A stretch of DNA of 32,000 nt from Delftia acidovorans NBRC 14950 (GTDB taxonomy: Bacteria > Pseudomonadota > Gammaproteobacteria > Burkholderiales > Burkholderiaceae_C). The translations under genes and the position numbers were made by a program. The stretch lies in assembly GCF_001598795.1 (NCBI RefSeq), contig NZ_BCZP01000020.1:1-32000 (forward strand). Direction: 5' to 3'. The notes beneath the pieces are model-generated. The model had not been told where the DNA came from. It searched no databases and worked only from the letters and a program-made list of their open reading frames with translations. Positions 1 through 32,000 of the stretch are shown here, one piece after another; positions within the stretch are counted from its first letter, which is position 1; every line of letters starts with the position of its first letter.

Positions 1-279
1 GTGGCCGACCAGGTGGCGGTCAATTACCGCAAGGCCGACATCAGCGCCCGCCAGCGCGCCATGCTGGACTTCGCCATGAAGGTCTGCGAACGCAGCCATG
101 AAATCTGCGAGGCCGACTTCGAGGCGCTGCACGCCCACGGCTTCGATGATGAGGACATCTGGGACATTGCCGCCATCACGGCCTTCTTCGGCCTGTCCAA
201 CCGCATGGCCAGCTTTGCCGGCATGCAGCCCAATCCCGAGTTCTTCCTCATGGGGCGCGTGCCGCGCGAGAAGAAGTAG
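1..279 (+). CDS. Carboxymuconolactone decarboxylase (AhpD-like)/peroxidase-related family protein, C-terminal fragment; 5' end lies outside the window
   Basis: The frame is open from the window edge to TAG at 277-279. The translated tail (RQRAMLDFAMKV...DIWDIAAITAFFGLSNRMA) resembles the C-terminal CMD-domain region of peroxidase-related enzymes. The GTG at position 1 is probably an internal codon. Confidence 0.65.
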   Translation: MADQVAVNYRKADISARQRAMLDFAMKVCERSHEICEADFEALHAHGFDDEDIWDIAAITAFFGLSNRMASFAGMQPNPEFFLMGRVPREKK

Positions 280-1741
280 GCTGGCCGACCTGTGCCCCCT
301 GGCGCGCAGCAGCACCCTCGACCAAACCCCGGCATATCTCCCCCACCTGCCCCACGGCCCCCAGCAGGCGCGGCGTGGGCTCGTTGGCGCAGTTCAGGCG
401 CAGGTGGTTGGGCAGGTCCGAGCGCGATGAAAACAGCGGGCCGGGGCTGACGCCAATGCCCAGCTCCAGCGCGCGGCGGTGCACCTCCAGTGCATTCACC
501 TGGCGCGGCAACTCCACCCACAGCAGAAAGCCCGCGCGCGGGGCCGAGACACGGGTGCCGGGCGGAAAGCTGGCCTCGACCCTGGCCGTGACGGCCTGCA
601 CCCCGGCCTGCACGCGGGACTTGAGACGGCGCAGGTGCCGGTCGTAGTCGCCGCTGGCCAGCACCTCGCTCACGGCGGCTTCCAGCAGCGGCGCACCGGC
701 CCAGTCGCCCGCCAGGCGCACCTGCAGCACCTGGGCATGGAAGCGGCCCGCCGCAATCCAGCCCACGCGCCAGCCCGGCGCCAGGGTCTTGGACACCGAG
801 CCGCAATACAGCACGTTGCCGCTGCCGTCGAAGGCCTTGCAGGCCGGCGGGCGCTGGCCGTCGCCTGCAAGGTCGCCATAGACATCGTCTTCGATCAAGG
901 GAATGCCCGCCCGCTCCAGCAGCGCCACCAGGGCCTGCTTGCGCTCCACCGGCATGCTGGCGCCCAGCGGGTTCTGCACGGTGGGCGATGCCAGCACGGC
1001 AGCCGGCCGGTGGCGGGCAATGGCCTCGGCCAGCGGCTCCAGCAGCAGGCCTTCGCGGGGATCGGTGGCAATCTCCAGCGCCTTCAGGCCCAGGTCCTCC
1101 AGCAGCAGCAGGCTGCCGAAATAGGCGGGCCGCTCTACGGCCACGACATCGCCGGGCTTGCACACGGCGCGCAGGGCCAGCCGCACGGCCTGGGTGGCGC
1201 CTGCCGTCAGGACCAGGTCATCGGGGCCGAAGCGCGCACCCCATTGCGCGGCCCGGGCCGCGATCTGGCCGCGCAGGTCGGCGCGGCCCGGCGGCATGCT
1301 GTAGGTCTGCCCGTGCGCGTCCAGGCGGCGCCCGGCGGTCTGCAGCGCGCGCTGCAGCCGGGCCGTGGGCAGCCAGGCCGGATCGGGCAATGCCGCACCC
1401 AGCGGGATCAGGCGCGTGTCGGGACTGCTGAACAGCGAGCGCGCCAGGGCCGACAGGGTCACGGGCACGGGGCGCGACGACGGGCGGGACGCCTGCAACG
1501 CCGCGCCGCCGATTGCCTGCCGCACAAAGTAGCCCGAGCGCGGGCGCGCCACGATCAGGCCCTCCGCCTCCAGGCAGCGCAGCGCCTCCAGTGCGGTCGG
1601 CAGGCTGACCTGTTCGCGCTCGGCCAGGCTGCGGGCGGAGATCAGCCTGTCGCCGGGGCGCAGTGCGCCGCAGGCCAGCGTCTGGCGCAGGGCCTGGGCA
1701 ATGCGGCGGTACTGGGGCAAGGGTTCGTTGGTGGTGGGCAT
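248..1741 (-). CDS. MocR-family transcriptional regulator (GntR winged-HTH fused to a PLP-dependent aminotransferase-like domain)
   Basis: 497-aa ORF. The N-terminus (YRRIAQALRQ...ISARSLAEREQVSLPTALEALRCLEAEGLIVARPRSGYFV) is a GntR HTH. The remainder resembles a class I/II aminotransferase fold (SVSKTLAPGWRVGW carries the PLP-lysine-type motif). ATG at 1741-1739. Confidence 0.9.
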   Translation of the reverse strand: MPTTNEPLPQYRRIAQALRQTLACGALRPGDRLISARSLAEREQVSLPTALEALRCLEAEGLIVARPRSGYFVRQAIGGAALQASRPSSRPVPVTLSALARSLFSSPDTRLIPLGAALPDPAWLPTARLQRALQTAGRRLDAHGQTYSMPPGRADLRGQIAARAAQWGARFGPDDLVLTAGATQAVRLALRAVCKPGDVVAVERPAYFGSLLLLEDLGLKALEIATDPREGLLLEPLAEAIARHRPAAVLASPTVQNPLGASMPVERKQALVALLERAGIPLIEDDVYGDLAGDGQRPPACKAFDGSGNVLYCGSVSKTLAPGWRVGWIAAGRFHAQVLQVRLAGDWAGAPLLEAAVSEVLASGDYDRHLRRLKSRVQAGVQAVTARVEASFPPGTRVSAPRAGFLLWVELPRQVNALEVHRRALELGIGVSPGPLFSSRSDLPNHLRLNCANEPTPRLLGAVGQVGEICRGLVEGAAARQGAQVGQPTSSRAARAP

Positions 1742-1748
1742 GCCAATC

Positions 1749-1785
1749 TGTACAGGTCAGTTTTCTTGGATTCTGCTTATACAGG
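1749..1785. promoter_or_regulatory. Direct repeat TGTACAGG / TATACAGG (29 bp start-to-start) in the MocR-NAT divergent intergenic region; candidate MocR operator
   Basis: TGTACAGG at 1749-1756 and TATACAGG at 1778-1785, read directly from the sequence. Characterised MocR regulators (GabR, PdxR) bind spaced direct repeats. The assignment here is inference. Confidence 0.3.
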
Positions 1786-1837
1786 CATTGGCTGCCCGGA
1801 TTTATCGTTGCAGCCATCAAGCAACCCGAGGAAACCC

Positions 1838-2632
1838 ATGCAAGCCAGCAATTTCGATCTCCAGGCCTACTTCCGCCGCATCGGCTTCAGTGCCGGGGAC
1901 TCCGCCCAGGCGAATGCCGCCACCCTGCATGCGCTGATGCGCCAGCAGCTGTTTTCCGTGCCTTTCGAGAACCTCGACGTGCAGGCCGGCAAGATCGTCT
2001 CTCTGGTGCCCGAAGACATTGCGGGCAAGATCCTCGGCGGCGCCCGGGGCGGCTACTGCTACGAGGTGAACGGCCTGTTCGCCATGGCGCTGCAGGCCCT
2101 GGGCATTGCCTACCGCTTTGTGGCGGCGCGGCCCATGTTCTATCCGGCCCGCCGCCCCCGCACCCACATGGCCCTGGTGGCCGAGGTCGAGGGACGGCGC
2201 TGGCTGTGCGACCTGGGCTTTGGCAGCTACGGCATACGCGCCCCCATGGCCCTGGACGTGCTGGACACCGAGGTCCGCCAGGACGGCGACACCTTCCGCC
2301 TGAGCCTGGATGACCAGGGCGAGTACCTGCTGCAGGCCCGCGTGGACGGTGAATGGGCCAACCAGTACGCCTTCAACCTGTCGCCCCAGGAATGGGTGGA
2401 TTTTGCCCCCGCCAACTACCTGAACTCCACGCACCCGGATGCCATCTTCGTGCAAAAGCGGGTGGTGGTGCTGCACCAGCCGGCCGGCCGCATGATCCTG
2501 GTGGGCGACGCGCTCAAGACCATCACGGCCAGCGGCACCGAGACCAGGCAGCTGGCGCCTGATGAAATCCAGCACGTGCTGGGCAGCCTGTTCGGGCTGG
2601 CGACCGAGCGCCAGGCGGCCGCCGTGTGCTGA
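1838..2632 (+). CDS. Arylamine N-acetyltransferase (NAT / N-hydroxyarylamine O-acetyltransferase family)
   Basis: 264 aa starting at ATG 1838, which is internal to track ORF 479..2632. It has FENLD near the N-terminus, the catalytic-Cys context GGYCYEVNG, then THMAL (His) and CDLGFG (Asp), consistent with the NAT Cys-His-Asp triad. Confidence 0.9.
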   Translation: MQASNFDLQAYFRRIGFSAGDSAQANAATLHALMRQQLFSVPFENLDVQAGKIVSLVPEDIAGKILGGARGGYCYEVNGLFAMALQALGIAYRFVAARPMFYPARRPRTHMALVAEVEGRRWLCDLGFGSYGIRAPMALDVLDTEVRQDGDTFRLSLDDQGEYLLQARVDGEWANQYAFNLSPQEWVDFAPANYLNSTHPDAIFVQKRVVVLHQPAGRMILVGDALKTITASGTETRQLAPDEIQHVLGSLFGLATERQAAAVC

Positions 2633-2636
2633 CTCT

Positions 2637-3641
2637 CTAAGCCAGGCGGGTCGAATCCCGCTCGATCAGCTCGAACCCCAGGTCGAACGCCGAGCGCCCG
2701 GCACTGTGGCCCTTGCAGCGTGCCAGCACGAGTTCGGCGGCCAGGCGGCCTATGCCCGGTCCGTCCACATGCACGGTGGTCAGCGACGGCAGCAGGTGGG
2801 CCGCGAAATCGGCATTGCCGAAGCCCGAGACGGCCAGGTCCACGGGCACGCGCAGGCCGCGCGCCTGGGCTTCCACCAAAATGCCATGGGCCAGCATGTC
2901 CGAGCTGCAGACCACGGCCTGCAGATCGGGCTGCTGCGCCAGCAACTGGCCCAGCGCCTGCCGGCCCAGCTCCAGGCTGCCGGGCGCGGACACGGTGACC
3001 GTGGGCACCTCGCGGCCCCAGGCTGCAAGAAAGCCCTCGCGCCGCTGCTGGGCCCGGTGGTCGCTGCCCGTGGCCATGCCAACGCGCTGCAGGCCGCGCG
3101 AGAGGAAATAGCCGGCCAGCGCGCTGCCCACCTTGAGGTGGGAAAAGCCCACCACCATGTCCAGCGGCCGGTCGCTGAAGTCCCAGGTTTCCACCACGGG
3201 AATGCCGGTCCTGCGCAGCCGCTCGCGCGCCTTGTCGGACTGCACCAGGCCCATCATCACAATGCCGTCGGGCTGGCGCCCGATCATGGCGTTGAGTACC
3301 TCCTCCTCCCGCTGCTCGTCGTAGAAGGTCTGTCCCAGCAGCAGCTGATAGCCCTCCTGCGCCAGCGTTGCCGTCAATGACTGCACCGTGGGCAGGAATT
3401 GAGACACTGACAGCGCGGGCACCACGCCCGCCACCATGCGGCTGCGGCGGGACTTGAGCCCGCCGGCCAGCAGATTGGGGATATAGCCCGTGGCCTCCAC
3501 GGCCTGGCGCACGCGCTCGCGCGTCTTCTCCGAAACGATGGAAGGATTGCCCAGGGCGCGCGAGGCCGTGATCAGCGAGACGCCGGCCGCCTCGGCCACG
3601 TCGTGCAGCGTGGCGGGCCTGGGTGGTGTGGGTGTGTTCAT
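2637..3641 (-). CDS. LacI-family transcriptional regulator
   Basis: Starts MNTPTPPRPATLHDVAEAAGVSLITASRALGNP, a LacI-type HTH, followed by a periplasmic-binding-protein-like sugar-binding core. I chose ATG 3641 rather than the track start 3707 because the HTH normally sits at the extreme N-terminus. Confidence 0.9.
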   Translation of the reverse strand: MNTPTPPRPATLHDVAEAAGVSLITASRALGNPSIVSEKTRERVRQAVEATGYIPNLLAGGLKSRRSRMVAGVVPALSVSQFLPTVQSLTATLAQEGYQLLLGQTFYDEQREEEVLNAMIGRQPDGIVMMGLVQSDKARERLRRTGIPVVETWDFSDRPLDMVVGFSHLKVGSALAGYFLSRGLQRVGMATGSDHRAQQRREGFLAAWGREVPTVTVSAPGSLELGRQALGQLLAQQPDLQAVVCSSDMLAHGILVEAQARGLRVPVDLAVSGFGNADFAAHLLPSLTTVHVDGPGIGRLAAELVLARCKGHSAGRSAFDLGFELIERDSTRLA

Positions 3642-3754
3642 GGGCAAGCGCGATCGCGGGCTGGTATCGGGGACGGGCCTGAAGATAGCAGACCGCCCTC
3701 CACGCACGGGCGCCAGGCCTGCCCTGCATCGCAGAAATCGTGATTGACAGCCAA

Positions 3755-3772
3755 AATGACAACGATATCATT
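3755..3772. promoter_or_regulatory. LacI-type palindromic operator, site 1 (AATGACAAC|GATATCATT)
   Basis: 18-bp imperfect palindrome with a central CG, 7/9 half-site symmetry. It is a near-copy of site 2 and lies between the divergent LacI gene and the Bug/enolase genes. Confidence 0.55.
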
Positions 3773-3834
3773 TTGTTGGAAGCGCAAATCCTTGCATCTA
3801 AAAAACGGCATCTGCGCTTTTTCATTTCCACGGA

Positions 3835-3852
3835 AATGACAACGATGTCATT
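3835..3852. promoter_or_regulatory. LacI-type palindromic operator, site 2 (AATGACAAC|GATGTCATT)
   Basis: 18-bp palindrome with a central CG, 8/9 half-site symmetry. It ends 18 bp upstream of the Bug gene ATG (3871), just 5' of the AGGAGA RBS at 3861-3866. Confidence 0.6.
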
Positions 3853-3870
3853 CATAAACCAGGAGACAAG

Positions 3871-4839
3871 ATGAACCACATTCTTCGTGCCATGGCGCTG
3901 GCCCTGGCCGCGCTCACCGCCTTTTCTGCCTCGGCCCAGGCCTGGCCCGACAGGCCCGTCACCCTGGTCGTGCCCTTCCCCGCCGGCGGCTCCACCGACC
4001 AGGTCGCGCGCGCCGTGGCGCCCAGGCTGGGCGAGAAGCTCAGGCAGTCCTTCGTGGTGGAGAACAAGGCCGGCGCCACGGGCACCATCGGCGCGGCCTT
4101 CGTGCAGCGCGCGGCGGCGGACGGGCAGACCTTTCTCGTCACCTCGCTGGGCCCGCTGGTCATCGTGCCCCACCTGATCAAGAACCTGCCCTACGACGCC
4201 CTCAAGGACTTCGACCTGATCACCGTGGCCGTGCAGTCGCCCAACGTGCTGGTCGTGCCTGCCGCCTCGCCGCACAGGAGCGTGGCCGACGTGGTCGCCC
4301 ACCTCAAGGCCCATCCGGGCAAGATGAGCTTTGCCTCAGCCGGCCACGGCTCCAGCGACCACCTGACGGCCGAACTGTTCTGGCAGCAAACGGGCACCCA
4401 GGGCGTGCACATCCCCTACAAGGGCGGCGCACCCGCCCATGCCGACCTGATCGGCGGCCAGGTCGATGCCTCGTTCCAGAACATCAATGCCGTGATCCAG
4501 CACATCCGGGCCGGCAAGATGCGCGCCCTGGCCGTGACCAGCCCGCGCCGCTCGCCCGTGCTGCCGGACCTGCCCACGCTGGCCGAGGCCGGGGTGAAGA
4601 ACGTGGAGGTCGCCTCCTGGCAGGCCATCGTCGCGCCCAAGGGCCTGCCGCCTGCGCTGCGCGACAAGGCCCATGCGGCCTTTGTCGAGGCGCTCAACGA
4701 TCCCCGGGTGCGCGAGCAGTTCGTCTCCATCGGCTACGAGATGGTGGCCGGTACGCCCCAGCAGTTCGCCGAATTCCAGCGCCAGGAATACGCGCGCTGG
4801 AAGACGGTCATCGAGGCCGGAAAGATCAGCATCGACTGA
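3871..4839 (+). CDS. Bug-family (TctC-like) tripartite tricarboxylate transporter substrate-binding protein
   Basis: 322 aa. It has a signal peptide (MNHILRAMALALAALTAFSASAQA) followed by the family hallmark WPDRPVTLVVPFPAGGSTDQVAR. AGGAGA RBS upstream. Confidence 0.9.
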   Translation: MNHILRAMALALAALTAFSASAQAWPDRPVTLVVPFPAGGSTDQVARAVAPRLGEKLRQSFVVENKAGATGTIGAAFVQRAAADGQTFLVTSLGPLVIVPHLIKNLPYDALKDFDLITVAVQSPNVLVVPAASPHRSVADVVAHLKAHPGKMSFASAGHGSSDHLTAELFWQQTGTQGVHIPYKGGAPAHADLIGGQVDASFQNINAVIQHIRAGKMRALAVTSPRRSPVLPDLPTLAEAGVKNVEVASWQAIVAPKGLPPALRDKAHAAFVEALNDPRVREQFVSIGYEMVAGTPQQFAEFQRQEYARWKTVIEAGKISID

Positions 4840-4882
4840 TGCCTGCCCCTGTCCTTTTTCCAACCACCGCACTCCCGCAGCC

Positions 4883-6040
4883 ATGACCTCTTCCGCGCTC
4901 TCCGAAACCACCAGCCAGGACCGCATCCAGTGGATACGCCTGTCGTCCTGCTACCTCCCCCTGGCCCGGCCCATCAGCGATGCCAAGGTGCTCACGGGCC
5001 GCCAAAAGCCCATGACCGAGGTCGCCATGCTGTTCGCCGAGATCCAGACCCGCGACGGCCACCGGGGCCTGGGCCTGAGCTACGCCAAGCGCGCAGGCGG
5101 CCCCGGCCAGTTCGCCCATGCCAGCGAGATCGCCCCCCAACTGCTGGGCGAAGACCCCAGCGACATCGCGCGGCTGTGGACGCGCATGTGCTGGGCCGGC
5201 GCCTCCGTGGGCCGCAGCGGGCTGGCCGTGCAGGCCATCGCGGCCTTCGACGTGGCGCTGTACGACATCAAGGCGCGCCGCGCGGGCCTGCCGCTGTCCA
5301 AGCTGCTGGGCTCGCAGCGCGAATCCGTGCGCTGCTACAACACCTCGGGCGGCTTTCTGCACACGCCGCTGGATGAACTCAAGCGCAACGCCAGCGCCTC
5401 GCTGGAGCGCGGCATTGGCGGCATCAAGCTCAAGGTGGGCCAGCCCGACTGCGCGCTGGACATACGGCGTGTGGAGGCCATGCGCGCCCACCTGGGCGAT
5501 GCCGCGCCCATCATGGTCGATGCCAACCAGCAATGGGACCGCCCCACGGCCCAGCGCATGTGCCGTGTCTTCGAGGAATTCAACCTGGTCTGGATCGAGG
5601 AGCCGCTGGACGCCTACGACCACGAAGGCCATGCCGCGCTGGCCGCGCGCTTCGACACGCCGATCGCCACCGGCGAGATGCTGACCAGCGCCGCCGAGCA
5701 CGGCGATCTCATACGCCACCGCAGCGCCGACTTCCTCATGCCCGACGCGCCGCGCGTGGGCGGCATCACGCCCTTCCTGCAGATCGCCGCCCAGGCCGAA
5801 CTGGCCCACCTGAGCCTGGCGCCCCACTTCGCCATGGAGCTGCATGTGCACCTGGCCGCCACCTGCGCCAACGAGCCCTGGGTGGAACACTTCGACTGGC
5901 TGGAGCCGCTGTTCAACGAACGCCTGGACATCGCCGATGGCCGCATGCTCGTGCCCACGCGCCCCGGCCTGGGACTGAGCCTGAGCGAGCAGGCGCGGCG
6001 CTGGACGCGCGAAAGCGTGGAGTTCGGGGAGCGGGGTTGA
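4883..6040 (+). CDS. Enolase-superfamily enzyme, mandelate racemase subgroup (probable acid-sugar dehydratase)
   Basis: 385 aa from ATG 4883. It has the KxK motif (GGIKLKVG), metal-ligand contexts VDANQQW / WIEEP / ATGEM, and a His-containing APHF...H region. Sits with the LacI gene and the binding-protein gene. Confidence 0.88.
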   Translation: MTSSALSETTSQDRIQWIRLSSCYLPLARPISDAKVLTGRQKPMTEVAMLFAEIQTRDGHRGLGLSYAKRAGGPGQFAHASEIAPQLLGEDPSDIARLWTRMCWAGASVGRSGLAVQAIAAFDVALYDIKARRAGLPLSKLLGSQRESVRCYNTSGGFLHTPLDELKRNASASLERGIGGIKLKVGQPDCALDIRRVEAMRAHLGDAAPIMVDANQQWDRPTAQRMCRVFEEFNLVWIEEPLDAYDHEGHAALAARFDTPIATGEMLTSAAEHGDLIRHRSADFLMPDAPRVGGITPFLQIAAQAELAHLSLAPHFAMELHVHLAATCANEPWVEHFDWLEPLFNERLDIADGRMLVPTRPGLGLSLSEQARRWTRESVEFGERG

Positions 6041-6047
6041 GGGAATT

Positions 6048-6077
6048 GGGGCGTCAGGCCTCAAAGGCTTACGCCCC
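6048..6077 (+). terminator. GC-rich hairpin just downstream of the enolase-family gene (possible terminator)
   Basis: GGGGCGT (6048-6054) pairs with ACGCCCC (6071-6077), with further internal pairing. There is no clear U-tract afterwards, so intrinsic-terminator function is uncertain. Confidence 0.35.
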
Positions 6078-6393
6078 GTACTGCAGAGAAATGGCGCCAT
6101 CAGTCACTGGAGTAGGCCCAGACTCAATGGGACCTACTTTCATTCCAGCGGCCATTCGAGATAGATGTAATTACCTGAAACAAAAAAGAAAAGGTCGGAC
6201 AGAAGATTGTTACGATGCTTGCCGCCAGACAACGATCCGCCCAAATTGGGGATTGCAAACCTGCACGCCAGCCTGCCGATCAAGGGAAAAATGCGAGTGG
6301 TAAGCCCCCGTCCCGATTGCAGCCAGCCCGGACACTCTCCATCACTTTGCGGTATCGACATGAAGATTGGCGTATAGCAACGAAAGGCGAATT

Positions 6394-6915
6394 TTGATCA
6401 AACCAAATTTTCATCGGCTATGGCAGGAGTTTCCTGACCACGTCAGATTCAAGACCATGAAAGATCTATACACAGAACTGGGTGGTGCTGCCGAGAAAAA
6501 TATCTACTTACCAGGCTTCGGTCCCAATGGAAACACATGTGCCAGCCGGTTGAGCGTTGCCTTCAACAAGGCCGGTGCGCCGATCAACGCAGCCTTGGCG
6601 GGTACGGCTGGTGCACGGACATTGGGAACAAAAGACGGTTCTCGCATCATTTATGGCGTAGCAGATTTTCGATCCTATCTTTTGAAATCACTTGGCAAAC
6701 CATCCACTGATGCCGTCAGCCCATATGATGACAAATTTCGCGGCCTGAAAGGCATCATTGCCTTCAGCGTGAACTGGAGTGGCGCCACAGGTCATATCGC
6801 CTTATGGAATGGAGTCCATTATCGTGAACCGGGCTATGACAACTACTCCACTTACACAAATCCGGACAACCCATCCATCAAAACTTCACTTGGTGAATTT
6901 TGGGAGCTCACTTGA
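6394..6915 (+). CDS. tae4: Tae4-family type VI secretion amidase effector (NlpC/P60-like gamma-D-glutamyl-mDAP peptidoglycan amidase) candidate
   Basis: About 173-182 aa. The motifs NTCASRLSVAFN (Cys), ATGHIALWNG (His) and NPDNPS (Asp), with their spacing, match my recollection of the Tae4 Cys-His-Asp architecture. The start is ambiguous: TTG 6394 is preceded by GAAAGG at 6382-6387 and is preferred; TTG 6367 is the track start. The gene has lower GC than its flanks. Confidence 0.7.
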   Translation: MIKPNFHRLWQEFPDHVRFKTMKDLYTELGGAAEKNIYLPGFGPNGNTCASRLSVAFNKAGAPINAALAGTAGARTLGTKDGSRIIYGVADFRSYLLKSLGKPSTDAVSPYDDKFRGLKGIIAFSVNWSGATGHIALWNGVHYREPGYDNYSTYTNPDNPSIKTSLGEFWELT

Positions 6916-7322
6916 TGCGCATGGCTTTGCTGGCATGTGGTCTGGTCATCGCCGGATGCACCCCAGACACGAATCCCGCAGGTGGCACTCGCACGCAAGT
7001 GCAGCGCGACGTTGAAAGCTATGCCATCGCAAGCTGCCTGACCCAGCAGGCCGAGCCCTATCTCAAGGACCAAGGAGATGCCTGGGCATCCGTTGTCGTG
7101 CAGCGCATGCACGGGGATATCGAAGTGCTGGTGGGCATTGCCGAGCAGGTGCAACGGGAGAACACCAAGGGCGATATGGCCGTCATGCGCGACGAAACCC
7201 GTCCCGGGCAGGGCAAGCCATTGCCCGTGCTGCACTGTGGCGAGGTGATCGACCGGCCCGCCGTGCACGCTGCGATTCAAAAGGCGATTGCGGCACTGCG
7301 CCCATCCTACGAATCCAGGTAG
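6915..7322 (+). CDS. Lipoprotein, candidate Tai4-like immunity protein for the adjacent amidase
   Basis: ATG 6915 overlaps the upstream TGA (TGATG). The N-terminus MRMALLACGLVIAGC has a lipobox (IAGC). It is 135 aa, small and periplasm-directed, as expected for immunity to a periplasm-acting amidase. I do not recognise the family from sequence alone. Confidence 0.55.
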   Translation: MRMALLACGLVIAGCTPDTNPAGGTRTQVQRDVESYAIASCLTQQAEPYLKDQGDAWASVVVQRMHGDIEVLVGIAEQVQRENTKGDMAVMRDETRPGQGKPLPVLHCGEVIDRPAVHAAIQKAIAALRPSYESR

Positions 7323-7369
7323 GCCAGGCTGTTTCCCGAAAATCCGGGTTGAGGGTGGGCGACCAGCCC

Positions 7370-8712
<1,343 letters not shown>

Positions 8713-8716
<4 letters not shown>

Positions 8717-10593
8717 GGTGTGTCGGCAGAGGGTGTGGAGGGTGCCAGGGCCAGGCTCAGCGTGAAGACGGCGCCGCCGCCCGGATGGTTGCTGCCCGTC
8801 AGCGTGCCGCCGCATTCACGCACGATGCCGGCCGACAGCGCCAGCCCCAGGCCCAGGCCCACGCCCTCTTCCTTGGTGGTGAAGAACGGCTGGAACAGAT
8901 GGGCCTGCGCCGCTTCGCTCAGGCCCGGGCCGTGGTCGCGCACGGTGACCTGGGCGCGGCCATCGGCCACGGCGCAGGCCAGCTCCAGGCAGGGCGCGGG
9001 CTGGCCGCGCATGGCGTCCAGGGAGTTGTTGATAAGGTTGATCAGCACCTGCTCGATGCGGTTGCGGTCGCACCAAGCCACGGCCTCGGGCACGCCGTCA
9101 TCGCGCAGGATGCGGGCGCCGGTCTCGGCCACGCGCGACTCCAGCACGGCCAGCGCATTGTCCAGCGCATGCGCCAGCGGCACGGCCTGGCTGGCGCCGC
9201 TGGACTTGCGCGCGAAGTTGCGCAGCTGGCCGGTGATGCGGCCCATGCGGTCGGCCAGCTGCGCCATGCGCTCCAGGTTCACGCGCGTGGTTTCGGTATC
9301 GCCGCGCTCCAGAAAGCGTTGGCTGTTGCCGGCCAAGGTGCGCAGCGCCGTCAGCGGCTGATTGAGTTCATGGGCCACGCCCGTGGACAGCTGGCCTATC
9401 ACGGCCAGCTTGCCGGCCTGCACCAGTTCGTCCTGGGCGGCGCGCAGCGTGGCCTCGGCGTGGGTGCGCTCGGCCACTTCGGCCTGCAGCGCCTCGTTGG
9501 CGGCCGACAGGTCGGCCGTGCGCTGCTCCACTTTGCGCTCGAGCTCATCGTGCGCGGCCTGCAGCGCCTCGCGCGCGGCCAGCCGGTCGCGCAGGTGGCG
9601 GCGGCGCTCGTTGACCATCATGGCCAGCAGCAGCACAAAGGCCGCACCCACGGCCGCGGCCAGCGCGCGGCTCTGGGCCAGCTGGTCGACCTGCTCCAGG
9701 TGCGAGAGCACGGTGATCGTCCAGGGCGTGCCAGGCAGCTGGCGCGACTGGGCCAGGAAGCGGCCGCTGACCGGGTAGACCGAGCCCGGCGATTCCTCGC
9801 CATGGCGGGCAATGCGCACCAGGCGCGCGCCCTGGCCCAGGTCGCGCAGCACTTGCAGGCCCAGGGGCTCCAGCGCGCGGCGGTTGTACTGGCGCGTGTG
9901 GTCGAAGGCGGCGCGCGTGCCCTCGTCCAGCGTGCGCAAGGTGGTGAATTTCCAGTCGGAGACCGTGCCCAGGATGACGACGCCGTTCTCGTCGCCCACC
10001 AGCACGGGCGCCTCCACCGTGGACCACGATTGCTCCAGCTGGTCCAGGCTGACCTTGACCACGGCCACGCCCAGCGTGTGGGTGTCGTCGCCCAGGGTGG
10101 AGGCCAGGTAGTAGCCGGGCTCGCCGCGCGTGGTACCAATGCCGAAGAAGCGCGCGCTGCCCGTGGCCATGGCGGTGCGGTAGTAGGGGCGAAAGCTCAG
10201 GTCCTCGCCCATGTAGCTGTCGGTGCGCCGCCAGTTGCTGGAGGCCACGACGTGGCCGCGCGCATCGACCAGGTAGGCGGTCAGCGTGCCCGCACGGTCG
10301 TTGAGCTGCTCCAGGTAGGCGTTGACGCGGTTGGTGAGCTGCTCGTCGCCGGGCTCGGCCAGCAGCCTTTGCACATTGCCTTCCAGTGCCAGCACGTCGG
10401 GCAGGAAGGCGTATTTGCCGATCTCGCGCTGCAGGCTGGCGCCGTACAGCTCCAGCCGGTGCATGCCCGTGGCACGCAGATCGGCGATGCCCAGCCGCTG
10501 CGCCAGCAGGTACGCACCCCAGCCGCTCAGCCCGCTCAGGGCAAGCCACAGCAAAAGCAGGATGAGCTGGCGCAGGGGGCGGCGGGCGGGCAT
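8713..10593 (-). CDS. dctB: C4-dicarboxylate sensor histidine kinase, DctB-like
   Basis: 626 aa from ATG 10593. It has an N-terminal TM segment, a DctB-like periplasmic sensor (YAFLPDVLA...ASSNW...FRPYY...FFGIGTT), an H-box (HELNQPL) and an ATPase domain. The track ORF start at 10779 is rejected as an upstream extension. Confidence 0.85.
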
Positions 10594-10639
10594 GGTGAAG
10601 GCACCGATGTTATCAGTGCCCCCCAGCGCCGCCTGGGCC

Positions 10640-11947
10640 TCAGGCCGAGACAGCGGGCCGCCCTTGCTCGGAATGGTCCGTGGGCAGCAGGGACTCGTCG
10701 TCATCCGTGGCCGCGGTCGGATCGACGGCGCCTTCCCACTTGGCCACCACGGCCGTGGCAATGGCATTGCCCAGCACATTGGTCAGCGTGCGGCCCATGT
10801 CCAGGAAGTGGTCGATGCCCAGGATCAGCAGGATGCCCGCCTCGGGCAGGCCGAACATGGGCAGCACGGCGGCCACCACCACCAGCGAGGCGCGCGGCAC
10901 GCCGGCAATGCCCTTGCTGGACACCATCAGCACCAGCAGCATGGTGATCTGGGCCGTCAGCGTCATGTCGATGCCGTAGGCCTGGGCGATGAAGATGGCC
11001 AGGAAGGTGGTGTAGACCATCGAGCCGTCCAGGTTGAACGAGTAGCCCAGCGGCAGCACGAAGCCGATGATGCGCGGCTTGATGCCGAACTTCTCCAGCT
11101 GCTCCATCAGCTTGGGATAGGTCGATTCGCTGCTGGCCGTGGAAAAGCCCACCAGCAGCGGGCCGCGGATCAGGTTCAGCAGGCGGAAGATGTCACGGCC
11201 CAGCACGCAGTAGCCGGCCACGATCAGCAGCACCCACAGCGTGGCCAGGGCCAGGTAGAAGCACAGCATGAACTTGCCGAACACCGACAGCATGCCCAGC
11301 CCATGGATGGTGATGGTGCCGGCCACGGCGCCGAACACGCCCACGGGGGCGAAGCGCATCACGTAGTCGGTGACCTTGAGCATGATGTGGACCACTTCGT
11401 CCATCAGGCCCACCATGGAGCGCGCGGCCTGGTTGTGCAGGTTGCCCAGCGCAATGCCGAAGAACAGCGCGAACACAAGGATCTGCAGCACCTCGTTGGT
11501 CGCCATGGCCTCGAAGATGTTCTTGGGGAACACGTGGGCGATGAAGTCCTTGAGGTTCAGCGCCGAGGTCTTGAGGTTCAGGCCCTCGGCCGACGACGGC
11601 AGGGCCACGCTCAGGCCATGGCCGGGCTGCAGCACGTTCGCATAGATCAGGCCGATGGCCAGCGAGCAGAACGAGGCCACGATGAACCAGCCCAGCGCGC
11701 GGCCGCCGATGCGGCCCACGGCCTTGGCGTCGCCCATGTTGGCCAGGCCCGACACCAGGGTGGCGAACACCAGGGGCGCAATGATCATCTTGATCATGCG
11801 CAGGAAGACATCGGTGAGGATGCCGAAGTAGCTGGCGACTTCCTTGGCGGCCTCGGGCGTGGGTGCGTAGCTGTTGCAGGCATAGCCCACCAGCACGCCG
11901 AGGACCATGGCCACAAGCACCATGGTGGTCAAGCGGTTGAATTTCAT
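10640..11947 (-). CDS. dctA: Dicarboxylate/amino acid:cation symporter (DAACS), DctA-like C4-dicarboxylate transporter
   Basis: 435 aa from ATG 11947 (MKFNRLTTMVLVAMVLGVLVGY...). Multi-TM protein with DAACS motifs (SSSEST-like ASSESTYP, and FLDMGRT). Lies immediately upstream of dctBD. Confidence 0.9.
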   Translation of the reverse strand: MKFNRLTTMVLVAMVLGVLVGYACNSYAPTPEAAKEVASYFGILTDVFLRMIKMIIAPLVFATLVSGLANMGDAKAVGRIGGRALGWFIVASFCSLAIGLIYANVLQPGHGLSVALPSSAEGLNLKTSALNLKDFIAHVFPKNIFEAMATNEVLQILVFALFFGIALGNLHNQAARSMVGLMDEVVHIMLKVTDYVMRFAPVGVFGAVAGTITIHGLGMLSVFGKFMLCFYLALATLWVLLIVAGYCVLGRDIFRLLNLIRGPLLVGFSTASSESTYPKLMEQLEKFGIKPRIIGFVLPLGYSFNLDGSMVYTTFLAIFIAQAYGIDMTLTAQITMLLVLMVSSKGIAGVPRASLVVVAAVLPMFGLPEAGILLILGIDHFLDMGRTLTNVLGNAIATAVVAKWEGAVDPTAATDDDESLLPTDHSEQGRPAVSA

Positions 11948-12088
11948 GCGGATTTTTTCGTTGGACGTATTTCGGTCTTGCAAGCGAGCCCGCCCACCAC
12001 GGCTGCCGGCACGGGCCGGATGCCACAGCGAAGACGGGCTTGTCTCCCTGCATACACAACCACGATGCACGTGGCCTGCGCCTGACAG

Positions 12089-12104
12089 TGCACAGACCGT
12101 GCCA
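12089..12104 (-). promoter_or_regulatory. Sigma-54 (-24/-12) promoter for dctA
   Basis: The minus strand reads TGGCAC-GGTCT-GTGCA, against the consensus TGGCAC-N5-TTGCA (one mismatch). It lies about 140 bp upstream of the dctA ATG, and the cognate sigma-54 activator DctD is encoded in the same cluster. Confidence 0.6.
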
Positions 12105-12188
12105 GCCACATCCGGCACCTGCACCCCGCGCTAACTGCTTGATTCGCCTATATCGACCTTACTTTTATGCATAAGGTGGCACGGAAAT

Positions 12189-12217
12189 CCGAACGATGGA
12201 ACGCCTGCATCGTTCGG
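12189..12217. promoter_or_regulatory. Perfect 10-bp inverted repeat CCGAACGATG-N9-CATCGTTCGG; candidate enhancer (UAS) for DctD
   Basis: Read directly from the sequence. It lies about 90-125 bp upstream of the -24 element relative to dctA, the usual position for NtrC-family activator sites. An AT-rich segment (about 12140-12175) lies in between. The function is inference. Confidence 0.35.
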
Positions 12218-12273
12218 AAAACCGGATGGCCGGGCCTGCCGCCTCCGGCCCTCCCGGCCGGCGCTATCATCCG

Positions 12274-12300
12274 CACCGGCCCCCTGTCACGGGGCCGGTG
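12274..12300. repeat. GC-rich perfect 10-bp stem hairpin (CACCGGCCCC-N7-GGGGCCGGTG) in an intergenic region
   Basis: Read directly. There is no U-tract on either strand, so it is not a canonical intrinsic terminator. Confidence 0.4.
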
Positions 12301-12495
12301 CTTCAAAACACCTCCATCACACAGCGGCACAACCTCTTCGAAAGCGAGGTCTGTCAATGCAATTCACGGATCAATGCAATCGCAAAGGCCAGTGAATTCG
12401 CTTTGCAATGGAGCATCAAGCATGAACACCGTTTTCCTCGCACTCGCCTGCGCGCCCTCTGCTGGCGCCGCCCCTTCCACACGGAGGGCCAAGGC

Positions 12496-12873
12496 ATGAA
12501 CCCCACCACCCAGCCCAGTCCCGACACGGACGGCCACACCACGCGGCAGCTGTCCAATGCCCTCACCCAGGTAGACCATCTCGTGCAGCAAGGCTGTGCA
12601 GAGATTTCCGCCATCGCCCAGCTCGCCCTGGCATGGCTGGAGACGCCCAAGGGCCATCGCCACATGGACGTGGTGGCCCGCGCCCTGCAAAGCATCCGCG
12701 ACAGCGCCGAGACACTGGCCGACTACGCCGGCACCGAGGCCCAGGCCATGGGCTGCGGGTTTGAAGACGCGGCCGAGATGCGCCGTGCCGAAGCGGCCGA
12801 GGCAGCCGCCAAAGCCATGGCGCAACTGTTTGAACGCCGGCCGGTGCCCGGGCAGGACGGCAGCAGCGGCTGA
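12496..12873 (+). CDS. Hypothetical protein (125 aa, predicted helical, Ala/Glu-rich C-terminus)
   Basis: ATG 12496 is preceded by GGAGGG (12483-12488). It has no recognisable family. Coding status rests on the RBS and on a plausible, non-repetitive protein composition. Confidence 0.45.
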   Translation: MNPTTQPSPDTDGHTTRQLSNALTQVDHLVQQGCAEISAIAQLALAWLETPKGHRHMDVVARALQSIRDSAETLADYAGTEAQAMGCGFEDAAEMRRAEAAEAAAKAMAQLFERRPVPGQDGSSG

Positions 12874-12947
12874 TGTTCCGGCGCCTGTAGAGGGGCCCGC
12901 TCTCCCAGGGTCCCGCACCGTGTCTTCACCGGTGCGCCAACCCTGCC

Positions 12948-14522
12948 TCAACCCTGCGCATGAGGCCCCAGGCGAAAAACGCTCACGGACTGCACAAGGT
13001 CATGCGCCTGCTGGCGCAGGCTCGTGGCTGCCGCCGCCATTTCCTCCACCAGGGCTGCGTTTTGCTGCGTCGCCTGGTCCATCTGCGTGACCGCCTCGCC
13101 CACTTGTGCCACGCCGCTGCGTTGTTCGGCGGAAGCCGCGCTGATCTCGCCCATGAGGTCGGTGACGCTGCGTATGCTCGTCACCACTTCAGCCATGGTG
13201 CCCCCCGCACGGTCGGCCAGCACAGAGCCCTGTTCGACCCGCTCGACGCTGTCGGAGATCAGGGCCTTGATCTCCTTGGCCGCCGCCGCGCTGCGGCCGG
13301 CCAGGCTGCGGACCTCGGAGGCCACCACAGCGAAGCCGCGGCCCTGTTCACCGGCACGCGCAGCCTCCACCGCAGCGTTCAGCGCCAGGATGTTGGTCTG
13401 GAACGCGATGCCGTCGATGACGTTGATGATGTCGGCGATGCGGCGCGAACTTTCACTGATGCCCTTCATCGTGTCCACGACCTGGGTGACCACCTCGCCC
13501 GCCTGCCCGGCCACGCCGCTGGCCCGCTGCGCGAGCGCGTTGGCCTTGCCGGCACCCTCTGCGTTCTGGGTCACGGTGGCTCCGAGCTGTTCCATGGAGG
13601 CCGCCGTCTGTTCAAGCGCGCTGGCCTGGCTCTCGGTTCGCGAGGACAGGTCGGTGTTGCCCTGGGCAATCTGCGTGCTTGCACTCGCCACGGATTCGCT
13701 GCCGCTGCGCACGACGGCCACGACCTGCGATAGCGCATCACTCATCTCGCCGAGGCTGCGCAGCAGGGTCCCCACTTCATCGTGGGTGGTGGCCTCCACC
13801 CGCTGCGTCAGATCACCGCATGCCACCGCGCGTGCCACCTGGATGGCCCGGCCGATGGGGCCCGTGATGGAGCGCGTGACCCAGGTACCCAGCAGAGCGG
13901 CCAGCACGACGGCCACCAGCGCGCCGCCCAGCTCGAACGCCAACGTCATTGCCGCCAGCGACTCGGTGCGCGTCAGGCGCTCGGCCATGAGCTGTTCCTC
14001 CTCACGCACCAGGTCCACCTGCAGTGCGCGCAGCCCATCCATGGCCGCCTTCTCGCGCCCCAGGGAGAACTCGCGAACCAGATCCTCGACCGTCGCCGTG
14101 CCGTCCTGGACTTGCCGCCGCAGCGCCTGCAGCGGCTGCACCGCCTGCACGAATTCACGGTGGCGCAGCCGGATTCCGTCGAGCCGGCGCTGCTGGGCGG
14201 GGTTGTCCTCGGTCAGGCGTACGGCCTCCTGCCAGGAGGCCTCGAACTCCTTGAGTCCTTCATCCCACGGGGCAAGAAAACGGGAGTCACCCGACAGGAG
14301 ATAGCCCCGCGAGGCCGTCTCCATGTTGACCATGCCCGTGAGCATGCGCTGTCCCTGGGACATGACCTTGAAGGTGTGCTCATTCCATTGCTGGGCCTCC
14401 TTGAGCCGGGACTGGCTGCTCACGGCCAGCGCGATGACAAGAAGAAAAATGGCGATGACGCATGCGAAGGCAGCTGCGAGACGGCGGGCCAGTGGCCAGT
14501 TGGACAAATTCATGATGATCAT
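12948..14522 (-). CDS. Methyl-accepting chemotaxis protein with a CHASE3-type periplasmic sensor and a HAMP domain
   Basis: 524 aa. It has an N-terminal TM segment, a CHASE3-like region ([19 protein letters not shown]), a second TM segment plus HAMP, and the highly conserved MCP signalling hairpin ([37 protein letters not shown]). Confidence 0.9.
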
Positions 14523-14692
14523 CGGTACGGACTGCGTGGCCGGAAAGACTGCACAAGGGCGCGGCGATCATGGTGTGAAGCCTCGCCTGCGCCTGGGGCA
14601 GTCATCTCCTGGCCGGGATCTACAAAGCACTCGCGCCAGCGGCTGCCGGGTGGCGGCCAGCGGGTCCGCGCTTTGTTTCTCTATGTAATATA

Positions 14693-14717
14693 TTGGACAA
14701 AACATATTTTTGTCCTA
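14693..14717. promoter_or_regulatory. Dyad TTGGACAAAA-CATAT-TTTTGTCCTA overlapping a putative -35 (TTGGAC); candidate operator/promoter of the MerR-B12 regulator operon
   Basis: Perfect 8-bp arms: GGACAAAA (14695-14702) and TTTTGTCC (14708-14715). It lies 35 bp upstream of ATG 14752 in an AT-rich patch. A possible -10 (GACAAT, 14718-14723) sits at 19-bp spacing from TTGGAC, which is MerR-like promoter geometry. Confidence 0.45.
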
Positions 14718-14751
14718 GACAATTCGCAAAATCCCTCAAAACATCCCGGCC

Positions 14752-15765
14752 ATGACCGGACGTTTTGTCCCCTTCAGATCAATGACGCCACTTTCTGACC
14801 CCCTGCCTTTGGCGCCTGGCCCCGGGCTGCCCATCTCGGCCGTCGAACGCGAGACCGGACTTGCCAAGGACACCCTGCGTGTCTGGGAAAGACGCTACGG
14901 CTTTCCAAGGCCTGAACGGGATTCGGCAGGCGATCGCCGCTACCCGGCGGACCAGGTTCGACAACTGACCCTGATCCGGCGGCTCATGGATACGGGACTG
15001 CGCCCCAGCAAGCTGATGGGCGTGGATCTGGACGGCCTGCAGGCGCTGCTGGCCCGCGCCGACACCTCGCCGAGCGTGGATTTGTCCAGGACAAATTCAG
15101 AGAATGCAGCAGACTCTGACCGCTTCGCACCCATGCTCGACGCCATTGCCGCACATGATCCCGCCCAGCTCAGGCATTGCCTTAGCCTGGCCCAGTCGCG
15201 CATGGGCCTGGCCGGTTTCGTGACCACGCTCGTGGCCCCGCTGACCGCAGCGGTCGGCGAATTCTGGGCACAGGGGCGTTTTGAGGTGTTCGAAGAGCAC
15301 CTGTACACCGAGGTGCTCACCGGCGTCTTGAGGCAGGCAATCGCCTCGCTCGCCCCCCCTTCCCCGCCGTCCACGCCCAAGGTGTTGCTGACCACGCTGC
15401 CGCAGGAGATGCATGGGCTGGGACTGCTCATGGTCGAAGCCCTGCTGGCCCTGGAAGGCTGCAACTGCGTATCGCTGGGCACCCAGACGCCCATCGGCGA
15501 CGTGGCACAGGCCGCGCGGGCGCATCGCGCCGACATCGTGGGGCTGAGCTTCAGCAGCTCGCACAACGGAGCGATGGCGCAGGCTTGCCTGGGCGAGCTG
15601 CGCAGCCACCTGCCGCCGTCCATCGAGTTGTGGGCCGGTGGAGCTTGCCCGGCGCTTTATTCCAGCCCGGTCGCGGGCATGACGCCGGTGCGCCATCTCA
15701 CGGATCTGCAACCGCTGGTCGCCCGATGGCGGCAGACGACAAGAACATCAAGGACATACGCATGA
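14752..15765 (+). CDS. MerR-family transcriptional regulator with a C-terminal cobalamin-binding domain (CarH/LitR-type light-responsive regulator)
   Basis: It has an N-terminal MerR HTH (ISAVERETGLAKDTLRVWERRYGFPRPERDSAGDRRY). The helical bundle carries W-x9-EH (WAQGRFEVFEEH). The B12-binding Rossmann region carries ExHxxG (QEMHGLG), followed by GLSFSS and WAGG. An alternative start is ATG 14782. Confidence 0.85.
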   Translation: MTGRFVPFRSMTPLSDPLPLAPGPGLPISAVERETGLAKDTLRVWERRYGFPRPERDSAGDRRYPADQVRQLTLIRRLMDTGLRPSKLMGVDLDGLQALLARADTSPSVDLSRTNSENAADSDRFAPMLDAIAAHDPAQLRHCLSLAQSRMGLAGFVTTLVAPLTAAVGEFWAQGRFEVFEEHLYTEVLTGVLRQAIASLAPPSPPSTPKVLLTTLPQEMHGLGLLMVEALLALEGCNCVSLGTQTPIGDVAQAARAHRADIVGLSFSSSHNGAMAQACLGELRSHLPPSIELWAGGACPALYSSPVAGMTPVRHLTDLQPLVARWRQTTRTSRTYA

Positions 15766-16358
15766 ACTTTCCCGCCCCCCGCACCATCTTCATCGCCAGG
15801 CGGCGCACCCTGCTGGCAACGGCCCTTGGCGCCGGCCTGCTGGCCAGCGGTTGCGCCAGCATGCGCCCGCCAGGCTCGGTCACGCCCGTCTCACCGTTCG
15901 ACCTGCAGCGCTACCAGGGCCTGTGGTACGAACTGGCACGGCTGGACCATGGTTTCGAGCGGGGCATGACCGATGTGACCGCCGAGTACACGCCGCAGGC
16001 AGACGGCAGCGTGAAGGTGGTGAACCGGGGGTTTTCCGTGCCCCGGGGCAAATGGCAGCGTGCCGTCGGCAAGGCCTTGTTCACGGGCAAGCCGGACACG
16101 GCTTCGCTCAAGGTCTCCTTCTTCGGCCCGTTCTACGGCGGCTACCATGTGGCCGCCCTGGACCCTGACTACCGCTGGGCGCTGGTCCTCGGGCCGGACA
16201 TGCAGTACTGCTGGATACTGGCCAGAGAGCCGAAACTGCCCCCGCAGACGCTGCAATCCATCGTCGCCAAGGCCGCGCAACTGGGCGTCGATACCGGCGC
16301 GCTGATCTGGGTCAGCCATGAGCGGCACCAGGAAGCGCACAGCCAGGAGGCCTTGTGA
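15762..16358 (+). CDS. blc: Bacterial lipocalin (Blc-like outer-membrane lipoprotein)
   Basis: 198 aa. It has a lipobox (LLASGC) and the lipocalin signature [26 protein letters not shown] 15762 overlaps the regulator gene's stop (ATGA). Confidence 0.85.
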
Positions 16359-17425
16359 ACGGTGCGCCCCCCGTCGCGGTGATCGGCGCGGGAATGGCAG
16401 GTTTGGCATGTGCACAGCTGCTGGCCGATGCTGGCTGCCGCGTGGATATCTTCGAGAAAAGCCGAGGCCCATCCGGGCGCATGAGCACGCGGCGCGCGCA
16501 GGATCCGCAGGGTGCGTGGCAGTGCGATCACGGCGCTCCATCGTTTGCGGCCCAGGACCCGGAGTTTGTGCAGGAGGTGCGCCAGTGGGAGCAGCACGGC
16601 GTTGTCGCCGCCTGGCGTCCGCGCGAAGTGCGCCTGCAGGGCAAAGACGTGGTGCCAGCAGATGGGGGCCCCGACCGCTGGGTGGGCGTGCCGCGCATGA
16701 CCTCTCCCGCAGCGTTTCTTGTCCAGCGGCTTGCACAACAGGGGCATGGCGCACGGCTGCACCTGCAAACCACGGTTCAGCAGTTGCAGTACGAATCTGC
16801 CTGCTGGACTGTGCACTGTGCCGAACACGGGCAGATCGGATCGGAATACTGCGCCCTGGTTTTGGCAGTGCCTGCACCGCAGGCGGCAGCCTTGCTGGGG
16901 CCGGTCTCGCCCTATGCGTCGGCACTGGCTGCCAGCGCGCGCATGCAGCCTTGCTGGGTGGCCATGCTGCGCACCGACGCCCCCCTGCCGCTGGACTGGG
17001 ATGCGGCAGAAATCACGGATGGCCCGCTGTGCTGGGTGGCACGCGACAGCGCCAAGCCAGGACGACAGGGGCCGCAAGTGCCGCAAGGACCTCAGACCTG
17101 GGTGCTGCATGCCAGTGCACGGTGGAGCCAGGATCACATCGAGTCGGACGCCGAATCCGTGGCCCGGCAACTGCTGCAGGCATTCGAGGCCCTGGCCGGG
17201 CCACTGTCCGGCTCTCTGTACGACTCTCTGCCAGGCGGCCTGCGCGTCACTGCCCACCGCTGGCGCTATGCGCTGCCGGCGCCGCACCTGGTCAACCGCT
17301 GCTGGTGGGACGCACCTGCGGGCCTGGGCCTGTGCGGCGACTGGATGTGCGGCGCAGGCGTCGAAGGCGCCTGGCTCAGCGGACGGGCGCTGGCCCGGCG
17401 CGCCCTGGCCACGCTGACGCGCTGA
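16355..17425 (+). CDS. NAD(P)/FAD-dependent oxidoreductase (renalase-like/amine-oxidase-fold)
   Basis: 356 aa. It has an N-terminal dinucleotide-binding motif ([37 protein letters not shown]). The GTG 16355 start overlaps the blc stop (GTGA). Confidence 0.8.
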
Positions 17426-17445
17426 ACGGCAGGAACGCCCGCGCC

Positions 17446-17625
17446 ATGCACAAGAAGCCCCACCTGCCCTCCAAGCTGTGTGCGTGCTGCGGTCTTGCGT
17501 TCACATGGCGCAAAAAATGGGCACGTGATTGGGACGAGGTCAAATACTGCTCGCAGCGCTGCCGCAACGCGCGACTGCCGCGTGATCCCACTCCCCCATC
17601 TGCAGGCCGTCAGCCAAGGCGCTGA
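17446..17625 (+). CDS. DUF2256-family small zinc-ribbon protein
   Basis: 59 aa ([40 protein letters not shown]) with CxxC...CxxxC. It matches my recollection of DUF2256, a family commonly found next to photolyase/light-response genes. The track hides it inside the long ORF 16318..17625. Confidence 0.7.
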
Positions 17626-17726
17626 CCTCCAAGCGGGCCATGCGTCCCGCACATCCTGGGAGCCCTGGATTGCCGCCAGGCCGGCCCCATAATGCGCCAC
17701 CCATTGATATCAAGGAATTGGCACCT

Positions 17727-18335
17727 ATGTCTTCCGGCGGCTTTCACGTCCACGGCCCACACGATCACGAACTCGAACATGCTGCCCAGGGCGAGCATGG
17801 CCAAACCGCCCACCACGGCATCGGCGGCGGCAGCCTGACCAACCAGATCGCCATGTGCACGGCAGTCATCGCCACGGTGGGCGCCATCTTCGCGTACATG
17901 GGCGGCGCCACCCAGGCCAATGCCGGGCTGTACAAGAACGACGCAGCCATCAAGAAGACCGAAGCGGCCAACCAGTGGGCCTTCTTCCAGGCCAAGAGCA
18001 CCAAGCAATCGCTGTCCGAGTTCGCACGTGATCTGGCGACCACGGAGGACAGGCGGGCGGCCTACCAGGCCAAGGTGGAGCGCTACGAAAAGGAAAAGGA
18101 CGACATCAAGCGCGATGCCGACCGCCTGGAAGCCGAGGCCCGGCAATGGGACGAGAAGTCCGAGATGCAGATGCATCTGCATCACCGCTGGGCGCAGGCC
18201 ACCACCGCGCTGCAGGTCGCCATTGCCCTTGCAGCCATCGCGCTGCTGACCAAGAAGAAATGGCTGGAATACGCCATGCTCGGCGTGGCAGCGCTAGGCC
18301 TTGGCGTGGGCGGGCTGGCCATGCTGCACATCTAG
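17727..18335 (+). CDS. DUF4337-like membrane protein
   Basis: 202 aa from ATG 17727. It has a His-rich N-terminus, a TM segment, a long charged coiled region (KNDAAIKKTEAANQWAFFQAKSTKQ...) and two C-terminal TM segments. The architecture matches my recollection of DUF4337. Confidence 0.65.
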   Translation: MSSGGFHVHGPHDHELEHAAQGEHGQTAHHGIGGGSLTNQIAMCTAVIATVGAIFAYMGGATQANAGLYKNDAAIKKTEAANQWAFFQAKSTKQSLSEFARDLATTEDRRAAYQAKVERYEKEKDDIKRDADRLEAEARQWDEKSEMQMHLHHRWAQATTALQVAIALAAIALLTKKKWLEYAMLGVAALGLGVGGLAMLHI

Positions 18336-18421
18336 AGCGTGTAGCAAAGCCGCAAAGCCGCATATCCGCCTTGGAAGGCAGCTGTGAAACAGCCCCCTGA
18401 TTCCCCGGCCTTGCCCGCGGC

Positions 18422-18913
18422 TCAGTCCTCGCTGGGACGGGGGTAGCCAGCCTCTGCCCAGGCTTGCGCAGACGTCCGGGTGAGCTGATGGTCCGGCCTG
18501 ACTCCCACCTTGGCCAGCTCGCTGCCGTCGGCAGCAGTGGCGGTGAGCGTGGCGCTGGGATTGTCCTCATCGGGCTCGATATCCAGAGAGACGGTCACGC
18601 GTGACCCGCTCACCACGATCTGCACATCCTTGTGCAACTGCGCTGCCAGATGCTGCTCATGCCGGCGCATCACCTCGTGCGCCGTCTTCACGAGCGTGTT
18701 GAAGGCGGAAACGTCCAGCGGCTTGGGATTTTTCTTGTCGCGGCCCATGGTCCACGGGCCGACCAGGCTTGGCTCCACCTGGCCGTCCTGGGTCATGGCA
18801 ACGGCCCAGCCATCGTCGTCTTCATTCTTGATGACGCGGGCCTCCCAGCCGTTGTGATGCCAAAGGCGGTCTTCGAAGATTGAGACGACTTCTTGTTCGA
18901 GTTCTGCGGACAT
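18422..18913 (-). CDS. Hypothetical protein (163 aa, acidic, soluble)
   Basis: ATG 18913 is preceded on the minus strand by AAGGGAAGGG. The amino-acid composition is well balanced and I recognise no family. Confidence 0.55.
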   Translation of the reverse strand: MSAELEQEVVSIFEDRLWHHNGWEARVIKNEDDDGWAVAMTQDGQVEPSLVGPWTMGRDKKNPKPLDVSAFNTLVKTAHEVMRRHEQHLAAQLHKDVQIVVSGSRVTVSLDIEPDEDNPSATLTATAADGSELAKVGVRPDHQLTRTSAQAWAEAGYPRPSED

Positions 18914-19049
18914 GTCCAGACCCTTCCCTTGTGAAAACTATCGAGCCCGAAATTCTACTGTCCATCCATACAGTTCGCGCTCAGGGGTCTATTCCCAAAC
19001 CGTGGACTCCCAAGAGACGAAAATGCTTCCCGATGGCACCGGAGACGGC

Positions 19050-19541
19050 ATGAACAACGACCTTGCACACCAGGACCCTGAACTGTTGCGCCGGCTGCTG
19101 CGCGCGAAGGACAGCATTGACGCCGCATCGCACGAGGCCTGGCCTGTCGGGCGACTGGCGCAGGTCAGTGGCGTGTCCGAAGCGCACTTCGCCCGGTCGT
19201 TCAAGCAGGCCTTCGGCAGTCCGCCGCACCGGTACTTGCTCACGCGGCGCATCGAGCGGGCAATGACGCTGCTGCGCGAAACCGATCTGGCCATTACCGA
19301 CATCGCCTTTGATACAGGCTGGGCAAGCCTGGGCACCTTCGGACGCACCTTCCGCGATATCACAGGCGACAGTCCCAGCGCAGTCCGGGTGCGCGCCCGG
19401 GCGACGATGCACGAGCTGGGCCTCGTGCCCGCCTGCATCGTCAGCGCCGCGCACCGCCCCGACCTCACGACCGCAGTTTCGGAGAAGCGACACCGGGCAA
19501 CAAGCGATACAAACGAACCCGAACAACAGGAGATCCCATGA
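19050..19541 (+). CDS. AraC-family transcriptional regulator (short form, HTH domains only)
   Basis: It has twin HTH motifs (LAQVSGVSEAHFARSFKQAFGSPPHRYLLTRRIERA and ITDIAFDTGWASLGTFGRTFRDITGDSP). ATG 19050 has a GGAGA RBS at 19041-19045. ATG 19023 is an alternative start. Confidence 0.8.
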   Translation: MNNDLAHQDPELLRRLLRAKDSIDAASHEAWPVGRLAQVSGVSEAHFARSFKQAFGSPPHRYLLTRRIERAMTLLRETDLAITDIAFDTGWASLGTFGRTFRDITGDSPSAVRVRARATMHELGLVPACIVSAAHRPDLTTAVSEKRHRATSDTNEPEQQEIP

Positions 19542-19945
19542 TTCAAGGCGTTGAAGTGGTTGGTTTGTATGTGCGCGATCAAGACGAAGCACTCGCGTTC
19601 TATGTCGACAAACTCGGGTTCCGCGTTCACACGGACGTGGCAAACGGCGACTATCGCTGGCTCACGGTGCAGCACCCGGAACAGCCGTCGTTCCAGCTCG
19701 GCCTGTTCACACCCGGCCCGCCCGTGCTCGACGCAGCAACGGCGCAGGCAGTGCGCGCGATTGTGGCCAAAGGCGCCATGCCGCCCCTCGTACTGACCGT
19801 GGATGACTGCCGCGCGGCCTACGACCGAATGCTCGCAAGCGGAGTGGAATTCACGCAGGAACCCGTGGCACGGTACGGCACCGTGGACGCGGGCTTCCGC
19901 GATCCGTCGGGGAACGGGTGGAAGATGATCCAGGCGCGCCGCTAA
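19538..19945 (+). CDS. VOC-family protein (glyoxalase/bleomycin resistance/dioxygenase fold)
   Basis: 135 aa (VVGLYVRDQDEALAFYVDKLGF...FRDPSGNGWKMIQ). The ATGA start overlaps the AraC gene's stop, and CAGGAG precedes it as RBS. Confidence 0.85.
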   Translation: MIQGVEVVGLYVRDQDEALAFYVDKLGFRVHTDVANGDYRWLTVQHPEQPSFQLGLFTPGPPVLDAATAQAVRAIVAKGAMPPLVLTVDDCRAAYDRMLASGVEFTQEPVARYGTVDAGFRDPSGNGWKMIQARR

Positions 19946-19956
19946 GGGAGGCCGCC

Positions 19957-20187
19957 TTGAACTGGAACCACCGGATCCGGCAGATCCACCGCTGGCTGTC
20001 AGTCGCCTTCACGGTCACCGTCATCGCCAACTTCATTGTCCGGGCGCAGGGGGAACCTCCCTCCTGGGTCAGCTACTCGCCGTTGCCCCCGCTCTTTCTC
20101 TTGCTGTTGAGCGGTCTGTACCTCTTCGTGCTGCCGTACGCCTGCATGCGACGCAGTGGAACAAGGAAGCCAGGCGATGCAAGGTAG
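19957..20187 (+). CDS. Small hypothetical membrane protein (76 aa, two predicted TM helices)
   Basis: TTG 19957 follows a strong RBS, AAGGGAGG (19944-19951). Hydrophobic segments are WLSVAFTVTVIANFIV and LPPLFLLLLSGLYLFVLPY. Confidence 0.4.
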   Translation: MNWNHRIRQIHRWLSVAFTVTVIANFIVRAQGEPPSWVSYSPLPPLFLLLLSGLYLFVLPYACMRRSGTRKPGDAR

Positions 20188-20336
20188 GTGTCTTGGCCAT
20201 TGAATGGCCGCCAGCAACCGAAGGCCACAGCCGGGCGTCGCCAGCCGGCTGCTGGCCGGTGGCTTCAGGCTGGGAACAGTCTTTCGGGGCGAGCTGATCG
20301 ACTGTCCGCAGTCGACCCCATAAGGAACATCTGCAA

Positions 20337-21245
20337 CTAACTCCCCTGCTCCTGGCCAGCGGCACCGAATGCGGGAATCCTGGAGAACACGTCGCCCATG
20401 AAGTCCATGAACGCGATGGCCCGTGTGGGAAGCAAGCGGTTTGCGACGTAGACGATCTGAACAGGCACATGCGGGGCGGTATGTTCCAGCAGGATGCGCT
20501 GCAAGGCCCCGCTTTTCAGCCCCCCCTCGAACAACCACGCGGGGCCGTGTCCAACCCCCAAACCGGCGATGACCGCTTCGCGAACCGCGTCGGGCGAGTT
20601 GACCCTCAACCGGCCTGAAACCGGAACTTCGGCGTCACGGAAGCGCCATGTCGCACCGGACGACAACAAGGTGTAGACCACGCAGTCGTGGTCACGCAGT
20701 TCATCGGGCGTCTGTGGCTCTCCGCGTTTGGCCAGATAGTCCTTGCTGGCAACGAACACCCGCTCGTACGAGCCGACGCGCCGAGCTCGCAGCGCACTGT
20801 CTTCAAGATGTCCAATGCGAATGGCAAGTTCAGTCCCCTCGTTGACGAGGTCCACGTAGCGATCGCTGATTTGCAGGTCCAGGGCCAGCCTCGGGTAGCG
20901 CTCCAGAAACGCGGGGACGTGGGGCATCACGAAGGTGTGTGCCAGTGAGGTGGGACAGGCCACGCGCAAGAGCCCTGAAGGATCGACGCTGTCCCGGAAC
21001 GAGGATTCCGATTCGTCCACGGCATCCAGGATGCGCCGCGCGTCGGCGTAGTAGCGCTCACCCTCCGGCGTCAGGGAGAGCTTGCGTGTGGACCGGTGCA
21101 GCAGCCGTGTCTGCAGGTGCTCTTCCAGCGCCGCCACGTAGCGGCTCACGTTGGGTTGTCCCAGGCCCAGGTCGCGCCCCGCAGCAGAGAAGCTGCCTGT
21201 CTCCACGGCGCGGGCAAAGCAGGTCATCCAGAGCAGTCGGTCCAT
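20337..21245 (-). CDS. LysR-family transcriptional regulator
   Basis: 302 aa from ATG 21245 (MDRLLWMTCFARAVETGSFSAAGRDLGLGQPNVSRYVAALEEHL), followed by a LysR substrate-binding domain. Confidence 0.9.
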   Translation of the reverse strand: MDRLLWMTCFARAVETGSFSAAGRDLGLGQPNVSRYVAALEEHLQTRLLHRSTRKLSLTPEGERYYADARRILDAVDESESSFRDSVDPSGLLRVACPTSLAHTFVMPHVPAFLERYPRLALDLQISDRYVDLVNEGTELAIRIGHLEDSALRARRVGSYERVFVASKDYLAKRGEPQTPDELRDHDCVVYTLLSSGATWRFRDAEVPVSGRLRVNSPDAVREAVIAGLGVGHGPAWLFEGGLKSGALQRILLEHTAPHVPVQIVYVANRLLPTRAIAFMDFMGDVFSRIPAFGAAGQEQGS

Positions 21246-21260
21246 GTTTTTCCTTTTATT

Positions 21261-21277
21261 CATGCCAATTTTGCATG
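21261..21277. promoter_or_regulatory. LysR-type T-N11-A dyad (CATGC-CAATTTT-GCATG) in the divergent LysR/SDR intergenic region
   Basis: TGCCAATTTTGCA fits T-N11-A with TGC/GCA arms. It lies in an AT-rich divergent promoter region. Confidence 0.4.
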
Positions 21278-21372
21278 AAATATATTGAAAAACCATATCT
21301 TATGTATTCCAAGACATGAATGCACATTACTCCCAGGCGGCCGCGGTTGGTCGTCACCCCAAGGAGAATTTC

Positions 21373-22125
21373 ATGTCACGCCTGCAAGGCAAACGCACCC
21401 TCATCACCGGCGGCACCAGCGGCATCGGCCTGGAGACCGCCAGGCAGTTTCTGGCTGAAGGTGCCCGTGTCATCGTGACCGGAGTCAATCCCGATTCGAT
21501 CGCCAAGGCCCAGGCCGAACTCGGCCCAGAGGTCCCGGTGCTGCGCGCAGACTCGGCCAGCGTCGCCGCACAGAAAGAACTGGCTCAAGCCGTAAAGGAC
21601 CGCTTTGGCCAGCTGGACGTCGCCTTCCTCAACGCCGGTGTGTCGGTCTGGCGTCCCATCGAGGAATGGACGGAAGAGATGTTCGACCGCCTGTTCGATG
21701 TCAATGTCAAGGGGCCGTACTTCCTGCTTCAGTCCCTGCTGCCGGTGTTCGCGAATCCCGCTTCCGTGGTGCTGACCACGTCCATCAGCGCCCATGCCGG
21801 TGCGGATCGCTCGTCCGTCTACGCCGCCACCAAGGCAGCGTTCCTGAACATGTCCAAGACGCTGTCAACCGAACTGCTCGGGCGTGGCATCCGTATCAAC
21901 GCGGTCAGTCCCGGCCCCGTCGAGACACCGCTGTACGACAAGCTGGGCATCCCCGGCGCCTACCGCGAGCAGATCAACAAGGACATCGTGGCAACCATCC
22001 CGCTCGGCCGCTTCGGCACCTCCGAGGAGGTGGCCAAGGCTGTGCTGTACCTGGCGTCCGACGAATCCCGCTGGACGGTGGGCTCTGAAATCGTGCTCGA
22101 TGGCGGCCGCCTGCTCAACCGCTGA
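21373..22125 (+). CDS. SDR-family oxidoreductase (classical short-chain dehydrogenase)
   Basis: 250 aa. AAGGAG RBS at 21361-21366. It has TGGTSGIG cofactor motif, NAGV, and the YAATK catalytic Y-x3-K. Confidence 0.9.
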   Translation: MSRLQGKRTLITGGTSGIGLETARQFLAEGARVIVTGVNPDSIAKAQAELGPEVPVLRADSASVAAQKELAQAVKDRFGQLDVAFLNAGVSVWRPIEEWTEEMFDRLFDVNVKGPYFLLQSLLPVFANPASVVLTTSISAHAGADRSSVYAATKAAFLNMSKTLSTELLGRGIRINAVSPGPVETPLYDKLGIPGAYREQINKDIVATIPLGRFGTSEEVAKAVLYLASDESRWTVGSEIVLDGGRLLNR

Positions 22126-22188
22126 GGACGCAGCGTGTGCGGTGTGTCACCGCCTGTGGCTACCGCACCCCCACTTCGAAAGAGCTTC

Positions 22189-22863
22189 ATGATCGAGCCC
22201 CGCCTCACCCTCGTCAGCCATCCGCTATGCCCCTTTGTCCAGCGAGCGGCGATCGTCCTGCTGGAAAAGGGCGTTCCCTTTGACAGGATCACCATCGATC
22301 TGGCCGCCAAGCCCGACTGGTTCCTGGACATGTCGCCGAACGGCAAGGTCCCGCTGCTGCGCGTGCGCCAGCAAGACGGAACGCAAGCCGTGATCTTCGA
22401 GAGCATGGTGATCTGCGAGTACCTCGAAGAGTCGCAGGGCGGCGCACCGATGTATCCACGCGACGCACTGGCGCGTGCCCGCCAGCGGGGCTGGATCGAG
22501 TTCGGCACCGCGACACTTGCGCACGCCTGGCAGTTCCTCAACGCCATCGACCGCGCGGCTGCAGATGCCAAGCAGGCAGCGTTCCGGCACCGCCTCCAGC
22601 AACTGGAAGCGGAGCTCGGGTCGGGGCCCTATTTCGACGGCACCGCGTTTGGCATGGTGGACGCCGTCTTCGCTCCTGTTTTTCGCTACTTCGACAGCCT
22701 GGATCCAGCGGTGTCGCACGCCATCTTCGAGAACCTGCCTCGCGTGTCGGCATGGCGCAACGCACTCGCGCTGCGACGCAGCGTCATCGATTCCGTGGGA
22801 AGCGACTATGCGCAGCGGTTCAGGCAGCACCTGCGTGAGCACGCCGCGCTGCTCGCCGGCTGA
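22189..22863 (+). CDS. Glutathione S-transferase family protein (Cys-type active site, CPF motif)
   Basis: 224 aa. It has an N-terminal thioredoxin-like fold with SHPLCPFVQR and a VPLL...ESMVICEYL motif, followed by a helical GST C-terminal domain. Confidence 0.8.
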   Translation: MIEPRLTLVSHPLCPFVQRAAIVLLEKGVPFDRITIDLAAKPDWFLDMSPNGKVPLLRVRQQDGTQAVIFESMVICEYLEESQGGAPMYPRDALARARQRGWIEFGTATLAHAWQFLNAIDRAAADAKQAAFRHRLQQLEAELGSGPYFDGTAFGMVDAVFAPVFRYFDSLDPAVSHAIFENLPRVSAWRNALALRRSVIDSVGSDYAQRFRQHLREHAALLAG

Positions 22864-22874
22864 CCCGTGGGGAT

Positions 22875-23759
22875 TCAGGGCTCCGTGGCCCGCAGTTCGT
22901 CGTGAAGCCAGTCCACCAGCTTCACCACATCGGGGCGGCGGCTGAGGTGGGGCGCGGTCCAGGACACGAGCCGGTTGGGGCCGCGCACAAAGCCCATGGG
23001 CGCCACCAGGGTGCCGCTCATCAAGTCGTCGCGCACCAGCATGCGCGGCACATTGGCCATGCCCAGGCCGCAGCGCGCGCCCTGGATAAGCAGGTAGAAA
23101 TGCTCGAACGACTGGTCCACCCGCAGGTTTTGGTCTGGCTGCGTGCTGCAGCGGGCCCAGTCGGCCCAGGCGTTCGGGCGGGTGCGGGAAACCATGAGCT
23201 GCGCTCGCGCCAGGTCTTCGAAGGAAGCGATGCGGTTCTGTCGCAGGTACTCGGGCGAACACACCGGTCCGATCCACTCGTGCGCGACGTCTGCACGCAC
23301 GGCGTCCCGGGGCGGTTCGATCGACGACAGCCGGATCGCCACACTGACGTTGTCGTGCGCAAAGTCGATCGGCCCGTGGCTCATGTTGAAGCGCAGCTCC
23401 ACCTCGGGGTGAGCTTCCTTGAAGCGACCCAGCCTGGGAATGAGCCAGTACATCATGATCGACTCCGAGCAGGCCAGGGTCAGCGGGCCCGGCTTGAGCT
23501 GCTCGACGCTGGACTGGATCAGTCCGAAACCCTTCGAGAGGCCCTCCGCCAGGCGCTGCCCTTCGCCGGTCGGCATGGCCCCCTGCGCCGTGCGCTGCAA
23601 AAGTGCCAGACCCAGCGTGTCTTCCAGCATCCGGATGTGGCGGCTGACCGCGCCATGCGTGACCGACAGTTCCTCCGCCGCCGCGCTGAAGCTGCGCAGG
23701 CGCGCCGTCGCTTCAAAGGCCCGCAGTGCGTTGAGCGAGAGGCGGTGGGGGGTGGTCAT
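22875..23759 (-). CDS. LysR-family transcriptional regulator (GcvA-like), divergent from the RLP gene
   Basis: 294 aa from ATG 23759 (MTTPHRLSLNALRAFEATARLRSFSAAAEELSVTHGAVSRHIRMLE). Confidence 0.9.
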   Translation of the reverse strand: MTTPHRLSLNALRAFEATARLRSFSAAAEELSVTHGAVSRHIRMLEDTLGLALLQRTAQGAMPTGEGQRLAEGLSKGFGLIQSSVEQLKPGPLTLACSESIMMYWLIPRLGRFKEAHPEVELRFNMSHGPIDFAHDNVSVAIRLSSIEPPRDAVRADVAHEWIGPVCSPEYLRQNRIASFEDLARAQLMVSRTRPNAWADWARCSTQPDQNLRVDQSFEHFYLLIQGARCGLGMANVPRMLVRDDLMSGTLVAPMGFVRGPNRLVSWTAPHLSRRPDVVKLVDWLHDELRATEP

Positions 23760-23797
23760 GGATGCACTTTCCAACTAAGGGTCAACCTGGGTGCCGT

Positions 23798-23812
23798 GTG
23801 AGTTTAAGTCAC
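23798..23812. promoter_or_regulatory. LysR-type T-N11-A dyad (GTGA-GTTTAAG-TCAC) between the LysR and RLP genes
   Basis: TGAGTTTAAGTCA fits T-N11-A. An octamer, TCACAGCC, recurs at 23809-23816 and 23885-23892. Confidence 0.4.
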
Positions 23813-23894
23813 AGCCTACCGAAATCATATCGTTTTACACAAGGAAAGATGGCTCTTATCGTTCAGTCCGGTTTCAAAATTAACTCACAGCCCG

Positions 23895-25169
23895 ATGACC
23901 AAGAACACCACCCGTGCCGAATTCACCGCGCGCTACTTCGTCGAAAGCTCGGTCTCGTCCGAGAAGGTTGCGCAGGTCATCGCCGGCGAACAGTCCAGCG
24001 GCACCTTCCTCTCGTTGCCCGGCGAGACGGACGAGCTCAAGGAACGCTCTCGCGCCCGTGTCACCCGCATCGAGCCGCTCGCCCCTGCGCTTGAGCCCAC
24101 GCTGCCCAGCGCCTATGTGGATCGCCAACCGCACGGCGGGGTGTTCCATCGGGCCGAGATCGAGATCGCGTTCCCGGAGGCCAACGTCGGAGCCAACCTG
24201 TCCAGCCTGCTGGCCACGGTGGCGGGCAACCTGTACGAACTGGGCGAGGTCACCGGTCTGCGCCTGCTGGACCTGGACCTGTCGCCCGGCTACGCCGCCC
24301 AATTCGCCGGCCCGGCCTTTGGGGTGTCCGGCACCCGGCGGATGGCCGGGGTCCACGGCCGGCCGCTGATCGGCACCATCATCAAGCCCAGTATCGGCCT
24401 CACGCCTGGCCAGACTGCCGAACTGGTCGACTCGCTGTGCGCAGCCGGCATCGACTTCATCAAGGACGATGAGCTGATCGCCGATCCACCCTATGCGCCG
24501 TTCGACGAGCGCCTGCGGGCCGTCATGCCGGTGCTGCAGCGCCATGCAGACCGCCTGGGCCGCATGCCGATGTACGCAATCAACATCTCCGGCTCCATCG
24601 ACGAGATGCTGCGCCGCCACGATGCCGTGCTCGCAGCAGGCGGCACCTGCGTGATGGTGAGCGTCAACTGGGTCGGCTTCGCCGGGGTGGAACACCTGCG
24701 CCGCCACGCCCAGTTGCCGATCCACGGCCACCGCAACGGCTGGGGCGCGTTCACACGGCACCAGGGGCTGGGCTTCTCGTTCCAGGCTTACCAGAAGCTG
24801 TGGCGCCTGGCGGGGGTGGACCACCTGCACGTCAATGGCCTGCGCAGCAAGTTCTGGGAGCCGGACGACTCGGTCATCGCCTCGGCCCGCGCCTGCCTGT
24901 CGCCCTGGGCCGGACACCAGCCGCTGATGCCGGTGTTCTCGTCGGGCCAGTGGGCGGGCCAGGCGCCGGACCTGTACGCGGCTCTGGGTTCGGTGGACCT
25001 CATGCACCTGGCCGGCGGCGGCATCATCGGCCACCCCGACGGCATCGCCGCCGGTATGGCCAGCATGCGTGAAGGCTGGGAGGCGGCGGTGGCGAGCATC
25101 GGCCTGGACGCCTACGCCAAAACGCACCCCGCACTCCAGCGGGCAATGGCGCACTTTGCCGGGCGGTGA
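23895..25169 (+). CDS. RuBisCO-like protein (form IV RuBisCO large-subunit homologue)
   Basis: 424 aa. It has RuBisCO large-chain motifs GTIIKPSIGL (equivalent to the KPKLG region), IDFIKDDE (carbamylated Lys plus metal ligands), IHGHRNG (HR pair), HLHVNG, FSSGQW and LAGGGIIGHP. There is no small-subunit or cbb gene nearby. Confidence 0.9.
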   Translation: MTKNTTRAEFTARYFVESSVSSEKVAQVIAGEQSSGTFLSLPGETDELKERSRARVTRIEPLAPALEPTLPSAYVDRQPHGGVFHRAEIEIAFPEANVGANLSSLLATVAGNLYELGEVTGLRLLDLDLSPGYAAQFAGPAFGVSGTRRMAGVHGRPLIGTIIKPSIGLTPGQTAELVDSLCAAGIDFIKDDELIADPPYAPFDERLRAVMPVLQRHADRLGRMPMYAINISGSIDEMLRRHDAVLAAGGTCVMVSVNWVGFAGVEHLRRHAQLPIHGHRNGWGAFTRHQGLGFSFQAYQKLWRLAGVDHLHVNGLRSKFWEPDDSVIASARACLSPWAGHQPLMPVFSSGQWAGQAPDLYAALGSVDLMHLAGGGIIGHPDGIAAGMASMREGWEAAVASIGLDAYAKTHPALQRAMAHFAGR

Positions 25170-25172
25170 ACG

Positions 25173-26579
25173 ATGACTTCGACTGACAAGGCCCAAGGGC
25201 TGAAGCTCGCGTTCTACGGCGACGACTTCACCGGCTCCACCGATGCGCTGGAGGTCCTGGCTTTCGGCGGGCTGCGCTGCGCGCTCTTCCTGTCGGTGCC
25301 GAAGTCGGCGCAGATGGCTGCGTTGGGCGGCTTCGACGCCATCGGCGTGGCCGGCGCGAGCCGGGCGATGACGCCGCAGGAGATGGATGCGCAGCTGCCC
25401 GACGTATTGAGTGGGCTCGCCGCCCTGGCGCCGCAGATCGTGCACTACAAGGTGTGCTCCACCTTCGACAGCGCGCCAGCGGTGGGCAACATCGGCCGGG
25501 TCATCGAACTGTCTCGGGCGGCCTTCCCGCAGCCCGTGGTGCCGATCGTCGCCAGCACGCCGGCACTGGGTCGCTACTGCCTGTTTGGCCACCTGTTTGC
25601 GCGGTCGGGCACCGACGGCGAGGTGTACCGCATCGACCGCCACCCGATCATGAGCGTGCACCCGGTGACGCCGATGCAGGAGTCCGACGTGGCCCGGCAC
25701 CTGGAAAAGCAGGCGCCATTGGCCATCGGCAACGTGCCGCTGACCTGGCTCGACACCCAGTCGCCGGCCGAGCTGGCGCAACACATCCGCGCCATGGCGC
25801 CAGCCCGGCAGGCGGTGGTGATCGACGGCCTGAGCGCCGGCCACCTGACCACCACCGGCGACTGCCTTCAGCAGATGGCTGCGGGGCTAAAAGCGCCCCT
25901 CTTTGTGGTCGGATCGTCCGGTGTCGAGTACGCGTTGACGCAATCCTGGCAGGGAGAAACGGCTGCGTCGGGCGACCGCTACGGCAGCTTCGGCGCCGTC
26001 GACCAGGTGCTGGTCGTCTCGGGCAGCGCCTCGAAGCTCAGTGCGATGCAGATCGAGGCGGCGGTGGACGCCGGCTTCCGCGAGGTGGCGATCGATGTCG
26101 AGGCGCTGGCCATCGGCCCGGACACCGCCGCCGCCGAGGCGCGCCTCGTGAGCGAGGTGGTCAGTGCGCTGGCCAGCGGCGCCAGCGTGGTGATGCACAC
26201 CGCACGCGGCCCGTCCGATCCGCGCGTGGCCCGCTTGACCCAGGGCCTGCAGATGCGGGGCGCCAGCCTGGAGCAGGCGCGCCACCAGAGCGGGCGCCTG
26301 GTCAGTGAACGGCTGGGCATCGCGGTGGACGCCATCGTTCGCCGCCACCGGCTGCGTCGCCTGGTGCTCTCGGGGGGCGACACGTCCAGCCGCATCACAC
26401 AGGCCCTCGGCCCCGACGCCCTGGAGATCCGCGCCCGCCTGTCGCCCGGCGCACCGCTGTGTGCCGTCCTGTCCACACAGTCCCACCTGAGCGGGCTGGA
26501 GCTGGCCCTCAAGGGCGGCCAGATGGGCGCTCCCGACTACTTCGTCCGCGCGCTGCGGGGCAGCGCCGGGGACGCCTGA
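25173..26579 (+). CDS. DUF1537-family four-carbon/acid-sugar kinase (OtnK/OiaK-like)
   Basis: 468 aa. The N-terminal motif LAFYGDDFTGSTDALE is typical of DUF1537 (YgbK-like) kinases, and the C-terminal nucleotide-binding domain has LSGGDTS. It starts 4 nt after the RLP gene's stop. Confidence 0.88.
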   Translation: MTSTDKAQGLKLAFYGDDFTGSTDALEVLAFGGLRCALFLSVPKSAQMAALGGFDAIGVAGASRAMTPQEMDAQLPDVLSGLAALAPQIVHYKVCSTFDSAPAVGNIGRVIELSRAAFPQPVVPIVASTPALGRYCLFGHLFARSGTDGEVYRIDRHPIMSVHPVTPMQESDVARHLEKQAPLAIGNVPLTWLDTQSPAELAQHIRAMAPARQAVVIDGLSAGHLTTTGDCLQQMAAGLKAPLFVVGSSGVEYALTQSWQGETAASGDRYGSFGAVDQVLVVSGSASKLSAMQIEAAVDAGFREVAIDVEALAIGPDTAAAEARLVSEVVSALASGASVVMHTARGPSDPRVARLTQGLQMRGASLEQARHQSGRLVSERLGIAVDAIVRRHRLRRLVLSGGDTSSRITQALGPDALEIRARLSPGAPLCAVLSTQSHLSGLELALKGGQMGAPDYFVRALRGSAGDA

Positions 26580-26619
26580 TGCATTGAACCATTCACACAA
26601 AACCACCAGGAGACCTGTC

Positions 26620-27393
26620 TTGCCATCCACCCACACTCCACACCGCGTCGCGGTCGTCACCGGCGGCGCCATGGGCATCGGCGCCGAAGTCTGCCGGCGT
26701 CTGGCCGCCGCAGGCTTTGCCATCGTCGTCGCCGACCGCGACCAGACGGCCGCCGAGACCACCGCCGCGGACCTGCGCGCCGACGGTGCGACCGCCGAGG
26801 CCCAGGCCATCGACGTTGGCGACGCCGCATCGGTCGACAGCGCCTTCGCCGCCATCGAGCAGCGCCATGGACGCTGTGACGTGCTGGTCAACTCGGCCGG
26901 CATCGCCAAGGTCCATCCCTTCCTGGAGTTTCCGGACGACAACTTCGCGGCCACCATGGCCGTCAACGTCAACGGCACCTTCCTGTGCAGCCAGCGCGCA
27001 GCGCGCCTGATGGTGCGCAACCATTGGGGCCGTATCGTCAACATCGCCTCGGTGGCAGGCATGCGCGCCGTCGGCACCGGGCGGACTGCCTACGGCACCT
27101 CCAAGGGCGCCGTGATCGCGCTGACCCGCCAAATGGCAGTCGAGCTGGCCGAAAAGGGCGTGACGGCCAACGCCGTGGCGCCCGGTCCGGTGGACACACC
27201 GATGACCCGTGTGCTGCACACCGCGCAATTCCGTCGAGAGTACGAGAACGCGATCCCGATGAACCGATACGGCACCGTGGGCGAAATCGCAGCGGCCGTG
27301 ATGTACCTGGTGTCCGAGGACGCGGGGTTCGTGACCGGCGTCACCCTGCCGGTCGATGGCGGCTTCCTCGCCTCTGGCGCCCGGGGCATCTGA
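26620..27393 (+). CDS. SDR-family oxidoreductase (classical, NAD(P)-dependent)
   Basis: It has TGGAMGIG, NSAG, and S...YGTSK (Y-x3-K). The preferred start is TTG 26620, preceded by AGGAGA (26608-26613). The track start is TTG 26584. Confidence 0.85.
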   Translation: MPSTHTPHRVAVVTGGAMGIGAEVCRRLAAAGFAIVVADRDQTAAETTAADLRADGATAEAQAIDVGDAASVDSAFAAIEQRHGRCDVLVNSAGIAKVHPFLEFPDDNFAATMAVNVNGTFLCSQRAARLMVRNHWGRIVNIASVAGMRAVGTGRTAYGTSKGAVIALTRQMAVELAEKGVTANAVAPGPVDTPMTRVLHTAQFRREYENAIPMNRYGTVGEIAAAVMYLVSEDAGFVTGVTLPVDGGFLASGARGI

Positions 27394-27426
27394 ACCATCA
27401 CTTTTTCCACCCTGAGAGGAGACTCC

Positions 27427-28437
27427 ATGAACAAGCGCAACTTCATCGCGGGCGCTGCGCTCGCACTCGCCACCCTGGCCGCCGTTCCGGCCATGGCCCA
27501 GCAGGTCAAGGCCCGAATGGGCCATGTCTTCGCTGCCAACAGCACCATGGACCAGGCAGCGCAGGAATTCGCCAGGCTGGTGGGCGAACGCACCAAGGGC
27601 CGGATCGGCATCATGGTCTTCCCGGCCAACCAACTGGGCGGCGAGCAGGCACAGGCGCGCGAACTGTCGCGCGGCTCGTTGGAGCTGGCACTGCTGAACC
27701 CCGGCTCGCTGGCCGGCCTGAACCCGCTGCTCGACATCCACTACCTGCCCTACATCGCATCCGACTTCAAGCAGGTAGATGCCATCTTCTACAACCCCAA
27801 GGGCGTTCTGCAGACGACGCTGCGCGAGACACTGGCCAAGCAGAACATCGAGACGCTGGGCTTCTTCGAGCTCGAGTTCCGCGCTGTGACCAACTCCAGC
27901 CGTCCGGTGGAGAAGCCGGCTGACCTGAAGGGCCTGAAGCTGCGGGTTCCAGGTTCGGCTGCGATCAAGGGCTTTTTCGAGGAAACCGGCGCCCAGGTGG
28001 TTGTGATGCCGTTCCCCGAGCTGTTCACGGCGCTTCAGCAAAAGACGGTGGACGGCCAGGACAACGGCGCCAGCATCACCTACGAATCGCGCCTGTTCGA
28101 GACACAGAAGTACATGACGCTGACCAACCACGTCTACGCCATGGGTACGGTGGCATCGAGCTCGAAGTTCTGGTCGGCGCTGTCCGAAGCCGAAAAGAAG
28201 ATCCTGACCGACACCGCCGCCGAGGTGACCAGCAAGCAGATCGAAAAGAGCCGCCAGCTCAACGCAGACTTCCTGAAAAAGATCGAGGCCGGTGGAATCA
28301 AGATCGTCCGGCCATCGGCGCAGGCCATGGCCGAGTTCGAGAAGGTGGGCCAGGGCCTGTGGGGAAAGCTGTCGGGCACCTACGGTGCTGAACGCATCGC
28401 TGCTCTGCGCCAAGAGGCTGCGGCTGCTCGCAAATAA
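27427..28437 (+). CDS. TRAP transporter substrate-binding protein (DctP family)
   Basis: 336 aa. It has a signal peptide (AALALATLAAVPAMA) and a DctP-family core with a conserved Arg context (ELEFRAVTN) expected to bind a carboxylate. GAGAGGAG RBS. Confidence 0.9.
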   Translation: MNKRNFIAGAALALATLAAVPAMAQQVKARMGHVFAANSTMDQAAQEFARLVGERTKGRIGIMVFPANQLGGEQAQARELSRGSLELALLNPGSLAGLNPLLDIHYLPYIASDFKQVDAIFYNPKGVLQTTLRETLAKQNIETLGFFELEFRAVTNSSRPVEKPADLKGLKLRVPGSAAIKGFFEETGAQVVVMPFPELFTALQQKTVDGQDNGASITYESRLFETQKYMTLTNHVYAMGTVASSSKFWSALSEAEKKILTDTAAEVTSKQIEKSRQLNADFLKKIEAGGIKIVRPSAQAMAEFEKVGQGLWGKLSGTYGAERIAALRQEAAAARK

Positions 28438-28452
28438 GTGAAGGAGGGGCCC

Positions 28453-28974
28453 ATGTCCGTCAGCAAACGCGCCAGCACGTGGCTGTTTTCGGTGGAACGC
28501 CACGCGTTCCTGGCCGAGAAGTGGATTTGCATCATCTCGCTTGTCGCCATGCTGGTGGGCATCTGCTTCAGCGTGGCGGTGAGGTACTTCAGTCTCCACC
28601 TGCCCGACGCCGGTGAAATCGCCATCTACGCCATGGCGCCACTCACTTTCGTCGGTGCAGCAATGTGTACCTGCACAGGGACGCACATCGCGGTGGACAT
28701 CATCGACCAGGTCAAGCGCCCGTGGGTTCGCCGGACCGGTCGGGTGTTCACGGCGCTCACCATGATCGTCTTCGGCGCAGTCTATTTCTGGACAGCACTG
28801 GGGTTCTTTCAAAGCGCGTTGAGCTCCGGCGAGCGAGGCCTCGACATGGGCATTCCTGTCGCGATTCCCACTTTCTTCTTCCCGCTCGGCATGGCGCTGG
28901 TGGTGCTGCATGCCCTGGCCGAGCTGATCCGTGCCGCAACCAATCAACCATCGGTTGCCAAGGAACACCCATGA
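28453..28974 (+). CDS. TRAP transporter small permease (DctQ family)
   Basis: 173 aa with four hydrophobic segments. ATG 28453 is preceded by AAGGAGG (28441-28447). Confidence 0.85.
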   Translation: MSVSKRASTWLFSVERHAFLAEKWICIISLVAMLVGICFSVAVRYFSLHLPDAGEIAIYAMAPLTFVGAAMCTCTGTHIAVDIIDQVKRPWVRRTGRVFTALTMIVFGAVYFWTALGFFQSALSSGERGLDMGIPVAIPTFFFPLGMALVVLHALAELIRAATNQPSVAKEHP

Positions 28975-30269
28975 TCATCGGTCCCGCTCTCATCTTCATT
29001 CTGTTGTTGGGTGTGCCCGTCGGTGTGGCCTTCACCTTGGTGGTGATGGTCAACGCCGAACGGTGGAACATCGACTGGTCGGTGCTGCCCTCCATCACCT
29101 ATGACACCGTTACCGTTTTTCCGCTTCTGGCGATCCCGCTTTTCCTGCTGGGTGGGCAGCTCATGAGTCATGGGGGGCTGATCCGGCAGCTCACCGCTGT
29201 CTGCGATGCACTGATCGGGCGGCTACAGGCCCACCTGGGCCATGTGATGGTGCTGGCCAGCGCCCTGATGGGCGCCATCACCGGCTCGTCGGTCGCGACT
29301 GTGGCCGCGATAGGTAGCACCGTCGGCAAGGAAATGATCGAACGCGGCTACTCGCCCGGCTACACCGCGGCGCTCAATGCGTCTGCGGGATTGCTCGGCG
29401 TGCTCATCCCTCCGTCGATTCCGTTGATCCTGTACGGCTCCATCGTGGGAGTCTCGATCACCGAGCTGTTCATGGCATCCATCGGGCCCGGGATCGTCAT
29501 GATGCTGGCCTTCATGATCGTGCACGCCTCGCTCGCCCGCCGCGTGCTGCCGGGTGGCAAGGAAAAGCCGGCGGCAGTGCATTCCGGTGAATCCAGCCGT
29601 ACCGGCGCTGCCGCGCCCGTCTCGCGCACCAGCGTGTTCGTGCGTGCCGTGCCCGCGCTCATGCTGCCGGTGCTGGTGCTGGGAGGCATCTACACGGGCA
29701 TCTTCACGCCCACCGAGGCGGCAGCGGTGGCGGCGCTCTACGCGCTGCTGATCACGCTCGTCAGCAGGGCCGTGCGCGTGCGCGACATGGAGAAGATTTT
29801 CCTGAGCGCCGCGCTGTCCGCCGCGGCGATCCTGGTGATCATCGGCTTCACCAGCATCTTCAACCGCGCCATGGTGCTGGAGCAGGTACCGCAGTCGATC
29901 GCGATGTGGGCCACCACGGTGACCGACAGCCCGATCATCTTCCTCCTGGTGGTGAACATCATCCTGCTGGTCGTCGGCATGTTCATGGAAACCAATGCCG
30001 CAACCCTGCTCATGGGCCCCCTGCTGGCGCCGACTGCAGCGAAGTTCGGCATCGATCCGATCCACTTCGCCATCATTTTGGTGACCAACATCGAGCTCGG
30101 GCTGCTCACGCCGCCGCTGGCCGCGAACCTCTATGTGGCGGCACGAACAAACAAGGTACCGATCATCGACCTGCTTCGAAACCTGGGCTGGTTCCTGGTG
30201 GCGTGCCTGGTCGTGATGGCCATGATCACCTACGTTCCGCAGCTGCCCCTTTGGTATCGATTTTTCTAA
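28971..30269 (+). CDS. TRAP transporter large permease (DctM family)
   Basis: 432 aa, polytopic (MIIGPALIFILLLGVPVGVAF...). The ATGA start overlaps the dctQ stop. Confidence 0.9.
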   Translation: MIIGPALIFILLLGVPVGVAFTLVVMVNAERWNIDWSVLPSITYDTVTVFPLLAIPLFLLGGQLMSHGGLIRQLTAVCDALIGRLQAHLGHVMVLASALMGAITGSSVATVAAIGSTVGKEMIERGYSPGYTAALNASAGLLGVLIPPSIPLILYGSIVGVSITELFMASIGPGIVMMLAFMIVHASLARRVLPGGKEKPAAVHSGESSRTGAAAPVSRTSVFVRAVPALMLPVLVLGGIYTGIFTPTEAAAVAALYALLITLVSRAVRVRDMEKIFLSAALSAAAILVIIGFTSIFNRAMVLEQVPQSIAMWATTVTDSPIIFLLVVNIILLVVGMFMETNAATLLMGPLLAPTAAKFGIDPIHFAIILVTNIELGLLTPPLAANLYVAARTNKVPIIDLLRNLGWFLVACLVVMAMITYVPQLPLWYRFF

Positions 30270-31156
30270 GCCGCGATGCCCCGCATCCCCATCAAAACCT
30301 CAATCGTCACCGTCGTCGCGTCGTCATCCGGCCTTTTGCGATGCGCGATGCCCAACGCCCTTGACAGTGCCGGCCGCAGGGGTCGCGTGGTGATGCGTGG
30401 GTCAGGCTGCGGTGCGCCGGCCTCGTGGGGCAGCAGCGCGGCGCCGTAGCCCGCCGCCACCAGGCTCTTCATTGCGTCGTTGTAGTTCAGCTCGATCCGT
30501 GCCTGTGGCCGGGCGCCGCCTGCGGCAAACCATTCGGCGGTCTGGCGTGACAGCCGGGTTCCACGGTCGTTGGCGATCAGCGGACGGGCCGCAAGCCACG
30601 CGGGCGTGATGTGCTGCGGCGGCTTCCAGGCGGCCGGGATGAAGGCCAGCACGGGGTCCTGGCGCCAGGCCTGCACCTGCAGCCCGCGCAGCACGGGCTG
30701 TGGCAAGGCAACGATGCCGATGTCCAGGCTGCCGGCGGCCAGGCGCGCCAGGGCTTCCTCGCTGGTCATCACCGCCACTTGCACGTCGATCTCGGGATGC
30801 CGGGCGGCCAGGGTTTCCAGCGCCTGGGGCAAGAGGTGCGCGAGTGCGCCGGTGGAGGCGCCCAGGCGCACGCGGCCCCCGCGCGTGGCGATCTGGCGCT
30901 GCACGGTCTGCAGGAGATCGTCGGCCTCGGCCAGGAGCTGGCGCGCCTTGTCTATCAGCAGGCTGCCCGCCGATGTGGCGGTGACGCCGGCCGGTGCGCG
31001 GTGCAATAGACGAGTTCCCAGACGCTCTTCGAGCTGCGCCACATGCAGCGTCACCGTGGGCGGCGCCAGGTGCAGCACCTTGGCGGCGGCGGCGAATGAG
31101 CCCAGGTCGGCCACCGTCAGCAGGGTGCGCAGACGGTCCAGATTGATTTCGCGCAT
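30266..31156 (-). CDS. LysR-family transcriptional regulator
   Basis: 296 aa ([47 protein letters not shown]). Its stop overlaps the dctM stop (convergent, 4 nt). It is divergent from argC. Confidence 0.9.
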
Positions 31157-31181
31157 GGTGCGGTGTCCCAGGTTGCCAGCA

Positions 31182-31198
31182 ATTCAGGAATCATGAAT
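31182..31198. promoter_or_regulatory. LysR-type T-N11-A dyad (ATTCA-GGAATCA-TGAAT) in the LysR/argC divergent region
   Basis: TCAGGAATCATGA fits T-N11-A. It lies 26 bp upstream of the LysR gene's start. Confidence 0.35.
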
Positions 31199-31275
31199 CC
31201 GTAGTTTGTCAGATTCAACTGGTCTGCATGCGGCAGGCGCTGCACCATGCGCTCCACACCCAATCGGAGCAACCC

Positions 31276-32000
31276 ATGACCTCTCTTGTTTTCATCGATG
31301 GCGACCAAGGCACCACCGGCCTGCAGGTGCGCGAATGGCTGGCGGATCGGACCGACCTGCGCCTGCTGCAACTGCCGGCCGACCAGCGCAAAAGCACGGC
31401 GCACCGTGCCGAGGCGCTCAACGACTGCGACATCGCCTTGCTGTGCCTGCCGGACGAGGCTGCGCGCGAGGCCGTGGCGCTGGTGCGCCGGCCCGGCGTG
31501 CGCGTGATCGATGCGAGTTCTGCGCATCGCACCGCGCCGGGCTGGGTCTATGGCCTGCCGGAACTGGAGGCAGGCCAGGCTGAACGCATCGCCCATGCCC
31601 GGCGCGTCAGCAATCCCGGCTGCTATCCGACAGGTGCGCTGGCACTGCTCAGGCCCTTGATCGACGCGGGCCTGCTGCCCCCCGACTACCCGCTGGCCAT
31701 TCACGCGGTATCGGGCTACTCGGGACGGGGCCGCGCAGGACTGCTGGACCATGAGGGCGCTGCCGCCGCGACTGCCGTGCCCCTGCAGGTCTATGGCCTG
31801 GGACTGCACCACAAGCACGTGCCCGAGATCCAGCAGCATGCCGGCCTGGCCCATGCGCCGGTGTTCGTGCCGGCCTATGGCCACTACCGGCAAGGCATCG
31901 TACTGACCATCGCCCTGCATCTGCGGCTGCTGCCCGCTGGTGTGACCGCCCGCAGCCTGCACGCTGCGCTGCAGGTGCGGTATCAGGGCCAGCCCTGCAT
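31276..32000 (+). CDS. argC: N-acetyl-gamma-glutamyl-phosphate reductase (ArgC, type 2), 5' portion; continues past the window end
   Basis: This gene is not in the supplied ORF track, which has no stop to close it. My own translation from ATG 31276 gives [40 protein letters not shown]...[20 protein letters not shown]...[18 protein letters not shown]...HAVSGYSG, with the catalytic-Cys context [14 protein letters not shown] at 31266-31269. Confidence 0.85.

Follow-up and report, generated by a model that had tools for sequence, protein, structure and literature searches.

A GC-poor islet between an enolase-superfamily gene and dctD

What does a short, GC-poor islet between an enolase-superfamily gene and dctD encode in Delftia acidovorans, and how did it come to lie there? 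Within the window, by which we mean the whole 32-kb stretch of DNA that was analysed, the islet spans positions 6041-7369 (from the enolase-superfamily stop at 6040 to the dctD stop at 7370) and has a GC content of 54.9%, the minimum among all 1329-nt segments scanned across the 32 kb; segments outside the islet average 66.8% (sd 3.0) and do not fall below 60.6%. The islet comprises a spacer of 52.7% GC (6041-6393), an effector gene of 49.0% and a lipoprotein gene of 62.7%, followed by a short spacer (7323-7369) that runs to the convergent dctD stop at the right edge. An abrupt drop had been described in the original prediction, the counts of which were exact: 23/60 G+C at 6361-6420, against 43/60 at 5101-5160.

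Both flanks are readily recognized. On the left, the enolase-superfamily (MR_MLE) gene (4883-6040, + strand; Pfam MR_MLE_N/MR_MLE_C in the NCBI record of identical sequence) closes a conserved LacI-TctC-MR_MLE block, which is kept in at least 80 other Burkholderiales and Pseudomonas loci. Neither Tae4 nor dctD adjoins the block in any of these; as dctD does not stand beside it, the loci of other genera supply no empty site. On the right, dctD (7370-8716, - strand; Pfam Response_reg, Sigma54_activat and HTH_8 in the NCBI record of identical sequence) encodes a sigma-54 response regulator, beyond which lie dctB and then a dctA-type carrier gene. A search of the spacer upstream of the effector gene yielded no sigma-70-like promoter; its small ORFs, including a 73-aa ORF at 6140-6361 that is called in the NCBI record, gave no Pfam match, and the spacer produced no alignment with its counterpart in Delftia sp. 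PS-11. No conserved promoter or element 5' of the module was found across hosts.

Within the window, no tRNA and no Rfam family was detected, and the annotated genes include no integrase. A 10-nt direct repeat, GGGTTGAGGG, is present at 6034 and 7346, on either side of the islet; approximately 1% of comparable pairs of segments have such a repeat. It was considered as a target-site duplication and dropped, and is counted as chance because none of three related Delftia loci (L086, L088 and L093) has it in complete form. Thus the window offers neither the tRNA and annotated integrase nor the conserved flanking repeat of a classical integrase-mediated genomic island, in agreement with the earlier statement that integrase, tRNA and flanking direct repeats are lacking.

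The first gene encodes a member of the Tae4 family

The effector gene occupies 6394-6915 on the + strand and would encode 173 aa from a TTG start. The listed ORF is longer (6367-6915), but the TTG at 6394 is preferred: nearly all homologs are 173 aa in length, with M-x-K-P at the position of this codon, and a likely ribosome-binding site, GAAAGG (6382-6387, + strand), can be read in the sequence 6 nt 5' of it. Judged from the family alignment, this corrects the start codon, since public records give 152 or 182 aa, against 173 aa for the family. Neither a hydrophobic leader nor a signal peptide is present at the N-terminus (MIKPNFHRLWQEFPDH).

The proposal that this protein is a Tae4-like amidase was borne out at the levels of profile, sequence and modelled fold. 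Pfam PF14113 matched the effector with 67.7 bits, well above the cutoff of 27 (E 1.3e-18), and was present in all of the effector homologs among the matches listed (at least 120). Solved Tae4 chains (PDB 4J30, 4HFF, 4JUR and 4HFK) matched the sequence with E values of ~1e-14. A structural model (pLDDT 86) had Tae4 chains as its best 8 matches in the PDB, with TM scores of 0.79-0.86 on target length; as modelled, the effector has the papain-like NlpC/P60 fold of solved Tae4. The RefSeq name of the protein is "T6SS effector amidase Tae4 family protein [Delftia]", so that its identity as Tae4 is already annotated and is not in itself new. A protein of D. acidovorans SPH-1 shares a 90%-identity cluster with it.

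A predicted catalytic triad is conserved, but the canonical cysteine pair is missing

A HMMER alignment to the residues C44, H126 and D137 named in PMC3695027 was used to map the triad. Cys49 (codon 6538-6540), His134 (6793-6795) and Asp149 (6838-6840, in GYDNY), all on the + strand, align with Salmonella Tae4 Cys44, His126 and Asp137, respectively, and each is invariant in 36 homologs; by this alignment, the three residues are the effector's catalytic triad. The original prediction had placed the cysteine in NTCASRLS and the histidine in GHIALWNG, both of which line up with the Salmonella residues, and the aspartic acid in NPDNP, which does not; Asp158 of that motif (6865-6867) is unconserved across homologs, and the aligned, invariant residue is D149.

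Cys49 is the sole conserved cysteine of this subfamily, and residues 135-173 contain no cysteine. In Tae4 homologs, a cysteine pair flanking the catalytic aspartic acid is reported to be conserved and important for toxicity (PMC3695027, PMC3852654). Such a disulfide turn, of the Cys135/Cys139 type, was sought in the Delftia effector and is missing, which distinguishes it from canonical Tae4.

A coupled lipoprotein with a predicted Tai4/Rap2 fold

The second gene (6915-7322, + strand) encodes a 135-aa lipoprotein whose start overlaps the effector stop in the motif TGATG (6913-6917, + strand), read from the sequence and as originally described; the same kind of stop/start overlap occurs in loci L094 and L096. 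A signal peptide and the lipobox (A/V)-G-C15, here I-A-G-C15, are conserved in at least 90% of the lipoprotein family.

Profile searches, as suggested in the original prediction, did not link the lipoprotein to Tai4: it matched nothing in Pfam or NCBIfam, nothing in the PDB was matched by the single sequence or by a 54-sequence profile, and ten distant relatives, recovered in a profile search of 1.84 billion proteins, had no Pfam Tai4 match. Comparison of structures was more informative. The lipoprotein was modelled with a pLDDT of 87 (~96 in the mature part), and the top 12 Foldseek matches of the model in the PDB were exclusively Rap2a, Rap2b or Tai4, each with a probability of at least 0.99; the 13th match had a probability of 0.2. 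Rap2a was the best match (E 4.7e-3, TM 0.70 on target length). In the published description of Rap2a (PMC3852654), the subunit has five helices, its alpha3-alpha4 loop is extended and a disulfide joins alpha1 to alpha4; the model likewise predicts five helices and an extended loop between alpha3 and alpha4.

Two cysteines, C41 and C108, are invariant across 54 lipoprotein sequences and fall in model helices 28-42 and 104-111, helices one and four of the mature domain. This pair corresponds to the hallmark cysteine pair of Tai4 and Rap2a, which is C48-C108 in StTai4 (PMC3695027) and C42-C102 in Rap2a (PMC3852654), and a disulfide between C41 and C108 is putative. The candidacy of the lipoprotein as an immunity protein, put forward in the original prediction, is therefore favoured by the Tai4/Rap2 fold, by the conserved cysteine pair and by the position of its homolog directly 3' of Tae4 in 6/6 loci of other lineages; by modelled fold, it would be a Tai4-type immunity protein.

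The pair is maintained, and the slot it occupies is polymorphic

Hundreds of homologs were found for the effector and for the lipoprotein, in both cases with conserved length. Conservation of the gene pair extends from Delftia to five other lineages, and in every locus examined a lipoprotein homolog lies directly 3' of the Tae4 homolog. Between D. acidovorans and D. tsuruhatensis, the effector gene has 1 difference in 519 nt. Relative to PS-11, the effector dN is 0.079 and silent sites are near saturation, a combination which argues that the protein has been maintained by purifying selection.

The MR_MLE-dctD slot is also filled in D. tsuruhatensis and in PS-11, in which homology to the window picks up again at the dctD stop codon. 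Syntenic comparison thus divided what had been proposed about the origin of the islet. Three or more Delftia lineages, the divergent PS-11 among them, have the slot occupied, so that the insertion is not a recent and strain-specific acquisition. This goes part of the way towards the genus-wide presence that the original prediction had named as an argument against recent acquisition. A horizontal origin, by contrast, is favoured by composition, by scattered occurrence across genera, and by silent-site divergence discordant with that of the flanks: relative to PS-11, divergence at 4-fold sites is 0.24-0.48 in the flanks and 1.8-1.9 in the islet, the latter values being near saturation and resting on 69 and 40 sites. 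Simple vertical inheritance of the islet from a Delftia ancestor was rejected on this comparison. Compositional disequilibrium could account for part of the islet's excess silent divergence.

Within D. acidovorans, the slot was found in three states: the full pair, immunity alone, and replacement by an Rhs cassette. In one conspecific strain, L099, which was represented by 4 contigs, the stretch corresponding to window positions 6044-6894 is lost; of Tae4, the last 21 nt are retained, and the lipoprotein gene after them is intact, an orphan-immunity state. In a second conspecific, L093, the slot instead contains an Rhs cassette that has a CHAP-like C-terminus and carries a small lipobox ORF of its own, and the immunity gene is truncated. 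These two strains place the start of the variable region at ~6044-6065.

A probable stand-alone effector-immunity module and its alternatives

The effector had been described as an orphan, and this holds: no T6SS, Hcp, VgrG, PAAR or adaptor gene is found among the annotated genes of the 32 kb. In five other lineages, no T6SS genes were found within 10 kb of the effector homolog; together with Delftia, these lineages point to a subfamily without genetic linkage to a T6SS. One T6SS cluster is reported for every compared D. acidovorans genome, including SPH-1 (PMC4572682), and a T6SS was reported in 15/15 D. tsuruhatensis genomes, whose core genes include T6SS genes (PMC9045143). That the effector depends on a T6SS is probable on the strength of this literature on the species, as distinct from the assembly studied. 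A toxin that lacks a leader, together with an immunity protein in the periplasm, is what would be expected of a T6SS effector that acts in the periplasm (PMC3695027).

We consider it highly probable that the islet is a functional, stand-alone Tae4/Tai4-type effector-immunity module in D. acidovorans. The 173-aa leaderless protein would act as a papain-like NlpC/P60 cysteine amidase, using Cys49, His134 and Asp149, and, by analogy with characterised Tae4 enzymes, would cleave the gamma-D-glutamyl-mDAP bond of peptidoglycan. Export would proceed through the single T6SS of the species, encoded elsewhere, most likely by carriage within Hcp because the effector is small and single-domain, and injection would deliver the effector to the periplasm of Gram-negative neighbours. 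The translationally coupled 3' gene would provide a lipoprotein, presumably anchored in the periplasm, that binds and blocks amidase arriving from sister cells. The module is foreign by composition and sits at a constant position, the MR_MLE-dctD slot, the content of which turns over in Delftia.

The original prediction had allowed that the locus might persist mainly for its immunity gene; the module would then be kept for defence, with the lipoprotein guarding against foreign Tae4 and the resident effector silent or unloaded. Such persistence does occur, as the orphan-immunity state of L099 shows, though in that strain and not in the window, and the unusual TTG start of the effector, its lack of a recognisable promoter and the lack of a linked T6SS gene point the same way. 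At the locus studied here, however, the effector is of full length and its predicted triad is intact; the protein is under strong purifying selection, as its dN against near-saturated silent sites in PS-11 indicates, and its gene hardly differs between D. acidovorans and D. tsuruhatensis. The truncated immunity gene of L093 shows, moreover, that retention of immunity is not universal, and we regard defence as the main role of the module as improbable.

Slightly less probable again is a pair that operates outside the T6SS, in which a Tae4-like hydrolase and a periplasmic inhibitor would serve the cell's own wall turnover, or the hydrolase would be released by another means, such as outer-membrane vesicles. 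T6SS genes lie beside the subfamily in 0/6 contexts examined, the subfamily is without the canonical Tae4 disulfide turn, and D. acidovorans is known, from the title of PMC3110197, as a producer of vesicle-filled nanopods, all of which would accord with such a role. Yet an exported inhibitor combined with an unexported enzyme suits protection from an incoming toxin and not housekeeping regulation; lacking a signal peptide, the effector has no Sec or Tat route to the wall. The pair is also patchy, compositionally foreign and, within the species, lost or replaced by a toxin cassette, unlike genes of a housekeeping function.

That the GC-poor DNA does not code for protein or is in decay, with ORFs that arose by chance or are pseudogenes, has a negligible probability: the effector was skipped by two automated gene calls (L002 and L003) and its GC3 is 0.50 against 0.85-0.95 for genes of the genome, but the DNA of both records matches the window with 100% identity, which makes the absent calls caller artefacts, and effector loss in L002 and L003 was rejected, and decay is refuted by the PF14113 and PDB matches, by hundreds of length-conserved homologs of both proteins, and by two confident models whose folds match a solved effector-immunity pair.

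Comparison with known effector-immunity systems

The module was compared with the Tae4-Tai4 pairs of Salmonella Typhimurium (STM0277/STM0278; 4J30, 4J32, 4HFF) and Enterobacter cloacae (4HFK, 4HFL). The Delftia effector belongs to the same Pfam family, is 28-30% identical to these enzymes (TM 0.79-0.86) and has the Cys-His-Asp triad at aligned positions; common to all of these pairs are a leaderless effector and an immunity gene immediately 3' of it. According to its model, the lipoprotein shares the helical fold of Tai4 and the cysteine pair in the first and fourth helices, although identity is merely 14-17% and the relationship is invisible to Pfam. Canonical Tai4 is Sec-cleaved and soluble (PMC3695027), whereas the Delftia immunity protein is a lipoprotein; and the canonical Salmonella and Enterobacter pairs lie inside a T6SS cluster, whereas the Delftia pair stands alone. 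In P. fluorescens, the Tae4 orthologue is located downstream of hcp (PMC7970981).

Serratia marcescens Ssp1/Ssp2 and Rap1a/Rap2a (4BI3, 4BI4, 3ZIB, 4B6I) provide a second comparison. Rap2a heads the matches of the lipoprotein, and Ssp1 ranks next after Tae4 for the effector, although the Ssp matches are weaker (TM ~0.6, 20% identity). The Serratia genes lie within a T6SS cluster and the Rap proteins are soluble periplasmic dimers, unlike the Delftia lipoprotein. Agrobacterium tumefaciens Tae4-Tai4 (6IJF) includes a non-enteric member of the Tae4 family, which matched the effector sequence with E 5e-4; it is much farther from the Delftia effector than are the enterobacterial enzymes.

Orphan-immunity genes and effector-cassette hot spots of T6SS and Rhs systems offer a parallel to the slot, which exists in three states within one species; unlike those hot spots, the Delftia slot has no vgrG, hcp, PAAR gene or integrase alongside it. 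We tentatively raise a broader reading, to which we give somewhat less than an even chance, that the slot may be a recombination hot spot at which toxin-immunity cassettes are swapped without a mobility gene, and that the pair without the disulfide may represent a distinct subfamily. The cassettes, which comprise Tae4/Tai4-like alleles of deep divergence, a remnant with immunity alone and an Rhs cassette with a CHAP-like tip, might all be directed at peptidoglycan. The bicistron might be self-contained and spread between classes of Proteobacteria, always away from T6SS clusters, and the subfamily might have its own loading route and not need DsbA in the target cell.

Significance

Read as a stand-alone Tae4/Tai4-type module, the islet leaves the understanding of T6SS effectors unchanged; it is a real but largely ordinary bacterial weapon, of which related strains carry other versions at the same site. 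Three points extend beyond the locus. There is in circulation a Tae4 subfamily, encoded in a stand-alone module of two genes, that lacks the disulfide turn of canonical Tae4. Fold comparison would assign a function, Tai4-type immunity, to ~136 representative "hypothetical" lipoproteins that lie outside all profile libraries. Finally, in Delftia, an emerging opportunist and biocontrol genus, the slot is one chromosomal site at which interbacterial weapons vary between strains, and this variation could influence strain compatibility.

A low-GC islet encodes a Tae4-family amidase and a lipoprotein

From the stop codon of an enolase-superfamily (MR_MLE) gene (6040) to that of the convergent dctD (7370), GC content is 54.9%, the lowest among all same-sized windows across the 32 kb, the remainder of which averages 66.8% (sd 3.0, minimum 60.6%); the G+C counts made by hand in the original prediction, 23/60 and 43/60, were both exact on recount. 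The islet is filled by two ORFs on the same strand, an effector gene (6394-6915, +) and a lipoprotein gene (6915-7322, +), connected by a TGATG stop/start overlap; the window matches a contig of D. acidovorans GCA_000741825.1, with locus tags DR66_4381 and DR66_4382. Upstream of the module, neither a promoter-like site nor a conserved element was found. The NCBI record also calls a 73-aa ORF (6140-6361, -) in the low-GC spacer upstream of the effector; it has no family match, the spacer is without conservation in Delftia sp. PS-11, and the ORF is probably spurious.

The predicted Tae4 assignment was borne out by a Pfam search, in which the effector ORF scored 67.7 bits against PF14113 (cutoff 27 bits), and the ORF matched the solved Salmonella and Enterobacter Tae4 proteins over nearly its full length (E ~1e-14). 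An AlphaFold model of the effector (pLDDT 86) returned eight Tae4 chains as its first matches (TM 0.79-0.86), followed by Serratia Ssp1. The true product is 173 aa, rather than the 152 aa of the NCBI call or the 182 aa given by the JGI calls and by the longest ORF, because 173 aa is the length of nearly all of the best 120 homologs, an M-x-K-P start occurs at the position of TTG 6394 in 6 other loci, and GAAAGG is placed 6 nt before this TTG.

Catalysis by Salmonella Tae4 depends on Cys44, His126 and Asp137, and mutation of any one abolishes toxicity (PMC3695027). These residues align with C49, H134 and D149 of the effector, all invariant across 36 homologs; the Cys and His originally singled out are thus the catalytic positions, but the Asp of the NPDNP motif (D158) is not conserved and gives way to D149. 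A pair of cysteines flanking the catalytic Asp is, according to the literature on Salmonella, Enterobacter and Serratia, both conserved and required for toxicity; the Delftia effector lacks this pair, and C49 is the sole conserved cysteine in the homolog alignment.

The lipoprotein is predicted to adopt the Tai4 fold

The signal peptide of the 135-aa lipoprotein ends in the lipobox I-A-G-C15. Neither the single sequence nor a 54-sequence profile matched anything in Pfam, NCBIfam or the PDB. Searched against 1.84 billion representatives, the profile recovered a compact family (n=136), whose most distant members also gave no Tai4 match; this sequence family lies outside the coverage of the profile libraries. 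The top match in the representative library, P0241 (276 aa), aligns in two stretches, which suggests that two immunity domains were fused or arose by duplication in tandem.

The structural model of the lipoprotein (pLDDT 87 overall, ~96 in the mature domain) gave twelve top PDB matches that were all of the Tai4 family, namely Rap2a, Rap2b, Salmonella Tai4 and Enterobacter Tai4 (probability at least 0.99, TM 0.60-0.72 on target length), after which the probability dropped sharply to 0.2. Two invariant cysteines, C41 and C108, fall in helices one and four of the modelled mature domain and resemble the characteristic pairs Cys48-Cys108 in Tai4 and Cys42-Cys102 in Rap2a. Residues 90-102 are modelled as a hairpin loop where the extended alpha3-alpha4 loop sits, the element that touches the effector in solved Tai4/Rap-type complexes. 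On the basis of the fold matches, the cysteine pair and the loop position, the lipoprotein is a predicted Tai4-fold immunity protein.

The pair occupies a variable site

The insertion is not strain-specific, since the pair occupies the same slot in D. tsuruhatensis and in Delftia sp. PS-11, a divergent lineage. The content of the slot is not a simple reflection of its flanks. Compared with PS-11, composition-corrected divergence at 4-fold sites is 1.89 for the effector, the silent sites of which are near saturation, and 1.80 for the lipoprotein gene, versus 0.24-0.48 for flanking genes. Compared with D. tsuruhatensis, the effector differs at 1 of 519 nt, where ~12 differences would be expected from the flanking genes (~2.3%). 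A local SNP peak, including a 9-nt indel, lies at 7001-7500, over the 3' half of the lipoprotein gene and the 3' end of dctD. Judged by protein identity, the immunity protein evolves much faster than the effector (62% versus 88% to PS-11; 27-63% versus 65-88% across genera).

Two further D. acidovorans strains carry alternative states of the slot. In GCA_976954815.1 (L099), window positions 6044-6894 are swapped for a 163-nt GC-rich filler (L099 5920-6082) that includes a (GGGCC)n run and takes the place of the spacer and Tae4; what remains of Tae4 is its final 21 nt, and the immunity gene is intact, making this an effector-deleted allele. In GCA_022393415.1 (L093), a 6.7-kb segment (L093 3347-10055) replaces 6065-7062. 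Its 1530-aa Rhs protein combines DUF6531 and RHS repeats with a Sec-like N-terminus and, at the C-terminal end, a CHAP-like domain that scores 24.8 bits, slightly below the cutoff of 26. Next come a small lipobox ORF, an 89-aa fragment of an orphan Rhs tip and a segment with 28-32% GC, and the adjacent Tai4-like gene has lost its first 49 codons.

The bicistron also occurs in unrelated neighbourhoods in five other lineages, including Massilia, Halioxenophilus and Pokkaliibacter, and in none of the five does a T6SS gene lie within 10 kb; effector GC is 38-53% irrespective of host GC (40 to 68%). Together, the slot states, the divergence and the scattered lineages point to a two-gene module that is mobile and sits at a variable site.

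Genomic context and proposed function

The remaining window genes have regulatory, transport and catabolic functions. The 32-kb window contains neither T6SS components nor an integrase, and no tRNA or Rfam element, in agreement with the original description of an orphan effector at a site free of integrase and tRNA genes. Flanking direct repeats had also been reported absent; a 10-nt direct repeat does border the islet at both edges but is not conserved in related strains.

Elsewhere in the window, a RuBisCO large-chain-like protein adjoins a two-domain sugar-acid kinase-type protein (SBD_N/NBD_C) at 23808-28971, together with a short-chain dehydrogenase, the TRAP subunits DctP and DctQ and a divergent LysR regulator; this looks like a RuBisCO-like-protein catabolic cluster, not one for carbon fixation. 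At 14752-17625, a MerR-type regulator that carries a B12-binding domain precedes a lipocalin, a flavoprotein of the amine-oxidase type and an ORF with DUF2256 at its end, which together may form a light- or B12-responsive cluster. A slightly GC-poor segment (12196-12873, ~61% GC) between a dctA-type carrier and a chemoreceptor gene holds a 125-aa ORF (12496-12873) with no Pfam match, also found in L093 and L099.

A single T6SS cluster is reported in each D. acidovorans genome compared, SPH-1 included (PMC4572682), and every D. tsuruhatensis genome analysed has a T6SS (PMC9045143); an SPH-1 protein shares a 90%-identity cluster with the window effector. From these other genomes, delivery by a distant T6SS is plausible. 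We consider it likely that the chromosomal T6SS would export the leaderless Tae4 amidase, with Hcp as its probable carrier, and that the amidase would cut the peptidoglycan of neighbouring cells in the periplasm, where the Tai4-fold lipoprotein would protect kin. It is improbable that the pair is retained chiefly for immunity: the immunity-only slot is a real state in L099, but the window effector is intact and under strong purifying selection. A function outside T6SS is somewhat less probable still, given a topology in which the enzyme lacks a leader peptide and the inhibitor is exported. The notion that the ORFs are not real genes is refuted.

For this very effector, RefSeq gives the name 'T6SS effector amidase Tae4 family protein [Delftia]', so the main identification was already known. 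What is new is the assignment of the lipoprotein family by predicted fold, the corrections to the start codon and the catalytic Asp of the effector, the absence of the disulfide turn from its Tae4 subfamily, and the polymorphism of the slot, with three states.

Follow-up and report, generated by a model that had tools for sequence, protein, structure and literature searches.

Six genes of Delftia acidovorans NBRC 14950, encoding a RuBisCO-like protein (RLP), a DUF1537 kinase, a classical SDR and the TRAP importer DctPQM, appear to form a tightly packed operon downstream of a divergent GcvA-like LysR gene. Analysis of the 32,000-nucleotide stretch that contains them (the window) and of a comparison set of 80 species genomes suggests, at what we judge to be an even chance, that they constitute a catabolic operon, activated by LysR, that serves a small hydroxy-carboxylic 'acid sugar' other than D-apionate, ending in an OiaX-like RLP step. 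The operon appears to be a widespread variant of the known pathway for apiose, a plant cell-wall sugar; its RLP probably splits an oxidised, phosphorylated sugar acid into central metabolites, the probable products being 3-phosphoglycerate and a short acid.

Gene order and control region

The ORF list and Pfam domains bear out the eight ORFs that an earlier note on this DNA had described, all present with the expected domains:

22875-23774, minus strand: upstream LysR-type regulator, GcvA-like (HTH_1 and LysR_substrate, Pfam)
23799-23862, plus strand: control region with T-N11-A box, second element and promoter-like hexamers
23895-25169, plus strand: RLP, form IV, 424 aa (PF00016, 251 bits; PF02788)
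25173-26579, plus strand: DUF1537 acid-sugar kinase, 468 aa (PF07005 and PF17042)
26620-27393 (ORF opens at 26584), plus strand: classical SDR, 257 aa from a probable TTG (adh_short, Pfam)
27427-28437, plus strand: DctP, TRAP solute-binding protein (PF03480, 242 bits)
28453-28974 (ORF opens at 28438), plus strand: DctQ, TRAP small membrane subunit (PF04290, 81 bits)
28971-30269, plus strand: DctM, TRAP large permease (PF06808, 330 bits; TIGR00786, 358 bits against a cut-off of 268)
30266-31156, minus strand: 3' LysR, the second LysR ORF

The intergenic gaps from the RLP gene to dctM are, in order, 3, about 40, 33, 15 and -4 nt: the RLP stop and the kinase start are separated by 3 nt (TGA acg ATG), not by the 4 nt previously given; the most likely starts of the SDR (TTG at 26620) and DctQ (ATG at 28453) have Shine-Dalgarno sequences upstream (AGGAGA and GAAGGAGG, respectively); dctQ and dctM share the ATGA overlap already noted, at 28971-28974; and the stop codons of dctM and the 3' LysR gene overlap each other. 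Terminator-like sites show no excess inside the cluster (5 found, 4.8 expected).

The arrangement is found again in several genera, which places it far beyond chance. In the clade of the window's RLP (clade II, members at least 64% identical), the kinase gene is directly 3' of the RLP gene in 39 of 41 loci, an ortholog of the upstream LysR (45-94% identity) is divergent and directly 5' of the RLP gene in 29 of 40, and in 17 of 30 an SDR ortholog (at least 60% identity) lies no more than 10 kb from the RLP gene. Co-conservation of the RLP-kinase pair with the divergent LysR and the SDR ortholog extends over Comamonadaceae, Burkholderiaceae, Oxalobacteraceae, Pseudomonas and one enterobacterium; among clade-I loci, the divergent LysR ortholog was found in 0 of 34 and the SDR ortholog in 0 of 22.

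The T-N11-A box reported earlier is indeed in the sequence (TGAGTTTAAGTCA at 23799-23811), within the dyad TGTGAGTTTAAGTCACA. A second conserved element, GAAATCATATCG, occupies 23821-23832, and ATCATATCG at 23824-23832 forms a bipartite site with the box. The exact bipartite pattern occurs once in the window (0 expected) and precedes the RLP gene in 10 further loci; the counts in 24 orthologous LysR-RLP intergenic regions are 13 for TGAG-N6-TCA (0.46 expected) and 18 for ATCATATCG about 25 nt downstream. The two parts make up a putative operator conserved across genera, 3' of which a promoter scan placed a sigma-70-like promoter (TTTACA-17-TATCGT at 23834-23862), the single promoter-like site in the divergent region. 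The upstream LysR, which comes closest to the GcvA subfamily among NCBIfam models (212 bits, below the cut-off of 288), is the probable activator of the operon. Of the two LysR genes once described as flanking the module, only this one is conserved alongside the cluster; the 3' LysR was not found even in the closest relatives (RLPs 93-94% identical) and does not belong to the module.

Enzymes, transporter and neighbouring genes

A Delftia acidovorans protein matches the RLP at 100% identity. Among NCBIfam models NF042437 fits the RLP best (480 bits, cut-off 700), the type III RuBisCO model gives 252 bits (cut-off 497), and the best PDB match is 3NWR, an RLP without assigned function. Clade II (bootstrap 96/100) is separate both from an OiaX-like group of Xanthobacteraceae (99/100) and from the decarboxylase type of Rhizobiaceae (100/100), and the RLP shares 55% identity with the OiaX-named transcarboxylase/hydrolase-type clade and 44-47% with the decarboxylase type. 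The kinase scores 376 bits against the OiaK model (cut-off 700) and 193 bits against the OtnK model (cut-off 350). These values leave both proteins outside the annotated apionate families. JGI applies the name OiaX to the clade of locus L064 and never to that of the window.

At the catalytic positions the RLP retains E60, N123, K175, K201, D203, E204, H294, R295, H327, K334 and S379 (spinach numbering), exactly the set of the OiaX-like clade, whereas decarboxylase-type RLPs carry E60D, N123G, H327Q and S379G/C; three of 16 clade-II-specific positions (167, 318 and 379) adjoin catalytic residues. No RLP position consistently splits SDR-linked from ApnO-linked members of clade II, ApnO-linked RLPs are never monophyletic (0/100 bootstraps), and the SDR-linked and ApnO-linked kinases differ at two conservative positions, only three ApnO-linked sequences being compared. 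The RLP is proposed to catalyse enediolate-based C-C cleavage or decarboxylation of a phosphorylated 3-oxo acid. The earlier suggestion that the chemistry could be new has become less likely for this step, since the OiaX-like residue set is fully retained and no RLP position separates SDR-linked from ApnO-linked members; novelty is therefore mainly a question of the feeder substrate and the SDR reaction, and not necessarily of the C-C chemistry.

The SDR translation shows a TGGAMGIG motif, Ser and YGTSK motifs, and the Asp of VVADRD, which is a mark of NAD preference; we propose that the enzyme is an NAD+-dependent acid-sugar 3-dehydrogenase. The slot after the kinase in clade-II loci is filled, depending on the locus, by the SDR, by the apionate oxidoisomerase ApnO (a homolog of PDB 5T57, 351 bits; six relatives) or by a Zn-dehydrogenase. 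Pfam scans found no ApnO (PF03807/5T57 family) in the window, and SDR-type loci have no other conserved oxidoreductase. PDB 4DYV, 57% identical to the L-threonate 3-dehydrogenase Ltn3D, is not among the top 60 PDB matches of the SDR, which thus appears not to be a close relative of Ltn3D. Of five SDR homologs (72-78% identity), two, at 72-76% identity, stand in unrelated contexts without an RLP, one adjoining CoA-transferase genes and one within a few kb of such genes; the SDR family is therefore not exclusive to the pathway and might act elsewhere.

DctP has a signal peptide and LKLRVP, the carboxylate-binding Arg motif. Its closest solved structures are remote (7BBR, 154 bits; 4P47, 148 bits), with no close ligand-bound relative among them; crystal structures of remote TRAP binding-protein relatives contain erythronate or pantoate. 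Loci L001-L003 and L027 have a DctP ortholog with the cluster (84% identity in L027), and a Variovorax locus (L088) has a DctP gene at the same position. The binding-protein family varies with the dehydrogenase type and not with the RLP clade: SDR-type and ApnO-type loci have different families.

A co-directional pyruvate kinase gene lies directly 3' of the cluster in five genera, three of them also with enolase; a pyruvate kinase fragment occurs in a sixth locus, and three other loci have a phosphoglycerate-mutase-family gene. This linkage, which hints at 3-phosphoglycerate as an output, was not found in clade-I loci for any of the three genes, and Pfam scans found no pyruvate kinase or enolase gene beside the cluster in the window. 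The same scans agree with the earlier note in detecting no lactonase, aldose dehydrogenase, OtnI-type isomerase, class II aldolase or tetrulose-phosphate isomerase in the rest of the window. Gene content varies among relatives: in Pseudomonas the minimal set comprises LysR, an MFS transporter and the SDR, RLP and kinase; in sibling clusters L082 and L090 the RLP, kinase and SDR genes are preceded by genes for a sugar ABC importer, aldo-keto reductases and a lactonase; CoA-transferase and lyase genes flank the RLP clusters L016, L019 and L089; and in Variovorax L088 a separate cluster of a DUF1537 kinase and a class II aldolase adjoins the RLP cluster. One metagenome-assembled genome has two SDR-type clusters (L019 and L029), suggesting some functional divergence inside the clade.

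Proposed pathway and alternatives

The gene set suggests that the acid is consumed in four steps: import by DctPQM; oxidation of its 3-hydroxyl to a 3-oxo (beta-keto) acid by the NAD+-type SDR, which would play the role of ApnO for D-apionate without branch migration; phosphorylation of the terminal hydroxymethyl beside the ketone by the OiaK-like kinase; and conversion by the RLP, in an OiaX-like reaction through a Mg2+-bound enediolate, to 3-phosphoglycerate and a short acid, either by decarboxylation, re-carboxylation and hydrolysis or by direct hydrolytic cleavage. The step order, the oxidised position, the OiaX-like outcome and the products are those we infer from the comparison of sequences. 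Candidate substrates are linear tetronates and C2-branched acids, for example 2-C-methyl- or 2-C-hydroxymethyl-tetronates, or hamamelonate; the earlier judgement that context does not assign the substrate stands. The logic of import, oxidation, phosphorylation and RLP chemistry, proposed in the earlier note, fits the co-conservation, the SDR in the position of ApnO and the precedent of Ltn3D. Since SDR, ApnO or Zn-dehydrogenase and the binding protein are swapped without this being tracked by the RLP and kinase sequences, LysR, RLP and kinase probably form a conserved core to which transporter and dehydrogenase are an exchangeable feeder.

The cluster might instead serve the known D-apionate pathway, OiaK and OiaX acting on 3-oxo-isoapionate, DctPQM importing D-apionate and the SDR replacing ApnO or being accessory. 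The RLP and kinase are indistinguishable from ApnO-linked ones (no RLP residue and only the two conservative positions in three comparable kinases), and the intermediate could therefore simply be 3-oxo-isoapionate; OiaX and OiaK models are the best NCBIfam matches, the RLP shares all its catalytic residues with the OiaX-like clade, ApnO takes the SDR slot in six clade-II relatives, and an ApnO-type locus (L031) has an identical T-N11-A box. We nevertheless consider this account unlikely: the window lacks an ApnO gene, the hydroxymethyl migration of ApnO is not expected of a classical SDR, SDR-type and ApnO-type loci differ in binding-protein families, the NCBIfam scores are far under the curated cut-offs, and JGI's OiaX name is never given to this clade. 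It is highly improbable that the SDR is not the upstream dehydrogenase, acting on the RLP product or an unrelated substrate, and that a ready-made keto acid is what the transporter brings in. The SDR homologs near CoA-transferase genes and the CoA-transferase and lyase genes flanking some RLP clusters would fit; however, the SDR shares its position with ApnO and Zn-dehydrogenase, its NAD-type motif suggests oxidation, no other conserved oxidoreductase occurs in SDR-type loci, and beta-keto acids are poor environmental nutrients owing to spontaneous decarboxylation.

We also doubt a tetronate route, in which the SDR would oxidise L-threonate or D-erythronate at C3 and the RLP, after phosphorylation, would decarboxylate the product to dihydroxyacetone phosphate (DHAP) in place of OtnC, an enzyme of the class II aldolase type. 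The Ltn3D-3OtnK-3OtnC route has been shown experimentally and has the same logic, three enzymes would suffice to reach a central metabolite and fit the minimal conserved gene set (as in Pseudomonas), RLP decarboxylases exist, and erythronate is among the ligands of the remote binding-protein relatives. Against this, the RLP keeps E60, N123, H327 and S379, which are replaced in bona fide decarboxylase-type RLPs; the kinase matches the OtnK model far less than OiaK; the SDR is not close to Ltn3D; Variovorax L088 has its separate kinase-aldolase cluster beside the RLP cluster; and DHAP as product leaves the pyruvate kinase/enolase linkage unexplained. A version of the Ochrobactrum anthropi D-hamamelose/hamamelonate (2-carboxy-D-arabinitol) route, with the RLP last as an oxygenase yielding 3-phosphoglycerate and (phospho)glycolate, seems very unlikely. 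A homologous O. anthropi RLP amid hamamelose genes is reported to yield 3-phosphoglycerate, and the upstream genes of L082 and L090 suit a sugar substrate of this kind. In sibling SDR-type clusters the binding protein has 61% identity to PDB 4OAN, whose density was reportedly modelled as 2-acetolactate, a C2-branched acid, the ligand class alone being confirmed for that study. The DctP of the window, however, has 28% identity to 4OAN and is not its ortholog. The O. anthropi route is also said to require a bisphosphate as well as a decarboxylating dehydrogenase, whereas the window encodes a single kinase and an ordinary SDR.

Comparison with known systems

The closest solved structure, 3NWR (457 bits), comes from structural genomics on Burkholderia fungorum and agrees with the RLP in the catalytic set except at position 177; it is 52% identical to the RLP over aligned columns and falls outside clade II. 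A true clade-II copy (L016, about 76% identity) is also present in Paraburkholderia fungorum, and 3NWR is therefore a paralog, not an ortholog. The O. anthropi hamamelose RLP, which reportedly acts on a bisphosphate, is a homologous RLP described as acting last in the breakdown of a branched sugar acid and giving 3-phosphoglycerate. It is reported as an oxygenase (Kim et al. 2018).

The decarboxylase branch of D-apionate catabolism (Agrobacterium radiobacter K84 type; the 'decarboxylase OiaX' NF042437 (PGAP/NCBIfam) of Rhizobium and Sinorhizobium) likewise joins an RLP to a DUF1537 kinase in an acid-sugar pathway, but its RLP has the low identity and the four substitutions described above, and it continues with TIM-like and RpiB-like isomerases, ApnO, an ABC importer and a Gfo/Idh/MocA dehydrogenase, none of which is in the window. 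In the L-threonate 3-dehydrogenase bypass of Paracoccus litorisediminis (Ltn3D-3OtnK-3OtnC), the SDR Ltn3D oxidises an acid sugar at C3 ahead of a DUF1537 kinase, an experimental precedent (PMC12994016) for the direct C3 oxidation proposed here; a DUF1537 kinase and a C-C-breaking enzyme follow in both. The window differs in an SDR not close to Ltn3D and in a kinase nearer the OiaK than the OtnK model. The last enzyme of the bypass is a non-RLP decarboxylase, 3OtnC, which we take to be a class II aldolase-type enzyme.

Another close system is ApnO-OiaK-OiaX, the transcarboxylase/hydrolase branch of D-apionate oxidation in Xanthobacter autotrophicus (Carter et al. 2018, as conveyed in PMC6302742 and PMC12994016). 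A hydroxymethyl group migrates during the ApnO reaction. Both systems have an RLP directly followed by a DUF1537 kinase and a dehydrogenase, often TRAP-fed (L064, L068), with a common RLP catalytic residue set and OiaX and OiaK as best curated models. In the window, however, the RLP belongs to a separate clade only 55% identical to the OiaX-named one, the kinase is about 40% identical, the binding-protein family differs, the SDR replaces ApnO, and the cluster has a GcvA-like LysR with its own putative operator.

Gene content and control region of the RLP cluster

The eight ORFs of this region lie where an earlier note on this DNA had placed them, and their domains were confirmed with Pfam.

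Genes of the RuBisCO-like protein (RLP) cluster and the regulator at its 3' end (window positions; domains from Pfam)
22875-23774, minus strand: LysR regulator
23895-25169, plus strand: RuBisCO large-subunit homolog, the RLP (PF00016, 251 bits; PF02788, 33 bits)
25173-26579, plus strand: two-domain DUF1537 kinase (PF07005, 174 bits; PF17042, 113.5 bits)
Probable start TTG 26620 behind AGGAGA, plus strand: classical SDR (adh_short, adh_short_C2)
27427-28437, plus strand: DctP (PF03480; TIGR00787 above cut-off)
Probable start ATG 28453 behind GAAGGAGG, plus strand: DctQ (PF04290)
After dctQ, plus strand: DctM (PF06808; TIGR00786 above cut-off)
30266-31156, minus strand: second LysR regulator, convergent

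The gap between the RLP and kinase genes is 3 nt rather than the 4 nt previously reported, and the reported ATGA overlap of dctQ and dctM is present, both junctions having been read in the sequence; the SDR and DctQ probably begin at TTG 26620 and ATG 28453, respectively. The divergent intergenic region contains a dyad (TGTGAGTTTAAGTCACA) enclosing the T-N11-A core that had been noted upstream of the cluster (23799-23811), and downstream of it lie ATCATATCG and then a promoter-like TTTACA-17-TATCGT. With a divergent LysR gene and such a dyad upstream of the putative target promoter, the cluster has the arrangement of a LysR-type regulated divergent operon. Terminator-like sites show no enrichment, and the window contains no tRNA or Rfam features. 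Pfam scans of the rest of the window detect no lactonase, aldose dehydrogenase, OtnI, class II aldolase or tetrulose-phosphate isomerase, in agreement with the earlier claim as far as these families are concerned; the remaining ORFs have unrelated functions, and no Calvin-cycle-related families are found among them.

Other features of the window lie outside the cluster. Directly upstream (20337-22863) is a trio of a second divergent LysR, an SDR and a GST, syntenic only in the closest relative, Hydrogenophaga palleronii, and probably unrelated to the RLP module; its SDR is 29% identical to that of the cluster. A low-GC islet (6100-7322; approximately 0.49-0.55, with surroundings of approximately 0.68) encodes a Tae4-family type VI secretion amidase effector (6367-6915; PF14113, 67.7 bits) and an overlapping 140-aa ORF (6900-7322) with a lipoprotein-like N-terminus and no Pfam match, which is probably the immunity protein; the islet looks like a horizontally acquired orphan effector-immunity pair. 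At 2637-6040, genes for a LacI regulator and a TctC-type binding protein sit with one for an enolase-superfamily (MR/MLE) enzyme; they look like an independent acid-sugar dehydratase module that a tripartite tricarboxylate-type transporter would supply. The sigma-54 response regulator, Cache-domain sensor kinase and DctA-type dicarboxylate symporter at 7370-12124 (minus strand) form a DctA/DctB/DctD-like C4-dicarboxylate system. The 717-aa ORF at 479-2632 matches arylamine N-acetyltransferase (PF00797) only over its last ~230 residues, with no Pfam match for the N-terminal ~480 residues, and may be an over-extended call in GC-rich DNA. The MerR-family regulator at 14752-15765 is fused to a B12-binding domain, a domain fusion like that of CarH-type light- or cobalamin-responsive regulators.

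Family placement, clades and active site of the RLP

The window RLP is a form IV protein and not a bona fide carboxylase: it possesses both RuBisCO domains, falls short of the models of true RuBisCO (type III, 252 bits versus 497; PRK04208, 238 versus 438) and is substituted at RuBP-binding positions (K177 to Ser, H298 to Trp, G380 to Ser). Its top curated model, NCBIfam NF042437, scores 479.9 bits against a cut-off of 700. The kinase has the two-domain DUF1537 architecture, and its top model is OiaK, the DUF1537 kinase of the D-apionate pathway (NF042436; 376 bits versus an equivalog cut-off of 700), with scores likewise under cut-off for OtnK (NF043035; 193 versus 350) and DtnK (117 versus 450). 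The window cluster is outside every curated family. A solved structure, 3NWR, an RLP without assigned function, is the nearest to the window RLP and already gives its fold. A Delftia acidovorans protein is 100% identical to the window RLP, and more than 120 sequence clusters show at least 79% identity to the Delftia protein.

For comparative analysis, one genome per species was scanned, the 80 best RLP loci were taken, ORFs in them were called by conservation-weighted choice, and the window proteins were searched against them by tblastn, by which key counts were redone. A sharp break separates two clades. Clade II, with at least 64% identity to the window RLP, comprises 45 of the 80 loci and spans Comamonadaceae, Burkholderiaceae, Oxalobacteraceae, Pseudomonas, Chimaeribacter and a few Alphaproteobacteria; it is common in soil and water Proteobacteria. 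Within it the kinase gene is directly 3' of the RLP gene in 39/41 loci, so that the RLP-kinase linkage is co-conserved as the earlier note required; 29/40 loci have a divergent ortholog of the upstream LysR, and 17/30 have an SDR ortholog (at least 60% identity) no more than 10 kb away. Clade I (52-59% identity) has the kinase adjacent in 28/31 loci, with no ortholog of the LysR (0/34) or of the SDR (0/22) detected by tblastn; its loci carry D-apiose/D-apionate genes, namely the D-apionate oxidoisomerase ApnO, a D-apionate-lactonase-like gene, a Gfo/Idh/MocA dehydrogenase and sugar ABC transporters. The clade I ApnO scores 351 bits to PDB 5T57, a structure of ApnO, which belongs to the Rossmann proteins of PF03807 rather than to the SDRs. 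The second LysR of the earlier note does not belong to the module: its ortholog accompanies the cluster in none of the 80 loci, and it is missing even in the closest relatives. Its only matches are LysR genes of 27-29% identity at a distance of a few kb in three loci (L003, L018, L029), and in the window it overlaps the dctM stop codon.

Two CHARACTERISED RLPs have been assayed (PMC6302742): that of Agrobacterium radiobacter K84 is a decarboxylase and that of Xanthobacter autotrophicus a transcarboxylase/hydrolase. Both were represented here by proxies: JGI-named OiaX (transcarboxylase/hydrolase) proteins, Xanthobacteraceae loci and PGAP-named Rhizobiaceae proteins. The OiaX reaction turns 3-oxo-isoapionate 4-phosphate into 3-phosphoglycerate and glycolate. 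The JGI name "3-oxoisoapionate-4-phosphate transcarboxylase/hydrolase" sits on proteins approximately 80% identical to the RLP of an Ancylobacter locus (L064). With these proxies standing for the Xanthobacter enzyme, the window RLP, at 55% identity to both, lies outside the OiaX-like clade, the two forming separate supported clades; neighbour-joining bootstraps are 96/100 for clade II, 99/100 for the Xanthobacteraceae OiaX-like group and 100/100 for the Rhizobiaceae type. Relatives of the window RLP bear only the JGI label "ribulose-bisphosphate carboxylase large chain". PGAP applies the NF042437 name to Rhizobium, Sinorhizobium and Agrobacterium proteins that share 44-47% identity with the window RLP. 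In R. etli the genes that come next encode TIM-like and RpiB-like isomerases, ApnO, an ABC importer and a Gfo/Idh/MocA dehydrogenase, a context that fits a decarboxylase making a tetrulose phosphate. The NCBI gene symbol for NF042437, borne by the PGAP-named proteins of L081, L090 and L091, seems inconsistent with JGI usage of OiaX, which names a different clade. Ten RLPs spanning all clades were scored with the NCBIfam OiaX model to see whether it discriminates among them; none reached its cut-off (425-536 bits), so the model is uninformative within that sample.

RuBisCO catalytic positions were mapped by motif. Throughout clade II, the window RLP included, and in the OiaX-like group, E60, N123, K175, K201, D203, E204, H294, R295, H327, K334 and S379 are kept and K177 is replaced by Ser, whereas the Rhizobiaceae decarboxylase type carries E60D, N123G, H327Q and S379G/C in three genera. 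The window active site is therefore of the OiaX kind and not that of the decarboxylase, and retains the full set of enolisation, carboxylation and hydrolysis residues. The genomic context differs from that of OiaX: the kinase gene adjoins the RLP gene, but a gene for ApnO (PF03807/5T57 family), carried by six other clade II loci, is missing from the window. Sixteen positions separate clade II from clade I, among them 167 (I/V) beside K175, 318 (S/N) beside K334 and 379 (G/A) in the GGG phosphate loop. To judge from the retained catalytic set, the chemistry of the RLP is probably OiaX-like rather than new, so the possibility of novel chemistry raised in the earlier note loses ground at the RLP step. 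The pathway logic of the earlier note largely stands, as does its view that the substrate cannot be assigned from context; its second regulator does not, and the novelty of the RLP chemistry probably does not.

Alternative feeders around a proposed fixed core

The gene following the kinase gene is an SDR in most clade II loci and a threonine-dehydrogenase-like Zn-dehydrogenase in L009 and L011; in six loci it is ApnO, accompanied by a 131-aa protein that belongs to no known family. ApnO-linked RLPs are monophyletic in 0/100 bootstraps, and no RLP column separating them from SDR-linked members was found. The kinases of the two types differ at two conservative positions, with mean identities of 53% between types and 56% among SDR-linked members (three ApnO-linked kinases compared), and the LysR box of one ApnO-type locus (L031) is identical to that of the window. 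TRAP binding proteins clustered at 50% identity track the dehydrogenase type and cross the RLP clades.

Families of TRAP binding proteins
Family 1: SDR-type loci of clades I and II
Family 2: the window and Hydrogenophaga loci
Family 3: Zn-dehydrogenase loci of both clades
Family 4: ApnO-type loci of clade II

The clade has a modular design, with a fixed regulator-RLP-kinase core and alternative feeders that contain an SDR, a Zn-dehydrogenase or ApnO. The simplest reading is that the conserved core handles a single 3-oxo acid, or a narrowly defined class, which different dehydrogenases make from different imported acids. Replacement of ApnO by an SDR also occurs with a decarboxylase-type RLP, on an Agrobacterium plasmid that additionally encodes a sugar ABC importer, two aldo-keto reductases and a lactonase; a Bradyrhizobium plasmid is similarly arranged. 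The SDRs of both share 41-45% identity with that of the window and constitute a second group of orthologs.

Several observations concern gene content around related loci. The conjugative plasmids of Agrobacterium salinitolerans (L090) and Bradyrhizobium elkanii (L082) carry extended versions of the cluster (sugar ABC importer, two or three aldo-keto reductases, metallo-beta-lactamase-fold lactonase, BKACE-family gene, RLP, kinase and second-type SDR), which from their gene content look like a complete route from a neutral sugar. All six ApnO-type clade II loci (L026, L028, L030, L031, L039, L041) pair ApnO with the 131-aa protein, which clade I lacks and which neither Pfam nor NCBIfam matches; a BKACE-family gene often lies nearby. 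In Variovorax sp. PvP013 (L088, 13300-18774), the RLP cluster has a back-to-back neighbour that encodes a DUF1537 kinase and a class II aldolase as well as a lactonase and a GntR regulator; one genome thus keeps both solutions.

The window SDR is of the classical type (TGGAMGIG, Ser and YGTSK in the translation) and has generic FabG-like matches only. Neither 9XAX nor its 57%-identical relative 4DYV is among its 60 best PDB matches (all at least 131 bits), and no close relationship to PlLtn3D emerges from these 60. The idea that this SDR is exclusive to RLP clusters was tested and rejected, since two of five homologs lie elsewhere. The importer is of the DctP type, with P, Q and M encoded together and an LKLRVP motif in DctP, the Arg of which would, in our reading, bind the carboxylate; the Arg selectivity filter is described in PMC4646407. 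Ligand-bound relatives of the window DctP are remote only. The commonest SDR-type binding-protein family is 61% identical to PDB 4OAN, the density of which was reportedly modelled as (S)-2-acetolactate, a C2-branched 2-hydroxy-3-oxo acid; for that study as a whole, 2-acetolactate is confirmed as one ligand class. The window DctP is only 28% identical to 4OAN, and this hint therefore concerns sibling clusters and not Delftia directly. The solved structures closest to the ApnO-type binding proteins are 4P47, 7BBR and further TRAP binding proteins, a group described as bound to 2-keto-3-deoxygluconate, pantoate or erythronate; 4PDD and 4P9K presumably carry erythronate or pantoate.

Proposed pathway and competing explanations

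Genes that follow the clusters point to a phosphoglycerate product. An extra, co-directional pyruvate kinase gene lies directly 3' of the final gene of clade II clusters in Azohydromonas, Noviherbaspirillum, Thauera, Pseudomonas and Bradyrhizobium, followed by enolase in three of these five genera; Variovorax has a pyruvate kinase fragment in this position (pyruvate kinase loci L007, L012, L027, L034, L082 and L088), and three other loci have a phosphoglycerate-mutase-family gene (L006, L009 and L011). No clade I locus has such a pyruvate kinase, enolase or phosphoglycerate-mutase linkage. The proposed pathway would comprise four steps: import of a carboxylate by DctPQM, consistent with the Arg of LKLRVP; oxidation of its 3-hydroxyl by the SDR, in which the Asp of VVADRD is typical of NAD+ users; phosphorylation of the terminal hydroxymethyl group by the kinase; and conversion of the resulting beta-keto acid phosphate by the RLP, with its complete RuBisCO-like site, via an enediolate to 3-phosphoglycerate and a short acid.

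It is improbable that the cluster is the D-apionate pathway itself: ApnO is absent from the window, the binding proteins differ and the model scores are sub-threshold. A tetronate route, in which the RLP would be a decarboxylase giving DHAP, is also quite unlikely, since N123, H327, E60 and S379 are retained in the window RLP, the kinase scores weakly against OtnK, and the Variovorax locus is adjoined by a separate OtnK/aldolase cluster. By analogy with O. anthropi, a hamamelonate-type route could be envisaged, though we consider it very unlikely. The location of two of five close SDR homologs outside RLP clusters favours a role for the SDR elsewhere than in the cluster pathway, an explanation to which we attach very little weight.

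A bolder version of the core's role is that it takes a 3-oxo acid phosphate other than 3-oxo-isoapionate 4-phosphate and that the RLP catalyses a reaction not yet described in the superfamily; taken together, these propositions are tentative and, on balance, unlikely. The intermediate could then come from a linear tetronate or from a C2-branched acid, for example 2-C-methyl-D-erythronate or hamamelonate (2-carboxyarabinitol), and an example of the reaction would be hydrolytic or transcarboxylating cleavage to 3-phosphoglycerate and formate, acetate or glycerate. On this version the second half of the RuBisCO reaction would serve catabolism, with a new acid-sugar 3-dehydrogenase supplying it.

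To our knowledge, only a handful of RLPs have an assigned reaction, and literature searches found neither a paper on an acid-sugar pathway combining an RLP with an SDR nor an assayed member of this clade. Knowing the substrate of the SDR-type clusters would add a route for the catabolism of a sugar acid derived from plants or microbes; it would correct "ribulose-bisphosphate carboxylase large chain", a blanket annotation that inflates estimates of CO2 fixation from metagenomes; and it would show the extent to which the RuBisCO active site has been reused for breaking carbon-carbon bonds as opposed to making them. The characterised SDR Ltn3D oxidises the 3-hydroxyl of L-threonate and of C5/C6 acids ahead of a DUF1537 kinase (PMC12994016), and the 3-hydroxyl oxidation proposed for the window SDR is modelled on it.
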